DNA from: a virus
Length of the DNA stretch: 64,000 bases
Virus record (IMG/VR): IMGVR_UViG_3300021378_000004
Direction: 5' to 3' (one strand)
Shown here: positions 1 through 64,000 of the stretch, one piece after another
Numbering within the stretch: position 1 is the first letter of the stretch
Layout of the letters: each line of letters begins with the position of its first letter
The notes under the pieces: model-generated
What the model was told of the DNA's origin: nothing
What the model saw: the letters and a program-made list of their open reading frames with translations, nothing else
The model's database searches: none
Made by a program: the position numbers and the translations under genes

Positions 1-173
1 TTGACGACGAAGAAACTTTTGCACAAAAGGTATCTCAGTTAAAAGAATCATATTTTGCTAAGACAACTAAAACCCAAGATGAGATTGTTGAAGATGATGA
101 TGCTCCACTAGTGGAATCAACAGGTTCAATGGATCAATATCTTAAAGCAATAAAGAAAACTGCAACAAAATAA
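1..173 (+). CDS. gp22: Prohead core scaffold protein gp22, C-terminal part (truncated by window edge)
   Basis: Frame from nt 3 reads DDEETFAQKVSQLKESYF...SMDQYLKAIKK, stop at 171-173; directly upstream of gp23 as in T4-like phages. Confidence 0.8.
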   Translation, partial: DDEETFAQKVSQLKESYFAKTTKTQDEIVEDDDAPLVESTGSMDQYLKAIKKTATK

Positions 174-187
174 ATAGGGAGTCTTAA

Positions 188-1507
188 ATGACACAATCAT
201 ACGATAGATTGATCGAAAAATGGGCACCAGTGCTGAACGAAGAGTCAGCTGGTACTATTGCGGATCATCATAAAAAAGCTGTAACAGCTGCAGTACTTGA
301 GAATCAGGAAATCGCACTTAGAGAAGAAGGAATGATTACAGAAGCAGCTCCAGGAAATGCTACAGGTTCAGTAGCAAATTGGAATCCAGTATTAATTGCA
401 CTAGTAAGACGTGCTATGCCTAACTTAATGGCATATGACATCTGTGGTGTACAACCAATGTCTGGCCCAACTGGTCTTATCTTCGCAATGAAGTCAAGAT
501 ACGGTGGTGGTTCAACATCAAATAGAGAAGCATTATTCAACGAAGCTGAGACTCAGTTTTCTGGTGACAGTGGTGGCACTCACGATTCTGATAACGTATC
601 AGGTTTAAGAGACTCACAAGGTGGCGGAACTGTTGGAACAGTCGATGACGACAGACTTACAGCTCTTGCTGCAGGTGGTATGACAACCAATGAAGCTGAG
701 AAATTAGGTTCAACTGGAGAATCATCATTCAGAGAGATGGGATTCACTATTGAGAAAGCAACTGTGACTGCTAAGTCAAGAGCATTAAAAGCTGAATACA
801 GCTTAGAATTAGCTCAAGACCTTAAAGCTATTCATGGTCTAGACGCTGAGACAGAATTGGCAAACATCTTGTCAACAGAAATCTTAGCTGAAATCAATAG
901 AGAAGTTATTAGAACTATTAACTCTCAAGCTAAAACTGGTGCTTTACAATCTAACACAGCTATTAACGGTATCTTTAATATTCAAACAGATGCTGATGGT
1001 AGATGGTCAGTTGAAAAGTTTAAAGGACTTGTATTACAAATCGAAAGAGAATGTAATAGAATTGCAATCGAGACACGTAGAGGTAAAGGAAACTTTATCA
1101 TATGTTCATCTGATGTAGCATCTGCACTTTCTGCAGCTGGTATGTTAGACTACACACCTGCAATGTCAACAAACTTAAATGTTGATGACACAGGTAACAC
1201 TTTTGCTGGTGTCTTAAACGGTAGAACAAGAGTTTACATCGATCCGTATGCTGCACAAAACTATGTGACAGTTGGATATAAGGGAACTAACCCATACGAT
1301 GCTGGTCTATTCTATTGCCCATACGTTCCATTAACAATGGTACGTGCAGTTGGTGAAGATACATTCCAACCAAAAATTGGTTTTAAAACCAGATATGGAA
1401 TGGCATCTAACCCATACGTAGGTGCAACACCTGCTGATGGTCTAGCCGCAGTTAAGACTAACCAATACTACAGAATATTCAGAGTTGACAATATTCTAGG
1501 TGCTTAG
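188..1507 (+). CDS. gp23: Major capsid protein
   Basis: KWAPVL, GVQPMSGPTGLIFAM, AKSRALKAEYSLELAQDLKAIHGLDAE and FQPKIGFKTRYG are T4 gp23 signatures. Confidence 0.99.
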   Translation: MTQSYDRLIEKWAPVLNEESAGTIADHHKKAVTAAVLENQEIALREEGMITEAAPGNATGSVANWNPVLIALVRRAMPNLMAYDICGVQPMSGPTGLIFAMKSRYGGGSTSNREALFNEAETQFSGDSGGTHDSDNVSGLRDSQGGGTVGTVDDDRLTALAAGGMTTNEAEKLGSTGESSFREMGFTIEKATVTAKSRALKAEYSLELAQDLKAIHGLDAETELANILSTEILAEINREVIRTINSQAKTGALQSNTAINGIFNIQTDADGRWSVEKFKGLVLQIERECNRIAIETRRGKGNFIICSSDVASALSAAGMLDYTPAMSTNLNVDDTGNTFAGVLNGRTRVYIDPYAAQNYVTVGYKGTNPYDAGLFYCPYVPLTMVRAVGEDTFQPKIGFKTRYGMASNPYVGATPADGLAAVKTNQYYRIFRVDNILGA

Positions 1508-1532
1508 TCTTAGTACTTTAAATTAATATTAG

Positions 1533-1559
1533 AAGAGGGACGAAAGTCCCTCTTTTTTT
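1533..1559 (+). terminator. Rho-independent terminator after gp23
   Basis: AGAGGGAC-GAAA-GTCCCTCT hairpin followed by a T run. Confidence 0.9.
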
Positions 1560-1561
1560 CG

Positions 1562-1569
1562 TATAAATA
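1562..1569 (+). promoter_or_regulatory. T4-type late (gp55) promoter
   Basis: TATAAATA immediately upstream of the gp3-like ATG. Confidence 0.8.
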
Positions 1570-1574
1570 CAATT

Positions 1575-2141
1575 ATGGCATTAACTACAAACTTTAACTA
1601 TCTACAACCAACTGGATTTAAGTTAGTAATAGATAGAAAAAATTATCCGAACTTAGAGTTCTTCTGTCAAGATTTCACCCACGCTGGTGTAATTATGAAT
1701 ACAGCAGATCTTGGCTATAAGAAAATAGCAGCAATTCCATTTATAGGTGACAAACTTACTTATAATGAAATGCTAGCAAATATAATCATTGATGAAGATA
1801 TGAAGACTTATACAGAGATGCACAACTGGATGAGAAGAAATCTTGATCAAGATAACGTAACAGCACTTGATAGATTTAATAACGCAAATGCAATACCTGC
1901 AATGTCTGATATAACGTTATCAATACTTAATAGTTCAAATAACACTATAGCACAAATTATCTATAGAGATAGTATACCAACAGCATTAACTGATATTCAG
2001 TTTCAAGCTACAACTGGTGCTGAATCTTTTCTAACATTTGGTGCTTCATTTAGATTTACTTATTTTGATATTAAGACAATTAATCCAACAACTGGTGCAA
2101 TAACAGATTCATTTGATGTAACTGGTTCTGTAACTGGTTAA
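1575..2141 (+). CDS. gp3: Tail tube terminator / tail completion protein (gp3-like)
   Basis: NYLQPTGFKLVI...PNLEFFCQ, tail-tube fold pattern; synteny between gp23 and uvsY. Confidence 0.75.
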   Translation: MALTTNFNYLQPTGFKLVIDRKNYPNLEFFCQDFTHAGVIMNTADLGYKKIAAIPFIGDKLTYNEMLANIIIDEDMKTYTEMHNWMRRNLDQDNVTALDRFNNANAIPAMSDITLSILNSSNNTIAQIIYRDSIPTALTDIQFQATTGAESFLTFGASFRFTYFDIKTINPTTGAITDSFDVTGSVTG

Positions 2142-2165
2142 TATATATTATTAATTGGAGAGATT

Positions 2166-2612
2166 ATGATAGACTTGAAAAAAGTCCACGATATGTGGCA
2201 AAACGATAGCATTATTAACAATGCAAAATTAGACGAAACTTCAAAAAACACACCGCAGTTACATTCAAAATATTTACAAATATGGTCAACCGCAAAGTTA
2301 GAACTAAAACGCTGTGAGTTTGAACAAAAGAAATTACTTAAAGACAAATGGTTATATTATAATGGTAAGATGGATCATGAAACAATAAAAGAAAAAGGTT
2401 GGGTGCCAGATCCATTTGATGGTTTAAAAGTACTCAAAGGCGAAATGGATTATTACTATGATAGTGATCCGGAAATTCAAAAGTCAGAAGAAAGAATACA
2501 ATATTGGAAAACTGTAGTTGAAACTTTATCTGAAATTATTGATAATTTAAAGTGGAGACACCAGACAATAGGTAATATTATTAAATGGAAACAATTCGAA
2601 TCAGGAAATTAA
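2166..2612 (+). CDS. uvsY: Recombination mediator UvsY
   Basis: TPQLHSKYL, KWLYYNGK, C-terminal RHQTIGNIIKWKQFESG; adjacent to uvsW. Confidence 0.9.
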   Translation: MIDLKKVHDMWQNDSIINNAKLDETSKNTPQLHSKYLQIWSTAKLELKRCEFEQKKLLKDKWLYYNGKMDHETIKEKGWVPDPFDGLKVLKGEMDYYYDSDPEIQKSEERIQYWKTVVETLSEIIDNLKWRHQTIGNIIKWKQFESGN

Positions 2613-4057
2613 ATCATTCTATAATACATGTAGAATGCGAAAGAGGCGTAGGTGCAGAACTACGAGAGTTTTTTTCATTCTATGTTCCTGGTTATAAATT
2701 TATGCCAGCATTTCGTAATCGATTGTGGGATGGAAAAATAAGATTATTTAATCAAATTAATGGACAAATATCTGCAGGACTATTTCCTCAAATAGTAACG
2801 TTTGCAGAAAAACGTGAATATGAAATTGAAATACTAGAATCAGATTATGGTAATCCTAATGAAGGAAATAAAATAAATCCCGAATTTATGATGAAGTTTG
2901 TAGATGCTTTAAAGTTACCATTTAAAATAAGAGATTATCAGTTTGATGCAGTATGCACTGGAATACAAAGAAAAAATGCTATATTGCTATCACCAACTGG
3001 TTCTGGTAAATCACTTATAATATATGTTCTAATGCGTTATCTTATATCGTCATTCGAACAAGACGTTCTTGTGATAGTGCCGACTACATCATTAGTTGAG
3101 CAAATGTATAATGATTTTAAAACTTATGGTTATGACGTTGAAAAATATTGTCATAGAATATATTCAGGTAAAGATAAAAATACAACTAAGAGAATCATAA
3201 TAAGCACATGGCAATCAATATATAGATTTCAACCAGATTGGTTTAGTAGATTTGGAACAGTATTTGGAGATGAGTGTCATGGATTTAAATCTAAATCGCT
3301 TACTACTATAATGAATAAATGCGTAGAAGCTGAATATAGATTTGGAACAACCGGTACCTTAGACGGAGCGCTAACGCATGAATTAGTATTGCAAGGATTA
3401 TTTGGTAAAGTATATAGAGTTACTAGTACACGCGAATTACAAGATAATGACACACTTGCAAAGCTTTCTATAAGAAGAATAGTATTAGATCATAGTGAAG
3501 AAATTAAAAAGAATTTTGGCAAAAAAACATATCAAGAAGAAATTGAATTTATAGTTACTAATATTAAACGAAATACTTTTATAAAAAACTTAACTTTAGA
3601 TTTAAAAGGCAATACATTAGTTTTATATAACTATGTAGAAAAACATGGGAAGCCTCTTTACAATATGATTAAAGATGAAGCCGCAGAAAATCGCAAGATT
3701 TTTTTTGTATCCGGAGAAACTGCAGCTACAGATCGAGAAGCTATAAGAGGAATAGTAGAAAAACAAAAAAATTCTATTACAGTTGCATCACTTGGTACAT
3801 TTAGTACGGGTATAAATATTAGGAACCTACATAATATCGTCTTTGCATCTCCATCTAAATCACAAATAAGAGTTTTACAAAGTATAGGAAGAGGTTTAAG
3901 AAAAACAGATGATGGAAGAAGTACCACACTTTACGACATCATTGATGACATAGTTTGGAAGTCTCGAAAAAACTTTGGCATATTACATGCTGACGAAAGA
4001 CTTAGAATTTACGGAAGAGAAAAATTTAACCACAAGACTTATAGAGTGAATTTATGA
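2585..4057 (+). CDS. uvsW: SF2 DNA/RNA-DNA helicase UvsW
   Basis: WDGKIRLF, SPTGSGKS (Walker A), DECH, QSIGRGLR. Confidence 0.97.
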   Translation: METIRIRKLNHSIIHVECERGVGAELREFFSFYVPGYKFMPAFRNRLWDGKIRLFNQINGQISAGLFPQIVTFAEKREYEIEILESDYGNPNEGNKINPEFMMKFVDALKLPFKIRDYQFDAVCTGIQRKNAILLSPTGSGKSLIIYVLMRYLISSFEQDVLVIVPTTSLVEQMYNDFKTYGYDVEKYCHRIYSGKDKNTTKRIIISTWQSIYRFQPDWFSRFGTVFGDECHGFKSKSLTTIMNKCVEAEYRFGTTGTLDGALTHELVLQGLFGKVYRVTSTRELQDNDTLAKLSIRRIVLDHSEEIKKNFGKKTYQEEIEFIVTNIKRNTFIKNLTLDLKGNTLVLYNYVEKHGKPLYNMIKDEAAENRKIFFVSGETAATDREAIRGIVEKQKNSITVASLGTFSTGINIRNLHNIVFASPSKSQIRVLQSIGRGLRKTDDGRSTTLYDIIDDIVWKSRKNFGILHADERLRIYGREKFNHKTYRVNL

Positions 4058-4545
4058 ATATAAAACAATTTAAGTTAACAAATAATGAAGAGATAATATG
4101 TGAAGTTGTGGAATGGAATACTGGCGATGACACTGGTGATGTTCTAGTAAAAAAAGCTTTTAGAGTTATAACTGTTGAAGATTACCAAAGAGGTTGGAGG
4201 TTCTTTGCTTTTAGACCTTGGATGTCTTTTCAAGATGATCCATCTTCAATGCAAACAATTAATTCATCACATATAATAGTTACTACCAATCCATCAAAAA
4301 ATATATTAAAACATTATAAAACATGTTTAACTAGTGTAGCTAAAGATTTAAAATCAAATAAATCAAGTGGAAAGAAAATATACGCTAACTTTGATGAAAT
4401 ACAAAATGAAATAAGAGATTTAACTGATGAAGAGATGGATGACTTTTTAGAAAATAAGTACGGTGCGGCTGAAGAAGATAGCCAAGTTCCAGATTCAAGT
4501 GATGGCAAGATTATTAAATTCAAACCCCGTGATACTTTTCATTAA
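4054..4545 (+). CDS. Conserved T4-like hypothetical protein (Sm-like N-terminus)
   Basis: IKQFKLTNNEEIICEV...FRPWM pattern; usual position between uvsW and gp55. Confidence 0.6.
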   Translation: MNIKQFKLTNNEEIICEVVEWNTGDDTGDVLVKKAFRVITVEDYQRGWRFFAFRPWMSFQDDPSSMQTINSSHIIVTTNPSKNILKHYKTCLTSVAKDLKSNKSSGKKIYANFDEIQNEIRDLTDEEMDDFLENKYGAAEEDSQVPDSSDGKIIKFKPRDTFH

Positions 4546-4546
4546 A

Positions 4547-4587
4547 GTATATCCCCTTCTCCCCGTATACTCTTTTATTATACCATA
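4547..4587 (-). repeat. 41-bp element (extended -10 plus G-tract), inverted copy of 53857-53897
   Basis: Reverse complement TATGGTATAATAAAAGAGTATACGGGGAGAAGGGGATATAC is identical to 53857-53897. Confidence 0.95.
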
Positions 4588-4605
4588 CTTTTTAACAAAT
4601 GTACA
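4577..4605 (-). promoter_or_regulatory. Reverse-strand sigma70-type early promoter
   Basis: TGTACA-N17-TATAAT with TG extension on the minus strand. Confidence 0.75.
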
Positions 4606-4640
4606 CCATTATATTTTCAGCTAAGAGAGAAATTTAACAG

Positions 4641-4669
4641 TGTACTTTTAATAAAAACTGGTGTATAAT
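4641..4669 (+). promoter_or_regulatory. Sigma70-type early promoter of gp55
   Basis: TGTACT-N17-TATAAT. Confidence 0.75.
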
Positions 4670-4695
4670 AATACTATAAAATAAAGGTTTAAACA

Positions 4696-5280
4696 ATGGC
4701 ACGTAAAAAAAGTATACATTATGTCAACAACTCTGATTTTAGTACAGCTGTAGTTGAATATGTTAAAACAGTAGATCATGCTAGAAAAACAGATATCAAC
4801 ATTCCAACAGTACCAGATTATGTAGCTCAATGCTTTCTTAAAATAGCAGAAGGACTGTCTCATAAAGGAAACTTTATAAGGTATACATACAGAGAAGAAA
4901 TGGTAATGGACGCAGTTGAAAATTGTTTAAAGGCAATAAGTAATTACAATTTAGAAGCAGCTACTAGAACTGGTAAACCAAATGCATTTGCATATTTTAC
5001 ACAGATAACATGGTATGCTTTTTTAAGAAGAATAGCAAAAGAAAAAAAACAACAAGAAATTAAAATGAAATATTTAACTAAATCTGGTTTAGATAGTTTT
5101 GTTGATGTTGGTACCGAAGAAGTAGCAGCTTCGACTGCATTACATTTTGTAGATACATTAAAAGATAGAATTGCAAGAGTACGTAATACAGACAGCGAAG
5201 TAAAAGAAATAGTTAAAAAAGAAAAAAAGAAACGTAAATCAAAATTAGCAGATTCTGATTTAAGTGAATTTATGCAATGA
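4696..5280 (+). CDS. gp55: Late transcription sigma factor gp55
   Basis: HYVNN, IAEGLSHKGNF, YREEMVMDAVENCL, NAFAYFTQI, AFLRRIAKEKKQ. Confidence 0.97.
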   Translation: MARKKSIHYVNNSDFSTAVVEYVKTVDHARKTDINIPTVPDYVAQCFLKIAEGLSHKGNFIRYTYREEMVMDAVENCLKAISNYNLEAATRTGKPNAFAYFTQITWYAFLRRIAKEKKQQEIKMKYLTKSGLDSFVDVGTEEVAASTALHFVDTLKDRIARVRNTDSEVKEIVKKEKKKRKSKLADSDLSEFMQ

Positions 5281-5699
5281 AGGTAGGCATTACAGCATCT
5301 ACATTTGATTTATTACACGCAGGTCATGTTGAAATGCTAAGAGAAGCAAAAGAACAATGTGATTATTTAATTTGTGCTTTACAGATTGATCCTTCAATCG
5401 ACAGAGCAGAAAAAAATAAACCTGTTCAAAGTATAGTTGAAAGATATACACAACTAGCAGCTGTTAAGTTTGTAAATGAAGTTATTCCATATATGTATGA
5501 ATGCGATCTTGTTGATATTTTATCAATGAGAAGTATTGATGTACGTATATTAGGTGAAGAATATAGAGAAAAAGACTTTACTGGTAGAGATATTTGTAAA
5601 GCACGTGATATAGAATTGTACTTTAATAAACGAGAACATAGATTTAGTACAAGTGATTTAAGAAAGAGAATAACAAATGAAAATAGCAATATTATGTGA
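5277..5699 (+). CDS. Glycerol-3-phosphate cytidylyltransferase-like (TagD family)
   Basis: STFDLLHAGH (HIGH motif), C-terminal RFSTSDLR. Confidence 0.85.
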   Translation: MKVGITASTFDLLHAGHVEMLREAKEQCDYLICALQIDPSIDRAEKNKPVQSIVERYTQLAAVKFVNEVIPYMYECDLVDILSMRSIDVRILGEEYREKDFTGRDICKARDIELYFNKREHRFSTSDLRKRITNENSNIM

Positions 5700-6735
5700 C
5701 ACCCATTGCGGTATTAGAAACTCTTCAGAAGTTTTTTTAGATAACGCAGAAGATTTTTACACAAATATATTTTTTCCGGAATGCCAAAAGCAAGGAATAA
5801 CTCAAATATTACACCTAGGTGATTATTACGATCATCGTAAGTTTGTAAATTTTAAAGCGCTTAATCAAAATCGTAGAGTATTCTTAGACCAATTAAGAAA
5901 AAATAATATGACGATGGATATTATACCTGGCAACCATGACACATATTACAAAAATACAAATGAACTTAATTCATTAAAAGAATGTTTAGGACATTACATG
6001 AATGAAATTCATATTGTTATGGAACCAACAGTTATGCAATACGGTTCTTTAAGTATGGGTTTACTGCCGTGGATATGCGCAGATAATTACGATCAATCTA
6101 TGAACTTTATAAGAGACTGTAAAGCTGATTGGCTAGGCTCACATCTTGAATTATCTAACTTTGAAATTGGCAGAGGAATAATGGCGCACAGTGGTATGGA
6201 CCCTAAGCTATTTCAAAAGTTTGAACAAGTTTTATCAGGTCATTATCATACAGCATCCAGAAGAGATAATATTTGGTACTTAGGTAATCCTATGGAGTTC
6301 TTTTGGTCAGATGCACATGATCCTAAGTATTTTCATATACTTGATACTGAAACAAGGCAAATAGAAAAAATAAAAAATACTTACACTTTATTTGAAAAAA
6401 TTGTGTACAATGACAAAGAAATGGATTATAATAACTATAATAAAAACTTATCTAAAAAGTTTGTTAAAGTTGTTGTGGCTGAAAAGACAGATCCATTTAC
6501 GTTTGATAGGTTTATTGATAATATTCAAAACCAAGATATTTATGAATTAAAGATAGCTGAAAACTTTAATGAATTTATGGGTGATAATGTTGAAGATGAC
6601 AATATAAGTTTTGAAGATACTACTGAAGTTGTTGACACTTACATTGAAGCAGTGGATACGGATTTAGATAAAAATAAAATTAAGGTCCAAATGAGAGAAT
6701 TAATGACAGAAGCACAGGCACTTGAAATAGCATGA
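5677..6735 (+). CDS. gp47: Recombination endonuclease subunit gp47 (Mre11-like)
   Basis: DTHCG, HLGDYYD, PGNHD, SGHYH metallophosphoesterase motifs. Confidence 0.96.
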   Translation: MKIAILCDTHCGIRNSSEVFLDNAEDFYTNIFFPECQKQGITQILHLGDYYDHRKFVNFKALNQNRRVFLDQLRKNNMTMDIIPGNHDTYYKNTNELNSLKECLGHYMNEIHIVMEPTVMQYGSLSMGLLPWICADNYDQSMNFIRDCKADWLGSHLELSNFEIGRGIMAHSGMDPKLFQKFEQVLSGHYHTASRRDNIWYLGNPMEFFWSDAHDPKYFHILDTETRQIEKIKNTYTLFEKIVYNDKEMDYNNYNKNLSKKFVKVVVAEKTDPFTFDRFIDNIQNQDIYELKIAENFNEFMGDNVEDDNISFEDTTEVVDTYIEAVDTDLDKNKIKVQMRELMTEAQALEIA

Positions 6736-8432
6736 TAATTTTTAAATCTATTAAGTATAAAAACTTTTTATCTTCTGGTAATTACTTTACAGAAATACCT
6801 TTAGATAAAAACAAATCTACTCTTGTAGTTGGCCAAAATGGTGCAGGTAAATCTACAATGCTTGATGCCATATCATTTGCATTATTTGGTAAACCACATC
6901 GTAGAATAAGTAAAAGCCAACTTGTTAATTCTATTAATCAAAAACAAGCAATGGTAGAAATAGAATTTACAGTAGGGAAAGCACAATTTAAAATTGTAAG
7001 AGGCATAAAGCCAAATACATTTGAAATATGGAAAGATGGTAATATGATTAACCAATCTTCCCATTCATTAGAATACCAAAAGATCCTCGAACAAAACATT
7101 CTGAAACTTAATCATAAAAGTTTTCACCAAGTAGTTGTACTGGGTTCCTCCTCTTTTATCCCTTTTATGCAACTTAATGCTGGTAATCGTAGGAATGTTA
7201 TAGAGGATCTTTTGGATATTAATATTTTTTCTAAGATGAATATAATATTACGAGAAAGAAATTCTGTATTAAAAGAAAATATTAATCAAATAAACAATGA
7301 TACGAATATAATTAAAAGTAAAATAGAACAACAATCAAAATATATTCGTGACATTGCTGCTTTAACTCAAGAAAATAAAAACAAATATGAAAAACAAATT
7401 AAAATATCTCGAGCAAGAATTAATGAACTTCAAAATGAAAATAATCAATTAAGTCAAGAACTAGAAGCAAGCACTGCTAATGATGAATTAAAAGAATTAC
7501 AAACTAGAAAAAATAAAATCATTAGTGAAATAGCAACTATAAAACAAGAAATGAAAGCAATTGCAAAGCGTGGTATGTTTTTAGAAAAAAATGATGAATG
7601 TCCAACGTGTGATCAACCAATAGCAAATAAGGATAAACTTTTACTTGACACTAAAACAGAAGCAAAGCAAGTACAATCTTCTTTAACTACAGTAGAAACT
7701 AATAGCACTTCTGTTGATACTGAAATTTCTTTATTAGAAGCAATAATTACAAAGATAAGAGAAAAAACTAATAATATTAACGCTAATAATAGAGAAATAG
7801 TTTCATTAAACCAAAGTAACGACGAATTACAAAAGTATTTAGAAAGTGAAGTATCTGCTGATTTAACTGGTGCTAGAGAAGATTTACAACAAATGACTAA
7901 TGATAAAGAAAGTTTATTTGAAGAAAAACTCAAGCTCAACGAACAATTTGGTTATAATGGCATTATCGCTGAAATGTTAAGAGATACTGGTATTAAAACA
8001 AAAATTATAAAACAGTATCTTCCAACAATTAATAAACTTGTTAATCAATATCTCCAAACTCTGGACTTCTTTGTATCTTTTAACTTAGATGAAAATTTTA
8101 ATGAAACAATAAGATCAAGACATAGAGATGATTTTACTTATGATTCATTCAGTGAAGGTGAAAAGCAAAGAATAGATTTATCATTATTATTTACGTGGAG
8201 ACAAATTGCTAAAATGAAAAACTCAGTAGCAACTAACCTATTAGTTCTTGACGAAACATTTGATTCTTCGCTAGATCATGACGGTATTGAAAACTTACTT
8301 AAAATATTACATACATTAGATGCTGATAGTAATACTTTTATTATATCGCACAAAGGAGATATACTTGATGGTAAGTTTGAATCCAAAATTGAGTTTATAA
8401 AAGATCGAAATTTTTCTAAGATAAAAAATTAA
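6732..8432 (+). CDS. gp46: Recombination ATPase gp46 (Rad50-like)
   Basis: GQNGAGKS, CPTC zinc hook, FSEGEKQRIDL, LDETFD. Confidence 0.97.
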   Translation: MIIFKSIKYKNFLSSGNYFTEIPLDKNKSTLVVGQNGAGKSTMLDAISFALFGKPHRRISKSQLVNSINQKQAMVEIEFTVGKAQFKIVRGIKPNTFEIWKDGNMINQSSHSLEYQKILEQNILKLNHKSFHQVVVLGSSSFIPFMQLNAGNRRNVIEDLLDINIFSKMNIILRERNSVLKENINQINNDTNIIKSKIEQQSKYIRDIAALTQENKNKYEKQIKISRARINELQNENNQLSQELEASTANDELKELQTRKNKIISEIATIKQEMKAIAKRGMFLEKNDECPTCDQPIANKDKLLLDTKTEAKQVQSSLTTVETNSTSVDTEISLLEAIITKIREKTNNINANNREIVSLNQSNDELQKYLESEVSADLTGAREDLQQMTNDKESLFEEKLKLNEQFGYNGIIAEMLRDTGIKTKIIKQYLPTINKLVNQYLQTLDFFVSFNLDENFNETIRSRHRDDFTYDSFSEGEKQRIDLSLLFTWRQIAKMKNSVATNLLVLDETFDSSLDHDGIENLLKILHTLDADSNTFIISHKGDILDGKFESKIEFIKDRNFSKIKN

Positions 8433-8445
8433 ATGAAATTAACTG

Positions 8446-8474
8446 TGTACATTTACATAAAACTATGGTATAAT
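8446..8474 (+). promoter_or_regulatory. Early promoter of gp45
   Basis: TGTACA-N17-TATAAT with TGG extension. Confidence 0.8.
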
Positions 8475-8508
8475 ACTATTATAAAATCAAAAAGGAAGGT
8501 TATTAATT

Positions 8509-9186
8509 ATGGAATTAAGTGAAAGCACTTTACAAGTTTTAAGAAACTTTTCAGGTATTAATCAAAATTTATTGATTAAATCTGGATCGAATATTAAAAC
8601 AATAAGTGAAGCAAGGAACGTGGTGGCAACTGCCGATGTCACTGAAAGTTTTGAAAAAGATTTCGGCATATACGATTTAAATGAATTTATTGGAGTAATG
8701 GGTTTAGTCGATGCTCCATCATTAAAATTTGATGAAGACTTTGTTACTGTTTCAGATTCATCGGGTAGATCTAAAGTAAAATATTTCTATGCTGCTGAAG
8801 AAACATTAACAACACCCACTAAAGACGTTACTATGCCTGAGGCTGATGTTAAGTTTGTACTAGATAATGATACACTTAACAAACTAAAAAAAGCTGCATC
8901 AACATTAGGTCATAGTGAAGTATCAATAAAAGCAAAAGATGGCATATTAAGTTTGTCAGTTGTTGAAAACCAAAATGCAACATCAAATGCTTTTTCTATT
9001 GATATAGACGGCGAGTTTAAACAGGACGCTGTTTTTAACTTTATTATAAGTATTTCTAATCTTAAAATCCTACCAGGTGATTATGAAGTAGAAATATCTT
9101 CTAAACTAATAACGCAATTCAAAAATAAAGAAGTACCTCTAAGGTATTGGATTGCACTTGAAAAAACATCAACTTACGGAGTGTGA
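8509..9186 (+). CDS. gp45: Sliding clamp gp45
   Basis: LRNFSGINQNL, FGIYDLNEF, C-terminal YWIALE. Confidence 0.96.
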   Translation: MELSESTLQVLRNFSGINQNLLIKSGSNIKTISEARNVVATADVTESFEKDFGIYDLNEFIGVMGLVDAPSLKFDEDFVTVSDSSGRSKVKYFYAAEETLTTPTKDVTMPEADVKFVLDNDTLNKLKKAASTLGHSEVSIKAKDGILSLSVVENQNATSNAFSIDIDGEFKQDAVFNFIISISNLKILPGDYEVEISSKLITQFKNKEVPLRYWIALEKTSTYGV

Positions 9187-9187
9187 C

Positions 9188-9427
9188 ATGTCAGAAAACT
9201 TAACTCAACTAAAAGACCTTGCTAATAAAGCAAGTAGAAGTACTGTAGCAGTAATAGATGCTGTTACTCAAAGAGGCGGATTCAAAGGTGAAGAGCTTTC
9301 TACTATTGGTAGCTTAAGAGACCAATGTATTCAAATCATTCAAATTAGTGAAGCTCTTCAGCAAGAAGACGCTATGAGTGATAGCAGCCCTGCACCGGAA
9401 CCTGCAAATGATAAGCCAAAGAAATAA
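9188..9427 (+). CDS. Hypothetical protein (probable start MSENL)
   Basis: Fills the gap between gp45 and gp44; IDAVTQRGGFKGEELSTIG motif. Confidence 0.6.
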   Translation: MSENLTQLKDLANKASRSTVAVIDAVTQRGGFKGEELSTIGSLRDQCIQIIQISEALQQEDAMSDSSPAPEPANDKPKK

Positions 9428-10365
9428 TGAGTAATGAATTTCTATGGGTTGAAAAGTATAGGCCTAAGATTGTATCAGAAACTATCTTACCTGAATCTTT
9501 AAAACTAACCTTCCAAAAGATAGTCGACGGTGGTGAACTTCCTAATATGTTGTTCACTGGTACTGCCGGCTTAGGTAAGACCACAGTCGCCCGAGCTCTA
9601 TGTAACGAGCTCGGTTGCGATTTTATTCTTATCAACGGTTCTGAAGAAGGTAATATTGATACGTTAAGAACTAAGATAAAACAATTTGCATCATCTGTTT
9701 CATTACAAGGTGGTTATAAAGTTGTTATATTAGATGAAGCTGACTATCTCAATCCACAATCTACACAACCAGCGTTACGCGGTTTTATAGAAGAGTTTTC
9801 CAATAACTGCAGATTTATTCTTACTTGTAATTTTAAAAACAGAATTATCGAGCCACTACATTCACGATGCGGTGTATATGAATTTAATACATCCAAAAAA
9901 TCTATGATTGAATTATGTGAATCCTTTATGGCTAGATGTAAAACTATTTTAGATAATGAAAAAATTGAATATGACGATAAGCCTTTGGCTGAACTTATAA
10001 TTAAATTTGCACCAGATTGGCGTAGAGTATTAAATGAACTTCAAAGATATTCTATTAATGGCCGTATTGATTCAGGCATTGTTGCTAATTTACAAGATAA
10101 AAACTTCGATGATCTATTCTCTCATTTAAAAAATAAAAATTTCAAAAGTATGCGATCTTGGGTAGTAAACAATATAGATACAGATGCAAGCGCTATTTTT
10201 AGAGCTATTTACGACAGAATGTCAGATAAAGTTGCGCCACAATCAATACCACAGCTCGTGCTTTTGCTTGCAGACTATCAATATAAAAATGCATTTGTTG
10301 CTGACCACGAACTCAATGTGGTAGCATGTTTAACGGAGGTAATGTCAGATGTACAATTCACTTAA
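9427..10365 (+). CDS. gp44: Clamp loader large subunit gp44
   Basis: LWVEKYRP, GTAGLGKT, DEAD, PLHSRC. Confidence 0.97.
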   Translation: MSNEFLWVEKYRPKIVSETILPESLKLTFQKIVDGGELPNMLFTGTAGLGKTTVARALCNELGCDFILINGSEEGNIDTLRTKIKQFASSVSLQGGYKVVILDEADYLNPQSTQPALRGFIEEFSNNCRFILTCNFKNRIIEPLHSRCGVYEFNTSKKSMIELCESFMARCKTILDNEKIEYDDKPLAELIIKFAPDWRRVLNELQRYSINGRIDSGIVANLQDKNFDDLFSHLKNKNFKSMRSWVVNNIDTDASAIFRAIYDRMSDKVAPQSIPQLVLLLADYQYKNAFVADHELNVVACLTEVMSDVQFT

Positions 10366-10651
10366 CTTAACGCTATATACTCAAGATGATTGCAACTATT
10401 GTCATGTTTTAAAAAAGAAACTTGCTGAATGGGATTTTAAATGGAGAGAAGTAAATGTAAGTCATGACATGTTTGCTAAAGAATTTTTAAAAGAACATGG
10501 TCATAGAACAGTACCTCAACTTTATTTAGACAACACTCATTTAAATAAATTTCCAACTTTAGAACTTACCAAAAAACATATAGAACAAGAAATTGATTAT
10601 GATAATTATGTTGGTGGCGTAGAAAGCTGGGCTCCTCTTAAAAGTGCATAG
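10349..10651 (+). CDS. Glutaredoxin
   Basis: CNYC active site, RTVPQ. Confidence 0.85.
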   Translation: MYNSLNLTLYTQDDCNYCHVLKKKLAEWDFKWREVNVSHDMFAKEFLKEHGHRTVPQLYLDNTHLNKFPTLELTKKHIEQEIDYDNYVGGVESWAPLKSA

Positions 10652-10659
10652 GACATATA

Positions 10660-11037
10660 ATGAATCCTTTTGAATATTCGAATGCTATAAATTACACAAA
10701 AAAAGATATCATGGTTGACGATGTTGCTGAAAAAGCATATTCGTCATACATGATTAACAGACAGCTATCTTACTTTCCAGATACAGTATTAGCTGCAAAC
10801 GAGATGAATCGTAATCATCACATAGATAACCGCCTTCAATTTGATTTTTTTATAAATATAATAAGAAAACGTAAAAGGTTTTCTAAATGGTTCAAACCTG
10901 AACAAATTAGTGACTTGGATGTGGTTAAAAAATATTATGGCTATAGTAACGAAAAAGCCCGACAGATTTTAACTCTCCTCACCACTGACAATATAAACGA
11001 ATTGAAAAATAAGGTGGCAAAAGGTGGAAGAAAATAA
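10660..11037 (+). CDS. gp62: Clamp loader small subunit gp62
   Basis: MINRQLSYFPDTVLAANEMN, RKRKRFSKW, YYGYSNEKA. Confidence 0.93.
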   Translation: MNPFEYSNAINYTKKDIMVDDVAEKAYSSYMINRQLSYFPDTVLAANEMNRNHHIDNRLQFDFFINIIRKRKRFSKWFKPEQISDLDVVKKYYGYSNEKARQILTLLTTDNINELKNKVAKGGRK

Positions 11038-11440
11038 CATTGTAGAATGGAACCCAGCAAATATGCTCGAGGTTACATTAAACGAACCAGACGATTTTCT
11101 TAAAATAAGAGAGACACTTACTCGAATAGGCGTGGCATCACGTAAAGATAATAAGCTTTATCAGTCTTGTCATATACTACATAAACAAGGACGATATTTT
11201 ATCGTGCATTTTAAAGAGCTCTTTTTATTAGACGGAAAAAAATCTAATCTTGAAGAAAATGATGTTGGACGTAGAAATACTATAGTAACACTGATGAGCG
11301 ATTGGGGATTATTAACTGTAGAAAATAAAGAACAGTTACAACCCATTACTCCATTAAGACAAATCAAAATAATTTCATTTAAAGATAAAGATAAATGGGA
11401 ATTATGTCCAAAATATAATATTGGTAATGGAACAAAATAA
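11024..11440 (+). CDS. regA: Translational repressor RegA
   Basis: DDFLKIRETLTRIGVAS, QSCHILHKQGRYFIVHFKELF. Confidence 0.97.
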   Translation: MEENNIVEWNPANMLEVTLNEPDDFLKIRETLTRIGVASRKDNKLYQSCHILHKQGRYFIVHFKELFLLDGKKSNLEENDVGRRNTIVTLMSDWGLLTVENKEQLQPITPLRQIKIISFKDKDKWELCPKYNIGNGTK

Positions 11441-11624
11441 AATCAAAGAAGCATATAGAATATTCTTTTTAGTAAAAGGTCATTTAGACGTCACTGAAGA
11501 AACTGCTTTGGCTTGTTACAATAATTACTTTAAGAGAATATGGTACAATCAAGAAGCTTGGGTGAGAGAAGAAAAATTTCATGCTGCTTATGAAAAAAAA
11601 TTTGGATCTACTGGTTTAAATTGA
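11421..11624 (+). CDS. Hypothetical protein
   Basis: Overlaps the regA stop; phage-like codon usage. Confidence 0.5.
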   Translation: MVMEQNKIKEAYRIFFLVKGHLDVTEETALACYNNYFKRIWYNQEAWVREEKFHAAYEKKFGSTGLN

Positions 11625-11649
11625 GAAAGTAGATACTATATATATTATA

Positions 11650-11705
11650 GAGGCGCCGATAATCGGGTCTCGTTTAACCTTGCTAGTCAATAGGAGGCAA
11701 TTATG
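11650..11705 (+). promoter_or_regulatory. ROSE-like RNA thermometer in the hsp20 5' UTR
   Basis: 5' hairpin GAGGCGCCGATAATCGGGTCTC, then CCTTGCTA-GTCAA-TAGGAGG, which pairs a U(U/C)GCU motif against the SD sequence. Confidence 0.65.
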
Positions 11706-12113
11706 ACTAAGAACTTTATTTACCCGAGAAATGCTTTCTTGGGTTTCGATCACATTTTTGATCAACTGGAAAATATTCATTCACACGCGAAGGATACTTA
11801 TCCACCGTATAACGTAGTCAAACACGACAATTTAACATATGAAATCGAGATGGCGGTAGCCGGCTTTAAAAAAGATCATATTGATATTGAAGTTAAAGAT
11901 CACGTTATGACTATTATAGGCGATAGGCCAAAGCGAAGAGAAGCAGAATCCTACGTGCATAAAGGTATCAGTGCTCGAAAGTTTAATAGATCATTTAGAC
12001 TGTCTGAATATACAGAAGTAGACGGTGCAGACATTCAGGATGGAATCCTTACTGTTAATTTAAAAGTAGTTCTACCAGAAGAGAAGCGACCTCGTAAAAT
12101 TTCAATTAAATAA
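11703..12113 (+). CDS. hsp20: Small heat shock protein Hsp20 (IbpA-like)
   Basis: YPPYNV, EMAVAGF, YVHKGISARKFNRSFRL, DGIL, PEEKRPRKISI. Confidence 0.95.
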   Translation: MTKNFIYPRNAFLGFDHIFDQLENIHSHAKDTYPPYNVVKHDNLTYEIEMAVAGFKKDHIDIEVKDHVMTIIGDRPKRREAESYVHKGISARKFNRSFRLSEYTEVDGADIQDGILTVNLKVVLPEEKRPRKISIK

Positions 12114-12131
12114 ATTAACGAGGAAAATTAA

Positions 12132-12359
12132 ATGACAACTTTAACTACAACTTACAATATTACGTGTCAAGTATGTGAATACATTGCCGACGCATTTAAA
12201 AAGACATTAAGAGCTATCATAGTAGGTAGACAAATGGCTGCAAATGCTGAAGTGGCAAGACAACTTCAACAGCTTGGATTTTATGGCAGAGACCAAGATT
12301 TAAAGCATATCATTATGCAATTAAATAAGAAAACTGCTAAAGAATACGAAAGATACTAG
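12132..12359 (+). CDS. Hypothetical protein
   Basis: GAGG SD, ORF ends before a terminator. Confidence 0.6.
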   Translation: MTTLTTTYNITCQVCEYIADAFKKTLRAIIVGRQMAANAEVARQLQQLGFYGRDQDLKHIIMQLNKKTAKEYERY

Positions 12360-12385
12360 TATTGTAAAAAATCAAATGAAAAATT

Positions 12386-12409
12386 AGGCGGGCAGTGCTC
12401 GCCTTTTTT
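12386..12409 (+). terminator. Rho-independent terminator
   Basis: AGGCGGGC-AGT-GCTCGCCT plus a T run. Confidence 0.85.
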
Positions 12410-12411
12410 AT

Positions 12412-12419
12412 TATAAATA
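12412..12419 (+). promoter_or_regulatory. Late promoter of lysozyme
   Basis: TATAAATA. Confidence 0.8.
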
Positions 12420-12441
12420 GTATTTTACAAGGAGATATAGC

Positions 12442-12885
12442 ATGAATATAGATGTATTAAGAAAAGAACTTGAATTGGATGAAGGAGTTAAATATGAAAT
12501 TTACAACGATCACTTGGGTTATGCCACTTTTGGGATTGGGCATTTGGTTATTGATTCTGATCCAGAACACGGACAAGAAATTGGAACTGCTGTCTCAGAA
12601 GATCGAGTTATTGAAGCCTTCAACAAAGACGTCCAAATCGTGCTCGCAGATTGTGAGCAATTATATTACGGATTTAATGTCTTGCCAGAAGAAGTCCAAC
12701 TAATCATTGCTAATATGATGTTTAATATGGGAAGACCTAGACTTTCAAAGTTTAAAGGTATGAAAGCTGGTATTGATGCACAAGATTGGAATAAGGCAGC
12801 AGACGAAATGATAGACTCTGCGTGGTATAGACAAGTTCCTAATAGAGCTGGAAGATTAGTTAAAAGAATGAGAGCATTAGCTTAA
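12442..12885 (+). CDS. T4-type lysozyme (GH24 endolysin)
   Basis: LELDEG...YNDHLGYATFGIGHL (E/D/T triad), NMMFNMG, SAWYRQVPNRA. Confidence 0.93.
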   Translation: MNIDVLRKELELDEGVKYEIYNDHLGYATFGIGHLVIDSDPEHGQEIGTAVSEDRVIEAFNKDVQIVLADCEQLYYGFNVLPEEVQLIIANMMFNMGRPRLSKFKGMKAGIDAQDWNKAADEMIDSAWYRQVPNRAGRLVKRMRALA

Positions 12886-13157
12886 TGTCTGACTTAGACT
12901 TTGATTTTGGTTTTACTGCTGTAACTGAAGAAGAGTTAGATGTAGTAAAGAAAACACAAGAAGACGTTAATGATAAACAACACTTATTAACGTCTAAGCA
13001 AGATGCACTTGATAATCTTTATAATGCAATAATACCTTTGTTATCAAATTTAAAGAAAAATCCAGAAAAAGAATATATTCTCTGGCCTAATAGACTACAA
13101 AAAGTTGAAGAATTCGAAGATCATATTAATAAGATATATACAAATAATAATGAATAA
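12885..13157 (+). CDS. Conserved T4-like hypothetical protein
   Basis: DFDFGFTAV, PLLSNLKKNPEKEYILWPNR. Confidence 0.65.
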   Translation: MSDLDFDFGFTAVTEEELDVVKKTQEDVNDKQHLLTSKQDALDNLYNAIIPLLSNLKKNPEKEYILWPNRLQKVEEFEDHINKIYTNNNE

Positions 13158-13171
13158 AAGTAAAATAATCC

Positions 13172-13200
13172 TTTACTTTTGTAAAAAACTATGGTATAAT
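13172..13200 (+). promoter_or_regulatory. Early promoter
   Basis: TTTACT-N17-TATAAT. Confidence 0.75.
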
Positions 13201-13207
13201 AACTATA

Positions 13208-13813
13208 ATGATTAATTTTAAAACATATTTAGAAGAGGCTGCCGGAAAAGGTTTAACTATATTTGACATAGATGAAACTATGTTTATAACTAAAGCAAAG
13301 GTACATGTGGTAAAAAATGGTAAAGTTATTAAAAAACTGGATAATCAAGAATTTAACACATATAAGAAAAAAGCTGGCGAAGATTACGACTTCGGCGAAT
13401 TTAAAAACGCCGAGGTATTTAAGCGGACGTCCACGCCAATCGCAAGAATGATTAACAAAGTTAGAGCAATATTAAAAAATGCTACAAGAGCAGGATCTAA
13501 AGTTATTATTGTAACTGCAAGACCAAACTTTGACAACAAGAAAACATTTCTAGATACATTTAGAAAACAAGGAATCGACATAGACAAGATCTATGTTGAA
13601 CGTGCTGGTAACCTCGGAGGAGGCCCGGCCGCTGATAATAAGAAAGTAATCTTTAAGAAATACCTGGATCAAAAAATATATAAAAGAATAAGATTATTTG
13701 ATGATGCCATGTCTAACTTAAAGATGTTCTTATCATTACAAAAAGACTACCCCGATGTCTCATTCGAGGCATTCTTAGCAAAAGAAAATGGCTCTGTTTC
13801 AAGAGTAAGATAA
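13208..13813 (+). CDS. HAD-family phosphatase (polynucleotide phosphatase-like) with a capsid-targeting-like N-terminus
   Basis: FDIDET (motif I), VTAR (II), K (III), LFDD (IV); N-terminus MINFKTYLEE. Confidence 0.75.
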   Translation: MINFKTYLEEAAGKGLTIFDIDETMFITKAKVHVVKNGKVIKKLDNQEFNTYKKKAGEDYDFGEFKNAEVFKRTSTPIARMINKVRAILKNATRAGSKVIIVTARPNFDNKKTFLDTFRKQGIDIDKIYVERAGNLGGGPAADNKKVIFKKYLDQKIYKRIRLFDDAMSNLKMFLSLQKDYPDVSFEAFLAKENGSVSRVR

Positions 13814-13826
13814 TATAGGAGAAACT

Positions 13827-14846
13827 ATGAAATTCTTTAAGCACGCGGCAGTGCTAATGCTGTCGTTTCTATTCTGCTTTTCAGCTTTCGCAGATAAATT
13901 GAAAGTTGGGTTCGTGTATATTGGACCTGTGGGTGACCACGGCTGGACATATATGCATGATCAAGGGCGCCAGGCTATTGAAAAAGCTTATGGCGATAAA
14001 GTTGAAGTTACATATATGGAAAGTGTTAAATATGGTCCAGATGCTGAAAGAGCTATAAGAGGTTTAGCTAACGAAGGTATGGACATTATATTTGCTACTT
14101 CATTTGGTTACATGGAGCCAATGTTGAAAGTTGCTAAAGAGTTTCCAAACATTAAATTTGAACACGCTACCGGCTACAAGACTAATGATAACATGTCAGT
14201 TTATTCTGGAATGTTTTATCAAGGTAGATATGTTCAAGGTGTAATTGCAGGTCATATGAGTAAAAATGGTAAAGCTGGCTACATTGCTTCTTTTCCAATA
14301 CCTGAAGTTGTAAGAGGCATTAACGCTTTTTACCTAGGTGCAACAAGTGTTAATCCGGATTTCGACATCGACGTAGTATGGGTTAATAGTTGGTATGATC
14401 CGGTTAAAGAAGGTAATGCTGCAAAAGTATTAATCAGTGAAGGAGCTGACATTATTACGCAACATACCGATAGTCCTGCCGCATTGCAGGTTGCTGAAAA
14501 GCAAGGTGTCTTTGCATTTGGACAAGCAAGTAACATGTATCAGTTTGCGCCTAAAGCACAGCTTACCGCTATACTTGATGACTGGGCTCCTTACTATATT
14601 GAGAGAGTAGGTCAAGTAATGAATGGTACTTGGAAGAAATCAGATACTTGGGGTGATATGAAGAGTGGAATGGTTAAGATGGCACCATATACTAATATGC
14701 CAGATAATATTGCACTAATTGCTAAGGATATCGAAAATAAAGTTATGAACGGTGATATTAAACCATTTAATGGTAAATATTCTGTTGGAGAACTATTAGG
14801 CATGAATAAATATGTTAAAGGGATAGATGCGTCATTACCAAAATGA
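13827..14846 (+). CDS. BMP-family ABC transporter substrate-binding protein (purine/nucleoside)
   Basis: Signal peptide; VGFVYIGPVGDHGWTY, FATSFGY, PIPEVVRGINAF, WYDP, QHTDS. Confidence 0.9.
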   Translation: MKFFKHAAVLMLSFLFCFSAFADKLKVGFVYIGPVGDHGWTYMHDQGRQAIEKAYGDKVEVTYMESVKYGPDAERAIRGLANEGMDIIFATSFGYMEPMLKVAKEFPNIKFEHATGYKTNDNMSVYSGMFYQGRYVQGVIAGHMSKNGKAGYIASFPIPEVVRGINAFYLGATSVNPDFDIDVVWVNSWYDPVKEGNAAKVLISEGADIITQHTDSPAALQVAEKQGVFAFGQASNMYQFAPKAQLTAILDDWAPYYIERVGQVMNGTWKKSDTWGDMKSGMVKMAPYTNMPDNIALIAKDIENKVMNGDIKPFNGKYSVGELLGMNKYVKGIDASLPK

Positions 14847-15148
14847 TAACTTTAACAGAAAATGCTAAAAACTATTTAAGCACCACCACCAAAGCACATG
14901 ATAAGAAATATGCTTATCTTGCAGTCAATGGTGGTGGCTGCTCAGGTTTTCAATACGAGTGGAACATGACCAATGATTTGGAAAAAGGTACACTCGTTGA
15001 AAACATATTAGTGTTAGATAAGACGGCAGAAATGTTCGTTATAGGCTGCACAGTAGACTACGTAAAAGAGTTCGGCGGCTCTTATCTTAAAGTCATAAAT
15101 CCTAACGCAACTGCGCAATGTGGCTGCGGAGAATCATTCGCCATTTAA
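14843..15148 (+). CDS. iscA: HesB/IscA Fe-S cluster assembly accessory protein
   Basis: GGGCSGFQY and NPNATAQCGCGESF. Confidence 0.92.
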   Translation: MITLTENAKNYLSTTTKAHDKKYAYLAVNGGGCSGFQYEWNMTNDLEKGTLVENILVLDKTAEMFVIGCTVDYVKEFGGSYLKVINPNATAQCGCGESFAI

Positions 15149-15200
15149 TTAACATGTTAATAACAAAAAGGTGTACATTTACTCAAAACTAGTGTATAAT
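15149..15200 (+). promoter_or_regulatory. TTAACATGTTAA palindrome plus early promoter
   Basis: Palindrome 15149-15160; TGTACA-N17-TATAAT 15172-15200. Confidence 0.75.
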
Positions 15201-15212
15201 AATACTATAAAA

Positions 15213-15419
15213 ATGAGGAGAATCACTTTGACAACATCAAAACTATCAGTTATCTATTCACACTTTCAATCCCTTCCGGATTTCAACGAAAAAATTAAAT
15301 ATCTTCAGGATCAAAAATCTGACCTTGAAAAATATAACATCAATGTTGATAAATTAATCAACTATTATTTAACCCACGGTGACAAACCTTGGACTCCACC
15401 TAAACGAGAAGCTTATTAA
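15213..15419 (+). CDS. Hypothetical early protein (start at 15213, or TTG at about 15228)
   Basis: Follows an early promoter with a GAGGAG SD; abuts gp43. Confidence 0.55.
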   Translation: MRRITLTTSKLSVIYSHFQSLPDFNEKIKYLQDQKSDLEKYNINVDKLINYYLTHGDKPWTPPKREAY

Positions 15420-18148
15420 TGGCATTTTATACCAACCTTTATCGATTCAAAAGTAACATATACTATCGCGGTTATTCATCTAACGGCGATAGAGTTACTA
15501 AAAAAGATCATTATGAACCAAAGTTCTATGTTACTACACCAGACGAAACTGGTTACAAAAGTATTGATGGTCATAATGTTGGATCAATAAATTTTAAAAG
15601 TATGTATGAAGCTGGACAATGGTTACGTGATAACCTCGAAGTTTCAGGTAGAAAAATTTATGGTAATAAAAGATATATTTCTCAGTATGTAATGGATAAA
15701 TTTCCAAATGATATTGAATTTGATCGTAGAGCAATTAACGTTGGTACATTTGATATTGAAACAGATTATGATGATGGCTTTCCACATCCTGATCAAGCTG
15801 CTCATAAAATATTATCGATATCATATAAGTCTAGTAAATTTTCAACATATCATGTGTGGGGTTATGGTGACTTTGATACTGAAACAGCACTTATAAGTGA
15901 TGTTAAATATACTAAATGTAATAGCGAAGAAGAACTACTTGAAAAGTTTATAGAATTCTGGTCACATCCAGAAATTACACCTGACGTCATTACAGGTTGG
16001 AATACAAGATTCTTCGATATACCTTACGTAATCAAACGTACATCAGATGTACTAGGTATAGAATACTTACACAAGTTTTCACCATATGGTTTACAAATAC
16101 CAGAACCTAGAAAGGTTATGTATCGCGGCAGAGAAAATCTAGTTTATGAAATTCCTGGTATTCAAACTTTAGACTACATGGAATTATTTCAAAAGTTTGG
16201 TTACACTTATGGTCCACAAGAATCATATGCATTGAATCATATTGCTTATGTTGTACTCGGTGAAAAGAAACTTTCATATGAAGAATCAGGTTCACTTAAA
16301 AATCTTTATAAAGATGATTATCAAAAGTACATCGATTATAATATGAAAGACGTACAACTTGTTGATAGGCTCGAAGAAAAACTTGGACTTATTACGTTGG
16401 CTATAACTATGGCCTACAAAGGTGGTGTTAATTTTCAAGACACATTTGGTGTAACTGCTATATGGGAATCAATTATTTTCAGAAAGCTTTATCAAAACAA
16501 AGTAATTACTCCTCTTACTCAAAAATATGATGATTATCAAATCATAGGTGCTACCGAAACATCAAAGAAAAATCCATCGCCTGCTTTTCGTGCAGAAGGT
16601 AAATCGCATAATATTGCTGGTGGTTATGTTAAAGATCCTGTCCCAGGTAAATACGAATGGGTAGTATCATTTGATTTAAATTCACTATATCCTAATATCA
16701 TTGTGCAAAATAATATGTCACCAGAAACAATAGTCGAATATCCAAAACAACCTGAAGAACTTGCAAGAGCTGCAAATGAAACATATTATCGTAAAGACTT
16801 TCAAGGTGTACTTCCAAAAATTATTGAAGAATATTATGATGAACGTGTGTCTGTTAAAAATATGATGTTAGCTGCTAAATCTGAAATGCAAAAAGGTTAT
16901 ACATTTGAATTAGATAAAGAAATAAACAATCTAGAAAACAGACAAATGGCTATTAAAATTCTACTTAATAGTTTATATGGTGCTCTTGCTAATAAACACT
17001 TTCTATATTTCAGACCATCACTTGCTGAAGGTGTAACACTTACTGGTCAAAAAGCAATTAAACATGCTCAAACAACAATGAATATTCAATTAAATGATGT
17101 ACTTAATATAAATTGGCGTAAAACTTCACTACCAGCTGTTTTAGATGAAAATTTTCATAAAAAAGGTATAGAATGGATAACTAATGAAAAACGTCACATA
17201 GAAATTCTTAACGATCCTGAACACAATTTACATTATGATAAAGAAAAAGAAATGTATTATACTAAACATTTTGAAAAAAAACCAGGATTTCAGATTTATA
17301 TGCCACTTGAAATATATATGACAGACTATGTTATCGCAATTGATACCGATTCTTTATACGTCAACTTTGGACCATTGGTAGAGAAATTTGCACCAAATAA
17401 TCCAGTTTTATTCTTAGACCAAATTTGTAAAGATCACTTCGAACCAGCAATTGCTAAAGCTTATAATGAATTCTTTAAAATGCACAATGCATATAAAAAC
17501 AGAATGGTTATGGCAAGAGAAGCAATATCAGATGTTGGTATATGGACTGCAAAGAAAAGATATATACTTAATGTACACAATAATGAAGGTGTACAATATG
17601 CTGAACCTAAACTTAAGATTATGGGTATTGAAGCTATCAAGTCTTCTACACCAGAAATTGTACGTAATAAATTTAAAGAAGCATTTAAGCTTATAATATC
17701 TGGTACTGAAAAAGAAACACAAGCTTTCATTGCAAAATTTAAAGCTGAATTTAAAAGTTTAAATCCAGAAGCTGTAGCTTTTCCACGTGGTGTTAGTAAT
17801 ATAACAGATTGGCATGATAGAAAAACTATATTTAAGAAAAGCTGTCCAATACATGTGCGTGGTTCATTACTACACAATTATTATCTTAAACAAAATAAAC
17901 TTAATAACAAATATGAACTTATTCAAAATGGCGATAGAATTAAATTTGTATATTTAAAACTACCAAACTCTATAAAACAAAATATAGTATCATTTAAAGA
18001 TGTATTGCCTAAAGAATTAAAACTACATAATTATATTAACTATGATTTACAATTCGAGAAAACATTTATCGAACCACTAAATCTAATACTTAACCCAATC
18101 GGCTGGTCAGCCGAAGAACAAGCAACACTGGAGGATTTTTTCGTATGA
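15419..18148 (+). CDS. gp43: Family B DNA polymerase gp43, with a ~70-aa insertion before motif C
   Basis: Exonuclease DIETD and GWNTRFFD; SFDLNSLYP (A), KILLNSLYG (B), IDTDS (C), KKRY; C-terminal clamp motif LEDFF. Confidence 0.98.
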   Translation: MAFYTNLYRFKSNIYYRGYSSNGDRVTKKDHYEPKFYVTTPDETGYKSIDGHNVGSINFKSMYEAGQWLRDNLEVSGRKIYGNKRYISQYVMDKFPNDIEFDRRAINVGTFDIETDYDDGFPHPDQAAHKILSISYKSSKFSTYHVWGYGDFDTETALISDVKYTKCNSEEELLEKFIEFWSHPEITPDVITGWNTRFFDIPYVIKRTSDVLGIEYLHKFSPYGLQIPEPRKVMYRGRENLVYEIPGIQTLDYMELFQKFGYTYGPQESYALNHIAYVVLGEKKLSYEESGSLKNLYKDDYQKYIDYNMKDVQLVDRLEEKLGLITLAITMAYKGGVNFQDTFGVTAIWESIIFRKLYQNKVITPLTQKYDDYQIIGATETSKKNPSPAFRAEGKSHNIAGGYVKDPVPGKYEWVVSFDLNSLYPNIIVQNNMSPETIVEYPKQPEELARAANETYYRKDFQGVLPKIIEEYYDERVSVKNMMLAAKSEMQKGYTFELDKEINNLENRQMAIKILLNSLYGALANKHFLYFRPSLAEGVTLTGQKAIKHAQTTMNIQLNDVLNINWRKTSLPAVLDENFHKKGIEWITNEKRHIEILNDPEHNLHYDKEKEMYYTKHFEKKPGFQIYMPLEIYMTDYVIAIDTDSLYVNFGPLVEKFAPNNPVLFLDQICKDHFEPAIAKAYNEFFKMHNAYKNRMVMAREAISDVGIWTAKKRYILNVHNNEGVQYAEPKLKIMGIEAIKSSTPEIVRNKFKEAFKLIISGTEKETQAFIAKFKAEFKSLNPEAVAFPRGVSNITDWHDRKTIFKKSCPIHVRGSLLHNYYLKQNKLNNKYELIQNGDRIKFVYLKLPNSIKQNIVSFKDVLPKELKLHNYINYDLQFEKTFIEPLNLILNPIGWSAEEQATLEDFFV

Positions 18149-18561
18149 GTACGAACTGGTTTAAAGACATGCAAGCCATGCATAAGAAATATGGCGTAGA
18201 TGAATGGATGAAAAAAGAAAAAGTATCTGATTGGTCTAGACTTAATAAGTTTATGGATTTTAGAATTAAGATGATGCAAGAAGAACTTGATGAAACTAAA
18301 ACAGCATTTAAAAAAGGAGATGCTGAAGAAGTTGTAGATGGCATTATAGACATGTGTGTCTTTGCTATCGGTACATTAGAAGTATTTGGCGTTGATGCTA
18401 ATAAAGCTTGGGACCAAGTATTAAAAGCGAATATGTCAAAAGAAGTTGGCATTAAAGAAGGCAGACCTAATCCTCTTGGTTTACCAGATTTGGTAAAGCC
18501 TGAAGGTTGGGAAGGTCCTACACATAAGGGAAATCATGGAAATATCACTGACTCTTTTTAA
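18145..18561 (+). CDS. All-alpha NTP pyrophosphohydrolase (MazG/PRA-PH-like), candidate dCTPase
   Basis: EELDE...EEVVDGIID acidic motif; ANMSK, DLVKPEGW. Confidence 0.8.
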   Translation: MSTNWFKDMQAMHKKYGVDEWMKKEKVSDWSRLNKFMDFRIKMMQEELDETKTAFKKGDAEEVVDGIIDMCVFAIGTLEVFGVDANKAWDQVLKANMSKEVGIKEGRPNPLGLPDLVKPEGWEGPTHKGNHGNITDSF

Positions 18562-19465
18562 GAGCATATTTGATAATAAAACTAAAGAAAAGCTAACATT
18601 CAAAGATTTCGATTCTTTTGAAGAAGCTTTGTATAGACTATCTGAAAGAAGGATTGCTTCTAAGAAAGATGCTCCATTAATGTCACCTGCGCAATTTAAG
18701 CCTGACACTACTCGTGCAAATCATAATGTTACTATATGGTCAGGTTGGTGCGCAGTTGATGTTGATGATTTTATATTTGAAGGAGATCTACATGTCGCAT
18801 TACATACTAAGTTTGGTAATTATAAGTATGTCTGCTATTCTACTGCTAGCAGTACACAATCTTTACCAAAGTTTCGTATTGTCTTTCCACTTACAAAAAA
18901 TGTTCAAGCTGAAAAGATTAGACACTTTTGGTTTGCTCTCCAAACGCTACTCGGCGAAGTTGGAGATAAACAAACCAAAGATCTATCTCGTATGTATTAT
19001 ATTCCAGCAAAATATGATAATGCTTTTAATTTTATCTTTAGTAATGATGGGGATGCTATCGATCCTGATGTAGTAATGACTAAAGTTCCGTATAGAGAAA
19101 AAAGTAACAGTAGTAGTTTCTTTGATAGATTACCAGAAGATATGCAAAAAGAAATTATTGAGCATCGTAAATCTCAATTGGATAATACTAATATAAATTG
19201 GTCATCATATAAAAACTGTCCGTTCTTTCCAAGACAATTAGAAAAAGAATATAGAATGATAAGTAGCACAGGTTGGTATCATAAAATGTATCAAATTATG
19301 GTTGCTACTGCTGGTAATGCTATTAAAAACAAATACCCAATCTCTGCACATGAAATTACTTCTTTATGTAGAGAACTTGATAATGAAACTGGTAATTGGT
19401 ATAAATCCAGACCACTTGAAAAGGAAGCCGATCGTGCACTCGAATACGTCTACAAAAATATTTAA
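18536..19465 (+). CDS. Archaeo-eukaryotic primase (PrimPol-like) protein
   Basis: AVDVDD, YSTASS, PKFRIVFPL, DLSRMYYIP; helical C-terminal domain. Confidence 0.65.
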   Translation: MEISLTLFKSIFDNKTKEKLTFKDFDSFEEALYRLSERRIASKKDAPLMSPAQFKPDTTRANHNVTIWSGWCAVDVDDFIFEGDLHVALHTKFGNYKYVCYSTASSTQSLPKFRIVFPLTKNVQAEKIRHFWFALQTLLGEVGDKQTKDLSRMYYIPAKYDNAFNFIFSNDGDAIDPDVVMTKVPYREKSNSSSFFDRLPEDMQKEIIEHRKSQLDNTNINWSSYKNCPFFPRQLEKEYRMISSTGWYHKMYQIMVATAGNAIKNKYPISAHEITSLCRELDNETGNWYKSRPLEKEADRALEYVYKNI

Positions 19466-19466
19466 T

Positions 19467-19895
19467 ATGAATATGTCATTTAATATTGATGATATTAAAG
19501 ACAAAAACGAATGGTACGAGCGAGCTGTAAACGAAGCTAAACAAATACATAGAAACCCATCAACAGCTCGTGGTAGAACACTTAATGAAATTATTGAGGT
19601 ATGTTTATATGGCCATGCTCCGGAGCAGTACCTACTTGAAACTGGTTGGGGTGACGATAATAGGCCATATAAAGATTTATTAGATCCAACATTAGATCCA
19701 GTAGAAATTAAAACTACAAAACATGCTGGTAATATTCCATATGTGCTTGACAGATGCAGAATAGCCAAACTTGAAAAATGGAGAAATTATCCAGACATTG
19801 TTTACATATTTACAAATGATAAAAAATCTAAAGAATATGTGCACGAAGGCATATATGTATGGAACGGTAATAAGTTTAAAAAATATAAAGTTTAG
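19467..19895 (+). CDS. Hypothetical protein, possible PD-(D/E)xK nuclease
   Basis: E...KDLLD...VEIKT pattern; ATG at 19467 follows the upstream stop. Confidence 0.45.
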   Translation: MNMSFNIDDIKDKNEWYERAVNEAKQIHRNPSTARGRTLNEIIEVCLYGHAPEQYLLETGWGDDNRPYKDLLDPTLDPVEIKTTKHAGNIPYVLDRCRIAKLEKWRNYPDIVYIFTNDKKSKEYVHEGIYVWNGNKFKKYKV

Positions 19896-19967
19896 TTAAC
19901 ATGTTAATAACAAAAATGAAAAAAAGTGAAAATAACTGTGTACATTTGCAAAAAAGTATGGTATAAT
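19896..19967 (+). promoter_or_regulatory. TTAACATGTTAA palindrome, A-tracts and early promoter
   Basis: Palindrome 19896-19907; TGTACA-N17-TATAAT 19939-19967. Confidence 0.8.
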
Positions 19968-19999
19968 ATAGCTATAAGATTAAAAAAGAGGAGTTTCTT

Positions 20000-20356
20000 A
20001 TGGACAAACAATTAGAATTATTTACAAATGACTGGGGAATTAACTCAGGTTTCAAGAATTTAGCTGATCAGCTAAACGATCTCTTACCTTTTCAAGGTAA
20101 AGTCCAATTTTCAAGATCAAAGAATAAACAATTAGAAAAGTTTAGAAAAGCTCAAAACTTATTGTATGATCTTTTTAATAACGCTCTTATGAATAGAAGA
20201 TCCGAATTTAAATCTTTCTTCGGTTTTGTACCAATTAACACTTCAAGATATTCTTATCCTGTTACTGCTGAAAGATGGACACAAGTAGAAAACGAAATGG
20301 CTGTGTACATGAATAAAATTATTTGTGATGCTGCAGCAGAACAAGGAGTTAAATAA
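20000..20356 (+). CDS. Hypothetical early protein
   Basis: GAGGAG SD after the promoter; YDLFNN motif. Confidence 0.7.
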   Translation: MDKQLELFTNDWGINSGFKNLADQLNDLLPFQGKVQFSRSKNKQLEKFRKAQNLLYDLFNNALMNRRSEFKSFFGFVPINTSRYSYPVTAERWTQVENEMAVYMNKIICDAAAEQGVK

Positions 20357-20598
20357 TGGCTAAAGAGATGATTGAAGATGTTGTAAGATTTGATAACATT
20401 ATATATGTTGGCGACTTAGTAGAAACCAAGTATGGCGCTTGTAGAATTAAAAAGATAGAGTTAATGCCTGAAAAAAGACATTTCTCTAAGTGTGGAATAA
20501 ATGTAAATAAAATGTTTACATCCATGATAGATCAGTGTATAATAGATCTAGATAACAGACATTTTGTATATGGAGATGAAATTGAAAGAATCGGTTAG
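20356..20598 (+). CDS. Hypothetical protein
   Basis: TAATG translational coupling to the upstream gene. Confidence 0.6.
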   Translation: MAKEMIEDVVRFDNIIYVGDLVETKYGACRIKKIELMPEKRHFSKCGINVNKMFTSMIDQCIIDLDNRHFVYGDEIERIG

Positions 20599-20905
20599 AG
20601 TATTAAATGAATGTGTTGCATTACAGAATAAAAAGTCTGATGACTATCAGAATAAAGATTCGAATGTAACTCAAGCAATGCATTATCGTCGTGGTGTTGA
20701 TAGCATACACGATATAATTCAAGGTAAATGCTATCGTGCACAATCTATATTAGAAAGTCAAGGTGATCCAAACTTTGAATCACTCGAAGATACTTACAAA
20801 GATATAATTAATTATTGTTCATTTGCAGTATCTTATATGCGTGGTAAGATGGACGGCCAAAAAATGGATAGAGATATGTACAATAAGTTAAAAGGTAAAA
20901 TATAA
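20576..20905 (+). CDS. Nucleotide-modification-associated all-alpha protein (DUF1599/Nmad1-like)
   Basis: KKSDDY...K..R....NFESLEDTYKDIINY pattern; directly upstream of the dCMP hydroxymethylase. Confidence 0.65.
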   Translation: MKLKESVRVLNECVALQNKKSDDYQNKDSNVTQAMHYRRGVDSIHDIIQGKCYRAQSILESQGDPNFESLEDTYKDIINYCSFAVSYMRGKMDGQKMDRDMYNKLKGKI

Positions 20906-21594
20906 TGATTAGTTATGATATGATAAAAACTGATGATATACGATCTTACTTCTATACTGAACTAAGACAAGAAAATTTTATTACTGATAAAAATGGCGGT
21001 AAACTAATTGAAATGCTTGGTGCATGTTTTATTGCAGATAAACCATCTATATTTGGTACACCTAAAGAAGATTATATTAAAAGAGAAATTGCTTGGTATA
21101 GCAGTCAAATTGGTAATGTGAATGCAATAGAAGGTGATACACCTGAAGCATGGAAATTAGCTGCTAATGATTATGGTCAAGTCAATTCAAACTATGGTCA
21201 ACTTATTTGGTCTGATAAATACTTCAACCAATACGGTAGAACATTAGATGAATTGCTACAAACCCCAGATGGCCGTAGAGCCACTATGGTTTATAACAGA
21301 CCAAGCATATGGGAGGAATACAATGAAGAAGGTAAAAGTGATTTCATATGCACTAATGCCGTTACTTATTATATACGTAATGATAAGTTATTCGCCGTTG
21401 TTCAAATGCGCTCAAACGATGTCGTGTTCGGATACAAGAATGACTATGCTTGGCAGCTTTATGTTCTAGAATTATTGGTTGAAGACTACAATCAATGTAA
21501 GAACGAAAGTATAGAACCAATTTCATGTGGTGATATTATATGGCAAGTTCAAAATATGCATGTTTACGAAAGGCATTTTCATCTTGTCAAATAA
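20905..21594 (+). CDS. gp42: dCMP hydroxymethylase (thymidylate synthase fold, T4 gp42-like)
   Basis: REIAWY, NSNYG, SDFICTN (catalytic Cys), MRSNDVVFGYKNDYAW (Asp at the dCMP-specificity position as in T4 gp42), HVYERHF; a separate thyX is present. Confidence 0.88.
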   Translation: MISYDMIKTDDIRSYFYTELRQENFITDKNGGKLIEMLGACFIADKPSIFGTPKEDYIKREIAWYSSQIGNVNAIEGDTPEAWKLAANDYGQVNSNYGQLIWSDKYFNQYGRTLDELLQTPDGRRATMVYNRPSIWEEYNEEGKSDFICTNAVTYYIRNDKLFAVVQMRSNDVVFGYKNDYAWQLYVLELLVEDYNQCKNESIEPISCGDIIWQVQNMHVYERHFHLVK

Positions 21595-22021
21595 GTGGGA
21601 TAAAAGATTTTTAGAAATGGCAAAGCTTGTAGCTTCGTGGTCAAAAGATCCATCAACACAAGTTGGTTCAGTTGCTGTAAGAAATAGAACTGTTATAGCT
21701 CAAGGTTATAATGGTTTTCCTCGAGGCGTAGATGATCATGAATTATATTATTTAAACAGAGCAATAAAATACAAACGTATAGTTCATGCAGAAATGAATG
21801 CAATTTATAATGCAGCAGAAAATGGTGTATCATTAAAAGATTCTACAATATATGTGATAGGATTGCCAATATGCCATGATTGTGCAAAAGGCCTAATACA
21901 AGCTGGCATAAGTAGAGTTGTTACGCCAGAACAAGAAATACCAGAAAATTGGCAAGATTCAATAACAACTTCAATATCAATGTTTAAAGAAGCTGGTGTA
22001 ATATGGGATTGGATAAAATGA
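21584..22021 (+). CDS. cd: dCMP deaminase (probable TTG start)
   Basis: SKDPSTQVG, GYNGFPRG, HAEMNA, PICHDC. Confidence 0.93.
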   Translation: MSNKWDKRFLEMAKLVASWSKDPSTQVGSVAVRNRTVIAQGYNGFPRGVDDHELYYLNRAIKYKRIVHAEMNAIYNAAENGVSLKDSTIYVIGLPICHDCAKGLIQAGISRVVTPEQEIPENWQDSITTSISMFKEAGVIWDWIK

Positions 22022-22034
22022 AAAGGATAACATT

Positions 22035-23147
22035 ATGAAAATACTTGTAACAGGAATGAATAAAAATCAAGTCACAGAGAATTTTTATTTAAAACAACAA
22101 TTAAGAGTAGTGCCTTCACATTATTCTTTACTACGATGTTTAAGAGATATGGGTCATACTGTTGAACAAAGATTAGTGAAAATTGGAGAAGACTTATCTT
22201 CATATGATAGAGTTATTTGTTTCTTAGCTTCACCAAGACAAGCGTTACAACTTACATTTTATAATGGTTTATGGGCAATACACGATACTCCAAAAGATAA
22301 ATTAATATTGGCATTTGATGATTGGCAAACAGATGGAATATTCAAAGGCATTCTTTCATGTACTGATAAAGAATCGCTTTTAAAAGAATTTACTATAAAT
22401 CAAAGCACAACAGATCCAGATATTAGTAGAGAGTTATTAGAACCTCATACTGATGTTTTATTAGATGCAATAAAATACATTGGTGAAAAGAAATCACGTA
22501 TTTTACTTTCTGTATTTGCTGGTGGTGATATGACTAAACTTATTGAATACGATCCAAGTTTGTTATTTGGTTATAATCCAAATCCTTATCATAGAAATAG
22601 AGTACCAGGTAATAGAAGTGATATTCAAAAAAGCGAAATGAATTTCATGGAAGCACAACTTATACCAACTAAAGAAGAAGATGAAGTATCTTGGTTTAAC
22701 AAAGAAAAATGTTTTAACTTTGCTTCTTTAGTTCAAGGTAGAACTGCTAAATGGTTAAAGAAACAAAATATTAGTAAATGGAAAATAGAATATTTTGGTT
22801 CAAGAAAAGAAAAACAAAGACGCTTGTCTGAAGAAGACATGTGTAAAGTTTATGGAGAACAATGGGGTTGCTTAATGCCAGGGTATGAACATGCCGGATC
22901 TGGTTGGTGGAGAGCAAGACCTTTACAAGTTACTGATGCTGGTTCAATCTTGATTGGCGATTACAACGAACTTATAGTATTATTTGATAATGAAGAAGCA
23001 GCATCAGTAAAAGCTTCTGATCTTGAAGAATTATCAGACTACCAACTAATACAGCTAGCCGCACTACAAAAAAGCTCGATATATACTAAACATCCTTTAA
23101 ATAAAGAAACACAACAGAATGAATTAAAGAAAGCTTTAAACATATGA
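22035..23147 (+). CDS. DNA glycosyltransferase, T4 beta-glucosyltransferase-like (GT-B)
   Basis: N-terminus MKILVTGM..VVPS...LRDMGHTV...DLSSYDRVI resembles, from memory, T4 BGT (MKIAIINMG..TVPS...SEMGLNV...DVNDYDRLI); sits in the hmC cluster. Confidence 0.7.
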   Translation: MKILVTGMNKNQVTENFYLKQQLRVVPSHYSLLRCLRDMGHTVEQRLVKIGEDLSSYDRVICFLASPRQALQLTFYNGLWAIHDTPKDKLILAFDDWQTDGIFKGILSCTDKESLLKEFTINQSTTDPDISRELLEPHTDVLLDAIKYIGEKKSRILLSVFAGGDMTKLIEYDPSLLFGYNPNPYHRNRVPGNRSDIQKSEMNFMEAQLIPTKEEDEVSWFNKEKCFNFASLVQGRTAKWLKKQNISKWKIEYFGSRKEKQRRLSEEDMCKVYGEQWGCLMPGYEHAGSGWWRARPLQVTDAGSILIGDYNELIVLFDNEEAASVKASDLEELSDYQLIQLAALQKSSIYTKHPLNKETQQNELKKALNI

Positions 23148-24154
23148 AAATATTAGTAGTAGGTGCAGGTTTCTCTGGTGCAGTAGTTGCACACAAATTA
23201 GCAAACGCTGGCCATGATATACACGTCATAGATGAAAGAAACCACATTGGTGGTAATGCTTATGACTATACAAATAAAAGAGGAATACGAATTCATAAGT
23301 ATGGTCCTCATTTATTTCATACAAACAACGAAAAAGTTTATAACTGGGTTACACAATTTGGCGAATGGGAACCATACAAACATAAAGTCAAAGCACAGCT
23401 TGACGATGGTAGGTATGTAACATTACCAGTTAACAAAGAAACACAAGATATAGTAGGTAAAGAAAATATTGTAAGTACTTTCTTTGCACCATACACATAT
23501 AAAATGTGGGGTAAAACTATAGAAGAATTAGATCCATCTATTCTTAAAAGAGTACCAGTACGTGATGACGATAACGAATATTACTTTCCTAATGACGAAT
23601 ATCAAGTATTGCCAAAAAATGGTTACACCGCGGTATTTGAAGAAATACTAGATCATAAAAATATTAAAGTAGATTTATCAGTAAGATTTAGTAGAAGTAT
23701 GGAAAAAGATTTTGATCATATTTTTAATGCTATGCCAATAGATGATTACTTTAATTATTCTTATGGTGCCTTGCCATATCGCTCAATTAAGTTTCATCAT
23801 GTTGACATACCTATGACAAAAGTATTACCGACTGGTACAGTTAATTTTACACATGATGGTCCTTATACTCGAGTCACTGAATGGAAGAATCTACCGTGTC
23901 ATGGTATAAATAATCAATACACAACACTCACATACGAAGAACCTTGTGATTACCTAGTCAACAATCAAGAAAGATATTATCCAGTAAAAGATGTTGATGG
24001 TAACAACCGAATTAAATACGAACAATATAAAAAACTAATTCGTTCAAATATGACGTTTATAGGTCGTTGTGGAATGTATGTCTACGTAGATATGCATCAA
24101 GCAATTAATTCAGCACTAGCTATATCTGATAAATTTATGGAGAAAAATACATGA
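23144..24154 (+). CDS. glf: UDP-galactopyranose mutase
   Basis: VVGAGFSG, HIGGNAYD, HKYGPHLFHT, YTYKMWG, LPYRS, TRVTEWK, YYPV, GRCGMY. Confidence 0.93.
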   Translation: MKILVVGAGFSGAVVAHKLANAGHDIHVIDERNHIGGNAYDYTNKRGIRIHKYGPHLFHTNNEKVYNWVTQFGEWEPYKHKVKAQLDDGRYVTLPVNKETQDIVGKENIVSTFFAPYTYKMWGKTIEELDPSILKRVPVRDDDNEYYFPNDEYQVLPKNGYTAVFEEILDHKNIKVDLSVRFSRSMEKDFDHIFNAMPIDDYFNYSYGALPYRSIKFHHVDIPMTKVLPTGTVNFTHDGPYTRVTEWKNLPCHGINNQYTTLTYEEPCDYLVNNQERYYPVKDVDGNNRIKYEQYKKLIRSNMTFIGRCGMYVYVDMHQAINSALAISDKFMEKNT

Positions 24155-24900
24155 AAGTAGCAATCACAGGATCAAGAGGTTTCATTGGAAGTCACCTTAA
24201 AACAAGACTTGAATCAGAAGGACATGAAGTTGTTGAATGGGATTTAAAACAAAATCCAGCTAAATGCATAAAAGATTTTACTCCTGATGAAATTAACTAT
24301 TGTATACACCTTGCAGCATACGCTGATGTGAGAGCAAGTATAGAAGATCCTCAAAAATATTGGAGAAATAATGTAGAGAATACTACAAGAATACAATTAA
24401 TTTGTCATCATAATAATATACCATTACTATATGCATCTTCATCATGTATTCATAATTGGTGGTTATCACCATATGGCGTAAGTAAAAAAGTAAATGAAGA
24501 AACAGCTTATGAAAAACAAGTTGGATTAAGATTTACTACAGTTTATGGTGATGGCGCTAGAGAGTCAATGCTTATCGGTAAACTCATTGATGGTACAGTT
24601 CAGTATCTCACGAGACACGTAAGAGACTTTGTACATGTTAGTGATGTTGTAGATGCAATACTTATTCTTATGAGTAAAGATATCGGTATGTTAAAACCTG
24701 CTTATGATATCGGTACTGGTGAAGGAAACGTTGTAGAAGAACTTGGTATCATTGCTGGTTGGGAAGGTATCGAAGTACGAGATGGCGATGCTTGTGAAGC
24801 ACAAGATAATACTGCAGATATAACAGAGATGAAAGCATTAGGGTGGAATCCTAAAGTTAAAGTAGATGAATATCTTATTACTAATACAGTACCTCACTAA
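24151..24900 (+). CDS. NAD-dependent epimerase/dehydratase (extended SDR)
   Basis: ITGSRGFIG, HLAA, YASSS, PYGVSK, LRFTTVYG, RDFVHV. Confidence 0.9.
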   Translation: MKVAITGSRGFIGSHLKTRLESEGHEVVEWDLKQNPAKCIKDFTPDEINYCIHLAAYADVRASIEDPQKYWRNNVENTTRIQLICHHNNIPLLYASSSCIHNWWLSPYGVSKKVNEETAYEKQVGLRFTTVYGDGARESMLIGKLIDGTVQYLTRHVRDFVHVSDVVDAILILMSKDIGMLKPAYDIGTGEGNVVEELGIIAGWEGIEVRDGDACEAQDNTADITEMKALGWNPKVKVDEYLITNTVPH

Positions 24901-26099
24901 TGAGATTCGCCAGTATAATACCACTTATAGGTGGAGCAACACTTGCAATGCAAAATGTTTTGCAAAGAAAGCCAGAGTATTTATTAAGTTATGATGTTTT
25001 TAAAGAAAATGATAATCACTTGGTACAATATTATAAAGGAGCAGTTCCCTATCATCTTTATGGAGACAATGGGGTTCCTAACTTACCTAATGTTGAGGTT
25101 ATTAATACTGTATGCCCATGTGCTGGTCTTAGCAGTCTTAGTCCTTCAGCTAGTAGCGATGCTGCTGCTAACGATTGGATGCTTACCTCTGCTAATCTTG
25201 TCTTGGGTACACTCAAACCTCACGTATTCTGGGGAGAAAACGCACCAGGACTTGCTTCGAACATCGGAAAACCAGTTGTTGCAAAACTTAGAAAAGTTGC
25301 AGAAAAGTTTGGGTACACTTTCTCAATATATAAAACGAAGTCTATCCTTCATGGATTAGGTCAAGTAAGAAACAGAACTTTCTATTTCTTTTGGAAAGGT
25401 GATAAGGTACCTAAGTTTGAATTTATAAAAAGAGAACATGAGAAAATTGATGAGACTATTAGATCAATAAAAAGAAGATCTGACGATCCAATGAATATTC
25501 TTACTAATAAAACAACGCCTTCAGACAATCCATTTTATAAGTACGTTCTAGAAGAAATGTGTGGTGGAATTGGTCATAAAGAATTTGTTGAAAAGAAAAT
25601 AACAAGATCTCAAAACGCAATGGATTACATCGAATGGAACGGTGGAAACTATAAAAGCGTATCAAAATGGATGGATGCTCAAGGATTTGATAAACTTGCT
25701 GAAAGATGTAGAAAAATACATAGTAAGTTAGCTCAAGGCGGAAACATTATGAGAAAGCTTGTGCATTTTCCAAAAGAAACTATTGGTGCATTTGTTGGCC
25801 ATATGCCAAATCAACTTACACATCCAGATGAAGATAGATTTCTGACTGTAAGAGAATGTATGTCAATAATGAAATTACCTGAAGACTTTACGTTACAAGG
25901 TGGACTAAAGAATTTAAATCATATATGCCAAAACGTGCCTGTTACTACAGCCGAAGATATGGCTGAGCATGTACAAAAGTTTGTAGACGGTAGATTAGGA
26001 AATCAAATGCTAGATACAAATTTTTTAATTCAAGATAACACAAATAAAAAGTTAAATTTTGAAAAAAACAGTGTACAATTAGATGCTTTTATGGTATAA
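24900..26099 (+). CDS. C5-cytosine DNA methyltransferase-like protein with atypical motif I
   Basis: Motif IV CPCAGLS, VI GENA, VIII QVRNRTF, IX RFLTVREC, X QNVPV; motif I reads IPLIGG instead of FxGxGG. Confidence 0.75.
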   Translation: MRFASIIPLIGGATLAMQNVLQRKPEYLLSYDVFKENDNHLVQYYKGAVPYHLYGDNGVPNLPNVEVINTVCPCAGLSSLSPSASSDAAANDWMLTSANLVLGTLKPHVFWGENAPGLASNIGKPVVAKLRKVAEKFGYTFSIYKTKSILHGLGQVRNRTFYFFWKGDKVPKFEFIKREHEKIDETIRSIKRRSDDPMNILTNKTTPSDNPFYKYVLEEMCGGIGHKEFVEKKITRSQNAMDYIEWNGGNYKSVSKWMDAQGFDKLAERCRKIHSKLAQGGNIMRKLVHFPKETIGAFVGHMPNQLTHPDEDRFLTVRECMSIMKLPEDFTLQGGLKNLNHICQNVPVTTAEDMAEHVQKFVDGRLGNQMLDTNFLIQDNTNKKLNFEKNSVQLDAFMV

Positions 26100-26100
26100 T
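26072..26100 (+). promoter_or_regulatory. Early promoter of uvsX
   Basis: TGTACA-N17-TATAAT overlapping the end of the upstream gene. Confidence 0.7.
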
Positions 26101-26126
26101 ATAACTATTATTTGTAGGAGAAATGA

Positions 26127-27167
26127 ATGTCGATAATGGATAAACTTAAGAAGAATAGTAAAGTTGATTTTACTTCAATACTTGCTGATTCTAAATTTTT
26201 TAATGATAAAGACATGGTGCCAACTGACGTACCAATGATTAACGTAGCTTTGTCTGGCTCAGTAGATGGTGGTTTAGCACCAGGACTTACAGTACTTGCA
26301 GGTCCATCTAAACATTTTAAAACTTCATTTGCACTTATTATGGCTGCAGCATATTTAAAAAAATATGATGATGCTGTATTATTGTTTTATGATTCAGAGT
26401 TTGGTTCACCTCAAGCATACTTTGAAAATTATGGTATTGATACAACAAGAGTATTGCATACACCTATTACTAATGTTGAGGAACTTAAATTTGATATTAT
26501 AGCACAACTTGAAGGTTTAGATAGAAACGATAAAGTTGTAATAGTTATTGATTCAGTTGGTAACCTAGCATCTAAAAAAGAATTAGATGATGCTATTAAC
26601 GAAAAATCAGTTGCAGATATGTCAAGAGCAAAAGCACTTAAAGGTTTATTTAGAATGACTACACCATATCTAAATATGAAAAACATACCATTAATTGCAG
26701 TTAACCACACTTATCAAGAGATAGGATTATTTCCAAAAGCTGTAGTTTCTGGTGGTACTGGTATTTACTATAGTGCCGATAATATATGGATCCTTGGCCG
26801 TCAACAAGACAAACAAGGTACTGAAATTAAAGGTTACCATTTTGTAATCAATGTGGAGAAATCAAGATATGTTAAAGAAAAGTCTAAAATACCTATTTCT
26901 GTTAGTTGGGACGGTGGTGTCCAGCATTGGAGTGGCTTGCTTGACGCTGCTTTGTCTGGTAATTATGTTTCTAAGCCCAGTGTTGGTTGGTACTGTAGGG
27001 TTGATAAAACTACTGGAGAATTGGTGGATCCAAAGGTTCGAGAAAAAGACACACTAAGTGCAGACTTTTGGAAACCTATTATGGAAGATACTGATTTTAA
27101 ACAATACTTAACAAATAAGTATTCAATTGTAAATAAATCTGCAATGATAGACAAAGAAGTTGAATAA
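26127..27167 (+). CDS. uvsX: RecA-like recombinase UvsX
   Basis: AGPSKHFKT, YDSEFG, IDSVGNLASKKE, SGGTG. Confidence 0.97.
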   Translation: MSIMDKLKKNSKVDFTSILADSKFFNDKDMVPTDVPMINVALSGSVDGGLAPGLTVLAGPSKHFKTSFALIMAAAYLKKYDDAVLLFYDSEFGSPQAYFENYGIDTTRVLHTPITNVEELKFDIIAQLEGLDRNDKVVIVIDSVGNLASKKELDDAINEKSVADMSRAKALKGLFRMTTPYLNMKNIPLIAVNHTYQEIGLFPKAVVSGGTGIYYSADNIWILGRQQDKQGTEIKGYHFVINVEKSRYVKEKSKIPISVSWDGGVQHWSGLLDAALSGNYVSKPSVGWYCRVDKTTGELVDPKVREKDTLSADFWKPIMEDTDFKQYLTNKYSIVNKSAMIDKEVE

Positions 27168-27501
27168 AATGAAACTAAATATTAATGATATTGGCGGTGA
27201 AATCGTAAAAGACAATGATACGTATCTTCTTAAAGATAACACAACTTTAAAAAATCTAGTACTAAGTAGTACTAGATTACATCCATTAAAATCCACAACT
27301 GGTCATAAGCATGATGGCCAAGAAGAAGTATACTTTTTTGTTGATGGCATTGGTAAGATGTATCTAAATGATGTACCGCAAGATATTGCTGCAGGCGACA
27401 TCGTGTTAATTGAAGATGGCATACATCATAGAGTATTAAATACTCACCGAAAAAAACCATTAATCTTTAATTGTATATTTCAAGGAAAAAGGAATCACTA
27501 A
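27160..27501 (+). CDS. Cupin domain protein
   Basis: GHKHDGQEEVYFF...GDIVLIEDGIHHRV. Confidence 0.85.
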   Translation: MNKMKLNINDIGGEIVKDNDTYLLKDNTTLKNLVLSSTRLHPLKSTTGHKHDGQEEVYFFVDGIGKMYLNDVPQDIAAGDIVLIEDGIHHRVLNTHRKKPLIFNCIFQGKRNH

Positions 27502-27803
27502 TGCAAGAAGGCGTAGATTATGAAATTATTCCAGATAAAGCTGATGAGCAATCTTGGAACGTGAGAATTCTTAAAGGATTATTTACCGAAACAGTTCTTA
27601 AATACGGAACTGTACGGTTTAATGAAATACCAAAAAATATGTCATTTAATTTTGATATAATATATTCGCCTGACAGCGAGTTAACCGTAAACGATGTTAA
27701 TTTACAAGACTTTGCTGGAGCTTTACTTGAAAAAGTTATGGCTAGAGGTATTGAAGAAGGAAGTATTGTTACAAAGGAGATAGAAAATGGCCGAAGTGAG
27801 TAA
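27501..27803 (+). CDS. Hypothetical protein (gp40 position between uvsX and gp41)
   Basis: Probable start MQEGVDY; function inferred from synteny only. Confidence 0.55.
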   Translation: MQEGVDYEIIPDKADEQSWNVRILKGLFTETVLKYGTVRFNEIPKNMSFNFDIIYSPDSELTVNDVNLQDFAGALLEKVMARGIEEGSIVTKEIENGRSE

Positions 27804-27972
27804 AACCGCAAGACTATTATTATTAATGGATGAAATTTCCATTGCAAAAAGTAAATTACAACCGCATGATACTGGACATATTCACACATCAATTAGCTAC
27901 TTACAAAGCAGAGTTGATGAAGTGAAAAGTGAAATTGATCAAGAGTTAAAGAAAGTTGCATATGCCCACTAA
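27787..27972 (+). CDS. Hypothetical protein
   Basis: AGGAG SD; QPHDTGHIHTSISYL. Confidence 0.55.
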   Translation: MAEVSKTARLLLLMDEISIAKSKLQPHDTGHIHTSISYLQSRVDEVKSEIDQELKKVAYAH

Positions 27973-29329
27973 TTTAGAACAAACTATATTACGTAATCTT
28001 TTAACAGATGAAGATTACATGCGTAAGGTGTTACCGTTTATAAAGCCTGATTATTTTGTTGGAATATACAGAGTATTGTTTAATGAAGCTGGTAAGTTTG
28101 TTGCTAAATATAATAAGTTGCCAACTGGCGAATCATTTAAGATTGAATTAGATCAATCAGAAAAATTAAGTGAAGAGCAATATAGCATGGCAATTGATAT
28201 TGTACCACAACTTTTTAATAAAAATGATGTTGATGAAAATTGGTTACTTGATACTACTGAAAAGTGGTGTCAAGATCGAGCAATATACAACGCTATTATG
28301 GAATCAATATCAATTATTGATGGTAAACACGAACAATTAACAAAAGGTGCTTTACCTGATTTATTAAGTAAAGCACTTGGTGTAGGATTTGATCTTAAAG
28401 TTGGTCACGACTATACAGAAAATGTGGAAGAAAGATATGACTTCTATCATACAGAAGAAGATAGACTACCATTTGATTTAGAATACTTTAATACTATCAC
28501 TAAAGGTGGTGTTCCACGTAAAACTCTTAATATTGCTTTGGCTGGTACTGGTGTTGGTAAATCTCTTTTTATGTGTCACGTTGCCGCTTCATCTTTAGTT
28601 CAAGGCCATAACGTATTATACATTACAATGGAAATGGCTGAAGAAAGAATAGCAGAAAGAATCGATGCTAACTTACTTAATGTACCTATTGATCAATTAG
28701 ATAAATTATCAAAAGATATGTTTACTACAAAAGTAAATGACATTGCGCGTAAAACAACTGGTAAATTAATCATAAAAGAATATCCTACTGGTTCTGCACA
28801 TTCAGGTCATTTCAGAGCATTACTTAATGAACTTAAATTAAAAAGACAATTTGAACCAGATCTTATCTTTATTGATTATCTTAATATATGTTCAAGTTCT
28901 AGAATGAAAGCAATGGGAGGATCAATCAATTCATACACTTACATTAAAGCAATTGCTGAAGAATTACGTGGCCTTGCGGTCGAATTTAACGTACCGATCT
29001 TTTCTGCAACGCAAACGACTCGTTCTGGTTTTAGTAACTCGGATGTTGGGCTTGAAGATACAAGTGAGTCTTTTGGATTACCCGCAACAGCCGATCTAAT
29101 GTTTGCATTGATATCTACCGAAGAACTAGAAAAACAAGGCCAGTTTATGGTTAAACAATTAAAGAACAGATATAATGATCCAACAGCTCATAAAAGATTT
29201 GTGGTTGGTGTAGATCGTAGTAAAATGCGACTATACGATGTAGAAGAAACAGAACAAACATTAACAGACGATTCGCCAGTATTCGATAAAACTCCAACTG
29301 GCGAAAGATTTAAGGATTTTAAGTTATGA
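27956..29329 (+). CDS. gp41: Replicative helicase gp41
   Basis: LAGTGVGKS, ITMEMAEERIAERIDAN, IDYLNI, SESFGLPATAD, QLKNRY. Confidence 0.97.
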   Translation: MHMPTNLEQTILRNLLTDEDYMRKVLPFIKPDYFVGIYRVLFNEAGKFVAKYNKLPTGESFKIELDQSEKLSEEQYSMAIDIVPQLFNKNDVDENWLLDTTEKWCQDRAIYNAIMESISIIDGKHEQLTKGALPDLLSKALGVGFDLKVGHDYTENVEERYDFYHTEEDRLPFDLEYFNTITKGGVPRKTLNIALAGTGVGKSLFMCHVAASSLVQGHNVLYITMEMAEERIAERIDANLLNVPIDQLDKLSKDMFTTKVNDIARKTTGKLIIKEYPTGSAHSGHFRALLNELKLKRQFEPDLIFIDYLNICSSSRMKAMGGSINSYTYIKAIAEELRGLAVEFNVPIFSATQTTRSGFSNSDVGLEDTSESFGLPATADLMFALISTEELEKQGQFMVKQLKNRYNDPTAHKRFVVGVDRSKMRLYDVEETEQTLTDDSPVFDKTPTGERFKDFKL

Positions 29330-29997
29330 TAGCAAAATTAATTTCATATAGTAAACCATCTGAGTTTGAAGCGTATCAAGATGAATGGAATATAAAATCT
29401 TGTCAAGATCTTATAGCATATTGTGCTAGAGTTTCTAATCCATCTGGTCAAGAAAACACAGCAACAAATGAAAAACTTTTAAAATATTTGATTAAACATC
29501 AGCATTGGTCACCGTTTGAAATGGCGAGTGCTTGTATTGAAATCAATACAACTAGAGATATAGCAAGGCAGATATTAAGACACCGCAGTTTTAGTTTCCA
29601 AGAGTTTAGTCAAAGATATGCAAATCCAGTAAAGGAGTTAGAATTTGTCACACGAGAAGCGAGAATGCAAGATAATAAGAATAGACAAAGTAGTATCGAA
29701 GTTGATGACGAAGCTTTCCAACTCGATTGGGAAAGAGAACAGCAAAGAGTTATCTGGATGTGTAGGCAAGTTTACAATACAGCCATCAAAAAAGGAATTG
29801 CAAAAGAAGTTGCTAGAGCAGTTTTACCAGAAGGATTAACTACATCTAGATTATATATGAATGGTACTATAAGAAGTTGGATTCATTTTATTGAATTAAG
29901 ATCTTCTAATGGTACTCAAAAAGAATGTAGTGAAGTTGCTATGGCATGTGCACAAGCGATATCAAAAATATTTTCAATGGAAGAATTTATAAAATGA
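29326..29997 (+). CDS. thyX: Flavin-dependent thymidylate synthase ThyX
   Basis: HWSPFE, RQILRHRSFSFQEFSQRY, ARAVLP. Confidence 0.96.
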   Translation: MIAKLISYSKPSEFEAYQDEWNIKSCQDLIAYCARVSNPSGQENTATNEKLLKYLIKHQHWSPFEMASACIEINTTRDIARQILRHRSFSFQEFSQRYANPVKELEFVTREARMQDNKNRQSSIEVDDEAFQLDWEREQQRVIWMCRQVYNTAIKKGIAKEVARAVLPEGLTTSRLYMNGTIRSWIHFIELRSSNGTQKECSEVAMACAQAISKIFSMEEFIK

Positions 29998-30176
29998 AAA
30001 AACTATGGCATGTGTGGTGCAAAGCAATGGGAAGTAAAGCTTATGACAATAATAAAAAAGATGATCATATTCATAATACCCTTAGAACGTTTTGGGTACT
30101 ATTGCATATATTAACATGCCTAGCTATTATTCTTAATGCAATACAAAATCATGGAAAAGAATTAATATTTTTATAA
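29995..30176 (+). CDS. Small membrane protein
   Basis: MKKLWHVWCKAMG... with one hydrophobic segment. Confidence 0.55.
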
Positions 30177-30190
30177 AGAAGGATTTAACA

Positions 30191-30328
30191 ATGGGTAATA
30201 AGTATACACAAGATATGACTGGAACTGGTGATCACATTGAAATGGATGACGAAAAAGAACCGGAAAGATATTATGATTGGATGCTTTGGAAATTAAAGCA
30301 AGAAGAAAATAAAGGTGATAGTAGTTAA
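30191..30328 (+). CDS. Small hypothetical protein (45 aa, not in ORF track)
   Basis: AAGGA SD; MGNKYTQDMTGTGDHIEMDDEKEPERYYDWMLWKLK... Confidence 0.5.
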   Translation: MGNKYTQDMTGTGDHIEMDDEKEPERYYDWMLWKLKQEENKGDSS

Positions 30329-30376
30329 CATGTTATGTTTGTTTTCCTTTACTTTTAGAGAAAAGTATGGTATAAT
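30325..30376 (+). promoter_or_regulatory. AACATGTT palindrome plus early promoter
   Basis: TTAACATGTTA at 30325; TTTACT-N17-TATAAT 30348-30376. Confidence 0.75.
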
Positions 30377-30387
30377 ATACTTATAAA

Positions 30388-30612
30388 ATGAAAAAAGGAC
30401 TTTATATGACTCAATCAATCACCAAAATAAACTATAACTTTGACATACCACACGATATTTCTATCACAGATTTCTTAACTGTTTTAAACGATTTTCAACT
30501 TACTCTAATCTCATCCATACCAATAGGACCTGCTGGGGGAAATCCAAATATTACTATTTCTGCCACTCCAACATCCATTACGGCTTTTAAACACTTCTTA
30601 TCTAAAACATAA
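30388..30612 (+). CDS. Hypothetical early protein (G-poor coding strand)
   Basis: Single gene between two promoter repeats; GPAGGNP motif. Confidence 0.6.
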   Translation: MKKGLYMTQSITKINYNFDIPHDISITDFLTVLNDFQLTLISSIPIGPAGGNPNITISATPTSITAFKHFLSKT

Positions 30613-30619
30613 GATTTAT

Positions 30620-30691
30620 TTAACATGTTCATAACAAACTTTAAAATAAGTGAAAAAAAAGGTGTACATTTACTTAAAAATGGTGTATAAT
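30620..30691 (+). promoter_or_regulatory. AACATGTT palindrome plus early promoter
   Basis: TTAACATGTT at 30620; TGTACA-N17-TATAAT 30663-30691. Confidence 0.75.
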
Positions 30692-30702
30692 AATACTATA
30701 AA

Positions 30703-31008
30703 ATGAAAAAAGCGGAGAATACTAAAATGGGAATACACATTGGAAAGCACAAAAGATCAACATCATGGATTGGTAGGTTCGATCCTAAAGATCCAAGAGA
30801 TATGGCTGAATTTGCAATGGTTAAACAAATCGTTAAAGCTTGTAATTCGCCTAATATGAAATTTAGAGTAGAGAAAAAAGGTAGGAAACCAACCAATGGT
30901 TTTACTTACTTTGGTGATTGTGTAGGTGGTATTAAGAATGCTACACTATGGGATGTGTATGTTTATAAACGTACGTACGATTATTATAATCAAAGGAGAA
31001 TTGGATAA
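30703..31008 (+). CDS. Hypothetical early protein
   Basis: GCGGAG SD; coupled to rnh. Confidence 0.6.
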   Translation: MKKAENTKMGIHIGKHKRSTSWIGRFDPKDPRDMAEFAMVKQIVKACNSPNMKFRVEKKGRKPTNGFTYFGDCVGGIKNATLWDVYVYKRTYDYYNQRRIG

Positions 31009-31862
31009 TGATTATTGTTGATTACAGTGGTATTGCACTAGCTAGTATTATTATTAATAAAACTAATGACGAAGATATGATTCGTCATATGATACTAAAT
31101 TCGCTACGAATGTATCATAAAAGATACAAAAATGAATATGGTGAAATGGTTCTTGCTGTAGATGCTGCAAATAACTGGCGTAGATCAGTGTTTCCGCAAT
31201 ACAAAGCCAGTCGTAAGAAAAACAGAAAAGAATCTACATTTGATTGGAATGAAGCATTTCGTTTACTTAATCTAGTAAGAGAAGAAATTGCAGAAAACTT
31301 TCCATATAAAGTTATCAGAGTTGATAAATGTGAAGCCGATGATGTTATTGGTACTATTGTTGCTGATAAATCTACGGTACAATTTAATGTAGAAAAAATT
31401 ATGATTGTTTCTTCAGATAGAGATTTCTTACAATTACAAAGATTTCCTAATGTAAAGCAGTTCTCGCCTCTTCTTAAGAAAGAACTTAAAGAAGATAATG
31501 CTAGATATTATTTATTTAATCATATTATACGTGGTGATAAAAGCGATGGTGTACCAAACATTTTATCTAATGACGATACATTTGTAGAAGGTTTCAGACA
31601 AACGCCTATGTCTCAAAAGAAAGTAGATGGTATCATAGAAGATCTAGAGCAAGGTGAATTACTATATGCTGCTTCTTGGTATCGTAACTATTTAAGAAAT
31701 GAAAGATTAATTGCCCTTAGCGAAACGCCACAAGAGCTAAAAAATGAAATTATAAATACATATGAAAAACAAGATCCTTGGTCTAACAAAAGTAAAGTAT
31801 TACCTTACTTAATTGCCAAGCGTTGTAATAATTTGATTGAAAGTGTACAGGAGTTTATTTAA
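31008..31862 (+). CDS. rnh: RNase H / 5'-3' exonuclease
   Basis: IIVDYS, WRR...YKASR, EADDVI, SSDRDFLQL, GDKSDGVPN. Confidence 0.95.
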   Translation: MIIVDYSGIALASIIINKTNDEDMIRHMILNSLRMYHKRYKNEYGEMVLAVDAANNWRRSVFPQYKASRKKNRKESTFDWNEAFRLLNLVREEIAENFPYKVIRVDKCEADDVIGTIVADKSTVQFNVEKIMIVSSDRDFLQLQRFPNVKQFSPLLKKELKEDNARYYLFNHIIRGDKSDGVPNILSNDDTFVEGFRQTPMSQKKVDGIIEDLEQGELLYAASWYRNYLRNERLIALSETPQELKNEIINTYEKQDPWSNKSKVLPYLIAKRCNNLIESVQEFI

Positions 31863-32278
31863 TGAAACAATATGTTTTTGAAGTCTTAGAAGAAATGGCT
31901 AAGCAAAGAAGTCGTGATGATAAAGTTCGTGTTTTAAAAGAAAACGATACATGGGCTTTGAAAGATATCATAAGAGGATCGATGGATACTAAAATTGTAT
32001 GGAATTTGCCTGAAGGCGAACCACCTTATACTGCTGCAGCAGCGCATAGTCATCCAACTAATTTAACAAGACGAAATGGAGATTTTAAATATTTTGTTAA
32101 AGGTGGCCAAGGCGACGCGTTGCCAAAATTTAAAAGAGAGCAAATATTCATAGGAATACTTGAAGGTATTCATCCAGAAGACGCTAAGCTTGTTATTAAT
32201 ATGATTAATAAAAAGAAAATCCCTGGAATTTCTAGACCAGTTGTAGATGAAGCTTTTCCAAAATTACTTACAGATTAA
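31862..32278 (+). CDS. Conserved T4-like hypothetical protein
   Basis: WNLPEGEPPY, KREQIFIGILEGIHPEDA, AFP; commonly follows rnh. Confidence 0.7.
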   Translation: MKQYVFEVLEEMAKQRSRDDKVRVLKENDTWALKDIIRGSMDTKIVWNLPEGEPPYTAAAAHSHPTNLTRRNGDFKYFVKGGQGDALPKFKREQIFIGILEGIHPEDAKLVINMINKKKIPGISRPVVDEAFPKLLTD

Positions 32279-32306
32279 AATTTTAAATCAATTCAAAAAA
32301 CAACTG

Positions 32307-32335
32307 TGTACAAACTGCAAAAAACATGGTATAAT
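32307..32335 (+). promoter_or_regulatory. Early promoter
   Basis: TGTACA-N17-TATAAT. Confidence 0.75.
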
Positions 32336-32362
32336 TAATATATTATTTAAGAAGGTGAAAGT

Positions 32363-32923
32363 ATGAATATTTTTGTGTTAGACAACGACCCAACAACAGC
32401 TGCAACTATGATGTGTGACAAACACATACCTAAAATGATTATCGAAGCAGCACAAATGCTATGTACATCTCACAGGTTACTTGACGGTACACCTGAAAGA
32501 CGTAGGTCAAAGTCTGGCAAAACTATGCAACAGTATTATACATTTGGTGATCAACGTGATGATATATATTATGCAGCAGTGCATAAGTATCATCCGTGCA
32601 CAGTATGGACTATGGAAAGTCTACAAAACTACAATTGGCATTACACGCACTTTGTAGGTCTAGCCACCGAGTTTGAATTTCGTAGAAAGAAAAAACATGC
32701 AACTTTCGAAAAGCTTGGTGAAGTTCTTGTTAAACCCCCTATAAATATACCGGATGTTGGTCTTACAGAATTTGCGCAAGCAATGTCTCAATACCCAGAT
32801 TGTATAGTTCCTGGCAATGCTGTTCAAGCATACAGAAATTACTATCACACAGCTAAAGAATTTGCTAAATGGGATTGGGGTCGACCAGCGCCTGATTGGT
32901 GGAAAGGATATCAAGGTGCCTAA
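32363..32923 (+). CDS. Pyrimidine-dimer DNA glycosylase (DenV)-like protein
   Basis: MNIFVLD...CDKHIPKMIIEAAQML, HPCTVW, AYRNYY. Confidence 0.7.
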   Translation: MNIFVLDNDPTTAATMMCDKHIPKMIIEAAQMLCTSHRLLDGTPERRRSKSGKTMQQYYTFGDQRDDIYYAAVHKYHPCTVWTMESLQNYNWHYTHFVGLATEFEFRRKKKHATFEKLGEVLVKPPINIPDVGLTEFAQAMSQYPDCIVPGNAVQAYRNYYHTAKEFAKWDWGRPAPDWWKGYQGA

Positions 32924-33146
32924 GTATACAGTAAAACCTCTAGAAGAGGGTGATGAATACGAAATAGATATTAAGTCAGATGAATTACAGGCTTATCTTA
33001 AAGAAAATAATTGTATTAAAGTTCTTACGTTTCCAAATATTGTTTCTGGTCAAGGAAGTTTATTGTCAAAGACTGACAATGGCTGGAAAGATAATCTCGC
33101 TAGAATTAAAGAAAATTCTGGTAGAGGTAACACAATAAAGACATAG
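32916..33146 (+). CDS. Small conserved protein (FmdB-like N-terminus, GTG start)
   Basis: MPKYTVK...KTDNGWKDNLARIK. Confidence 0.55.
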   Translation: MPKYTVKPLEEGDEYEIDIKSDELQAYLKENNCIKVLTFPNIVSGQGSLLSKTDNGWKDNLARIKENSGRGNTIKT

Positions 33147-33155
33147 GAATAATTA

Positions 33156-33422
33156 ATGAATACATTTTTTATAGTAGTAACATTTGTAATGGCATCAGCT
33201 ACTCAGCTTGATAGACCACTATATGTATTTGCTAAACCTAATTTTGATGAGTATATGCAATGTTGGAATTACGTACAAGCAAATAACATGAATATATATA
33301 GAGCTGCAGCTAATGAATATAACTTTAAACATAAGCCTGAAGCTATATTTTGCGTTAACCAAGAAGCAATAAAGGAAATATTTAATTATAATGCACCAAC
33401 AATTGAAAAGAAAAATATTTAG
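33156..33422 (+). CDS. Hypothetical exported protein
   Basis: Hydrophobic N-terminus and two Cys. Confidence 0.55.
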   Translation: MNTFFIVVTFVMASATQLDRPLYVFAKPNFDEYMQCWNYVQANNMNIYRAAANEYNFKHKPEAIFCVNQEAIKEIFNYNAPTIEKKNI

Positions 33423-34083
33423 CCATGACACGATTGATATCGGTTATCAAGACTTGGACGCTACAACTACAAAATCAGGCAGAACTTATAATACTCCTGA
33501 TGGTAAGTCTTATCCTAGTATCACAACAGTTCTAAGCATACTCAGTGAAGATGCTATAAGAGCTTGGCGTGAACGCGTAGGTGTAGAACAAGCTGATATG
33601 ATTAGTGGCAAAGCATCTAGACGCGGGACAAAGGTTCATAGCATATTAGAAAAGTATTTAAATAATGAAGATACATCAAAAGAATTACCGCACATCAGAC
33701 AAAGCCTTGCAAATCTCAAACCTATACTTGATGAAAGTATTGGAACGATATTCGGTCTCGAGGTGCCTTTATTTAGTCATCATTTACAATTAGCTGGAAG
33801 ATGCGATTGCATCGCACAGTTTAATGGCGTACCCTCAATAATTGATTTTAAAACTTCTAAATATATTAAGAAGAAAGAAAGAATCACAAACTATTTCGCG
33901 CAAGGTGCAGCATATGCTATCATGTACGAAGAAAGAACGGGAATGAAAATACCCAATATAGTAATTATAATGGATGTTGATCATGAAAAACCGTGTGTGT
34001 TCGTAGAACATAGAGATAACTGGACTAAACTATTAGAGGATACGATTGATGAATATAGAAAACGAAAGATGTTTGGACACTAA
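33391..34083 (+). CDS. PD-(D/E)xK exonuclease
   Basis: YPSITTVL, RGTKVH, AGRCDCI, IIDFKTS, QGAAYA. Confidence 0.88.
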   Translation: MHQQLKRKIFSHDTIDIGYQDLDATTTKSGRTYNTPDGKSYPSITTVLSILSEDAIRAWRERVGVEQADMISGKASRRGTKVHSILEKYLNNEDTSKELPHIRQSLANLKPILDESIGTIFGLEVPLFSHHLQLAGRCDCIAQFNGVPSIIDFKTSKYIKKKERITNYFAQGAAYAIMYEERTGMKIPNIVIIMDVDHEKPCVFVEHRDNWTKLLEDTIDEYRKRKMFGH

Positions 34084-34330
34084 TATGCCAATAGGTTTAA
34101 CAATGATTGTTCAACTAAGATTTGAGTTTGAAGAACTCACTAAAAGCTATAATATGAAAGTATCTGGTTCGGATATAAATACAATAGAATGGTTTATTGA
34201 AAATGGCCACAGGTCAAATTCACTTCGTAATGGATTTAATGATGCATTAACAATAGCGAAGGTAATAAAGGAGTTCTACGATGGCCGAAGAAGAAATGAA
34301 ACAACCGGGCTTTCATCCCGCAGATACTAA
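34046..34330 (+). CDS. Hypothetical protein
   Basis: ORF fills the gap between neighbours. Confidence 0.5.
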   Translation: MMNIENERCLDTNMPIGLTMIVQLRFEFEELTKSYNMKVSGSDINTIEWFIENGHRSNSLRNGFNDALTIAKVIKEFYDGRRRNETTGLSSRRY

Positions 34331-34628
34331 TGGTGATGGCATTGTAACTGACGAAGAGCAGGCAATGTATTTGGAGTTTAAAAGAAAAGAAATGGAAGAC
34401 GCAGACGCACAAAGAGATGCTATTAGAAAAATGGCATGGTTTGCTTTATTTGGATTATTATTATATCCAATTGCAATATTTCTGACTTCATTACTTGGAT
34501 TATCTGAGGCTGCAGGATTAATTGCCGATATTGCACCAACATATTTTGCATCTATTGCTGTTTTAGTTTCAGCATTCTTTGGCGCTGATGCATTAAAAGG
34601 TAAGGCAAGTAAACCGACTAAAAAGTAA
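34281..34628 (+). CDS. Two-TM membrane protein with an N-terminal EF-hand-like loop (holin-like)
   Basis: ADTNGDGIVTDEE; two hydrophobic helices; basic C-terminus. Confidence 0.6.
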   Translation: MAEEEMKQPGFHPADTNGDGIVTDEEQAMYLEFKRKEMEDADAQRDAIRKMAWFALFGLLLYPIAIFLTSLLGLSEAAGLIADIAPTYFASIAVLVSAFFGADALKGKASKPTKK

Positions 34629-34645
34629 AATAAGAGGATTTTGTT

Positions 34646-35455
34646 ATGAAAAGATTGATATATCAAGTTTATACTGGTAAAAAATCGAGGCTATATGATC
34701 ACTGTACAGCCTCGGTTAAAGCCTATTGCAATGAACTTAATACTAAAGAAAAACCTCAAAATCGCGTTGACTATATAGTTCAAACAATTCCAAAAATGAT
34801 GATTAAACCAGACGTATTTGCCACAAATCGTAGTAAAGAGTCATATGAAAAATATGGTGGATTTTTACCAATATATGAAAAAGAAAATGCATTTGATTAT
34901 TGGGATAAGTACGATCAAATAGCGATTATAGATGCTGATATATGGATAAGACCAGGTTCTCCTAATATATTTGATGAACTAAAACCTGAAACTGATTTTG
35001 CTGGAATGGTCGAAAGGTCAGCACCAATTTTACCTTGGTATCAACAAAAATTAACTGGTTATACTAGAATGCAATATAGTAGTTTAAATGATGTTGATTG
35101 GAAATGGAATAACTCTGGTGGTCATTTTTATAATATGGGTTTAATGGTATTAGATAGAAATATTGTAAAATATTTAAAAGGACAAACAGGAAAACAATTT
35201 ATAGAAAGAAGCGAGTTTAAAAGATTTGTTGATGGCTTAGGTGCATGGAAATGGAGTACAGACCAAACTCTTTTAAACTATTGGGTAAAAAAAGAAAATA
35301 TGGTACAAAAAGAATTAAGTTGGAAATGGAATGCATTGTATACAGCAATACCAAATGAAAAAATAAAAGAAGCTTATTTTGTACATTTCTTTCTTAAAGA
35401 CAAATTACCAAACGGTGGTGAAAACGTAAATGAATTAATGGAGATCGTGCAGTGA
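34646..35455 (+). CDS. GT-A glycosyltransferase
   Basis: IIDAD (DxD), YNMGLMV, DQTLLNY, WKWN, FVHF. Confidence 0.8.
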   Translation: MKRLIYQVYTGKKSRLYDHCTASVKAYCNELNTKEKPQNRVDYIVQTIPKMMIKPDVFATNRSKESYEKYGGFLPIYEKENAFDYWDKYDQIAIIDADIWIRPGSPNIFDELKPETDFAGMVERSAPILPWYQQKLTGYTRMQYSSLNDVDWKWNNSGGHFYNMGLMVLDRNIVKYLKGQTGKQFIERSEFKRFVDGLGAWKWSTDQTLLNYWVKKENMVQKELSWKWNALYTAIPNEKIKEAYFVHFFLKDKLPNGGENVNELMEIVQ

Positions 35456-35793
35456 AAATACAAATTGAAATAAGTATGGCTGAATATATAGATAGATATT
35501 CAATATTATTAATAAAGGAAAATAACGAATTAGATGTTTCAAAAGAGATGAGTCAATACGAAAGTCTTGATTTAGAATATCCGGGATTTGATTATTATCT
35601 AAGCATTATGACATCAATTAATGAACAATTGTGGGATTTAGAAGATCTTAAAAGAAAAGGCGTAGAAAGATTTAGTAAAGAAGAATCTGATACTGCATTT
35701 CTTATTACTCAAATAAATGATTTAAGACATGAAACTAAAAAACGTATTGATACGTTCTTTGGAAGCAATTTTACAGAGAAGAAAAGTCATTGA
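35452..35793 (+). CDS. Hypothetical protein of glycosylation clusters
   Basis: E..D...IL.IK, NEQLWDLED, NDLRH..K, EKKS pattern. Confidence 0.6.
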   Translation: MKIQIEISMAEYIDRYSILLIKENNELDVSKEMSQYESLDLEYPGFDYYLSIMTSINEQLWDLEDLKRKGVERFSKEESDTAFLITQINDLRHETKKRIDTFFGSNFTEKKSH

Positions 35794-36560
35794 AACATAT
35801 AGCCTTAAGATCTAAAAGCATAAGAAGCGGTGATAGACCTTATACCACTCCTGGATTAGGCGACAGATCTCACAGTTTACTGTTGGCATATCAATATGGA
35901 AAAGCACACAATACTCCTGTAACAATTCACATTACAGATGATAAATGGAGTATTGCTGGTGGTGTGCCTTCTGCCAAAAAGAAAAAATCATGGATAGAGC
36001 TTATGAGTCTATTTCCAGCTGGTGCAGTTTATTTAGAACCACATCCTGTTGAAAATTTACCAGAAGTTGATTGGATTAAATATCTAAAAGCAAAAGGTAT
36101 TGATGCATACATTTATCATTATGCAGATACAATTCATATGCATCCTAATGAGACTCGTGTTGGTATTGAAATGTCACAATATATAAAGGAGTCACCTAAG
36201 TTAAAACCTATTGTTGATAATGGTTGGCTGCCAGATGAATTTATTACTGTACAGTGGGATTCTACTGATTCACAAAGAACAATACCAGAAGCAATGAGAA
36301 AAGAAATACACGATAAGTATGGATGTCCAGCATTATATGTAGGTGGCGAAGGTAAGGGACTATTAAAAAGTTCAATACCACATATTGGATTAGCAATGGC
36401 AAACGCAAAGTTCCATGTTGGTAGTGATTCTGGTATGATGCATGTTGCTCAACTATATATGAATTATGAAGACATACATATATATGACAGACCGGGCTCA
36501 TATAGGTCTCATCATTTAGTAAGAGCAATTAATAATGGAAGTAAATATTTTAAGGTATAA
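35790..36560 (+). CDS. GT9/heptosyltransferase-like glycosyltransferase
   Basis: GLGD near the N-terminus; FHVGSDSGMMHVA. Confidence 0.7.
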   Translation: MKHIALRSKSIRSGDRPYTTPGLGDRSHSLLLAYQYGKAHNTPVTIHITDDKWSIAGGVPSAKKKKSWIELMSLFPAGAVYLEPHPVENLPEVDWIKYLKAKGIDAYIYHYADTIHMHPNETRVGIEMSQYIKESPKLKPIVDNGWLPDEFITVQWDSTDSQRTIPEAMRKEIHDKYGCPALYVGGEGKGLLKSSIPHIGLAMANAKFHVGSDSGMMHVAQLYMNYEDIHIYDRPGSYRSHHLVRAINNGSKYFKV

Positions 36561-36565
36561 TTATC

Positions 36566-37168
36566 ATGATGGCAACTCACACAAATAAAGACTCTCGCAA
36601 TTTAATGCACGTAATAAAACCTAATACTGTTGGTGCAGAAATTGGTGTTTGGTTTGGTAATACATCAACACAATTTTTAAAAAAAGGTTTAAAAAAACTA
36701 TACATGGTTGATCCGTATTCTGTTGAACCATATAAAGAAAACTCAGAAATGACGTATCAAGAATATCTTGCAAAATATCAACCAATTACTGGAGAATTTG
36801 CAGAAGTAGGTTTTCAAAAATATTATGATAAAGTTTATGCAGAAATTAATTCAAGATTTAGAACATACAAAGAAGTTGAAATCTGCCGTATGTTGTCTGG
36901 CGAATGGTTTAAAAAATATAGTGACGTTGAGTTAGACTGGATCTATATTGATGGCGATCATTCATACGAAGGATGCTTAAGTGATTTAGAAAATGCATTA
37001 AAAGCAGTAAAAGCAGGCGGTCTTATATTAGGTGATGATTATGGTTGGCCTAATAATAAATGGAATAAACCAGGTGTAACAAAAGCAGTTAACGAATTTA
37101 TAAATACCAATAACTTAACTAATAGCATGTTTAGACATGGTGAAACACAATTTGAGATAAGAATATGA
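36566..37168 (+). CDS. Class I SAM methyltransferase (Methyltransf_24-like)
   Basis: GAEIGVWFG, VDPY, DWIYIDGDHSYE, GDDY. Confidence 0.88.
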   Translation: MMATHTNKDSRNLMHVIKPNTVGAEIGVWFGNTSTQFLKKGLKKLYMVDPYSVEPYKENSEMTYQEYLAKYQPITGEFAEVGFQKYYDKVYAEINSRFRTYKEVEICRMLSGEWFKKYSDVELDWIYIDGDHSYEGCLSDLENALKAVKAGGLILGDDYGWPNNKWNKPGVTKAVNEFINTNNLTNSMFRHGETQFEIRI

Positions 37169-38253
37169 AAAAATATACAGTTACTTATGAAGTAGATGGT
37201 CCAGATATTGCAAAAATAGCACATGAAATTGCTATTGGGCAAAGTATAGGAAATCCAAATATTAGATCTGAAATAGAAAACGCAACAAATGTAAAAGATT
37301 ATATAGCGCAAGTTAAAAGCATAGATAAAAATATCGTTGTTATAGAATTCCCTTTAGGTGCATTTGATTGGCCAAATATTAATCAATTGATGTGCATCAT
37401 TATGGGTGGTCATACTGATATTTTAGGTGTTGATAGATGTAGAGTAATAGACATAGACATACCAATTAAAACAATTGAACCACTTTTAGGTATGAGCGGA
37501 TGGAAAAAAAGATTAAATGCAGAAAATAGACCATTATTTGGCGCTATTGTTAAGCCTAAGTCTGGTCTTAATAAAGAACAGTTGTTATCTTTAGTTAAAG
37601 ATATGATGTATGGCGGAGCAGATTTTATTAAAGAAGATGAGATCATGGCAAATAACTCTTATTTACCTCTGCAAGAAAGAATTGATGCTATTGAACATCT
37701 TAAAACAATATCTGGTTGGAAAGGTTTTTACGCTTATTGTATTAACGCTGATCCTTTAGAGTTAGTAGACAACTGTGCAGCAGTAAAAATGGCTACAAGT
37801 AGTGAAGGAACTGTTGGCGGTGTGCATATTAACTTTTGGTCTGGACTTGGTGCATATACAACTGCTAGAAAATACTGGATTGCAACACACTACCAAAGAT
37901 CTGGCATACGCATTTTGACTGATCCAAGTAATAAATATTCTTTATCATGGCCAGTTTTAGTAAAATTAGGCTGCATGGCGGGGATTGATAGTATGCATGT
38001 TGGCATGCTAGGTGGATATTATCCAGAAGGTGAAAGCGAAACAGAAACACTTGAAGCAATAAAGATTTGTAATGAGTATAATGTTATTCCTTCGTTAAGT
38101 TGTGGTATGAATCCAGTACTTGCAAGAGAAATTAAAGAACGCATAGGTAACGATTGGATGGGATCAGTTGGCGGTTGGTTACACACTGGTGATGGTACAA
38201 CTGGTAATACTTTGTACCATAAAGTAAAACAAATGAGTGAGGCAATGTTATAA
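37165..38253 (+). CDS. RuBisCO-like protein (form IV)
   Basis: IAIGQSIG, RPLFGAIVKPKSGL, GGADFIKEDE (carbamylation motif), HYQRSG, AGIDSMHVG, SCGM, VGGW. Confidence 0.88.
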   Translation: MKKYTVTYEVDGPDIAKIAHEIAIGQSIGNPNIRSEIENATNVKDYIAQVKSIDKNIVVIEFPLGAFDWPNINQLMCIIMGGHTDILGVDRCRVIDIDIPIKTIEPLLGMSGWKKRLNAENRPLFGAIVKPKSGLNKEQLLSLVKDMMYGGADFIKEDEIMANNSYLPLQERIDAIEHLKTISGWKGFYAYCINADPLELVDNCAAVKMATSSEGTVGGVHINFWSGLGAYTTARKYWIATHYQRSGIRILTDPSNKYSLSWPVLVKLGCMAGIDSMHVGMLGGYYPEGESETETLEAIKICNEYNVIPSLSCGMNPVLAREIKERIGNDWMGSVGGWLHTGDGTTGNTLYHKVKQMSEAML

Positions 38254-38987
38254 TGAAAGTGATACTACCTATGGCTGGAAACGGTCAGAGATTTTTTGAT
38301 GATGGATATGATTTACCTAAACCACTAATAGATATTAAAGGAAAACCAATGTTTAAGCGTGTAGTTGATAACCTACACCTTAATGGAAATGTAAAATTAA
38401 CTTGTATTGTAAGACAAGATCATGTTGACGAATACGACATTGATAAAAGAATAAAAGAGCATTATGAAGATGCTAATGTACTAGTTTCACCAGGTCCAAC
38501 TGAAGGAGCTGCTTGTACAGTAAGATTGGCCACTTCTATGTTTGGTGGCGAGGCTATGATAGTTGCTAATTGCGATCAACTTATGGATTGGGACTATAAA
38601 AAGTTTTACAAAATGATTGAAATGAGTTTATATCCTGGTGGTCTTATACCAGTTTTTGAACCTAATCATAACGAACCAAAACATAGTTACTGTAACGTTG
38701 ATTCTAATGACAACTTATTGCAACTTAAAGAAAAAGAAATTATAAGTGATCTTGCTACAGTTGGTGTCTACTATTTTGGCGATGAAGTTAAATGGATTAA
38801 AGCTCATGAAAAACAAATGGATTCAAATGATAGAACTAATAATGAATTTTATTTAGCTCCAACTTATAATTACTTAGAAGAAAATGTTGGTGTGTTTCGT
38901 GTAAAAAAAATGATAGGTATGGGAACTCCAGAAGAATTAAATGATTTAAAAAATAGTGAATATTGGGATAAACTTGAGTACTTATAA
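38253..38987 (+). CDS. Sugar-phosphate nucleotidyltransferase-like protein
   Basis: PMAGNGQRF, PKPLI, ANCDQ, ATVGVYYF, NEFYLAPTYN, MGTPEEL. Confidence 0.85.
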   Translation: MKVILPMAGNGQRFFDDGYDLPKPLIDIKGKPMFKRVVDNLHLNGNVKLTCIVRQDHVDEYDIDKRIKEHYEDANVLVSPGPTEGAACTVRLATSMFGGEAMIVANCDQLMDWDYKKFYKMIEMSLYPGGLIPVFEPNHNEPKHSYCNVDSNDNLLQLKEKEIISDLATVGVYYFGDEVKWIKAHEKQMDSNDRTNNEFYLAPTYNYLEENVGVFRVKKMIGMGTPEELNDLKNSEYWDKLEYL

Positions 38988-39718
38988 TGAAAATAGCAAT
39001 TTGCATCTCTGGTATTGCCAGAGGTAACGTAAAAAGAAATATTGGTTATTTAAAAAAAGCATTTCCTGATGCACATATGTTTTTTTCTTCATGGGAAGAG
39101 CACAAAAATAACGAATCAGAAAAGTATAATTCTACATATTATCCTGAGCCACAAATGCATTATAATCCGTGGAAAGATTGTGTAACCGATAATCCTCATC
39201 CAAAATATCATGCTTACAAAAAAGATTTTGTAAATGGAACTGGTCAATCCAGCCAAGGTAAACTTCTTAACGCTACAAAACAAATTATAGCTCACGCTTA
39301 TCAAGTTGCTGATTTACCAGAAGAATATGATATGATTATAAGATCAAGATGGGATACAGTAGTTTCTGAAATTGTAAATTTTAATAATTACTTAGAGCAA
39401 TCTTATAATGAAAATATAGCAATTGGTTTTGCTATACGTGGAGGCAGATGGACAAATTTAAATCAGTTTAAAGATGTTGATCATGTTTTTATAGATGAAA
39501 ATACTGATCAAATGTGGAGTAGAGATTGGAGTTATTGGTTAAATGATAATTTAATATTTCATCCACGTAACTTGTATGATACTGAATTAGTACATAAATT
39601 ACATAAAGAAAAAAGATTATGGCCTGCTGAGTATGGTTGGTATCAAATGTTAAGTACTTTAGATAATCATCATTGTGTTTATGGCGGCGCAGTACTAGAA
39701 AAATTTTGGCGTAATTAA
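38987..39718 (+). CDS. Putative glycan-modifying protein
   Basis: MKIAICISG...YDMIIRSRWD pattern typical of viral glycan clusters. Confidence 0.55.
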   Translation: MKIAICISGIARGNVKRNIGYLKKAFPDAHMFFSSWEEHKNNESEKYNSTYYPEPQMHYNPWKDCVTDNPHPKYHAYKKDFVNGTGQSSQGKLLNATKQIIAHAYQVADLPEEYDMIIRSRWDTVVSEIVNFNNYLEQSYNENIAIGFAIRGGRWTNLNQFKDVDHVFIDENTDQMWSRDWSYWLNDNLIFHPRNLYDTELVHKLHKEKRLWPAEYGWYQMLSTLDNHHCVYGGAVLEKFWRN

Positions 39719-39719
39719 A

Positions 39720-40145
39720 ATGCTTGATATATTAATGCAAAGGTATAAATCTAATAGACAAAAACATTCTTTATTTTATGAAAAAGAATTATTTCAATAT
39801 AGGCATAAACCTTTAAATGTTTTACAAGTTGGCGTTGAAAATAGTATAGCTGTTTGGCATAAATTTTTAGAAAGATCTAACATTTATTGTGTTGATGAAT
39901 TTGATAAAAAACAACCAGATAAATACAATTATCTAGAAGAAAAAAGAATATTTTGGTCAAGATGTGATACATTAAATCAAAAAAATATTAATGATGTTAT
40001 GATAAACGTATGGAACAAACCAAGATTTGATATTATAATAGATAATGTTAATAATTTTGCATATTCTAGAAAAGATTATTTAAGAAGATATTGTATTGGA
40101 AAATACTATATTGAAGACGAAACAGAAGTAAAGGTAATTAAATGA
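39720..40145 (+). CDS. Degenerate or truncated SAM methyltransferase
   Basis: LNVLQVGV, SIAVW, FDIIID; short for the fold. Confidence 0.5.
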   Translation: MLDILMQRYKSNRQKHSLFYEKELFQYRHKPLNVLQVGVENSIAVWHKFLERSNIYCVDEFDKKQPDKYNYLEEKRIFWSRCDTLNQKNINDVMINVWNKPRFDIIIDNVNNFAYSRKDYLRRYCIGKYYIEDETEVKVIK

Positions 40146-40840
40146 AAGCTTTTGCAATAGTAGTACCAGACAATAAAATTTCAATGGCTGGTTTTAATGA
40201 ACTTAAAGAAAGTTATGAAAAGTATGGCCATGAAGACGGTCTTGAAATGCATGAAGCTATTTCACTTGATAAAGTGGAATTAATAGCAGGCGGTAACGGT
40301 TTAACTTGGAATTATCCATGGGAAGGCAAAGAATCAGATATTAAAAGTGGACTAATTAAATCTGCTTACTCAACAGCAGATAAAAGAAAACGTATTTCAT
40401 GCTTTATGAGCCACTGGTATTTATGGCAAAAATGTGTCAAACTTGATGAAACTATATTAATTTTAGAACATGATTCAAGACTTGTAAAAAGATTGCCAGC
40501 AGATAGTACATTTGAAAAAGCTAATTACGATATTATAGGCATAAACGATCCATCAATGGCAACAAGAAAATCAAAGATTTATCATGATAAAATACTAGAT
40601 AGAATTGATTTCTTTCAACCAGTTCCAAGGATTGACGAATTTAACATTCCGCAAGGATTAGCCGGAAATTCGGCATACGTTATAAAACCAGCAGGTGCAA
40701 AACATATGCTAGAATTATCTCAAGAATACGGCATGTGGCCTAATGACGCGCTAATGTGCTATCAATTAGTACCTAAGCTTGGTGTAACACGTAATTTCTA
40801 TACAAGAATACAAGGATTGAGGTCAACAACAACACTATGA
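40142..40840 (+). CDS. GT25-family glycosyltransferase
   Basis: SCFMSHWYLW, LILEHD, AYVIKPAGA. Confidence 0.8.
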   Translation: MKAFAIVVPDNKISMAGFNELKESYEKYGHEDGLEMHEAISLDKVELIAGGNGLTWNYPWEGKESDIKSGLIKSAYSTADKRKRISCFMSHWYLWQKCVKLDETILILEHDSRLVKRLPADSTFEKANYDIIGINDPSMATRKSKIYHDKILDRIDFFQPVPRIDEFNIPQGLAGNSAYVIKPAGAKHMLELSQEYGMWPNDALMCYQLVPKLGVTRNFYTRIQGLRSTTTL

Positions 40841-41478
40841 AAATGTATGTAATAACAATAACAGAAAATGACAGATCTGTGCAGGTTGCTGATAGATGTG
40901 TTAAAAGTGGTTTAGTATTTGGTTATAAAATAAACAAGCATAAAGCTTACACTCCAGAAAATTGTGATGTTTATGAAGAGTTAAAAAAACTTAAGTATCC
41001 TTCTGCAGCATTTAATGAGATATATAGCAGACCAGAAAATTGTATAGCAGGGTTTTTAAGCCATCACAGTTTGTGGAAAAAATGTGTTAAGTCTAAAGAG
41101 CCTATAGTCATATTTGAGCATGACGCTGTATTAACTGGTGATATTCCACAAATGATGATGTTTGATATTTTAAACCTTGGTAAACCGTCATACGGCAAAT
41201 TCAATACACCGTCGTTTATAGGTTATGGATCACTTGTATCTAAACCATATTTTCCAGGTGCACATGCATATAGATTAACACCAAAAGGTGCACAACAATT
41301 GATTGATGAGTGCGTATTTTCTGCAGGTCCAACAGACATATACATACATTCAAGTAAGTTTACACTAGGTGAATATTATCCTTGGCCAGCAGAAGCAAGA
41401 GACAGTTTTACTACAATACAACAAAAACAAGGATGTTACGCAAAACATAATTATGGTGAAACCTATGAAATTATATGA
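40837..41478 (+). CDS. GT25-family glycosyltransferase (paralog)
   Basis: FLSHHSLW, VIFEHD, AYRLTPKGA. Confidence 0.8.
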   Translation: MKMYVITITENDRSVQVADRCVKSGLVFGYKINKHKAYTPENCDVYEELKKLKYPSAAFNEIYSRPENCIAGFLSHHSLWKKCVKSKEPIVIFEHDAVLTGDIPQMMMFDILNLGKPSYGKFNTPSFIGYGSLVSKPYFPGAHAYRLTPKGAQQLIDECVFSAGPTDIYIHSSKFTLGEYYPWPAEARDSFTTIQQKQGCYAKHNYGETYEII

Positions 41479-42109
41479 TGAAGCATTTATTACTGGTTGT
41501 GATGAAGGTCATGAATGGATGCTCCCTTGGTTTTTTAAAAATTATAAAGCTCATTGTGAAAAGCCATTAGTATTTTCTGATTTTGGTTTAAGTAAAGAAG
41601 GACTTAGGCTAGTTCGATCAAATGCGCATGCTGTTATGAATTTAGGTGAAGTGGAAGAAAAAGGTTGGTTTAGAAAACCATTATCAATGTGGAAATCTCC
41701 TTCGAAAAAAACTGTATGGATAGATTTAGACTGTGAAGTTAAAGATAATATTGATGGTATATTTGATTTATTAGAACCTAATAAGTTAGCAATGGTTAAA
41801 GATGAACCGTGGATATTGCGTCGTAAGCACCTTTGGCACAACTCAGGCATTGTCGGCTTTATAGGTAAACCTACAATATTATCATTATGGTGTGGTGCTG
41901 TCAGAAATAATCATACTACTGATATAGGAGATCAAGAGATACTTGATAAATTATTAAACCCTATTACAAAAATTACTTATATTAAGGATTTACCTAACGA
42001 ATATAACGTAATGAGAATACAAACTGAAGTAGATGGCTATAATGGCAAAATACGAATTATGCATTGGACTGGAAAAAAAGGCAAAGATAAGATTAGGAGT
42101 ATGTTATGA
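41465..42109 (+). CDS. GT-A glycosyltransferase (GT8-like)
   Basis: WIDLD, NSGIV, GDQEIL, EYN, IMHWTG. Confidence 0.75.
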   Translation: MKLYDEAFITGCDEGHEWMLPWFFKNYKAHCEKPLVFSDFGLSKEGLRLVRSNAHAVMNLGEVEEKGWFRKPLSMWKSPSKKTVWIDLDCEVKDNIDGIFDLLEPNKLAMVKDEPWILRRKHLWHNSGIVGFIGKPTILSLWCGAVRNNHTTDIGDQEILDKLLNPITKITYIKDLPNEYNVMRIQTEVDGYNGKIRIMHWTGKKGKDKIRSML

Positions 42110-42726
42110 ATAAGGTAGTACATATTGTTGGAAACGGTGATCAATCTAGTTTGTACTTAAAAGAAACGCGAGTTGGAATGAAACTCACTTGCAATATTCC
42201 CCCTTGGCCTGTACCTGGTGCATATGGTACAATTATGGTTGACTTTAAAATGATGAGAGCTTTACATGAAGGATCATTATCTATTCCTGGCAATTGGATT
42301 TTAGGCATGAGACCTAAAATTTGGATGGATCAACAACCTACATTTTATGTTAAACATTCTTCTCAAGTAAGAGAATTTTATACTGTTTTGCCAAAATATG
42401 TAGCAAATTATACAGATTTTAATTGTGGTCACATGGCAGTACATTATGCAGCAAATAAAGTAAAAGCAGATGAAGTACACTTATATGGATTTGACTCTAT
42501 ATTTGATTTTAATTTAAGAAGTTGTTCTGATTTCTATCTTAATTCGGACAGAGGTAATATGAATAACCACAGATTAGCCAATAATTGGCGCCCAGTGTGG
42601 GAAAATATGTTTAAAGAATTTCCAAATACTAAATTTGTATTGCACCATATACACAATGCTATTAAAGTTAGAATAACAAACAATGTTCATATTGTAACAT
42701 ACGATTCAAAAACTCAAATGGATTAG
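42106..42726 (+). CDS. Sialyltransferase/Maf-like glycosyltransferase
   Basis: HIVGNG.S, CGHMAVHYA, EVHLYGFD. Confidence 0.55.
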   Translation: MNKVVHIVGNGDQSSLYLKETRVGMKLTCNIPPWPVPGAYGTIMVDFKMMRALHEGSLSIPGNWILGMRPKIWMDQQPTFYVKHSSQVREFYTVLPKYVANYTDFNCGHMAVHYAANKVKADEVHLYGFDSIFDFNLRSCSDFYLNSDRGNMNNHRLANNWRPVWENMFKEFPNTKFVLHHIHNAIKVRITNNVHIVTYDSKTQMD

Positions 42727-42798
42727 TTAACATGTTCACAACAAACTTTGAAAAAAGTGAAAAAAAAGGTGTACAAACCTCTTTTTTTATGGTATAAT
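42727..42798 (+). promoter_or_regulatory. AACATGTT palindrome plus early promoter
   Basis: TTAACATGTT at 42727; TGTACA-N17-TATAAT 42770-42798. Confidence 0.75.
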
Positions 42799-42833
42799 AT
42801 ATCTATTAAAATGAAAAAAGCGGAGAAAATAAT

Positions 42834-43022
42834 ATGTCAAAAGTTAAAAGTTTAGTTATGGATTCAATGGAAGAGTTTTACAATAACGCAGAGCATATCG
42901 TTAAGAATGCCAAGTCTTTATCTCAAGCCAAAGAACATGTTGAAATCATGAGAAATAGAGAGTTTAATTGGTTAGATGAATCTCAAATTTCTGATGAAGT
43001 TGAGATGTATTGGTATGCTTAA
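42834..43022 (+). CDS. Hypothetical early protein
   Basis: GCGGAG SD after the promoter. Confidence 0.6.
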   Translation: MSKVKSLVMDSMEEFYNNAEHIVKNAKSLSQAKEHVEIMRNREFNWLDESQISDEVEMYWYA

Positions 43023-43563
43023 TAATACTGATTATTTAAAAGGTTTACTGTTTGGTGTATTTGGTATGCTAGTATTAACCTATTGTACACCAGTAAACGC
43101 TCAAACACATAAACAAGAAGAAACAACCTGCTTAGCAAAAAATATGTATTGGGAAGCACGCAATCAATCTGTGGAAGGAATGATTGCTGTAGCGTATGTT
43201 ACTATGAATAGAGTTCATGATGAAAGATTTCCAAATACAGTATGTCAAGTTGTGTATCAAGGTCAGCATTCTAAATGGTTTTTAGAAAAACATAATAAGT
43301 GGCATCCTCTTAGAGATAGATGTCAATTTAGTTGGTATTGTGATGGAAAAGCCGATGATGTGCCATCTATAGATCATGTATTGTATGATAGTATAAAAGT
43401 TATTGCATCTAAAATAGTATATGGTTATAATTCCATATTAATGTATGATTTCACTAGAGGCGCAACACATTATCATGCTGATTATGTATCTCCAGACTGG
43501 GCATCTAGAAAAACACATACAGTTACAATTGGTAAACATATATTCTATAGATGGGAACAATAA
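43015..43563 (+). CDS. Cell wall hydrolase (SleB/Hydrolase_2)
   Basis: CLAKNMYWEARNQ, VAYVTMNRV, FPNTVCQVV, CQFSWYCDG, GATHYHADYVSPDW, HIFYR. Confidence 0.92.
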   Translation: MLNNTDYLKGLLFGVFGMLVLTYCTPVNAQTHKQEETTCLAKNMYWEARNQSVEGMIAVAYVTMNRVHDERFPNTVCQVVYQGQHSKWFLEKHNKWHPLRDRCQFSWYCDGKADDVPSIDHVLYDSIKVIASKIVYGYNSILMYDFTRGATHYHADYVSPDWASRKTHTVTIGKHIFYRWEQ

Positions 43564-43789
43564 ATGGATAAATGGTTAAAAGCAATGAATAGTTGTTTAG
43601 ATCACGAAGGTAAAGTAATTCCATACTTTTGGAGAAATAACATATGAGTATTGATTCTGAATTAATGATAGCTGAGTTTATTGTAGAACATCACGGCCAT
43701 AAAATAGAACCAGGCAATATACACGAAAACAATCAGACAGTTATTGATTGGGTTAATAACGCAAAGAAAATAATAGAGGATAAGCGTAA

Positions 43790-44164
43790 ATGAGTAATGA
43801 ATTGGTAAAAAGACCAGAAATATCTTATAAATTTAATGAAGATATGTACGTTGATGAATTAATGGACGTTATTAACAGTACGTATAAAGGGCATTACTCT
43901 AGAGAACAGTTTCAAGCAACAGAGTTTATAATTGATGGTGGTCATGGCGCAGGATTTTGTATCGGTAATATAATGAAATATGCGCAAAGGTATGGCAAAA
44001 AAGGTTCAATTGAAGATGCAAGAAAAGATATAATGAAAGTATTACATTATGCAACTATTATGTTACATGTACATGATAGAGATCAATTCGATAATATAGC
44101 CGACATAGATAGTAGATTGTCTATGGGCGATTCAGATGAAGAATACAAATACAACACCGATTAA
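43790..44164 (+). CDS. DUF3310-like (putative nucleotide kinase) protein
   Basis: HY...FCIGNIMKYAQRYGKKG...DIMKVLHY. Confidence 0.65.
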   Translation: MSNELVKRPEISYKFNEDMYVDELMDVINSTYKGHYSREQFQATEFIIDGGHGAGFCIGNIMKYAQRYGKKGSIEDARKDIMKVLHYATIMLHVHDRDQFDNIADIDSRLSMGDSDEEYKYNTD

Positions 44165-44222
44165 TGTCAAAAAATTGACAAATATGTGTGACATATTATT
44201 GCAAGTGTCAATTTTTTGACAT
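44164..44222. repeat. Nested palindromic element
   Basis: ATGTCAAAAAATTGACA...TGTCAATTTTTTGACAT inverted arms with an internal AATATGT-GTG-ACATATT. Confidence 0.85.
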
Positions 44223-44224
44223 GA

Positions 44225-44232
44225 TATAAATA
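44225..44232 (+). promoter_or_regulatory. Late promoter
   Basis: TATAAATA. Confidence 0.75.
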
Positions 44233-44250
44233 ATATGGTAAGGAGCAATT

Positions 44251-44658
44251 ATGCCAAAAATATCTGAAAATACTGGCGTTGAAATGCCAATACGAAATCT
44301 ACTGTCAATTATTCTGGCAGTGGCTGTAGGCGTATGGGCATATTTTGGTATCATAGAAAGACTGAATAAGTTAGAAACAGACATTACACTAATGTCATCT
44401 GACTTAGAGAAAAATACAGAGTTTCGTATCAAATGGCCACGTGGTGATATGGGTTCTCTACCTGCAGATGCAGAACAATTCATGTTAATTGAACATCTTG
44501 CTGGTCAGTTAGAAAAACTCGCAAATAATATTGAAACTGGCAAAGCTCCGTACGATCAACAACAAAAGCTTACACTTGATTTTTATAAGTCGAGAATTGA
44601 AAAACTTGAAGATCAAATAGAGAAGCTAAAAGATAAAGTATTAAACGGAAAACACTAA
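44251..44658 (+). CDS. Membrane-anchored coiled-coil protein
   Basis: N-terminal TM segment, EFRIKWPRG, coiled coil. Confidence 0.65.
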   Translation: MPKISENTGVEMPIRNLLSIILAVAVGVWAYFGIIERLNKLETDITLMSSDLEKNTEFRIKWPRGDMGSLPADAEQFMLIEHLAGQLEKLANNIETGKAPYDQQQKLTLDFYKSRIEKLEDQIEKLKDKVLNGKH

Positions 44659-44876
44659 TGGAAATATTTACAGGTTTTATTTTATTAATGTTTATGAGTG
44701 GAGACGTTAAACCGACTGAGTTTACACCTCGCGACTCGATGATGGAATGTTTGAAAGTGAAGAGAAAGATTAAAAGGACTCAAGGTCCTGGTGGTCCTAG
44801 GTGGGTTTGCAAACAAGGCAAACTTGAAATGGAAATTAAAAACGGTGAAAAACACCCACTGAAAATACTCGAATGA
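44658..44876 (+). CDS. Small exported protein with two Cys
   Basis: Coupled to the upstream gene; CLKVKRKI...WVCK. Confidence 0.55.
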   Translation: MEIFTGFILLMFMSGDVKPTEFTPRDSMMECLKVKRKIKRTQGPGGPRWVCKQGKLEMEIKNGEKHPLKILE

Positions 44877-45091
44877 CACATGCTTTTTTATTAATGGTTT
44901 ACTTAGGTAAACAGGTGACAAGTCAAGATATGTATTTTAGAAATATTGATAACTGTTTATATTATGCTCAGCGTCTTACTAAACAACCATCTGTGCCAAA
45001 TAGAATTGCTGACGATGATGCGCCTAAAAGATTATTTTATACTGCAGTATGCGTACCTAAACGCATAGGTGGTGATCAAAAAGTTTATTAA
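44873..45091 (+). CDS. Small hypothetical protein with two Cys
   Basis: MYFRNIDNCLYYA...TAVCVP. Confidence 0.55.
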   Translation: MTHAFLLMVYLGKQVTSQDMYFRNIDNCLYYAQRLTKQPSVPNRIADDDAPKRLFYTAVCVPKRIGGDQKVY

Positions 45092-45366
45092 CGTTTTTTC
45101 TTTTTAGGTGATGTTTTTACAATACTATCAAGAGCTTTTTGTCTAAGTTGCTCCATATCATCTGGTTGACTAAACTTAGGCTTTTCTCTTAATTTAAGTT
45201 GTGCTTTAAATTTATTTTTGACTGGTTCAGGATCACTACTACTATTAATTAATATGTGTATAGCTTTATAACCGTCTCCCATAAAGACAAGTTTATCTTC
45301 AGAATATAACTTTGCTTTAGTTGCAGCGTTTAAGTCTAATATAAATTTCTCATGTTTGAATATCAT
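45088..45366 (-). CDS. Hypothetical protein (probable start MIFKH)
   Basis: Minus-strand block under the late promoter at 46324-46331. Confidence 0.5.
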   Translation of the reverse strand: MIFKHEKFILDLNAATKAKLYSEDKLVFMGDGYKAIHILINSSSDPEPVKNKFKAQLKLREKPKFSQPDDMEQLRQKALDSIVKTSPKKKKR

Positions 45367-45507
45367 CTTTTTTGTTACTACACTCACAGGTTTGGCACAC
45401 ATCGTTAATACATTCTTGACAACCACTTGAATAACAATGGCACCTATGGCCACAATATGTGCAATGTCTTTCTTCGCCTACGTTAGATTCACCTATCATA
45501 ATATCTC

Positions 45508-45840
45508 CTATTTGTTTTTACCAATTGAATTTAAACTTTCCATAACATTATCTATATTTGGTTCTTTACTGTTTGGTTGATACTTACATTTAAATTGCTT
45601 AGGACAGTTATTATCAAACAACAACTCAAATGTTTTATTACCACCTTCATAGATACACGCTTTATCGCCAGACTTTGATTGTATAAGTTTTTTTAAACGA
45701 CATGTCGTTAACTTAGGTTTAATAACGTCGCCTCTTTGTATCTTCTGTTGGCGAGTATAATCTTTTTTAGTGCCGTATGTTTTAGCACCAGCAATTGCTA
45801 CTGAAGATATTAATAAAAATATTAAAGTCTTGAATACCAT
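45508..45840 (-). CDS. Hypothetical exported Cys-containing protein
   Basis: Signal peptide; TTCRL, CIY, CPKQFKC. Confidence 0.6.
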   Translation of the reverse strand: MVFKTLIFLLISSVAIAGAKTYGTKKDYTRQQKIQRGDVIKPKLTTCRLKKLIQSKSGDKACIYEGGNKTFELLFDNNCPKQFKCKYQPNSKEPNIDNVMESLNSIGKNK

Positions 45841-46301
45841 ACTGATCCAACTATAATTGCAAGGCCTGCAAATATGAGACCCGCAACTAATAAAACCTGT
45901 TTAACTTCTGACCATAACTCCGCATCTGCTTTACGTTTATCAATACGTGCTTGCTTTTGTGCTTCTTTATGTTCCTGTATACGTTTAGCGCGTTCTTCCA
46001 TGATCTCACGCCAAGTATTAGGACCAAACCTTAAGTTAATCATTTGTGAAATTTCTTGTAACTGTTCAGCTGCAAGCCGTGCATCAATCGCTTCACGCGC
46101 AATATGTGCAGTATCAAACTGTTCTTTGATACCCATACCTCTTTTATTAGCACGTTTTTCAACTTCGTCTTTACCTCGAAGTAAACCGTCTATCGCACTA
46201 CCGATTTCGCCTATGTCTTTACACGTGTCTATGTTAGACTTTATGAACTCTACACTGGATTTAACCAACGCAATGCCCGCTAGTATTTCTGCTACTGGCA
46301 T
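45822..46301 (-). CDS. Hypothetical protein with C-terminal TM
   Basis: AGGAG SD; INLRFGPNTW; coiled coil plus TM. Confidence 0.65.
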   Translation of the reverse strand: MPVAEILAGIALVKSSVEFIKSNIDTCKDIGEIGSAIDGLLRGKDEVEKRANKRGMGIKEQFDTAHIAREAIDARLAAEQLQEISQMINLRFGPNTWREIMEERAKRIQEHKEAQKQARIDKRKADAELWSEVKQVLLVAGLIFAGLAIIVGSVWYSRL

Positions 46302-46323
46302 CTCAACTCCTCTTCTTCATAAC

Positions 46324-46331
46324 TATTTATA
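46324..46331 (-). promoter_or_regulatory. Late promoter (minus strand)
   Basis: TATAAATA on the minus strand upstream of the 46301 start. Confidence 0.75.
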
Positions 46332-46340
46332 AAAAAAAGG

Positions 46341-46369
46341 TGTACAAACGGCTATTTTTATGGTATAAT
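46341..46369 (+). promoter_or_regulatory. Early promoter
   Basis: TGTACA-N17-TATAAT. Confidence 0.75.
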
Positions 46370-46418
46370 ATATACTATATAATGATGCTAAAGAAATTTA
46401 TTATATGAGGAGAGATTA

Positions 46419-46607
46419 GTGCGAACTAAGCAAATCAACAGGCCAGATAGTGGTGCACTAGCTCTTTTTGCGTGTCTTCGCTATGAGGAAGCAACATTAA
46501 AAAATGTTACAGACTTTGAAGAACGGTGGGACATAACAGATGCAGAACGTCAAATTATTCTTAAATGGATAACAAAGCGTATGGAAGATATAAAAAGCAA
46601 GTTATAA
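46419..46607 (+). CDS. Hypothetical protein
   Basis: GAGGAG SD, GTG start. Confidence 0.55.
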   Translation: MRTKQINRPDSGALALFACLRYEEATLKNVTDFEERWDITDAERQIILKWITKRMEDIKSKL

Positions 46608-46610
46608 ATA
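46603..46610 (+). promoter_or_regulatory. Late promoter of tmRNA
   Basis: TATAAATA just upstream of the tmRNA acceptor piece. Confidence 0.7.
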
Positions 46611-46615
46611 CTACA

Positions 46616-46952
46616 TAACGATGAAACAAAGCGAAAGGTTTGCTGGACTCGGGGGCGGTACCCGACAGCTCCACCAAAATAAGTCTTATGGATGATGTAC
46701 TACTTTGGGAATATAGAAAGACATTAGTTAAGTGGATATGCATAAATAATTATTCACCACGACACGCAAGACTTATCTTGATGGGGCTGAAATAGGATCG
46801 ACAGGTACGTAATAGCGATGTGGAGTTATCCGGATGTAAGCTCGGTTAATGCGAACAAAACGACAAATGCAAACGATAATTTTGCACCTCAAGAGTTAGC
46901 TCAAGCAGCTTAATTCTTATGAGCCCGGAGGAGCTTGGAAACAGAATCCTCC
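46616..46952 (+). ncRNA. ssrA: Permuted two-piece tmRNA (alphaproteobacterial type), tag ANDNFAPQELAQAA
   Basis: The 3' tRNA-like half GGACTCGGGGGCGGTACCCGACAGCTCCACCA (ends 46676) precedes the 5' half GGGGCTGAAATAGGATCGAC (46783); tag frame 46869-46913; ends approximate. Confidence 0.93.
46688..46795 (+). CDS. 35-aa ORF in the tmRNA intervening segment
   Basis: MDDVLLWEYRKTLVKWICINNYSPRHARLILMGLK; no clear SD. Confidence 0.3.
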   Translation: MDDVLLWEYRKTLVKWICINNYSPRHARLILMGLK

Positions 46953-46954
46953 AC

Positions 46955-47200
46955 AGATTTCCTGAGGTGAGTACGTGTTGCAACACTACTTATAAAAAAA
47001 CCGGGATTCACGTGTGCACTTTACGAGGTGCGGCGACGTAGGTGGGCTACCAAGACGGATAAGGTAGACTCGATATAAGAACGTAAAATTACCTACACGG
47101 CGGGGCGGGCTGGACGCACGAGGGAACTAAAATAGTCCTGCTAAAAAAAGTGTGATGACTTAATACATCCGCGTGGAGGAATTGTTACCTCCACACCTTT
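46955..47200 (+). ncRNA. Unclassified GC-rich structured RNA candidate
   Basis: Non-coding, GC-rich for this genome, several hairpins and a long-range GTAGGT/ACCTAC pairing. Confidence 0.5.
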
Positions 47201-47213
47201 ATAGGAGAATTAA

Positions 47214-47432
47214 ATGGCCGAAGAAAAGAAAAACGGAATAGTACAAAAAGAAGATCATAATGAGTTCGAACTTGCTATGAGATTTCTAGGTAATGAGATT
47301 ATTGCTATTAAGTTGGCTGCAACTAACTTCAGCGGTAAACTCATTGTGTATAGTATTTTATTATTATTTCTTACATTTATGCTAATGGAGGTTTTTGGTC
47401 TTGCAGAAATGTTTGGATATGGGATAGAATAA
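47214..47432 (+). CDS. Small membrane protein
   Basis: AGGAG SD; NEFELAMRFLGNE followed by a TM segment. Confidence 0.65.
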   Translation: MAEEKKNGIVQKEDHNEFELAMRFLGNEIIAIKLAATNFSGKLIVYSILLLFLTFMLMEVFGLAEMFGYGIE

Positions 47433-47582
47433 TATGTTATGGAAAATTATTGAATACTCATCGCGCCAACCCAACAATTGGAACCCAAGGAGAAAGATTA
47501 TGACACCAAATCCACACTATATTAATATGATGATTAATATCGGTATATTTGCTATGTTAGTTTACGTTGCTATACAAGTATC

Positions 47583-48074
47583 TTGATTAGACACTTAAAT
47601 ATTTCTTTTGATAAAGATAAAGTAATAAAAGAAATTGATACACTTCATTTAAAAGCTGGCCATTCTAATAATTGGTGGAGAGCAAAAACAGAAGAAAGTA
47701 AACAATTTTGGTATAAGACTGATACGTGGTTAAAAACTATTATTGAAGACACTAATAGTCTACCTGAGATTAAACGTTTAAATGCAGTTTTTAAATGCGA
47801 TATCATATATGTTTATAAGCAATTAGCAAATTCTTCTTTACCAAAGCACAGAGATTATGACGTTATTACTGCAATTAATTTATTATTATCAGATAACGTG
47901 GCACCTATTACTTTTGATTACGGTGATGAACATTATAAAAATGCTTTGATAGATGTGTCTAAACATCATAGTGTTAAGCCGTATTCTAGTGATAGATTAT
48001 TATTAAAATTTGCTTGGCACAAAAAAACGTTTAAAGAAGTAGAAAAAGAATTAAGGGAAAAATGTTTAATATAA
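47583..48074 (+). CDS. Small Fe/2OG oxygenase-like (DSBH) protein, paralog 1
   Basis: HRD...AINLLL...NALIDV..HHSV...RLLLK. Confidence 0.6.
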   Translation: MIRHLNISFDKDKVIKEIDTLHLKAGHSNNWWRAKTEESKQFWYKTDTWLKTIIEDTNSLPEIKRLNAVFKCDIIYVYKQLANSSLPKHRDYDVITAINLLLSDNVAPITFDYGDEHYKNALIDVSKHHSVKPYSSDRLLLKFAWHKKTFKEVEKELREKCLI

Positions 48075-48775
48075 AGACTACATATAAACTATTAATCAAT
48101 CATAGTTTATGTCACTTTGCATTAATATATGGTGCAATATATGGAACATGGTGGATGTGGATAACAGGCTTTGCATGGTATTATTGCATCACAATTATGT
48201 CATCAAGCGCAGGTTATCATAGATTTTATTCACATGACGCATTTAAAGCTGGTAAATGGTTTGAATACTTTACTAACATTTTAAGTTTATTCATAGGTTC
48301 GGGCCCATACTTGACAAGAGCTGCAATACATAGACAACACCACGCATATTCTGATACAGAAAAAGATCCTCAATCACCAACACACTACGGCTTTTGGCGA
48401 ATTTATTTTAATTTGTGGGGGTTAGAACAAAAGATTGAAAGAAAGTTCTTTAAAGGTCTTATAAACAATAAAATACTTAAATTTTGGCATGATCACTATT
48501 TTAAAATGGTTAGTGTGTTAGTTATATTATTGTTTGTAATAGATCCATTGCTGTTAGTGTTTGCATATGCATTGCCATGCGTGTTAAGCTCACATCTGTT
48601 TGGATTATTTAACGCATACTTACATAAAACTGGTAAGGCAACTAACAATACGCTTATTAATCTTTTTACTGCAGGTGAAGGGTATCATAAAGCACATCAT
48701 GATAATTCAAAGAAATTAAGACACGGTCCGATAGATCCTACATATTTCTTTATAAAATTAATAAGGAATACGTAA
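48062..48775 (+). CDS. Delta-9-type fatty acid desaturase
   Basis: His boxes GYHRFYSH, HRQHH, GEGYHKAHH; TM segments. Confidence 0.9.
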   Translation: MFNIKTTYKLLINHSLCHFALIYGAIYGTWWMWITGFAWYYCITIMSSSAGYHRFYSHDAFKAGKWFEYFTNILSLFIGSGPYLTRAAIHRQHHAYSDTEKDPQSPTHYGFWRIYFNLWGLEQKIERKFFKGLINNKILKFWHDHYFKMVSVLVILLFVIDPLLLVFAYALPCVLSSHLFGLFNAYLHKTGKATNNTLINLFTAGEGYHKAHHDNSKKLRHGPIDPTYFFIKLIRNT

Positions 48776-49479
48776 TGGAAGTAATGATACAAGACTGGAA
48801 AGAAAAAGACCTAGCACCTCTTAAAAATAAAGATACTGACTTGATGGTCATAGAAAATACTCCAGCATCTCAGATTGAAATATTTAAGTTTGTAAGTCAG
48901 TACTATACAGTCGTAGGTCAAAATCCTATGGATACGATATTTCTTGATATTACAAGTAGCGGTGAAGGCCGTGGTAATCTTTATAGTAGTTCTGATTTAG
49001 AGTGGCATATGGACGGTGGTTATATGCAAAATCCAGTACACATAACTGGACTTTATGCAGTCGATGTGAATAATAACTCAGGTAGAACTATGTTTGTAAG
49101 TAATAGAATAGAATGCCCGATACCTGATAGATTAGTATCTGCAAATATGGATAGGTTTACAAAAAGCGAAAGATATGGATATAAATTTAAGACTGAGGCA
49201 GATAGAAGATGGTTTCGTTTAAAATATAGAAACGTAAAACATCAGTTAATACAAGAAGACTCTAAAAGTAAATATGTATTCTATTCAGAAGCCTACACTG
49301 ACTTGCCGCCTGACGAGAAAAAAATAATAGAAGATGTTCTTTATGCACCTGATAGAATATACTACCATAAGTGGAAGAAAGGTGATTTAATGATAAGTAA
49401 TAATCTCACTACTAATCATAAAAGAGAAGGTACTGTTGCTGGTAATAGACATCTATGGAGAATAGCTGGCGTATGTTAA
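48775..49479 (+). CDS. TauD/TfdA-family Fe/2OG dioxygenase
   Basis: WHMDG, GRTMF, HKWKKGDLMISNN..TNHKR, RHLWR. Confidence 0.85.
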   Translation: MEVMIQDWKEKDLAPLKNKDTDLMVIENTPASQIEIFKFVSQYYTVVGQNPMDTIFLDITSSGEGRGNLYSSSDLEWHMDGGYMQNPVHITGLYAVDVNNNSGRTMFVSNRIECPIPDRLVSANMDRFTKSERYGYKFKTEADRRWFRLKYRNVKHQLIQEDSKSKYVFYSEAYTDLPPDEKKIIEDVLYAPDRIYYHKWKKGDLMISNNLTTNHKREGTVAGNRHLWRIAGVC

Positions 49480-50000
49480 TGAAAAACATATATAATGTAG
49501 AAGATATTAAAGATCTCTGCGAACAAGCTACTAACGATAACCACCGTAATTCAGAGAACTACGAATACGATAAAATGAAAAAGAGATGGGATAAGTACTT
49601 ACAGTTTCATGTACTTGAAGACGATGGAATACCAGTAGCAATGGGCGGTATTACAAAGTTTAATGATAAAACAGTGCGAATATGCGATAGATATTGTACG
49701 TTTAGGTCTCATAGAAGATTTGGTATTAATAAGTTTATTAAGAAAAATATAAGATTTTGTGCTGAGAAGTTTGTTCCTACGCAAACGCAATGGTCGATAG
49801 AAAATAACTTCCAACCTTTTATATCAATGAGCGCAGAAGTTGATAAAACTCATTCAATTGAAAGATTTATAGAGTATCTTAATCCACAATATAACTATAG
49901 ACTATTACCAGATTTATATCTTACTTGTGATAGAAAAAGTATTAAGTGTCATCAACATATTATAACAAATAATAACACAATACAATTAATAAAAGTATAA
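49479..50000 (+). CDS. Hypothetical protein, possible GNAT fold
   Basis: PVAMGGI...VRICDRY pattern. Confidence 0.45.
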   Translation: MKNIYNVEDIKDLCEQATNDNHRNSENYEYDKMKKRWDKYLQFHVLEDDGIPVAMGGITKFNDKTVRICDRYCTFRSHRRFGINKFIKKNIRFCAEKFVPTQTQWSIENNFQPFISMSAEVDKTHSIERFIEYLNPQYNYRLLPDLYLTCDRKSIKCHQHIITNNNTIQLIKV

Positions 50001-50470
50001 TGGAAAGCAAATATTTAACACATCTTAATATTAAATATAATAAAAAAATGTTACGTGATGAATTGTTAACATTAAATTATACACAATATTTTACATCTTT
50101 AAACATCAAAGATAGATGGCTACGCTCAACTATAAATGACACTAGTTTATTTCCTAATATTAAAAAACTTCATAATTTATTTCCGGAAAGCGGCGTTGTT
50201 GCATATAAACTTCAATCTAATTCATATGTGCATATGCACACTGATCCATTAACATCATGCGCTGTCAATATTATATTATCTGATAACAACGGCCCCGTCG
50301 TATTTGAAGATTATGGCAAAATTAATTATGAATGTGCTTTATTTAATTGTAGTCTTAAACACGCAGTTCCTGCTTTTGACAATGAAAGACTATTATTAAA
50401 ATACTATTGGCAAAAAAAATCTTATGAAAAAATTAAACTACTATTAGCAGATTTTATAAAACACCACTAA
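50000..50470 (+). CDS. Small Fe/2OG oxygenase-like protein, paralog 2
   Basis: HTD...AVNIIL...YECALFN..KHAV...RLLLK. Confidence 0.6.
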   Translation: MESKYLTHLNIKYNKKMLRDELLTLNYTQYFTSLNIKDRWLRSTINDTSLFPNIKKLHNLFPESGVVAYKLQSNSYVHMHTDPLTSCAVNIILSDNNGPVVFEDYGKINYECALFNCSLKHAVPAFDNERLLLKYYWQKKSYEKIKLLLADFIKHH

Positions 50471-50912
50471 TTTTGTTAAGTGCTTCGTTATAAGTCATAT
50501 CAAATATCGATAACTTAAATAGTACACGGTCTTCTGTAATTGCAGATACTTTATGTTCTTCTTGCACGTTAATTAATGCGCATTCATATGAATAAGATTT
50601 TGATCTAAATTCAATAGGATCTTTTATATCACTTAGCACAAAGTTAATACAGCACTGAGTGCCACGATCTTTATGAAATGGCAGAGTGAAACCTTTCTCT
50701 TGTATATAATATCTCGGACTTACTTCACACTGTAATAGTTTTTTAAAATCAGATGTAATACTTTTACTATAGCAACCTATTGTTTTACTAATACTCCATT
50801 CTGGTATGTCTTTTTTTGTTAAGGGATCATTAAAAGATACGTAACCGTCTGCATATAACGCTTCATCTCGTAATTTTTTTTTACGAAATTTATAATTTAA
50901 TTCTGATAACAT
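50454..50912 (-). CDS. Small Fe/2OG oxygenase-like protein, paralog 3
   Basis: HKD...CINFVL...YECALINV..EHKV...RVLFK. Confidence 0.6.
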   Translation of the reverse strand: MLSELNYKFRKKKLRDEALYADGYVSFNDPLTKKDIPEWSISKTIGCYSKSITSDFKKLLQCEVSPRYYIQEKGFTLPFHKDRGTQCCINFVLSDIKDPIEFRSKSYSYECALINVQEEHKVSAITEDRVLFKLSIFDMTYNEALNKISGVL

Positions 50913-51554
50913 TTATATAACTTCCTTTACAAATTTTATTAATAACCCCATTTTAATACTAAAACCATTATTTGTATTTTCTGAATTGTGTAATTGACAT
51001 GAGTCAAAAACAAAAACACTTTTAGGATCCCATGTGTATTCATTTTCAATTTCTAAATCTTTTATATTAATGTGTGCACCTTTTGCACCTTTTGTACCAG
51101 ACACACTCCATGTCGGATATCTATTCTTATAAAACGTAATCTTACCACCATCACCATCTGACCACAATGGTATTAATATATTTCTCCACGGAACGCATTT
51201 TCCATAATTATTTTTTTTTGATTTGTGATATGAATCAGTGTGATATCCGTATTCAACTGCAGTAATAAAAAAATTACCACCATATTGTATTTTTGGATTA
51301 GGTAAAACATTGTTAATTCTATCTTTGTATCGAGAAATAATATCTTTATAGTCGTTGTTAATAAATATTGTTTTATTCCATACGTTAGTTCTGGCTTCTC
51401 CATTTCGAAAAGCGTACTTCCAAATATAATCTATGTCACCATCATTAAAGAAATTTTTATATTGTACTGAAGATTCGTATTGCGATTTAATAGCATCGCG
51501 TGCAAAATGCGTGTCAAGATCCATGATTATATTATCTTTCATACAATAATCCAA
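50913..51554 (-). CDS. Fe/2OG oxygenase-like protein
   Basis: YHTD, ILIPL, VFVFDSCQLHNS, K. Confidence 0.65.
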   Translation of the reverse strand: MDYCMKDNIIMDLDTHFARDAIKSQYESSVQYKNFFNDGDIDYIWKYAFRNGEARTNVWNKTIFINNDYKDIISRYKDRINNVLPNPKIQYGGNFFITAVEYGYHTDSYHKSKKNNYGKCVPWRNILIPLWSDGDGGKITFYKNRYPTWSVSGTKGAKGAHINIKDLEIENEYTWDPKSVFVFDSCQLHNSENTNNGFSIKMGLLIKFVKEVI

Positions 51555-52014
51555 ATCGATTCAATCGATCGACAACCTCGTCCCATTTATGTCTTAAACA
51601 AAACTTTAGTATTAACCTGTGATTTGTATCTGGTTCAACGCCGTGTAACTTTCCTCCTACATCAATTAACGCACATTCGTATGGATATGGTTTATTCTCA
51701 ATATGTATTATTGGTGTTGTGTCTAACAGATTAATATTAATTGACACCATATTATCTTCATCTCGATGATGTCCGAGTTTTGTGTTAGGAAATTGATACG
51801 AGAATCGAGGAAAGTTATTCATACCATGTATATTTAAATCACGTTCTACAGGCTCAATTAAAGGTTTAAGGTCATGCCCATCAGGTATCATTAACTGATA
51901 CCAAAACAATTCCTGTCGATTCGGCACAGACCAATGCCACTGGCCTCGTTGTATATTATCATAAAAGATTTTTTTATATCGATTCTTATCGATTTCATAG
52001 TCACAATGTATCAT
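51532..52014 (-). CDS. Small Fe/2OG oxygenase-like protein, paralog 4
   Basis: HRD...SININL...YECALIDV..LHGV...RLILK. Confidence 0.6.
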   Translation of the reverse strand: MIHCDYEIDKNRYKKIFYDNIQRGQWHWSVPNRQELFWYQLMIPDGHDLKPLIEPVERDLNIHGMNNFPRFSYQFPNTKLGHHRDEDNMVSININLLDTTPIIHIENKPYPYECALIDVGGKLHGVEPDTNHRLILKFCLRHKWDEVVDRLNRFGLLYER

Positions 52015-52667
52015 GTCATTTTAATAAAACTATCTTTTGATGGTTTAAATTTTCTATTCCATGTAGTCTTAATACGCGAATCAACATTCATATGATCCCA
52101 TCCTATATGAATTCCATCTCTATTATATACTTCAGCTTTCATTATATTTGATTTTGCTGCAGGTACTCCATAACCTATTCCTATTGATATCACTGCCTCT
52201 GCATCTTTATTATAACCAAGTTTCTCTGCTGTTTTTTTTCTGGACATGCAACCACAAAATCCAGTATTTAATCCACGCTCTTCTGCTGCTAACATCGCGA
52301 CTGTTGAACTTGATACACAATCATTAATAATATCATTTTTTTGGTATTTATTTTTAAATTCTGCAACCCATGTCATAACAATTGGTGCCAACACTTGTCC
52401 ATTAAATCTATTAAGTAAAGGATCTCTACTGAGAGGTCGTATATCTTTGTGTCCTTCTACACATACACTGTCTTCCCAATACATCCATTCTTTAATTTCA
52501 TTTGCTTTTTTACTATCATTTAAAACATGTATAGTGTAATTATACTTATTCTGTTTAGAAGGGCATTCGTACAAACAATCAAGTATGTAACGAATTTTTT
52601 CTGGTTCGACTTTTGTTTCTAACCACCACTTAGATGTAAATCTCTTTGTTAATATATCTTTTAACAC
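52011..52667 (-). CDS. Nitroreductase-family protein
   Basis: KRFTSKWW, CPSKQN, AMLAAEERGLNTGFCG, IGIGY. Confidence 0.8.
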   Translation of the reverse strand: MLKDILTKRFTSKWWLETKVEPEKIRYILDCLYECPSKQNKYNYTIHVLNDSKKANEIKEWMYWEDSVCVEGHKDIRPLSRDPLLNRFNGQVLAPIVMTWVAEFKNKYQKNDIINDCVSSSTVAMLAAEERGLNTGFCGCMSRKKTAEKLGYNKDAEAVISIGIGYGVPAAKSNIMKAEVYNRDGIHIGWDHMNVDSRIKTTWNRKFKPSKDSFIKMT

Positions 52668-52684
52668 TGTGTAAATCTCTCATT

Positions 52685-52867
52685 TTACATATTCTCACTT
52701 CGTCTCCAACGACAATACGCGTTAAATAAATTCATATTGAACCACATTAACATTCCTGCGAGTATCGGACTCATTAACATCATCTTATAACATATGAATA
52801 ACATACACGAAGTCACACCAACCATCATATGGTCTCTTGTCTCTAACGTTCTACTCACTGAAATCAT
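52685..52867 (-). CDS. Small membrane protein
   Basis: Hydrophobic; part of a chain of tiny minus-strand ORFs. Confidence 0.45.
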   Translation of the reverse strand: MISVSRTLETRDHMMVGVTSCMLFICYKMMLMSPILAGMLMWFNMNLFNAYCRWRRSENM

Positions 52868-53203
52868 CCTTTATTTTACGTTCCATTATATTATGTTCCT
52901 CCGGATTGTTTCTTCTCCACTCTCTGTCCTTATACCAATCGTACATAAACATATACAATCCTACACATAACGCACTTATTACTCCATACATTAATATTTC
53001 AATCATTTCTTCACACTCTCTTCATACTTCTTTTGGTCTGAATCACTCCAAACTCTCGTCCAACCCGTATTCTTCCATACTTTCAATCCCGAACCATTGT
53101 ATTCCCACGGTCGATTATCAGGATCTAACTCAATTATTTTCATATTTGCAATATCATCCATAAACATATTCCTATCATTATAACATATAATCCTATATAA
53201 ACC

Positions 53204-53392
53204 TTAAACATTCTTCCAATATTCCATTCTGTCATTCCAACACGTACGATTCGTATCATGTTCTATCAATTTCTCTATATAATGGTCATGTTCTACACTA
53301 TATAACTCTCGTTCAGTCTCACCAAACGCTCTCCTATAGACAGTCTTACCCTTATCCGGACTCTCATATATGTATTTCTTATACTTTTCCAT
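53204..53392 (-). CDS. Hypothetical protein
   Basis: YIYESPDKGKTVYRR motif. Confidence 0.6.
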   Translation of the reverse strand: MEKYKKYIYESPDKGKTVYRRAFGETERELYSVEHDHYIEKLIEHDTNRTCWNDRMEYWKNV

Positions 53393-53815
53393 TCATTATC
53401 CTATATAACTTAATCCTTAATTCTTTAATCTTTTCCTTATGTATACGTATAATATCAACAATAGGTTTCTCTTTAATAACCTTATTCTTTAATAAACTAT
53501 AATCAAACTTCTTATTCATCGATTTCTCGTTAGTATTATTGCCATTAGTATACTATAATATAATCTCATTAATAATTCGTATGGAAGGGAGTCATCGTAT
53601 CGTAATAATCTATATAAAAGACTATGTGATATCATATAGTAATGTACCGTAACGAATGACTCATAATACTATATATACGTCCTGCAATGTGTACAATCTG
53701 CACAAACTGTATGTGATTCAGAGAAACTAAGGTATCTCCATGAACGAACGGATACCTTAGTGACCACGGCAGAGCGCCGATTTTTCTCTCATACCACAGA
53801 AAAAGTGCACGGTGG

Positions 53816-53867
53816 TTAACATGTTATGTTCTTTTTCCTTTACATTTACGCGAATCTATGGTATAAT
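53816..53867 (+). promoter_or_regulatory. AACATGTT palindrome plus early promoter
   Basis: TTAACATGTTA at 53816; TTTACA-N17-TATAAT 53839-53867. Confidence 0.75.
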
Positions 53868-53897
53868 AAAAGAGTATACGGGGAGAAGGGGATATAC
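53857..53897 (+). repeat. 41-bp element, inverted copy of 4547-4587
   Basis: TATGGTATAATAAAAGAGTATACGGGGAGAAGGGGATATAC. Confidence 0.95.
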
Positions 53898-53945
53898 ACT
53901 CTGTGACTAATCATTAAATTAATTGCATTTAATTGAAAATAACTG

Positions 53946-53974
53946 TGTACATTCCCTTAAAACTATGGTATAAT
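53946..53974 (+). promoter_or_regulatory. Early promoter
   Basis: TGTACA-N17-TATAAT. Confidence 0.75.
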
Positions 53975-54007
53975 ATAATATATTAAAATAAAGAAAGAGG
54001 AATTAAT

Positions 54008-54217
54008 ATGTCAAAATACTTTACAGTTCTAACCGCCACTGACACTTCACTAGACGGTAAGTCTTATTACTCAGGTCAGGATAAGTCCGAGGACAAATCG
54101 ATTGATATCGCCATACAGAACTATACTATAGGGAAAATGAATACCGACGACCAGGTATTCGCTATTCGCACCTATGATGATATCGGTTCTGTGTCTCTTA
54201 AATCAATACGCCAATAG
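54008..54217 (+). CDS. Hypothetical early protein
   Basis: GAGG SD after the promoter. Confidence 0.55.
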   Translation: MSKYFTVLTATDTSLDGKSYYSGQDKSEDKSIDIAIQNYTIGKMNTDDQVFAIRTYDDIGSVSLKSIRQ

Positions 54218-54459
54218 GGTGTCACAAAGAGGTCCCTCAGACACTCGCTGAGGGACGAAGCGTACAGTAGATAGGTGGTACTACCTCTATATAAAGGGGG
54301 GTCTATATTTGGAAAGTACGAAGGGGCCGTAGATGGTCACTAGTATATCGCGTCTCTGTAATGATTCAGAAGTTTTTTTCAGAAACCTTTTATTTAAATT
54401 TTTTTTCTCTGGAAAATTTCGTCTCTCTACCTTTTTTCAGAAAGCATATAGATAATAGT

Positions 54460-55149
54460 ATGTCACACTTAATATGTAATATCCCCAACCAAAAGGTATG
54501 GGTACGCCGTGAGTATCTGAGAGATCTTCAAGATGGTCATGGAGAATTCGTCGAAGGCCACTGGGTATCAGCAAAGAGCCTGCCAGGTCGTGCCTTTTAT
54601 TTTGAGACTTTCCTGCCAGAATACGGAGCCTTATTTGATAAACTCCCTATAAGTGCATTTGTATCTGATCCTGAGACTCCCTCTATAGATATGGCATTAC
54701 CTGATCTACAGTTCTGGAATTGTATGGACTATGGTGTTACTTGTATACAGAAACAATTCATTGGATCTATGGATTTTGAGATATATACAAAGAATCATGG
54801 ATTTATGAAAGGTCAATACATTGCAACCTTAGATAACTACCATGTACACGCAGACGAGATTGATTATTCTACTGCTGAACAGCCAGATGAACACAAGTCT
54901 TTTAATTTGTTGGAATTGGAGAATGGGCAGTATTGTTTATATCCGAATAACCGAATGAGAGTGTATGATAATAGCCTCACTCCGAAAAATCCGAAGATGC
55001 CAGACTTCCGAGTCTCTACTGAATACTATCAGGTTGAGAACGGAAATGAGTACAGGCTCGGAGATACGGAGGAGTACTATTACGATATCGATAAAGACAG
55101 CGATGATGATACTCTACCATCTACTGTATTATTGAATCAAGGCTGCTAG
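54460..55149 (+). CDS. Conserved phage hypothetical protein (probable start MSHLICNIP)
   Basis: VRREYL, GALFDKLPISAF, LQFWNC, EHKS, NGQYCLYPNNR. Confidence 0.75.
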   Translation: MSHLICNIPNQKVWVRREYLRDLQDGHGEFVEGHWVSAKSLPGRAFYFETFLPEYGALFDKLPISAFVSDPETPSIDMALPDLQFWNCMDYGVTCIQKQFIGSMDFEIYTKNHGFMKGQYIATLDNYHVHADEIDYSTAEQPDEHKSFNLLELENGQYCLYPNNRMRVYDNSLTPKNPKMPDFRVSTEYYQVENGNEYRLGDTEEYYYDIDKDSDDDTLPSTVLLNQGC

Positions 55150-55154
55150 GTTTA

Positions 55155-55250
55155 CTAGGCCGCGTGTTTGCGATAGTTCAGTATCTTATGAACTTGAGCA
55201 CGTCTTCGCGCCTGTACAAACTTCATCCATTGGTATGGTCTGTAAGTCAT
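55155..55250 (-). CDS. 31-aa basic peptide downstream of the glutamine riboswitch (not in ORF track)
   Basis: SD GGGAGG; MTYRPYQWMKFVQARRRAQVHKILNYRKHAA. Confidence 0.65.
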   Translation of the reverse strand: MTYRPYQWMKFVQARRRAQVHKILNYRKHAA

Positions 55251-55277
55251 GTGTCACCCTCCCTGTAGTATGGTTAG

Positions 55278-55327
55278 GTGCGTTCCTTCAGCGATCGCCT
55301 ACTTCCGCCCGTATCGGGTGAACGTAA
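55278..55327 (-). promoter_or_regulatory. Glutamine riboswitch (glnA RNA motif)
   Basis: Minus strand CGTTC-A-CCCG-ATA-CGGG-CGGAAGTA-GGCGATCGCT-GAA-GGAACG: P1, P2, and E-loop P3 architecture. Confidence 0.8.
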
Positions 55328-55330
55328 TAC

Positions 55331-55338
55331 TATTTATA
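55331..55338 (-). promoter_or_regulatory. Late promoter driving the riboswitch transcript
   Basis: TATAAATA on the minus strand, 6 nt upstream of P1. Confidence 0.75.
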
Positions 55339-55398
55339 TTACAGTGAGAAAAAAAATCCTCTTAAGGGAAAAAAAATTCAAATAAGTGAAAAAAAGAG

Positions 55399-55427
55399 TG
55401 TACATTCAGTGAAAAGCATGGTATAAT
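55399..55427 (+). promoter_or_regulatory. Early promoter
   Basis: TGTACA-N17-TATAAT. Confidence 0.75.
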
Positions 55428-55461
55428 ATAAGTATATAAAATTAAAAATAGGAGTTTTTAT

Positions 55462-55659
55462 ATGTATACATCATCACAATCAAACCAATCACCATTAACA
55501 CTTACCATCAAAACTACCTTTCCGGACGGCGATATCGAATATACACAACAAACTTTTCAAAACTATATTCTCGAACACAAACGTCTCGAAAAAGTTCATA
55601 ACCAAAAAATCAAATTCGAAATACTTAACTCACCAGAATTTATTTCTAATAACCTTTAA
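55462..55659 (+). CDS. Hypothetical early protein (G-poor)
   Basis: AGGAG SD after the promoter. Confidence 0.55.
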   Translation: MYTSSQSNQSPLTLTIKTTFPDGDIEYTQQTFQNYILEHKRLEKVHNQKIKFEILNSPEFISNNL

Positions 55660-55670
55660 CATATCGGAGT

Positions 55671-55904
55671 TTGAATCAAATGTTTAAAAACAAAACAGCC
55701 ACTGCAGCTTTAGACCACTATTATACTCAGTTCGATGTGGAGAATTTTAAGTACGGAGATATCGAAGGTAAAGCTGCCTTTGAATGTTTCTGTGCACAGA
55801 ACGATGAATTCTTTCTTGAATTTATTTGTGCGTACCTTGATATCATAAATGATGTTCCTGCTACGTATCCTAAGTGGTCACACTATAAAGATAGTACTGT
55901 TTAA
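55671..55904 (+). CDS. Hypothetical protein
   Basis: GGAG SD; acidic protein. Confidence 0.55.
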   Translation: MNQMFKNKTATAALDHYYTQFDVENFKYGDIEGKAAFECFCAQNDEFFLEFICAYLDIINDVPATYPKWSHYKDSTV

Positions 55905-55972
55905 CATGTTAATCACAAACTTTGAAATAAGTGAATTTTTTCCTTTACATTTGTCTCAAAGCATGGTATAAT
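55901..55972 (+). promoter_or_regulatory. TTAACATGTTAA palindrome plus early promoter
   Basis: Palindrome 55901-55912; TTTACA-N17-TATAAT 55944-55972. Confidence 0.75.
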
Positions 55973-56009
55973 ATTACTATAAAATGAAAAATTAACGGGA
56001 GTTTATATT

Positions 56010-56312
56010 ATGATATCAGTCACAGTCACACACGATGCAGCCATTCCTTACAATGCAGCTTCAGTCGATGTTCCAACTAATGATCTTAACGAGGCTTTAA
56101 ACTATGCCTTTAGATACACTCAGAACACAGATGGTTCTTGGTCTAATAAGATTGGTAGTGACGCTAACGAAAATGTTACGGTCCTTCATTATTTAAATAG
56201 TGGTAATGGTCTTAGAAGTACATCAGTTGGCGATACTTTTACTGTATGGTTTAATGGTAAAGAATTTAAAAAGTTTGAGTGTGCAGGAATTGGTTTCAAG
56301 GAGATTGTGTAA
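56010..56312 (+). CDS. Hypothetical early protein
   Basis: AFRYTQN..GSW, RSTSVGD, GF motifs. Confidence 0.65.
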   Translation: MISVTVTHDAAIPYNAASVDVPTNDLNEALNYAFRYTQNTDGSWSNKIGSDANENVTVLHYLNSGNGLRSTSVGDTFTVWFNGKEFKKFECAGIGFKEIV

Positions 56313-56518
56313 TGGCACATTCTTCTGATGAAATCAATACGCGTAATCATCCATTCGTGGGTGTTACGTGGCCTGTAACTGGATCTCGTGGAGATGATTA
56401 TCAAGTTCGTATGTATGACAGCGGATTTGATTGTAGTTGTATTGCTTATAGAAAGTGTAAGCATATTAAATCTGTTGAAGATAAAATTCTAGGTAAGGAT
56501 ATTCCTTTAACATGTTAA
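56312..56518 (+). CDS. SWIM zinc-finger protein
   Basis: VTGSRGDDY, CSC...CKH. Confidence 0.7.
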   Translation: MAHSSDEINTRNHPFVGVTWPVTGSRGDDYQVRMYDSGFDCSCIAYRKCKHIKSVEDKILGKDIPLTC

Positions 56519-56578
56519 TAACAAAAATGCAAATAAGTGAAAAAAAGCCTTTACTTTTAGATAAAAGTATGGTATAAT
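56507..56578 (+). promoter_or_regulatory. TTAACATGTTAA palindrome plus early promoter
   Basis: Palindrome 56507-56518; TTTACT-N17-TATAAT 56550-56578. Confidence 0.75.
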
Positions 56579-56716
56579 ATTACTATAAGATTGAAAAGGG
56601 AGTCTATATTATGAATAAAATTATTAAACAAGCATTAATCGAAACTGCAGTGTGGGGTACTCTCACTACTCAAGTTCTATTTGTTTATTTTTACGTGTTA
56701 TAAGGAGGATTATATA

Positions 56717-57673
56717 ATGGCACACAACGTTGAAACTATGGCATACGCAGGTGAAGTACCGTGGCACGGTCTTGGAGTTCCTGTATCGAACGATTTAACT
56801 CCAGTTCAAATGATGGAAAAGGCTGGTCTTAATTGGACAGTCGAACAAATCGATTCATACGTTAATGTAGGTGATAAGCGAATTCCTACTGGTATGAAAT
56901 CTCTTGTAAGAAGTTCTGATAATAAAGTTCTTACAAATATTGGTCAAGTCTGGAATCCAGTACAAAACGAAGATGCATTTAACTTCTTCAGTGAGTACGT
57001 GATGAAGGGTGATATGGAAATGCATACAGCTGGTTCACTTAAAGGTGGTCAACTTGTATGGGCATTAGCTAAAGTCAAAGAGTCATTTGATCTCTTTGGT
57101 GGCGATACTGTCGAATCTTACTTATTGTTTTCTAACCCTCATAAGTATGGGTTTTCAATTGATGTAAGATTTACACCAATCAGAGTTGTATGTAACAATA
57201 CACTTTCTTTATCTCTCGAAGGTAAAACTGATAGGTCAGTTAAAGTTGGTCATAGAACAGAGTTCAATGCTAACGAAGTCAAAAAAGCTTTAGGTATTGC
57301 ATCTGCAAAACTTCATGAGTATAAAGATATGGCTGAATTTCTTGGTTCAAAGAGATACAATATCGACAATCTTGTTGAATACTATAATACAGTATTTCCA
57401 AGAACTGCTGATAAGAGAGTTCAAAATCAAGAACTATCTGTTGAAACTTTATCTAAGAATGCAAAGGCTGCATTCGATGCTATCGAGCAACAACCTGGTG
57501 CAAAGTTTGCTGAAGGTTCTTGGTGGCAGGCATTTAATTCAGTGACTTATGTTACTGATCACCTTCAAGGCAGAAACGCTGATAACAGATTATACTCTTC
57601 ATGGTTTGGTGGTAACCAAGTCAGAAAAAGAGATGCTCTTAAAACTGCATTAGCATTCGCGGAGAAAGTGTAA
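56717..57673 (+). CDS. DUF932/TIGR03299-like phage-plasmid protein
   Basis: MAHNVETMAYAGEVPWHGLG, VQN.DAF, TAGSLKGG, TPIRVVCNNTL, WQAFNSVT. Confidence 0.85.
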   Translation: MAHNVETMAYAGEVPWHGLGVPVSNDLTPVQMMEKAGLNWTVEQIDSYVNVGDKRIPTGMKSLVRSSDNKVLTNIGQVWNPVQNEDAFNFFSEYVMKGDMEMHTAGSLKGGQLVWALAKVKESFDLFGGDTVESYLLFSNPHKYGFSIDVRFTPIRVVCNNTLSLSLEGKTDRSVKVGHRTEFNANEVKKALGIASAKLHEYKDMAEFLGSKRYNIDNLVEYYNTVFPRTADKRVQNQELSVETLSKNAKAAFDAIEQQPGAKFAEGSWWQAFNSVTYVTDHLQGRNADNRLYSSWFGGNQVRKRDALKTALAFAEKV

Positions 57674-57858
57674 TGACTGATGGTCCTTTAAAAAGAGCAT
57701 TTGATCTCCTAGATACAGACGGTGTCGTATCTAGAGAGCTCATCACTTATAGAATACGAGACGGAATGGTCCTTAAAGAAACTGCAGCTCGCAGATATCT
57801 CGATGGAGACTATACAGACTCTACAAAAACTGAACCACTAACTAAATTAGGAGAATAA
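57673..57858 (+). CDS. Hypothetical protein
   Basis: Translationally coupled ORF. Confidence 0.55.
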   Translation: MTDGPLKRAFDLLDTDGVVSRELITYRIRDGMVLKETAARRYLDGDYTDSTKTEPLTKLGE

Positions 57859-57859
57859 A

Positions 57860-58045
57860 ATGTTAGCATTAATTTTAGCAACTGCCATCTTTGGTATCGA
57901 TAATAAAGAGTTTATAGATACTTCTAGTAAGCAACTTAAAGAAGGCTATAGCTGGACTTATGTTGGAAAACAAAAACCAGAAGGTGTTCCTGCTCTTACT
58001 ATGAAATCAAATGGTGAAGAATTTATTTTATGGAAACTAAAATAA
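57860..58045 (+). CDS. Small exported protein
   Basis: AGGAG SD; hydrophobic N-terminus. Confidence 0.55.
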   Translation: MLALILATAIFGIDNKEFIDTSSKQLKEGYSWTYVGKQKPEGVPALTMKSNGEEFILWKLK

Positions 58046-58263
58046 TGAATGTAAATAGAAGCGTAGTACGCGACACATTAGCAATGTCTAAAGGTATTGC
58101 TAATGTCGAAAAAGAAATTTCTTTTTGGGAAGCACGATCGAACAAAAATAAATCTATAAAGAAAAGACTTGAAAGATTATATGCAGTTCGAACTCATCTT
58201 GTAGAAAACCCAAAAGAAGCTCTAGATTTAGTCACTCAACTTAAGGAAATAAATAATGGATGA
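58045..58263 (+). CDS. Hypothetical protein
   Basis: Translationally coupled ORF. Confidence 0.5.
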   Translation: MNVNRSVVRDTLAMSKGIANVEKEISFWEARSNKNKSIKKRLERLYAVRTHLVENPKEALDLVTQLKEINNG

Positions 58264-58711
58264 AAAAACTAAAAGCTTTATACTTTATGGTATGTCAATA
58301 ACAGCGTTTGTTCTTGCTGCTATGTTTGCAGTTAAACAAGTACAAGCAGCGCCATCATACGATGCAGATGTACAAAATCATTTTAAAACTGTAATTAAAA
58401 GAACACCGTACACTGTGGAAGTTTGTTCTGAAAGAAAAGTTTCAGGTGATAAAACTGGTGATACACTTTTAGGTGCCATCATAGGCGGTGCGATTGGGCA
58501 AAACATTACAAAAGATTTACCAGACGGAGCAACTGCTGGCGCCATCATTGGTGGTATTTTAGGTAATCAGAATAGTACAGCGTCCGATGGAACAAAATTA
58601 GTTTGTAATACTACGACTCGATATAAAGAGACAATGGATACGATCTACTCGCATTCAACAATTACATTTAATTATAATGGAAAAACTTATACTGTGAGGT
58701 TTAGAAAATGA
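58256..58711 (+). CDS. Glycine-zipper membrane protein
   Basis: LLGAIIGGAIG...AGAIIGGILG flanked by Cys. Confidence 0.75.
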   Translation: MDEKTKSFILYGMSITAFVLAAMFAVKQVQAAPSYDADVQNHFKTVIKRTPYTVEVCSERKVSGDKTGDTLLGAIIGGAIGQNITKDLPDGATAGAIIGGILGNQNSTASDGTKLVCNTTTRYKETMDTIYSHSTITFNYNGKTYTVRFRK

Positions 58712-58886
58712 GTGGAAATAAACATAAGCCTGAAATGATTGCAGCATGGGCAAGAGAAAATGGCATACGCGGATTTGAACATTACGATCCTAATTATCGT
58801 GAAGAAGATAGAAGAAAGAACTCTCAGAAGAAAAGGTTTAACAAAACTGTAACATCTAAGCCACGCCGAAAATAATATATAATAGT

Positions 58887-59354
58887 ATGAATGAATTAAT
58901 TAAAAAGGTGTGTAAGATGGACTTAGGTAATCCTATAATGACTACTCTTGTTGGACTCGTTGTTTTTTATTTAGGTCTTAAAATGTTTTCAGGTGGAATG
59001 AAATCCATGGGAAACTTAGAACATCTTAACTTCTTTATTCATAATCCTTATTGGATGTTTGTTGGAGGAATTGTGATGACGCTGTTATGGCAATCGTCAA
59101 GTCTTTCAACCACCGCAATAATTGCCCTTGTGGCATCAGGCGCTGTCCCCCTTCCTGCAGCAATTGCCGCTGTTCTTGGCGCCAATATTGGAACGACTGG
59201 TACAATTTGGTTGGCGGGACTTCTAGTTTCTGATGGTATGCCTAAAGGTGATACCCTCAGAATAGCTATGGCTCATACTGGAGTCAATCTCTTAATGGCT
59301 GTAGCGTTACTTCCATTTGTTGGACACATAGCAAGATTTCTTCTTAGATTCTAA
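58887..59354 (+). CDS. Na+/Pi cotransporter family protein (single repeat)
   Basis: QSSSLST and LGANIGTT motifs; multiple TM segments. Confidence 0.85.
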   Translation: MNELIKKVCKMDLGNPIMTTLVGLVVFYLGLKMFSGGMKSMGNLEHLNFFIHNPYWMFVGGIVMTLLWQSSSLSTTAIIALVASGAVPLPAAIAAVLGANIGTTGTIWLAGLLVSDGMPKGDTLRIAMAHTGVNLLMAVALLPFVGHIARFLLRF

Positions 59355-59376
59355 ATAAATCTTTATCCTAATTAAT

Positions 59377-59396
59377 GCGCCTTCGGGCGCTTTTTT
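59377..59396 (+). terminator. Rho-independent terminator
   Basis: GCGCC-TTCG-GGCGC plus T6. Confidence 0.9.
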
Positions 59397-59398
59397 AG

Positions 59399-59427
59399 TG
59401 TACAAATTTGTATAAATAGTGTATAAT
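59399..59427 (+). promoter_or_regulatory. Overlapping early (TGTACA-N17-TATAAT) and late (TATAAATA 59411-59418) promoters
   Basis: Both motifs are visible. Confidence 0.7.
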
Positions 59428-59446
59428 AGTACTATAGGAGATTATT

Positions 59447-60253
59447 ATGCAAAGATTCCGAAGTTTTATTAAGGAGATGGCTATGATTAACGCTGCCGAA
59501 CTAGATAGAGAATTTATAAAGCGAGCTCAAAAAGTTACATCATTCAATATATCATCAGGTGACTTTACCACTTTAAAATATAAATCAGAAATTCAATACT
59601 TATTTGGAACTCATTTCTTTCCAAATTTTGATTTAAGTAAAACAATAAAAGGTAAACCAACTAAAGAAAATTTAAATAAAATAATAAAGCAACTTAAGTC
59701 AGAAAACGCTGGTAAATTTAGAGCTTTGCATAGTTACAATCTTAAAGGTGTTGGCCCGGGCGAAGCCACTTTATTTTTCTTACTAGATGACGCTCATTTA
59801 GGTGGCGGCTCTTCTGCTGCAGCAGATATTAAAATTGGTGGCCAAAACTACGAAGTTAAGGCGGGAAATTTCAATGCTAAACAAAATGCCTATAAAGATT
59901 TTAAATTAGGTGGGACAGTTCCTATGGACAAAATGGTAAAGGCTGCGTTTGAATTAAGAAATATTATCGATCCTGATCTAAAAATAGGTACAGAAAAAAA
60001 TGGAGTATCTGGTAGTCAAATTGAAGCTATAATGAAAGATAGAAGCCTAGCTGCAAAATGGAATGCTAGTGTAGAAAAACCATATCGCAAAGCTGCATCT
60101 AAATATTTAAATAAGAACCCATTGATATTAATTATTAATACTACGCCAAAAGCTCAACTAGGAGAAATATATCACATTGGTGACGTAAAAGAAAATCAAA
60201 TTTTTGTTGACGTAGTAACTCAAGGAACAATTAAACCGAAGATTAAAGCATAA
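59447..60253 (+). CDS. Putative head-packaged protein with a PD-(D/E)xK-like core
   Basis: N-terminus MQRFRSFIKE; GPGE...AADIKIGGQNYEVK. Confidence 0.55.
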   Translation: MQRFRSFIKEMAMINAAELDREFIKRAQKVTSFNISSGDFTTLKYKSEIQYLFGTHFFPNFDLSKTIKGKPTKENLNKIIKQLKSENAGKFRALHSYNLKGVGPGEATLFFLLDDAHLGGGSSAAADIKIGGQNYEVKAGNFNAKQNAYKDFKLGGTVPMDKMVKAAFELRNIIDPDLKIGTEKNGVSGSQIEAIMKDRSLAAKWNASVEKPYRKAASKYLNKNPLILIINTTPKAQLGEIYHIGDVKENQIFVDVVTQGTIKPKIKA

Positions 60254-61482
60254 TGATAAACTTTAGAGAATTCATATCAGAACAAAAAAATACTCATATG
60301 ACTCATATAGAAGACAAAGTTCTCTATGGTGGAGTTAATGGAACTCGACAAGCCATATTGGCTTTAAGATCTTTACGCGATATGGTAGCAGGTGTTAAAG
60401 ATGGTAATGTAAGTGTTAAATGGGATGGAGCTCCTGCAGTTTTTTGTGGAACAGATCCTAATGACGGTAAGTTCTTTGTAGCTAAAAAAGGAATATTTAA
60501 TACAAATCCTAAAGTTTACAAAACAAATGCAGACATTGATGATGACACAAGTGGTGAACTTAACAAGAAATTAAAAGCAGCATTATTATATTTACCTGAA
60601 CTTGGTATTAAGGGCGTAATACAAGGCGACTTTTTATTTAATTCTGGTGAAGTTAAAACAAAAAAATTAAAAGGTAAACCTTACCTCACTTTCCACCCTA
60701 ATACAATTGTATATGCTATTCCTTCCGGAACTGAAGCTGCAAAGAAAGTTAAAGCTGCAAAGATTGGCGTCGTATGGCATACAACTTATACAGGCTCTAC
60801 TTTTGAAACAATGAAAGCATCTTATGGCGTAGACATAAGTAAATTTAAACCTAGTAAAAATGTTTGGTCTCAAGATGCAATGCTTAGAGATATGACTCAG
60901 TTTACAATGACTAAAAAAGATACAGAAGAAGTCAATGCGCATTTAAGTAATTGCGGCAGAATATTTAATAAAATATCTAGCACAACATTAAAAACACTTG
61001 AGAATGATCAAACGCTCGCCGGTTATATAGAAACATTTAATAATACATATGTTCGAAAAGGTGAAGTAGTTGGTAATACTAAAACGCATGTTGATAAGCT
61101 TATAACGTACATAAAACAAAAGTTTCAAAAAGAGATAAATAAAAGAAAAAGCGAAAAAGGAAAAACTGCTCAACAAAAAAAATTAGATGATGTATTGCAA
61201 TTCTTTTCACCACAAAATAAAGTTAGTTTACAAATGATGTTTGATTTACAAAAATCTATAGTTCTAGCGAAATTAAAAATTATAAATATACTAAATAGGT
61301 TAAATGGCGCACAAACTTTTCTTAAGACTCGCGATGGGTATAAGGTAACGGGTCAAGAAGGGTATGTCGCTATTGACAAACTTGGTGGTGATGCTGTGAA
61401 AATTGTTGATCGTATGGAATTCTCATACGCCAACTTTTCACCAGAAATTATAAAAGGATGGGATAAGCCGGGGAGGAATTAA
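60253..61482 (+). CDS. Conserved T4-like protein with a ligase-type KxDG motif
   Basis: KNTHMTHIED, VSVKWDGAPA, QGDFLF, EGYVA, VKIVDRMEFS; N-terminus MINFREFISE. Confidence 0.7.
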   Translation: MINFREFISEQKNTHMTHIEDKVLYGGVNGTRQAILALRSLRDMVAGVKDGNVSVKWDGAPAVFCGTDPNDGKFFVAKKGIFNTNPKVYKTNADIDDDTSGELNKKLKAALLYLPELGIKGVIQGDFLFNSGEVKTKKLKGKPYLTFHPNTIVYAIPSGTEAAKKVKAAKIGVVWHTTYTGSTFETMKASYGVDISKFKPSKNVWSQDAMLRDMTQFTMTKKDTEEVNAHLSNCGRIFNKISSTTLKTLENDQTLAGYIETFNNTYVRKGEVVGNTKTHVDKLITYIKQKFQKEINKRKSEKGKTAQQKKLDDVLQFFSPQNKVSLQMMFDLQKSIVLAKLKIINILNRLNGAQTFLKTRDGYKVTGQEGYVAIDKLGGDAVKIVDRMEFSYANFSPEIIKGWDKPGRN

Positions 61483-62448
61483 ATGGCTCGACTAAAAAAC
61501 TTTTCAGAACTTTCTAGAATGAAAATTGCGTATACAGATGCGCCAGGAACTTCTGATATCAAAAAAGCAATAAAAGCAGAAGCAATAGTAGATCCTAATG
61601 ATTTAAAAGGTAGACCAAAAAAGGCAGATCCTAATCCAGAATCTCCTTATGGTATTAAACACCCAATGCATCCAGCTAATTTGAAAAAGAAAAAAGTCAA
61701 AAGCGAAGCTTCTTCTCCTTCAGTTCTTAAACCTACTAAACCATCTGACATAACTAAACACGCTAGAACACTAGCAAAAAATTCTGATGATTACGAACGT
61801 AATAAGAAAAAGTATATTGATAAAGCGCGTTCTAAAGTATTTAAAATGTATCCTAGAGAAAGCTTAAACGGTTTAATGAAAGAAGAATCAGTTGAAGAAG
61901 CAAAAGCTGGAGCAAACTATGCTGATATGAAATATCATTATATGTATCATGACGACGCAAAAGCAGCTCAAGCACACGCAACAAAGGTTGGTGGTAAAGT
62001 TCTAAAAGGTTCAGGGAAACGTGGACCAGAATATTCAGTAAAATATAAAAATAAAAATTACAAAGAATCATTTGACGAAGCCAGATGGCCAGATGAAATG
62101 CCACCTGAAACCGATAAAGATGTAGATGAAGCTTTAAGCATGTCTCAACGTATAAAAAAATCTAGAATAATGAAAAGAATGAAAGCAAGAATTAAAATCG
62201 GTAGAGAAAGAGCCAAGAGAAAAATGGCTCCTAAAGACAAACTTGAAAAAAGAGCAAATAGGCAAGCTAGAAATCAAATTGCTAGTAAGCTAACAAGAGG
62301 AATACCGAAAAGAGAATTATCATTTGCACGAAAGCAGGAAATTGAAAAGAGATTAGATAAACCTGCGTTAAAGCAAAGAATTAAAAGATTAGCTAGAAGA
62401 TTATTTAAAGACGTGCGTAAAAAAGAAGTACAAAGAAAGAAGGGTTAA
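61483..62448 (+). CDS. Basic, probably head-internal protein
   Basis: Repeated ES.(D/E)EA segments; very basic C-terminal half. Confidence 0.6.
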   Translation: MARLKNFSELSRMKIAYTDAPGTSDIKKAIKAEAIVDPNDLKGRPKKADPNPESPYGIKHPMHPANLKKKKVKSEASSPSVLKPTKPSDITKHARTLAKNSDDYERNKKKYIDKARSKVFKMYPRESLNGLMKEESVEEAKAGANYADMKYHYMYHDDAKAAQAHATKVGGKVLKGSGKRGPEYSVKYKNKNYKESFDEARWPDEMPPETDKDVDEALSMSQRIKKSRIMKRMKARIKIGRERAKRKMAPKDKLEKRANRQARNQIASKLTRGIPKRELSFARKQEIEKRLDKPALKQRIKRLARRLFKDVRKKEVQRKKG

Positions 62449-63632
62449 TGGTTAACTCATTTAAACATTATTTGATAGAGGAAGAAAAGACTGTATATTT
62501 TACATTCGGTCGTATGAATCCTCCTACAACTGGTCATGAAAAATTAATGAATGAGTTGTCAAAAAAATCTGGAAATAACTCTTATAGAGTTTACTTATCG
62601 CAATCAACAGATAAGAAAAAGAATCCATTGGATTTTAAATATAAAGTCAAAACTGTTCGTAAGTTTTTTCCAAAGCATGCAAGAAGTGTAATGCTTAATA
62701 AAAAAGTAAAAACAGTTTTTGATGCAGTTACTGAAATGTATAATGACGGATTTAAGAATATAACAATGGTAGTTGGATCAGATAGGATAAACGAATTCAG
62801 CACATTGTTAAAAAAATATAATGGAGTTAAGGGTAGACACGGTCTATATAACTTCAATAAAATCAACGTAATTTCAGCCGGAGACAGAGACCCCGATGCA
62901 GACGATATTAGTGGAATGTCCGCATCTAAGATGAGATCATTAGCAAATGAAGGAGACTTCACGCAATTCTCACAGGGGCTGCCACGGAATGTATCGAATA
63001 CAGACGCAAAAAAAGTATATAATGAAGTGAGAAAAGGTATGGGACTAAAAGAACAATTAGATTATTTTAATAAGTTACATTTCGAGCCTGTCTCTGAGAA
63101 AAGAGAGGCATATGTTAAAGGAAACCTGTTCAATATTGGTGATAATGTTGTGGTCATGGCTACTGACGAAGTTGGTCGTGTTACCAGCCTTGGAAGCAAC
63201 TATGTTATTATTGAATCAAATAATAAACTTCTTCGTAAGTGGATAGATGATGTAGAACTATTAGAAAAAGATTTTAAAGATAAAGTAAAACAAGACAAAG
63301 ATATTAAAGATAAAAAAGGAACTCAGCCTGCGCCGTACTATAAAGGATTAACAAAATCTACAAAAGATAAAAGACTTTCTCATTTTAAAAAACATGCAAA
63401 AATGTCTGATGATAATCCAGCTGCTTACAAAAAAGCGCCAGGCGATGCAACAGCAAAAACAAAATTAAGTAAACACACTATTAAGTACAGAAAAATGTAT
63501 GGTGAAGACGCAGTAGAATTAACAAAGAAAAAAATAGAACGTGAAAAAACAGTCGATAAAATGAAACATGCTCGAATGTTAGACCGTGCTAAAGTAAGAA
63601 AACTTAAAAATAGGAGTAAAGCATATGCTTAA
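62448..63632 (+). CDS. Cytidylyltransferase-like (HIGH) nucleotidyltransferase of T4-like phages
   Basis: FGRMNPPTTGHEKL, KNPL, VVGSDR, SAGDRDPD, MSASKMR. Confidence 0.85.
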   Translation: MVNSFKHYLIEEEKTVYFTFGRMNPPTTGHEKLMNELSKKSGNNSYRVYLSQSTDKKKNPLDFKYKVKTVRKFFPKHARSVMLNKKVKTVFDAVTEMYNDGFKNITMVVGSDRINEFSTLLKKYNGVKGRHGLYNFNKINVISAGDRDPDADDISGMSASKMRSLANEGDFTQFSQGLPRNVSNTDAKKVYNEVRKGMGLKEQLDYFNKLHFEPVSEKREAYVKGNLFNIGDNVVVMATDEVGRVTSLGSNYVIIESNNKLLRKWIDDVELLEKDFKDKVKQDKDIKDKKGTQPAPYYKGLTKSTKDKRLSHFKKHAKMSDDNPAAYKKAPGDATAKTKLSKHTIKYRKMYGEDAVELTKKKIEREKTVDKMKHARMLDRAKVRKLKNRSKAYA

Positions 63633-64000
63633 ATTTTCAACTTATAACGATCTTTTAGAAAATGAAGGTCTTAAAAAGAAAGCAGAAAAGTCTGGCATAT
63701 CGCTTGGCACTTTGAAAAAAGTATATAATAGAGGTATGGCTGCATGGAAGACTGGACATAGACCAGGAACAACACCACAGCAATGGGCCCATGCTAGAGT
63801 CAATTCATATATCACAAAAGGTAAAGGAACCTATTACGGTGCTGATTCAGATCTCAGTGGTAAAGGTAAAAAGGAATCTGTAGATGAAGCGCACGACGCT
63901 AAACATGTTAAACAAGCAATTGGTATAGCATCTGATCCTCGATATAAAAAAGGAAATATGACTGGTGCTGTAAAAGCTATGAATAAAATCTCCAAAGATA
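63625..64000 (+). CDS. Hypothetical head-internal-like protein (partial at window edge)
   Basis: MLKFSTY...KSGISLGTLKKVYNRGMAAWKTGHRPGTTPQQWAHARVNS; open to the end of the window. Confidence 0.7.
   Translation, partial: MLKFSTYNDLLENEGLKKKAEKSGISLGTLKKVYNRGMAAWKTGHRPGTTPQQWAHARVNSYITKGKGTYYGADSDLSGKGKKESVDEAHDAKHVKQAIGIASDPRYKKGNMTGAVKAMNKISKD

Follow-up and report, generated by a model that had tools for sequence, protein, structure and literature searches.

Why should a phage genome hold two exact copies of a predicted strong promoter that face in opposite directions 49 kb apart, one of them with no gene to transcribe? The two copies were noticed in a stretch of 64,000 nucleotides (IMG/VR record IMGVR_UViG_3300021378_000004; hereafter the window), which is part of the genome of an uncultured marine T4-like myophage. 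Judged by the major capsid protein, its closest cultured relatives are Phage C48C1 (67 %), the Melnitz phages and Pelagibacter phage HTVC008M. The genes identified in the window include gp23 (188-1507), uvsY (2166-2612, + strand), uvsW (2585-4057, + strand), ORF163 (163 aa; 4054-4545, + strand; a weak DUF6561 / phrog_527 match) and the late sigma factor gene gp55 (4696-5280), in addition to those for the tail tube protein, gp47/gp46 and gp45. A phage-borne permuted tmRNA of the alphaproteobacterial type (46562-47004, + strand; 124.9 bits; tag peptide ANDNFAPQELAQAA) was also found, and its type hints at an alphaproteobacterial host.

Few viruses in the sea are as abundant as the marine T4-like phages. 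To our knowledge, it is largely unknown where their replication starts and how they time early and late functions without MotA/AsiA, and we know of no MotA-type middle promoters in Kyanoviridae-like phages. A gene-less strong promoter at one junction in cyanophages, pelagiphages and the present clade would be a clonable and mutable handle on both questions. No published description of the element was found in the literature that was searched.

Two copies of a promoter and its leader

The segment 4547-4587 (- strand) matches 53857-53897 (+ strand) at 41 of 41 positions, as claimed in a preliminary description of the sequence. At 88 % identity the arms of the repeat reach 57 nt (4547-4603 and 53841-53897) and take in the -35 element. 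Each copy runs in the order TG-extended -10, AAAAGA and the 24-mer GTATACGGGGAGAAGGGGATATAC, whose start at about +1 is predicted by the usual rule of 7 nt after the -10. When up to three mismatches were allowed, the 24-mer occurred exactly twice in the window and not at all in 100 shuffles. Both copies scored as strong predicted promoters of the sigma70 type with a TG-extended -10, in agreement with the earlier reading of a promoter plus G-tract, and their -35 halves do differ as had been said (TGTACA in copy A, TTTACA in copy B). The purine/G-rich box in the leader is rare; two of the 26 strong promoters in the window carry one, and five such tracts exist on both strands together.

Copy A lies beside gp55. 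Its promoter (4571-4605, - strand; 10/12 match, TG present) consists of the -35 at 4605-4600, the extended -10 TATGGTATAAT at 4587-4577 (TATAAT, 4582-4577) and the discriminator AAAAGA at 4576-4571, and the leader that follows (4547-4570, - strand) is the predicted +1 to +24 of an antisense transcript. As the preliminary description had it, this copy fires antisense toward uvsW/uvsY; it points leftward into the + strand uvsY-uvsW-ORF163 unit. A single nucleotide lies between the end of the leader and the ORF163 stop codon, and the predicted transcript would overlap the 3' end of ORF163 and run convergently into the unit. The early promoter of gp55 (4640-4678, + strand; families D2 and D4) is divergent from copy A and stands back to back with it. 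There is no gene downstream of copy A and no conserved antisense ORF. No terminator-like site was observed on either strand in 3900-4800 and none is predicted within 650 nt; therefore, no defined small RNA can be named.

In the region nearby, uvsY and uvsW are without a promoter of their own, no early one having been found for them anywhere in 1-4545. The gp23 terminator is a palindromic hairpin (GAGGGAC GAAA GTCCCTC) with a T run, and a late-type TATAAATA (1562-1569) is placed directly after this terminator, before the tail tube gene; terminator and motif together occupy 1531-1570.

Copy B has its promoter at 53839-53873 (+ strand), with the -35 at 53839-53844, the extended -10 at 53857-53867 (hexamer, 53862-53867) and AAAAGA at 53868-53873, followed by the identical 24-nt leader at 53874-53897 (+ strand). 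The gap that holds it (53520-54007, 488 nt) is the longest in the window without an ORF, as had been correctly noted. The statement that neither copy leads into a gene applies to copy A only, since a 69-aa ORF (54008-54217, + strand; no family match) is the first gene after copy B, 111 nt away. Between the two is a stretch of 79 % AT (53898-53997, + strand), whose least stable 50-bp segment belongs to the top 0.4 % of the window and which includes a second promoter with hexamers in 53946-53974. The scan predicted no + strand terminator around copy B.

What the two copies share runs only from the extended -10 to +24. Upstream of its -35, copy B has the palindrome TTAACATGTTA (53816-53826) and then CCTTTACA, and this upstream half belongs to promoter family D6, which is also represented at 30321 and 15145. 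Because of this family membership, the leader of copy B must be regarded as grafted onto a different promoter, most simply by recombination within the common -10. On the left side of the gap, a divergent promoter-like site (53668-53695, - strand) serves the leftward gene block 50454-53519. The approximately 140 nt between the two divergent promoters (53700-53838) are conserved in two related contigs (L004 and L013). In this segment, which gave no Rfam match, the palindrome is joined by a long hairpin (CTAAGGTATC...GATACCTTAG) and by a short stem with a T run after it.

Conservation of the element and further copies

Searching with the exact 24-mer retrieved 18 IMG/VR and 18 metagenome contigs (partly overlapping sets), representing four site-A and six site-B lineages. 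In these contigs the flanks are 69-90 % identical at site A and cannot be aligned downstream at site B, and the 41-mer is unchanged. Retrieval with the exact 24-mer accounts in part for its identity across lineages, an artefact from which the preceding 17 bases are free. Inversion isomers of the 49-kb segment were also looked for, and no chimeric A/B junction was present among the 36 contig matches; thus, there is no sign that the segment inverts.

When loci were retrieved independently of the box by anchoring on gp55 (80 loci, 64-99 % identity), the same junction had an antisense promoter in about 70 of the 80, with a purine/G-rich box and then (R)TATAC(C) after it. The sequence of the box varies by lineage. 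Its geometry is fixed, (R)TATAC standing about 31 nt past the -10 and starting 29-35 nt past it in 57 of 64 unique variants. At least one GGG is found in 55 of these variants and a Shine-Dalgarno (SD) core in 50, and the purine-rich strand is in every case the RNA-like one. Among cyanophage-type contigs, 79 of 80 have an antisense TTGACA-17-TAnAAT promoter at the junction. Of the named phages, C48C1 carries the full element, HTVC008M the promoter with only a weak G box, and the cyanophages S-8S55 and P-TIM68 the promoter followed by short G tracts.

Since copy A is found at the same junction across gp55-anchored relatives and cyanophages, it is an ancient element of conserved position. On these comparative grounds, the repeat is a real and functional control element, because most relatives have also retained the backward promoter of copy A, the ancestral one of the two. 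The preliminary description had named absence from related phages as an observation that would speak against it; this test does not refute the proposal, since the same position carries the element in a wide range of relatives. Its view that the transcript start is the conserved part is upheld as well. Selection acts on the first 24-30 nt of the predicted transcript from a very strong early promoter.

Copy B has a different distribution. A search anchored on the upstream sequence specific to site B gave three contigs only, all three with the leader intact, and copy B is by this measure confined to a narrow clade. In the six site-B lineages the relatives align to the end of the leader and then drop to about 51-56 % identity. 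The sequence itself, the quality of the promoters, the positional conservation of copy A, the absence of a gene after it and the graft at copy B all come directly from the analysis.

Second copies were also observed elsewhere. A 98-kb contig of a different lineage (G003) has site A and a second promoter 28 kb away with a similar leader, the two leaders sharing the lineage-specific TAATCCGGA. As in the window, the two copies in G003 point away from each other, and the second one is 45 nt before the SD of a 46-aa ORF. Its neighbourhood has no protein homology to site B of the window, and hence second copies arose more than once. In another relative (G002; contigs L102/L142), a weaker second orphan antisense promoter is located at G002:C1:61257-61295 (+ strand). 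It reads TTTACA-17-TATAAT and then TAGGAGGGAGCCAGTATACC, has no + strand ORF after it, and lies inside a - strand gene cluster including an aminotransferase-like gene. A second pattern match in G001 was rejected as a further copy, being an ordinary gene start. In the clade of the L020 type no second copy was detected, all 33 of the 33 matches being site A in short contigs.

What the leader may do

Several simple identities of the leader were tried and rejected. It is not a known RNA family, as no relevant Rfam match was obtained for the whole window at the gathering threshold or for both sites at E≤5. It is not a gene start or mini-ORF either: the ATG/GTG after the box is the reverse of the conserved C-terminal His-stop of ORF163, neither copy B nor the lineages with another upstream gene have such start codons, and the mini-ORFs after the box (1-17 codons) are not conserved. 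An ordinary SD site was also dismissed, since real gene starts score lower and have an ATG 5-9 nt downstream; among the 26 promoters, the top box score is reached at the two sites only. The duplex of the box with the anti-SD is calculated at -8.4 kcal/mol in the window (mean, -9.1), a value for which the control is weak because shuffling also breaks up purine clustering. The boxes of several relatives are G/U-rich and make poor SD mimics.

A hairpin GUAUA...UAUAC presenting the box is likewise not claimed; it is weak here, at -1.8 kcal/mol, and possible in sister clades, at -6 to -9. It has no covariation support (90 % of cells paired vs 89 % in shuffles; three compensatory cells), and RNAalifold predicts nothing. 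As to a small-RNA seed with a target in trans, the best duplex other than with itself was with the gp23 terminator (1531-1580; -23.6 kcal/mol) and was unconvincing.

A second structural feature is found in relatives. In the cyanophage-type set (L170-L249), an inverted repeat occupies the 15 nt immediately past the -10, and changes in one arm go with changes in the other (among the pairs are AACTC/GGGTT, AACCT/AGGTT and AACAG/CTGTT). Counted with G.T pairs and stems of at least 6, it is present in 53 of 74 unique sequences on the RNA-like strand vs 5 of 74 on the other strand, and in 15 % of shuffles. The corresponding counts are 20/56 in the family of the window, whose own two copies are without it, and 6/113 at other strong promoters. 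Complementarity confined to one strand speaks for a single-stranded nucleic acid and not for a duplex site. Since the repeat spans the predicted start (-6 to +9), one half would be expected to stay outside the transcript. The pattern resembles folding of single-stranded DNA, unless the start site is an unusual one; it does not fit a simple RNA model, and it does not prove an R-loop.

The reading that we prefer, tentatively and with somewhat less than even confidence, is an early antisense RNA, non-coding and with a specialised 5' leader, at the late/early boundary beside gp55, of which site B is a grafted copy heading an early operon. The preliminary description had offered a duplicated small RNA as its alternative, and this is closer to what the comparative data favour. 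Speaking for the reading are the family-wide conservation at one junction in one orientation and with fixed geometry, the purines always on the RNA-like strand, the lack of a gene start, the rarity of the box and its good pairing with the anti-SD, the leader kept at copy B and in the second copy of G003, and the lack of an early promoter for uvsY/uvsW. The repeat would be a strong early promoter of the host sigma70 type fused to a purine/G-rich transcript start of 24-30 nt. From copy A, gene-less and just past the ORF163 stop, it would make the antisense RNA early in infection. The selected part would be the 5' leader, with an SD-like G box closed by GUAUA/UAUAC, and most likely it would work in the RNA, where it would protect the 5' end or serve for recognition. 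The antisense transcript might hold the late-type uvsW unit down early, through convergent transcription and pairing, and might insulate gp55. At copy B the leader would have recombined, within the shared -10, onto another early promoter and would head the 5' UTR of the early operon. We infer here transcription itself, the action at the RNA level and the target.

Parallels to such an RNA exist. Lambda OOP is a 77-nt antisense RNA with its own terminator and was once proposed as a replication primer because of its position. As at copy A, its promoter faces a gene from a position immediately past the 3' end of that gene, and the non-coding transcript overlaps this end; it differs in having a defined terminator, where none is predicted here, and in having neither a G-rich 5' box nor a second copy. 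The cryIIIA STAB-SD and the polypurine stabiliser of phage SP82 are SD-like stabilisers at the 5' end of mRNAs, known from Gram-positive bacteria with 5' exonuclease decay. One of them belongs to a phage early RNA. They share with the present leader a polypurine SD-like tract close to the start of the transcript that has no start codon spaced for use. In contrast to these Gram-positive elements, the boxes of several relatives here pair poorly with the anti-SD. Counting against the antisense RNA are the lack of a terminator, of covariation and of a convincing target in trans, together with the poor SD mimics in several relatives, the partly artefactual identity of the 24-mer and the inverted repeat that spans the start in relatives. 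If the reading is true, non-coding control of the uvsW/gp55 boundary would be a family-wide feature.

A replication origin, the main proposal of the preliminary description, is in our judgement a less probable explanation. The antisense promoter beside gp55 would then be the T4-type RNA-primed origin of cyanophages, pelagiphages and this clade. The purine/G-rich RNA would stay on the C-rich template behind RNA polymerase, the 3' end of the RNA in this R-loop would prime leading-strand synthesis, and the two copies would fire outward from the early region; as parts of the same proposal, the inverted repeat would fold on the displaced strand, and extra copies such as site B would add origins. 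An orphan, very strong early promoter that is conserved family-wide speaks for this proposal, and the strand-specific inverted repeat at the start in relatives would lie on the strand displaced by an R-loop. Among hybrids, those of purine-rich RNA with pyrimidine-rich DNA are the most stable class. The purine-rich RNA-like strand would favour such a hybrid, and it is equally what an SD-like tract looks like. In mitochondrial CSBII and ColE1 RNA II, G clusters on the non-template strand shortly after the promoter favour a persistent RNA-DNA hybrid. Clusters in the same place are found here, but there are only two G4 runs, and the next 100 nt have a purine fraction of 0.43-0.54 and no G-rich extension.

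The location of the copies also resembles T4, where active origins are near transcriptional divergence in late-transcribed DNA and oriE depends on an early promoter (PMC3016281). Copy A has a predicted pre-late promoter firing into late-transcribed DNA beside uvsY/uvsW, both copies are at points of transcriptional divergence, and the outward orientation of two copies is common to the window and G003. UvsW, which is made late and unwinds T4 R-loops (PMC3016281), is encoded next door to copy A. However, a defining part of T4 oriF (uvsY) and oriG (34) is an AT-rich downstream unwinding element, and T4 R-loops form independently of any specific sequence (PMC3016281). At copy A every base of the conserved leader (about 50 % G+C) is kept, and no AT-rich unwinding element follows, +25 to +124 having 64 % AT vs a window mean of 67 % and a least stable 50-bp window at the 51st percentile. 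The unstable AT-rich stretch after copy B does fit an unwinding element, and it is also an ordinary promoter-bearing intergenic region. GC skew shows no change at copy A, a measure that is uninformative in T4-like phages, and only one copy is seen in most lineages. If true, this would be the first origin defined for marine T4-like phages. The cultured carriers (C48C1, HTVC008M and many cyanophages) make both the origin and the antisense RNA directly testable.

Three further explanations have lower probabilities still. It is rather unlikely that the repeat is only a promoter, copy B being a by-product of promoter-mediated recombination and the 41-nt identity a recent gene conversion. The model for this is the PeSL, a terminator stem-loop with an early promoter that is repeated in the variable regions of T4-type phages (PMC2839356, PMC4122927). 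Many near-identical early promoters do exist in the window, the shared segment starts exactly at the extended -10, and conversion-like boundaries are seen before TATGG (aaag vs aatc, each at both sites and differing by lineage). In addition, copy B is a repeated early promoter at a break of homology with stem-loops upstream, and the sequence beyond it is unrelated between relatives, as at PeSL exchange points (PMC2839356, PMC4122927). Here, however, the conserved part is downstream of the -10, and copy A occupies a junction in the conserved core instead of a hyperplastic region. Hairpins and a short stem with a T run precede copy B, where no terminator was called, and no upstream stem-loop of the PeSL type was found at copy A. 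Recombination would also leave unexplained the 24 transcribed bases kept in six B and four A lineages with diverging flanks, the family-wide box at site A, and the leader retained at three of three upstream-anchored B sites.

More doubtful is a leader acting in cis, either by modifying RNA polymerase or as the binding site of a phage protein, as in nut/put-like antitermination. Two identical copies placed directly after diverging early promoters, a sequence that is lineage-specific yet similar within a genome (the clade of the window and G003) and a possible hairpin with a purine-rich loop are what such a leader might show. Neither boxA/boxB nor the two-stem put architecture is recognisable, though, Rfam gave no match at E≤5, the hairpin is unsupported, and in most relatives only the gene-less copy is present, where read-through would have no obvious use. 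We give the smallest chance to a double-stranded DNA operator at about +1 to +25, through which a phage or host regulator would block the promoter. An inverted repeat made of the half-sites GTATA-N14-TATAC, together with palindromes over the start site in many relatives, is what an operator might show. However, the purine/pyrimidine asymmetry of the strands is conserved while the sequence is not, and a duplex operator would not require purines always on the RNA-like strand.

A riboswitch-like block near copy B

Rightward of copy B, a short antisense block (55155-55338, - strand) is flanked by + strand genes. It consists, in order, of a late-type TATAAATA (55338-55331), a glutamine riboswitch (55326-55277; 55.4 bits vs a gathering score of 35), GGGAGGG and a 31-aa basic ORF (55250-55155) that begins MTYRPYQWMKFVQARRRAQ. 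The block could be a riboswitch-controlled small peptide, perhaps resembling the glutamine synthetase inactivating factors of cyanobacteria.

Follow-up and report, generated by a model that had tools for sequence, protein, structure and literature searches.

A T4-like phage operon predicted to place a furanose, most likely galactofuranose, on hydroxymethylcytosine in DNA

Introduction

The locus considered here raises the question of which sugar, and onto which acceptor, is transferred by a glycosyltransferase that is encoded between the genes of a T4-type cytosine pathway and those of two nucleotide-sugar enzymes. The window analysed, the whole stretch of 64,000 nucleotides of IMG/VR record IMGVR_UViG_3300021378_000004, derives from an uncultured marine T4-like phage and has been detected in marine metagenomes from several studies. 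On the strength of sequence comparisons and a structural model, the glycosyltransferase probably adds a furanose, most likely galactofuranose, to hydroxymethylcytosine (hmC) in DNA. If true, this would represent a new variant of T4-type DNA camouflage, in which hmC most likely carries galactofuranose.

Organization of the locus

Seven genes on the + strand occupy positions 20,564 to 26,099, from an Nmad1-like to a C5-methyltransferase-like gene, with ends that overlap or abut, as the sequence-only reading had described. Specifically, stops and starts meet at 20,905/20,905 (the Nmad1 stop touching the gp42 start), 23,147/23,144 (the glycosyltransferase stop being overlapped by the mutase start), 24,154/24,151 and 24,900/24,900, an arrangement that is consistent with translational coupling of the operon genes. 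The same gene order is found again in dozens of independent viral contigs and is therefore not due to chance.

The first gene (20,564–20,905, +, with further in-frame ATGs at 20,570 and 20,576) encodes an Nmad1/DUF1599 protein (PF07659, E 6.9e-7; its 30 bits exceed the cut-off of 25), predicted to be an all-alpha NTP pyrophosphatase, and Nmad1 accompanies gp42 in most related loci. The last gene (24,900–26,099, +) encodes a C5-cytosine methyltransferase-like protein (PF00145, E 9.7e-19) with a variant motif I; its catalytic motifs CPCAGLS, WGENAP, QVRNR and QNVPV, plus PLIGG, are conserved across 36 loci, and among related loci the gene is restricted to the window's own subclade.

The acceptor base

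The thymidylate synthase (TS)-fold protein encoded at 20,905–21,594 (+) is an orthologue of T4 gp42, dCMP hydroxymethylase (PDB 1b49, E 7.5e-72), to which it is 50% identical, as against 28% identity to the RB69 5-hydroxy-dCMP synthase. It contains the motifs FICTN, with the catalytic Cys, SND and KND, as well as the gp42 signature MRSNDVVFGYKND. In E. coli ThyA numbering, Asp is found at positions 143 and 177 (N177 in ThyA), and position 169 is Asp rather than Asn. According to the residue criteria published for separating hydroxymethylases from 5-hydroxycytosine synthases (PMC13326640), the catalytic Cys together with Asp at 177 and at 169 therefore identifies a hydroxymethylase, and Asp at 169 rules out the newly described 5-hydroxycytosine synthase activity. 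Judged from these residues, the product of the window enzyme is 5-hydroxymethyl-dCMP. Moreover, every gp42 found among related loci carries MRSND at ThyA position 169. The T4 gp42 signature and the dCMP-specifying Asp had already been recognized in the sequence-only reading.

Other genes in the window bear on nucleotide supply. A T4 cd-like dCMP deaminase is encoded directly after gp42 (21,527–22,021, +; PF00383, E 3.7e-22; phrog_174, E 1.6e-46), and the ThyX flavin-dependent thymidylate synthase noted earlier lies at 29,326–29,997 (+; PF02511, E 1.2e-40). Since ThyX makes dTMP, the TS-fold enzyme is free to act on dCMP. A MazG/PRA-PH-like NTP pyrophosphohydrolase (18,145–18,561, +; PF01503, E 1e-9; phrog_671 nucleotide pyrophosphohydrolase, E 5.6e-23) may serve as a dCTPase, in a role like that of T4 gp56, and may belong to the pathway. 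A T4 gp1-type dNMP kinase was not found within the window, nor was gp1 or thymidylate kinase found in a complete 219-kb relative, a result that counts against the pathway proposed below, where hm-dCMP has to become hm-dCDP.

The glycosyltransferase

The product of the gene at 22,035–23,147 (+), of 370 amino acids, has no match in Pfam or NCBIfam. Its AlphaFold (AF2) model adopts a GT-B fold with a pLDDT of 91, and T4 beta-glucosyltransferase (BGT) ranks first both in a Foldseek search (1qkj, E 1.8e-6) and in an independent all-against-representatives search with VIA-align (1c3j, Z 16.1, 285 residues aligned). Behind BGT come glycogen synthase (Z 15.6), PimA (15.1) and T4 alpha-glucosyltransferase (14.9); as these GT-B enzymes score within about 1 of BGT, the fold alone is not BGT-specific. 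At the level of sequence, the resemblance of the N-terminus to T4 BGT, initially seen by eye, is borne out by the comparison of family profiles with hhalign (probability 94.6%, E 6.6e-8), in an alignment that covers no more of the glycosyltransferase family than its N-terminal 60 columns. By manual assignment, AFDDW of the window enzyme would hold the equivalent of the catalytic Asp of BGT (LFTD100). Taken by profile and by model, the window enzyme is a distant relative of T4 BGT.

The genomic context points in the same direction. The order gp45-gp44-gp62...gp43...gp42-cd-GT...UvsX...gp41 of the window parallels the order 45-44-62-regA-43-imm-42-bgt-segA-uvsX-40-41 of T4, so that the glycosyltransferase occupies the T4 beta-gt slot (43...42-GT...uvsX-41). 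In RB69, this same slot is taken by the first arabinosyltransferase.

The sugar donor

The gene that follows (23,144–24,154, +) encodes a UDP-galactopyranose mutase (UGM, Glf; PF03275, E 5.9e-52; PDB 3hdq, E 1.5e-71) whose helical domain is shorter by about 33 residues and which scores 281.5 bits with TIGR00031, just under the NCBIfam equivalog cut-off of 303.75. It retains the residues through which Klebsiella UGM contacts UDP-Gal, and by homology the enzyme is one that makes UDP-galactofuranose. The next gene (24,151–24,900, +) encodes a short extended-SDR protein of 249 amino acids (PF01370, E 4.3e-26), with GxxGxxG and YxxxK present, whose top PDB matches are nucleotide-sugar 4-epimerases (MoeE5, 6.5e-16, and GalE). 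It is predicted to supply UDP-galactopyranose from UDP-glucose. However, it scores far under the GalE cut-off, the PDB entry that it matches best is a UDP-glucuronate 4-epimerase and a UDP-glucose dehydrogenase-like gene lies in or near the cluster in some relatives (phage C48C1 and loci L010 and L013), so the sugar could differ from galactose.

Related loci

The linkage of glf with the glycosyltransferase and gp42, anticipated in relatives by the sequence-only reading, was recovered: in 69 of the 76 related viral contigs where this could be tested, the gene immediately after the glycosyltransferase is UGM, and a hydroxymethyl-type gp42 is present in 48 of the 55 loci for which 4 kb or more of upstream sequence was available. 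One clade of 17 rows, a sister in the glycosyltransferase tree with a support of 99, has a TET/JBP dioxygenase in place of gp42. This pairing was seen in all 17 of the metagenomic loci that could be tested, as well as in phage C48C1, whose genome is the nearest among those deposited (UvsX 74% identical). Two loci, L099 and L109, read TET-GT-UGM-SDR-UvsX, which matches the slot of the window ahead of uvsX. Two unrelated hydroxymethylpyrimidine routes are thus each tied to one set of glycosyltransferase, UGM and SDR.

The glycosyltransferase and UGM also stay adjacent in rearranged contexts, such as TET-GT-UGM, ThyX-SDR-GT-UGM-RNR and, in Aeromonas phage 25 and Erwinia phage FBB1, motA-UGM-GT, and the pairing reaches across the full depth of the glycosyltransferase tree, to 27-36% identity. 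Aes508 and phiAS4 are further cultured phages with the pair. In most marine loci the pair comes with an SDR epimerase, though not always of the same type. Two small derived subclades, of six rows (L074-L081) and two rows (L063/L071), are without UGM, and the family is therefore not strictly UGM-dependent.

Proposed pathway and alternative explanations

Taken together, the beta-gt slot and likeness to BGT, the adjacency of UGM and the linkage to gp42 or TET/JBP lead to the furanosyl-hmC reading, and they support the earlier proposal that epimerase and UGM build a donor used by a BGT-like enzyme on hmC. In other words, the operon would encode a T4-type pathway of cytosine replacement and glycosylation with a furanose donor, in which the acceptor and donor steps rest on sequence and known family functions; we infer the transfer, its stereochemistry and its effect. 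Nmad1, possibly with the MazG-like protein, would hydrolyse dCTP, and the gp42 orthologue would convert dCMP to 5-hydroxymethyl-dCMP, while the dCMP deaminase would give dUMP for ThyX, both maintaining the dTMP supply. Following phosphorylation of hm-dCMP by a kinase, the polymerase would insert hmC into phage DNA. The SDR would convert UDP-glucose to UDP-galactopyranose, whose ring UGM would contract to give UDP-galactofuranose. The glycosyltransferase would then flip hmC from duplex DNA and move the furanose onto the hydroxymethyl oxygen, the product being beta-D-galactofuranosyl-hmC if the enzyme inverts like BGT. Such a base may protect the DNA against restriction enzymes and nucleases that recognise hmC or glucosyl-hmC.

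The nearest structural match, T4 BGT, uses UDP-glucose, and the window enzyme might likewise glucosylate hmC from host UDP-glucose, with the UDP-galactofuranose from SDR and UGM serving another purpose: a different transferase might add it as a second sugar, or the GT25-containing island of the window at 34.6-42.7 kb might build it into a glycan of the virion or host surface. The two subclades that operate without adjacent UGM would fit, as would the presence of this separate glycan island, which has a nucleotidyltransferase and a methyltransferase besides its two GT25 genes. This explanation is nevertheless unlikely, given that the genes for glycosyltransferase and UGM remain neighbours, in many cases with an overlap, throughout the family tree and in no fewer than four distinct genomic settings, that no such island stands alongside the pair in the fetched loci, and that in Aeromonas phage 25 and FBB1 the other annotated neighbours of the pair have no sugar-related names.

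It is quite unlikely, in turn, that a furanose other than galactofuranose is transferred, such as the pentofuranose arabinofuranose, for which the SDR would convert UDP-xylose to UDP-arabinopyranose before ring contraction by the mutase. Bacterial UGMs do interconvert UDP-arabinopyranose and UDP-arabinofuranose. In Morganella phage Rgz1, a homologue of the glycosyltransferase (E 2e-13) sits in a cluster for arabinofuranosyl modification of DNA, a location that also favours DNA as the acceptor in the main reading. The dehydrogenase-like genes of relatives would fit, and arabinofuranose is the sugar of the furanosylated phage cytosines in the literature (PMC13326640). Against this, no UDP-glucose dehydrogenase or decarboxylase was found in the window, the galactose-binding residues of UGM are kept, and known arabinose clusters are without UGM, their donor being made by arabinose-5-phosphate isomerase, phosphatase and kinase-uridylyltransferase. 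Finally, GT-B enzymes of comparable Z score serve many kinds of acceptor, and the three enzymes could act on a protein, lipid or small molecule, their position in a nucleotide module being incidental. This is highly improbable, as they are tied to two unrelated hydroxymethylpyrimidine-forming enzymes and are always embedded in genes of replication and nucleotide metabolism (ThyX, RNR, UvsX), with the glycosyltransferase in the beta-gt slot and homologous to BGT in its N-terminal profile.

Comparison with known systems

The T4 glucosyl-hmC pathway (gp56, gp42, gp1, cd and alpha-/beta-glucosyltransferase) shares with the window the gp42 orthologue, the dCMP deaminase, an NTP pyrophosphatase step and a GT-B transferase between gene 42 and uvsX, for which BGT is the best structural match with N-terminal homology. 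In contrast to T4, the window phage encodes the donor-making SDR and UGM; its pyrophosphatase is Nmad1 or MazG-like instead of gp56, its dTMP comes via ThyX, its transferase falls outside Pfam PF09198 and neither a gp1 kinase nor an alpha-glucosyltransferase was detected in the window.

In phage TET/5mYOX clusters, GT-B DNA transferases match T4 BGT with Foldseek E values of 1e-5 to 1e-7, and transferase activity depended on a partner sugar epimerase (PMC8256090; bioRxiv 10.1101/2023.12.21.572611); neither report mentions a mutase, furanose or Galf. The sister clade of the window glycosyltransferase is likewise joined to a TET/JBP gene, whereas the window relies on gp42.

Arabinofuranosyl-5-hydroxycytosine, published in 2026 for RB69 and Acinetobacter phage DLP3 (PMC13326640), has in common with the proposed base a furanose on a C5-oxygenated cytosine and a phage-made donor, with a TS-fold enzyme followed by a base-proximal transferase in the slot preceding uvsX. 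The window TS-fold enzyme differs in keeping Asp at ThyA 169, which points to hydroxymethyl- rather than hydroxycytosine, and the donor would be made by epimerase and mutase, not by the isomerase, phosphatase and kinase-uridylyltransferase of those phages. In the galactosyl-5-hydroxycytosine pathway of Rhizobium phage RL38J1/Pootjesviridae, a phage UGM is proposed to supply UDP-galactofuranose for glycosylating modified cytosine in DNA (PMC13326640), and related UGMs occur in Rhizobium and Agrobacterium phages. There, however, the acceptor is 5-hydroxycytosine, from a D169N synthase, the UGM lies apart from the transferase and is about 35% identical to that of the window, and the best fold match of the first transferase is UDP-GlcNAc 2-epimerase-like. 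The sequence-only reading did not recognise the predicted base as described; the galactofuranosyl-hmC variant does appear to be new, but its novelty is smaller than supposed, as the RL38J1 pathway with its UGM and the arabinofuranosyl-5-hydroxycytosine of RB69 and DLP3 are close analogues already published (PMC13326640).

Tentatively, and with a confidence that stays a little short of even, the analysis points to abundant marine T4-like phages in which all cytosine would be converted into an undescribed base, beta-D-galactofuranosyl-5-hydroxymethylcytosine. A glycosyltransferase, a UDP-galactopyranose mutase (UGM, Glf) and a short epimerase-like protein (SDR) would form a portable furanosylation module, joined either to a pre-replicative source of hydroxymethylpyrimidine (gp42, the T4-type dCMP hydroxymethylase) or to a post-replicative one (a TET/JBP dioxygenase). 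Within the same tentative reading, phage C48C1, which is devoid of a C5-methyltransferase, may give a base-J-like derivative of hydroxymethyluracil.

Gene content and order of the predicted modification operon

Seven genes with overlapping or abutting ends occupy positions 20564-26099 of the plus strand. They encode, in order, an Nmad1/DUF1599 protein (20564-20905; PF07659, E 6.9e-7), a TS-fold protein (gp42, 20905-21594; PDB 1b49, E 7.5e-72), a dCMP deaminase (cd, 21527-22021; PF00383, E 3.7e-22), a 370-aa glycosyltransferase (22035-23147), UGM (23144-24154; PF03275, E 5.9e-52), a 249-aa SDR (24151-24900; PF01370, E 4.3e-26) and a C5-methyltransferase-like protein (24900-26099; PF00145, E 9.7e-19). 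ThyX is encoded downstream of the operon (29326-29997). The gene list drawn up earlier by the sequence-only reading was right in every item. Metatranscriptome contigs from two runs span the operon and bridge the glycosyltransferase/UGM and SDR/methyltransferase junctions; as RNA libraries can hold DNA and these contigs contain no transcript ends, they were not counted as proof of expression.

In the window, the genes follow one another as gp45 (8509), gp44, gp62, gp43 (15419), MazG-like, primase, Nmad1, gp42, cd, glycosyltransferase, UGM, SDR, methyltransferase-like, UvsX (26127) and gp41 helicase (27956), to be compared with the T4 order 45-44-62-regA-43-imm-42-bgt-segA-uvsX-40-41. Similarly, the base-proximal arabinosyltransferase of RB69 (gp46:47) is located between the TS homologue and uvsX. 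Given the positions of T4 bgt and RB69 gp46:47, the window glycosyltransferase sits in the slot where T4-like phages keep their first DNA sugar transferase. Searched at the DNA level, the phage collection yielded no close relative of the operon, and only short matches to gp42 and UGM.

Two kinds of all-alpha NTP pyrophosphatase, a MazG/PRA-PH-like protein (18145-18561) and Nmad1 (20564-20905), flank the primase-gp42 region, and either is a candidate dCTPase. No T4 gp1-type dNMP kinase is found in the window, and searches of a complete 219-kb relative (G005) detected neither gp1 nor a thymidylate kinase. Between clamp loader and polymerase lie two host-like auxiliary genes, encoding Hsp20 (PF00011, 11703-12113) and a BMP/PnrA-type nucleoside-binding lipoprotein (PF02608, 13827-14846). 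The sugar island of the window includes a RuBisCO large-subunit-like gene (37165-38253; PF00016, E 5.4e-24), surrounded by genes for a methyltransferase (36566), a nucleotidyltransferase (38253) and two GT25 glycosyltransferases (40142, 40837).

The last gene of the operon, confined to the subclade of the window, encodes a protein that scores 68 bits against PF00145 (cut-off 22). Its motifs IV (CPCAGLS, with PC), VI (GENAP, for ENV), VIII (QVRNR, for QxRxR) and X (QNVPV) are strictly conserved in 36 homologues. The AdoMet-binding motif I (FxGxG) is a variant that reads IPLIGG and is likewise conserved in the 36 homologues, so that use of AdoMet by this protein is uncertain. The DNA of a phage with 5-hydroxymethylcytosine (hmC) should hold little unmodified cytosine as a possible substrate for it.

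The TS-fold enzyme

The TS-fold protein of the window is homologous over its full length (residues 5-228) to T4 dCMP hydroxymethylase in structure 1b49, and is 50% identical to T4 gp42 and 28% identical to RB69 gp48. Published criteria (PMC13326640) ask for the catalytic Cys, for an Asp at the position of E. coli ThyA N177, which marks dCMP specificity, and for an acidic residue at ThyA L143, which marks a hydroxymethyl product. In the alignment the window protein carries all three residues; specifically, its SDFICTN and YKND segments align with SDFMCTN and FRND of T4, which contain the catalytic Cys and the Asp at N177, respectively.

The alternative to be weighed is an enzyme of the RB69 type. 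RB69 and DLP3 produce 5-hydroxycytosine instead of hydroxymethylcytosine, and their TS homologues have Asn at the position of ThyA D169 (PMC13326640, 2026). This Asn is absent from the window protein, which reads MRSND...KND, like T4, where RB69 gp48 reads MRSQN...QLD, and MRSND is present at position 169 in every gp42 homologue of the related loci. A 5-hydroxycytosine synthase was thus rejected on the D169 criterion together with the low identity to RB69 gp48. Owing to the MRSND motif and that same low identity, the window enzyme is, as judged from its sequence, a hydroxymethylase.

Two further contigs, L082 (291 kb) and L083 (93 kb), encode a divergent TS-fold protein that shares about 30% identity with gp42; it has SND and an Asp corresponding to N177, and is extended at its C-terminus by roughly 100 residues. 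On both contigs the glycosyltransferase-UGM pair lies far from this gene.

The glycosyltransferase and its relation to T4 beta-glucosyltransferase

The glycosyltransferase belongs to a large, unnamed and mostly marine family, with 727 metagenome clusters at E <= 0.001. Sequence searches with this protein found nothing in PDB, Pfam (E up to 10) or NCBIfam; in particular, the family model of T4 beta-glucosyltransferase (BGT; GT63, Pfam PF09198) gave no match, and a HMMER comparison of the family profile with T4 BGT was not significant (E 0.02). The link to BGT emerged only through comparison of folds and of profiles with profiles. An AlphaFold model built from 42 family members (pLDDT 91, pTM 0.89) retrieves T4 BGT as the first Foldseek match in the PDB (1qkj, E 1.8e-6, TM 0.52-0.56), followed by generic GT-B enzymes. 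BGT is also first among 48,161 representative chains in VIA-align (1c3j, Z 16.1, rmsd 3.9, 285 residues), nearly tied with glycogen synthase (15.6), PimA (15.1) and T4 alpha-glucosyltransferase (14.9). The structural match to BGT on which the earlier proposal depended was therefore found with both methods, other GT-B enzymes being close. Likewise, the N-terminal likeness to BGT, originally noticed by eye, is borne out by hhalign, in which the profile of the family, set against one built from 23 BGT homologues, aligns in its first 60 columns with a probability of 94.6% (E 6.6e-8). Taken together, profiles and model indicate that the protein is a GT-B-fold enzyme and a distant relative of BGT, outside PF09198. 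Judged by its genomic context, it is a candidate for sugar transfer to hmC in duplex DNA.

Following the strand formed by residues 90-94, D95, D96 and W97 are invariant in the 42 family members, and a manual alignment places the AFDDW segment opposite LFTD100 of BGT, which contains the catalytic Asp; an equivalent role may be supposed for the family. A homologue with 24% identity (E 2e-13) is encoded by Morganella phage vB_MmoM_Rgz1 (L093:7001-8068) within an RB69-type arabinosylation (arabinofuranosyl) cluster, where the genes for the arabinose-5-phosphate isomerase and the sugar nucleotidyltransferase lie on either side of it. This location points to furanose donors being used throughout the family.

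The probable acceptor base

The comparative set comprised 80 IMG/VR loci encoding a relative of the glycosyltransferase, and the presence of gp42 was assessed in those with at least 4 kb of upstream sequence, where it was found in 48 of 55. Phage C48C1, whose deposited genome is the closest (UvsX 74% identical), stands alone among the complete genomes in having no TS-fold gene at all. This absence was considered as a possible break in the link with hydroxymethylated bases and was rejected, as a TET/JBP dioxygenase gene (PF12851, E 3.3e-17) lies directly upstream of the glycosyltransferase-UGM pair. The same dioxygenase occurs in all 17 further loci of the C48C1 subfamily with enough upstream sequence, and in two of the loci (L099 and L109) the order TET-glycosyltransferase-UGM-SDR-UvsX reproduces the arrangement of the window with TET replacing gp42. 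A tree of 98 family members places the TET-linked and the gp42-linked proteins in separate sister clades, both well supported. A search for TET/JBP in five gp42-type or fragmentary relatives detected none; the control genomes were silent too, which gives this result little weight.

The same sugar module is thus found with two unrelated makers of hydroxymethylpyrimidine, which argues that the acceptor is a hydroxymethylpyrimidine in DNA; this dual pairing is the strongest argument for such an acceptor. In C48C1 (OQ984149; L001:5554-9001) and in loci L094-L112 the cassette consists of TET/JBP, SDR (in most loci), glycosyltransferase and UGM, with no TS-fold gene. Since the whole C48C1 genome contains no PF00145 methyltransferase, its dioxygenase may oxidise thymine. 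The acceptor may then be hydroxymethyluracil, and the product may be galactofuranosyl-hydroxymethyluracil, which would make it the counterpart of base J in a bacterial virus.

The probable sugar donor

In 69 of the 76 loci with room for it, the gene immediately after the glycosyltransferase is UGM. Together with the frequency of gp42, this upholds the linkage of glf to the transferase and gp42 anticipated by the sequence-only reading. The adjacency is kept across at least four genomic contexts and the full depth of the tree, in which the two groups without UGM are small and derived. The window UGM covers the full PF03275 model, has the FAD Rossmann motif and, compared with Klebsiella UGM (1wam), keeps the UDP-galactose contacts F151, F152, Y155, T156, W160, R174, Y185, R280, Y314, R343 and Y349. 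Its helical domain is short by about 33 residues, and its TIGR00031 score of 281.5 bits is just under the NCBIfam equivalog cut-off (303.75). The SDR displays the extended-SDR set of motifs, TGSRGFIGSHL (GxxGxxG), ASSS (Ser) and YGVSK (YxxxK), and its best solved matches are 4-epimerases. It scores 69 bits against TIGR01179 (GalE; cut-off 262) and is 249 aa long, compared with about 330; it is assigned only as an epimerase-like SDR. Other relatives have a different SDR, on the opposite side of the glycosyltransferase.

The simplest donor route would lead from UDP-Glc through UDP-Galp to UDP-Galf. A pentofuranose or a uronic sugar could take the place of galactofuranose, and the limited assignment of the SDR leaves some room for this less simple choice. 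UDP-glucose dehydrogenase-like genes lie in or beside the modification cluster at three loci (L010:5272-6066, L013:5014-5787 and L113:5082-6041), a hint that lineages may not all use one sugar.

Distribution and cultured carriers

Seawater and marine metagenomes from several studies contain near-identical DNA, which, with more than 700 metagenome clusters of the glycosyltransferase family, suggests that the predicted modification may be common at sea. Such a spread bears on the escape from restriction, CRISPR and type IV nucleases in phage-host systems, and modified DNA may also affect how these genomes are recovered and read in viromes.

The predicted base can be tested now, as cultured T4-like phages hold the glycosyltransferase-UGM pair. 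Aeromonas phage 25 (L084:7364-9545) and Erwinia phage FBB1 (L085:7937-10062) show the order motA-UGM-glycosyltransferase, and their genomes also encode gp1 kinase and a gp42 of the hydroxymethyl type; the pair is matched as well in Aes508, Aes012, phiAS4, AS-gz and Stenotrophomonas phage IME13. Petrov et al. 2010 (PMC2993671) recorded gene 42, and no known glycosyltransferase, in Aeromonas phage 25 and related phages. The missing enzyme may be supplied by the UGM-glycosyltransferase pair beside motA, and no report tying this pair to DNA modification in this group was found in the searchable literature.

Comparison with known systems

No description of a UGM-coupled transferase acting on hydroxymethylcytosine was found in the searchable literature. 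Several neighbouring chemistries are established (PMC13326640, PMC8256090, bioRxiv 2023.12.21.572611): T-even phages carry glucosyl- and gentiobiosyl-hmC, RB69 and DLP3 arabinofuranosyl-5-hydroxycytosine, and RL38J1, which encodes a UGM of its own and is proposed to pass through UDP-Galf, galactosyl-glucosyl-5-hydroxycytosine; moreover, many sugars are attached to TET-made hmC. A DNA galactofuranosyltransferase, if real, would be a possible new enzyme for the selective labelling of hmC. Should the chemistry hold, a hexofuranose on hydroxymethylcytosine would represent one more phage DNA base.

Follow-up and report, generated by a model that had tools for sequence, protein, structure and literature searches.

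We find that a gene inside the hydroxymethylcytosine (hmC) locus of a marine T4-like phage belongs to a large, uncharacterised, phage-only clade that keeps the base-flipping covalent chemistry of the DNA cytosine-C5 methyltransferases (C5-MTases), drops their canonical SAM contacts and travels with genes that make and glycosylate hmC. Judging from sequence, ordinary methylation is probably not what this MTase-like family carries out. The reading that we favour, to which we give an even chance, is that of an accessory to the hmC module, a cysteine-dependent C5 enzyme that needs no SAM to act on (hydroxymethyl)cytosine in DNA; we infer that DNA is the substrate, that hmC is the target base and that SAM is not needed. 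Phage DNA hypermodification has been a source of anti-restriction biology and of enzyme tools, such as T4 beta-glucosyltransferase (BGT) and the TET/APOBEC sequencing of 5mC and 5hmC. No paper describing the family was found in the literature on S-TIM5, MetaGPA, hypermodification, TAGT and marine hmC. The gene is placed as follows in the window, by which we mean the whole 64-kb stretch of DNA that was analysed.

24900..26099, + strand: C5-cytosine-methyltransferase-fold protein of the 'PLxGG / QNVP' phage clade, 399 aa (open reading frame, PF00145, AF2 and VIA-align)

This open reading frame is a real gene and its motif matches are not due to chance. The TAA of the preceding epimerase gene overlaps its ATG by one base (a TAATG junction), and residues 1–359 of the protein match the Pfam family DNA_methylase (PF00145) with an E value of 9.7e-19. 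The AF2 model (pLDDT 96.1) has the two-domain C5-MTase fold, and its residues 1–368 superpose by VIA-align on 3g7u, M.MpeI, M.HhaI and CmoX with Z scores of 23–24, the structures matched at this level being 3g7u, 8c56, 10mh, 8yf3 and 3ubt. The superposition on DNA C5-MTases aligns 280–296 residues and includes the small domain. The NCBI dcm model gives the protein 34.6 bits, far under its cut-off of 100.65, and a megablast search with the locus as query in 50,697 phage records returned no match and thus no close sequenced relative there.

The motif I variant IPLIGG proved to be the signature of the clade, which comprises 2,449 clusters at 90% identity. In the ESM Atlas, 242 clusters at 50% identity were matched with E < 1e-30, all of them viral, and orthologues occur in two cultured phages, cyanophage S-TIM5 (F417_gp080) and Pseudoalteromonas phage vB_Psh_XG4. 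For one distant representative of the family, no relative was found in IMG/VR. We counted conservation over 124 diverse representatives that are 30–53% identical. Along the protein, the catalytic motifs and motif IX are found at these positions:

25113..25133, + strand: motif IV CPCAGLS with the catalytic Cys74, residues 72–78 (C74 in 123/124)
25236..25247, + strand: motif VI ENAP with Glu113, residues 113–116 (E113 in 124/124, N114 in 122/124, A115 in 118/124)
25362..25376, + strand: motif VIII QVRNR with Arg157 and Arg159, residues 155–159 (R157 and R159 in 124/124, Q155 in 120/124)
25836..25889, + strand: motif IX RFLTVRECMSIMKLPEDF, residues 313–330 (R313, E319 and P327 at least 90% conserved)

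The Pro-Cys of motif IV, the Glu-Asn of motif VI and the QxRxR of motif VIII are all present and fall in the canonical columns, which bears out the proposal of the initial annotation that the catalytic PC, ENA and QxRxR are kept in a protein with a non-canonical SAM site. That annotation had also counted motifs IX and X as kept. This holds for motif IX, the region of which aligns to motif IX of HaeIII, HhaI and CmoX, but not for motif X, in which the canonical GN has become CQ. The stretch that separates motif VIII from motif IX is not hypervariable but conserved family-wide. In one lineage, a tandem paralogue (P0166) has lost both PC and EN. Fusion partners in longer family members are limited to zf-CXXC and a weak C2H2 match, and these fusions say nothing on the function of the family. 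Two other members are equally uninformative in their context, P0242 adjoining a Fer4_12 gene and P0192 standing alone on its contig.

The SAM side of the protein is rebuilt, with three stretches carrying the principal changes:

24915..24935, + strand: motif I variant IIPLIGG (canonical FxGxGG), residues 6–12 (P8 in 121/124, L9 in 120/124, G11 in 122/124, G12 in 119/124)
24981..25013, + strand: motif II region, LLSYDVFKEND, spanning strand beta2 and helix B and lacking the acid that binds ribose (alignment)
25926..25940, + strand: motif X variant CQNVP, residues 343–347 (Q344 in 121/124, N345 in 118/124)

To place these changes in register, we used an L-INS-i alignment of the family with a CmoX orthologue and 30 canonical bacterial enzymes; these are the 30 highest Pfam scorers of a single phylum and therefore lean to the consensus. 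In this set FxGxGG, the motif II acid, PCQ, ENV and GN are kept in 29–30 of 30 enzymes. Column by column, F18 of M.HhaI (F in 30/30 canonical enzymes; the column of I7) is V or I in the family, G20 (G in 30/30; the column of L9) is L, E40 (E/D in 30/30) corresponds to residue 32, which is an unconserved S, D, P or K, W41 (W, I or Y in canonical enzymes) is A, G or P, and the motif III residue D60 (D in 26/30) is L, V or I. At G303-N304 (GN in 30/30 by alignment and 29/30 by pattern scan) the family has C, A or S followed by Q, and Gln344 takes the position of M.HhaI Asn304 and CmoX Arg350 in an alignment to the GN of HaeIII and HhaI and the GR of CmoX. Of the residues that follow the catalytic pairs, Q82 of PCQ (Q in 30/30) is replaced by A in 106/124 (PCA), and V121 of ENV (V in 30/30) by A (ENA). 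Conserved residues that are new to the family lie near motif II, namely S30, an aromatic residue at 31, F34, N37 and D/E38. Thus, in the register set by the alignment, the motif I FxGxG(G), the motif II acid, the motif III Asp and the motif X GN are each absent. The cofactor-binding roles of the F, E, F/W and motif X residues are those given for CmoX and M.HhaI (PMC12783734).

By these alignments, all canonical SAM-contact positions are replaced throughout the family, mostly by residues that are themselves conserved. The motif I sequence IIPLIGG had been read correctly, yet its description as degenerate did not hold up; P8, L9, G11, G12 and Q344 are each kept in 119–122 of the 124 representatives and form a conserved family signature. 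The refuting case named in the initial annotation, a variant common among canonical MTases, did not arise: the variant is absent from all 30 canonical bacterial enzymes, each of which has FxGxGG. The deviation that had been located in motif I is therefore real but is wider than listed, extending to the motif II acid, the motif III Asp, the PCQ and ENV residues and motif X. In profile searches the alignment with each of the solved C5-MTases begins no earlier than motif III/IV, and the N-terminal 40–60 residues (motifs I–II) align to none of them; in structure, by contrast, the superposition takes in the entire fold, starting at residue 1. M.HhaI, M.HaeIII and M.MpeI (PF00145) have the same fold and the same motifs IV (PC), VI (EN), VIII (QxRxR) and IX, but whereas M.HhaI-type enzymes keep the cofactor-side residues, the phage family replaces them throughout. 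The conserved G11 and G12, together with the new conserved polar residues S30, N37, D/E38 and H40, hint that a ligand of some kind may still be bound. We also considered a reading in which the adenine site would be left intact, with S30-Y31 replacing the E-W pair of canonical enzymes and D55 replacing the Asp of motif III. It was dropped because these residues are out of register with the 30 canonical enzymes in the L-INS-i alignment.

Upstream of the gene, on the same strand, lies a set of nucleotide-modifying and sugar-modifying genes:

18145..18561, + strand: MazG-like NTP pyrophosphohydrolase, a candidate dCTPase (PF01503, E = 1e-9; co-occurs in 5 lineages)
20564..20905, + strand: DUF1599, nucleotide modification associated domain 1 (PF07659, E = 6.9e-7; co-occurs in 8 lineages)
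20905..21594, + strand: gp42-type dCMP hydroxymethylase (full-length identity of 50% with T4 gp42)
21527..22021, + strand: dCMP deaminase (PF00383, E = 3.7e-22; co-occurs in 8 lineages)
22035..23147, + strand: GT-B glycosyltransferase most like T4 BGT (Foldseek; AF2 pLDDT 89.6)
23144..24154, + strand: UDP-galactopyranose mutase (PF03275, E = 5.9e-52)
24151..24900, + strand: short NAD-dependent nucleotide-sugar epimerase (PF01370, E = 4.3e-26)

The placement of the gene inside an hmC locus, as initially annotated, is confirmed by these neighbours. The thymidylate-synthase-like (TS-like) protein encoded at 20905–21594 has the TS fold with the catalytic C148 and, instead of the Asn that specifies dUMP, D179; the alignment shows both to be invariant, and the product of the protein would be hm-dCMP. 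Between this gene and the MTase-like gene lie the BGT-like enzyme, the UDP-galactopyranose mutase and the epimerase. The BGT-like protein (370 aa) had no Pfam match and an empty PDB sequence search, and was identified by fold search only, the top Foldseek matches being the T4 BGT structures 1nzd, 1qkj and 1j39 (E = 6e-7). By analogy with T4, cytosine would be fully replaced by hmC in the source phage, and its genome is predicted to have C5 already substituted.

This linkage extends across the family. In 11–12 of 15 lineages (less than 60% mutual identity) the same strand carries a TS-like gene 1.7–6.4 kb upstream, and one further lineage has the TS-like gene elsewhere in its genome. Among family loci of at least 10 kb, 57 of 71 have a TS-like partner, as against none of the 80 loci in a CmoX control. 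At the dCMP-specifying position, S-TIM5, XG4 and L084 all have Asp in their TS homologues. The MTase-like gene usually stands directly beside DNA glycosyltransferases, and the adjacent enzymes that modify hm-pyrimidine DNA are of four kinds according to lineage: BGT-like, T4 alpha-GT-like (PF11440), TAGT or beta-glucosyl-HMC-alpha-GT-like (PF20691, phrog_842), and a module linked to HMUDK (5-hydroxymethyluracil DNA kinase).

On this basis we propose the following mechanism. A cytosine-type base would be flipped out of replicated phage DNA, and Cys74 would attack C6 while Glu113 engages N3/N4 and Arg157/Arg159 engage O2 and the phosphate. According to the alignment, the old methionine, ribose and adenine sites would be filled by Leu9, the aromatic residue 31, the aliphatic residue 53 and Gln344, and because the SAM pocket is rebuilt in this way, we propose that ordinary SAM methyl transfer would not take place. 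The residues flanking C5 would be smaller (PCQ to PCA, ENV to ENA), which, combined with the filled SAM site, leads us to propose chemistry on a base already substituted at C5. The 5-CH2-OH of hmC may then be activated through an exocyclic-methylene intermediate and the substituent exchanged, captured or removed, with no methyl group delivered. Cofactor-free chemistry on hmC is, within the favoured reading, a possibility that we advance tentatively; a reaction in which a cofactor other than SAM donates a non-methyl group to residual C seems doubtful, and other reactions make up the remainder. It is conceivable, at a likelihood that we would place well below even, that the family represents the first natural dedicated SAM-independent enzyme with a C5-MTase fold, in which covalent catalysis by Cys at C6 activates the 5-hydroxymethyl group of hmC for exchange, site-chosen removal or other editing. 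Besides the possible ligand noted above, it counts against the favoured reading that no generic, obviously useful reaction on hmC accounts for retention of the gene across differing glycosyltransferases, and that T4 copes with hmC DNA without such an enzyme.

Chemistry of this kind has a precedent in vitro. Liutkeviciute, Klimasauskas et al. reportedly found in 2009 and 2011 that C5-MTases deprived of SAM add formaldehyde (aldehyde) at C5 or remove it (dehydroxymethylation) and couple thiol or selenol nucleophiles to hmC. To our knowledge, these side reactions are the only chemistry in which the Cys/Glu/Arg machinery works on a C5-substituted cytosine in the absence of SAM, and we know of no natural enzyme dedicated to it. 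They are, moreover, test-tube side reactions of SAM-dependent enzymes. If the family acts on hmC, a chemistry so far confined to an in vitro side reaction would be used in nature, and it might offer a sequence-directed reagent for derivatising 5hmC. SAM-independent editing of hmC would, if true, give DNA hypermodification a new enzymatic route, and one that is widespread among the T4-like phages abundant in the sea.

The alternative that survives best, which we regard as a real possibility although well short of probable, is a SAM-dependent cytosine-5 MTase of low specificity that binds SAM in an unusual mode and methylates residual dC that escapes replacement by hmC, closing gaps in the protection against restriction. 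The full C5-MTase fold and complete catalytic set fit such an enzyme, as does the retained glycine loop (G11-G12), and a mop-up role would explain why the link to a TS-like gene is constant whichever glycosyltransferase is present. The conserved region between motifs VIII and IX would suit one common, simple target, and all phage C5-MTase-like enzymes characterised so far need a cofactor (PMC12783734, PMC8256090). Set against this, seven SAM-contact positions that are 87–100% conserved in the 30 canonical enzymes and also found in CmoX are all replaced, the acid lost from the end of beta2 is near-universal in Rossmann-fold methyltransferases, and it is the N-terminal segment that finds no counterpart among solved C5-MTases in profile searches. 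A SAM-dependent mop-up methylase would revise what the SAM site of a C5-MTase fold can look like and would mean that marine phages do not exchange all of their cytosine for hmC.

The arrangement recalls phage C5-MT/TET (5mYOX)/GT clusters, in which, as here, an MTase-fold gene stands beside TAGT-type and GT-B 5hmC glycosyltransferases (PMC8256090; bioRxiv 10.1101/2023.12.21.572611). In those clusters hmC arises in replicated DNA, which is methylated with SAM and then oxidised by TET, whereas here it would be made before replication by a gp42 homologue; they depend on SAM methylation, and the MTase-like protein here is without SAM motifs. Tet_JBP was absent from the recurrent neighbour clusters and had no match in any of 5 related records, one of them the complete genome of S-TIM5, in a search that gave no match in any control genome either.

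C5-MTases that are starved of SAM deaminate their target cytosine. The protein could on this ground be a weapon against host DNA, forming, at the plain C that would exist only in host DNA, a cofactor-free Cys-C6 adduct that either deaminates C to U or acts as a tight or covalent roadblock, with the phage immune because its own C5 is occupied. We consider this unlikely. It would explain the restriction of the gene to phages with a TS homologue that modifies dCMP at C5, and in three lineages a small neighbouring gene has a weak match to the uracil-DNA-glycosylase superfamily (E = 0.002), but this match lies under any threshold. Furthermore, the smaller PCA and ENA residues beside C5 suggest room for a substituted base and not for plain C, and translational coupling is to sugar-nucleotide and glycosyltransferase genes rather than to nucleases.

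Very unlikely, in our estimate, is a CmoX-type reaction, in which a SAM analogue would donate a group other than methyl; CmoX is the C5-carboxymethyltransferase by which Synechococcus phage S-B43 modifies DNA cytosine (PDB 8YF3; PMC12783734). The resemblance is genuine, since CmoX is the best sequence match of the MTase-like protein among solved structures in the PDB (E = 3e-7), is likewise a marine-phage protein of C5-MTase fold, one with a changed cofactor, that has a substitution at the HhaI-N304 position, and shares with the family a UvsX/gp41 genome neighbourhood in T4-like phages. The residue of cofactor choice, R350 (HhaI N304), is also altered, here to Gln, and the Lys found there in two family members recalls the engineered M.MpeI N374K (PMC12783734). 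CmoX, however, keeps the adenosyl contacts (F25, the G-loop, E47 and F48), none of which the family has, and the SPPC and R350 by which its authors define CmoX, R350 as a contact to the carboxymethyl group, are missing, the protein at 24900–26099 having VCPC and Gln344. CmoX is paired with CmoA and a ligase, whereas the family is paired with gp42-type TS homologues and DNA glycosyltransferases; tblastn found no CmoA within the 64 kb of the phage that the window covers, and none of 5 related records had a match, while the positive control, RN05-S, was matched at E = 3.5e-34.

The slightest chance of all goes to a protein that binds or reads hmC DNA and catalyses nothing, for instance as a shield against modification-dependent restriction, or to action on RNA or free nucleotides: the paralogue P0166 indicates that the scaffold can persist without catalysis and DNMT2-type tRNA enzymes have the same fold (Z = 19), but the near-invariance of Cys, Glu and both Arg in the 124 representatives implies selection for catalysis, and the superposition extends to the small domain of the DNA enzymes. 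Because the orthologues of S-TIM5 and vB_Psh_XG4 are carried by cultured phages, the question is directly testable.

The window is a section of a marine T4-like myovirus genome. Among its products are gp23, UvsW, gp45, gp44, a family B DNA polymerase, UvsX, gp41 helicase, RNase H and ThyX; a comparison with 50,697 phage records brought up no close relative. The C5-methyltransferase-like (MTase-like) gene is the last of a run of same-strand modification genes, and UvsX lies next downstream.

Modification locus in the window (all on the plus strand)
18145: MazG-like pyrophosphohydrolase
20564: DUF1599 protein
20905-21594: thymidylate-synthase (TS) homologue
Upstream of the MTase-like gene: dCMP deaminase
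Upstream of the MTase-like gene: 370-aa protein, closest model match T4 beta-glucosyltransferase
Upstream of the MTase-like gene: UDP-galactopyranose mutase
Upstream of the MTase-like gene: short nucleotide-sugar epimerase, whose stop shares one base with the next start ATG (TAATG)
24900..26099: MTase-like ORF, 399 aa

Over its full length, the TS homologue shares 50% identity with T4 gp42, and it retains Cys148 and Asp179, the dCMP-specifying residue; compared with its counterparts in phiC120 and SHSML-52-1, taken here to be RB69-type phages, identity is only about 28%. The 370-aa protein has no Pfam match and no PDB sequence match, and the nearest fold to its model (pLDDT 89.6) is T4 beta-glucosyltransferase (E 6e-7). 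The locus is therefore predicted to give DNA carrying glycosylated hmC, like that of T4. Directly after UvsX comes a small cupin (27160-27501, plus strand; PF07883, E 1.4e-10), a candidate sugar-nucleotide isomerase or epimerase that several relatives also have close to their modification genes.

The MTase-like protein matches Pfam DNA_methylase (PF00145) over residues 1-359 (E 9.7e-19). Its AlphaFold2 model (mean pLDDT 96.1; 117-sequence alignment) superposes from residue 1 on DNA C5-methyltransferases at 13-21% identity, with Z 23-24 over 280-296 residues for 3g7u, M.MpeI, M.HhaI, M.HaeIII and the phage carboxymethyltransferase CmoX. Together, these results make the C5-methyltransferase fold secure. 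The score against the NCBI dcm model is 34.6 bits, with a cut-off of 100.65.

The protein belongs to a family of 2449 clusters at 90% identity, or 242 clusters at 50% identity with E < 1e-30, all 242 of viral origin in the ESM Atlas. All motifs quoted in the initial annotation are present where it places them, but its description of motif I (IPLIGG) as degenerate does not hold, because the variant residues are conserved across a large clade rather than eroded. Among 124 representatives 30-53% identical to the query, P8 (121), L9 (120), G11 (122) and G12 (119) are as well conserved as the catalytic residues C74 (123), N114 (122), Q155 (120) and E113, R157 and R159 (124 each). Non-canonical residues of motifs IV, VI and X are similarly kept (A75 106, A115 118, Q344 121, N345 118). 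Judging from sequence, G11-G12 and the newly conserved polar residues S30, N37, D/E38 and H40 may still hold a ligand.

A few members depart from this pattern. One locus (IMGVR_UViG_3300035698_010625, 10001-12434) carries tandem paralogues, the first (P0166) having lost PC and reading EAA for ENA and ENII for QNVP, and the second intact; the pair recalls DNMT3A/3L, a catalytic subunit with a degenerate partner. Two outlying members, P0127 (L084, 2160-3356; motif I VPGIGG) and P0242 (L229, 5590-6903), have Lys in place of Gln344 (TKSVP and TKGVV), recalling the Cx-SAM-using M.MpeI N374K.

The variant is not common in canonical enzymes. In a joint L-INS-i alignment of the family, one CmoX orthologue and 30 C5-methyltransferases from 201 Pseudomonadota genomes, a set that leans to consensus because it comprises the best Pfam scorers of a single phylum, all 30 canonical enzymes have FxGxGG, an acid ending strand beta2, PCQ and ENV, and 29-30 have GN.

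Residues at M.HhaI positions in the canonical set and the MTase-like family
F18: canonical F 30/30; family V/I
G20: canonical G 30/30; family L
E40: canonical E/D 30/30; family unconserved S/D/P
W41: canonical W/I/Y; family A/G/P
D60: canonical D 26/30; family L/V/I
Q82: canonical Q 30/30; family A
V121: canonical V 30/30; family A
G303-N304: canonical GN 30/30; family C/A/S-Q

The equivalents of F18, E40, W41 and N304 contact the adenine, the ribose and the transferred group in CmoX (PMC12783734). Consistent with replaced SAM-contact positions, profile searches align the family with every solved C5-methyltransferase from motif III/IV onward only; solved eukaryotic and phage enzymes show the same pattern.

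Across 147 loci, the MTase-like proteins fall into 15 lineages sharing <60% identity. By clustering, 11 of the 15 have a co-oriented TS homologue 1.7-6.4 kb upstream; a twelfth (L084) has a divergent one, 21% identical to gp42, likewise upstream, and a thirteenth (L131) has its sole TS homologue elsewhere on a 172-kb contig. For the remaining two, the contigs are 2.7 kb and 24 kb long. A TS homologue occurs in 57 of 71 loci of at least 10 kb, and nearly all the others have an incomplete upstream flank. At CmoX loci of similar phages, essentially one lineage, there is none (0/80, including 0/22 of at least 10 kb). The cultured isolates cyanophage S-TIM5 and Pseudoalteromonas phage vB_Psh_XG4 encode orthologues sharing these motifs, and their TS homologues also have Asp at the 179 position. 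The S-TIM5 protein F417_gp076 (L001, 5757-6593), annotated 'thymidylate synthase' (179 bits to Pfam Thymidylat_synt), is the sole TS-family gene of that complete genome; with Asp where dUMP-specific enzymes have Asn, it may act on dCMP.

Other recurrent neighbours are dCMP deaminase and DUF1599 (8 lineages each), MazG (5) and nucleotide-sugar enzymes. Directly upstream are DNA glycosyltransferases, namely TAGT (PF20691; 6 lineages), matching phrog_842 'beta-glucosyl-HMC-alpha-glucosyltransferase' (E 1.5e-38), a 414-aa glycosyltransferase (4) or a T4 alpha-GT-like protein (PF11440; 3), and one lineage has a module with the helical domain of 5-hydroxymethyluracil DNA kinase (HMUDK). What stays constant is thus the pairing of a dCMP-modifying TS homologue with the MTase-like gene; the decorating enzymes vary. 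In the closest separate lineage (L003, 5441-11188; 53% identity), the MTase-like gene is preceded by genes for myo-inositol-1-phosphate synthase, a 5-hmU DNA kinase-like protein (PF18723), an FkbM-type methyltransferase and a 343-aa unknown, which phrog_17781 joins to the kinase in a single 795-position profile; this module suggests phosphorylation-based hypermodification rather than glycosylation. Three lineages have a 125-150-aa neighbour (for example L083, 6202-6651) with a weak uracil-DNA-glycosylase superfamily match (E 0.002).

Invariance of the Cys, the Glu and both Arg residues favours covalent catalysis over mere binding; the attack would be on C6 of a flipped-out cytosine-type base. 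Ordinary methyl transfer is argued against by the conserved replacement of every SAM contact, and further by the shape of the new residues: those facing the cofactor (Leu9, Gln344) are bulkier, whereas those next to C5 (PCA, ENA) are smaller. With this catalytic set, the replaced SAM contacts and strict linkage to an enzyme that fills C5 before replication, we give an even chance to the protein being an hmC-module accessory acting, without SAM or with another cofactor, on C5-substituted cytosine in DNA. Without SAM, C5-methyltransferases in vitro reversibly add and remove hydroxymethyl groups and couple nucleophiles via an exocyclic-methylene intermediate, to our knowledge the only known chemistry that fits. 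The narrower form of our reading, cofactor-free chemistry directed at hmC, is less likely than not. A counterpoint to the reading as a whole is that no hmC reaction is evident that would be useful whichever sugar comes later.

A SAM-dependent, low-specificity methylase mopping up residual C would be biologically tidy, and we rate it about as probable as that narrower form. An anti-host enzyme that targets unsubstituted cytosine alone, either deaminating it or acting there as a roadblock, would likewise account for the TS-homologue linkage, and we consider it improbable. A CmoX-like SAM-analogue transferase is quite unlikely: the adenosyl contacts are missing, and no CmoA was found in the window or in five related records (the search recovered that of phage RN05-S, E 3.5e-34). 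Like CmoX, the family combines this fold with a cofactor site that has been rebuilt, but it is further removed from canonical enzymes and has a different genomic partner. Least probable is a non-catalytic role or non-DNA substrate, given the invariant catalytic residues.

A search of the five related records, run without a positive control, gave no Tet_JBP match, and a literature search found no paper describing the family. Elsewhere in the window, a 339-aa ORF (13827-14846, plus strand) encodes a Bmp/PnrA-like ABC nucleoside substrate-binding protein (PF02608, E 4e-56), an uncommon auxiliary gene in a phage, adjoined by a HAD-type phosphatase-like ORF (13208-13813). A 362-aa ORF (37165-38253, plus strand) with RuBisCO large-chain domains (catalytic PF00016, E 5e-24; N-terminal PF02788, E 3e-5) is, by these matches, a RuBisCO-like protein of a T4-like phage.
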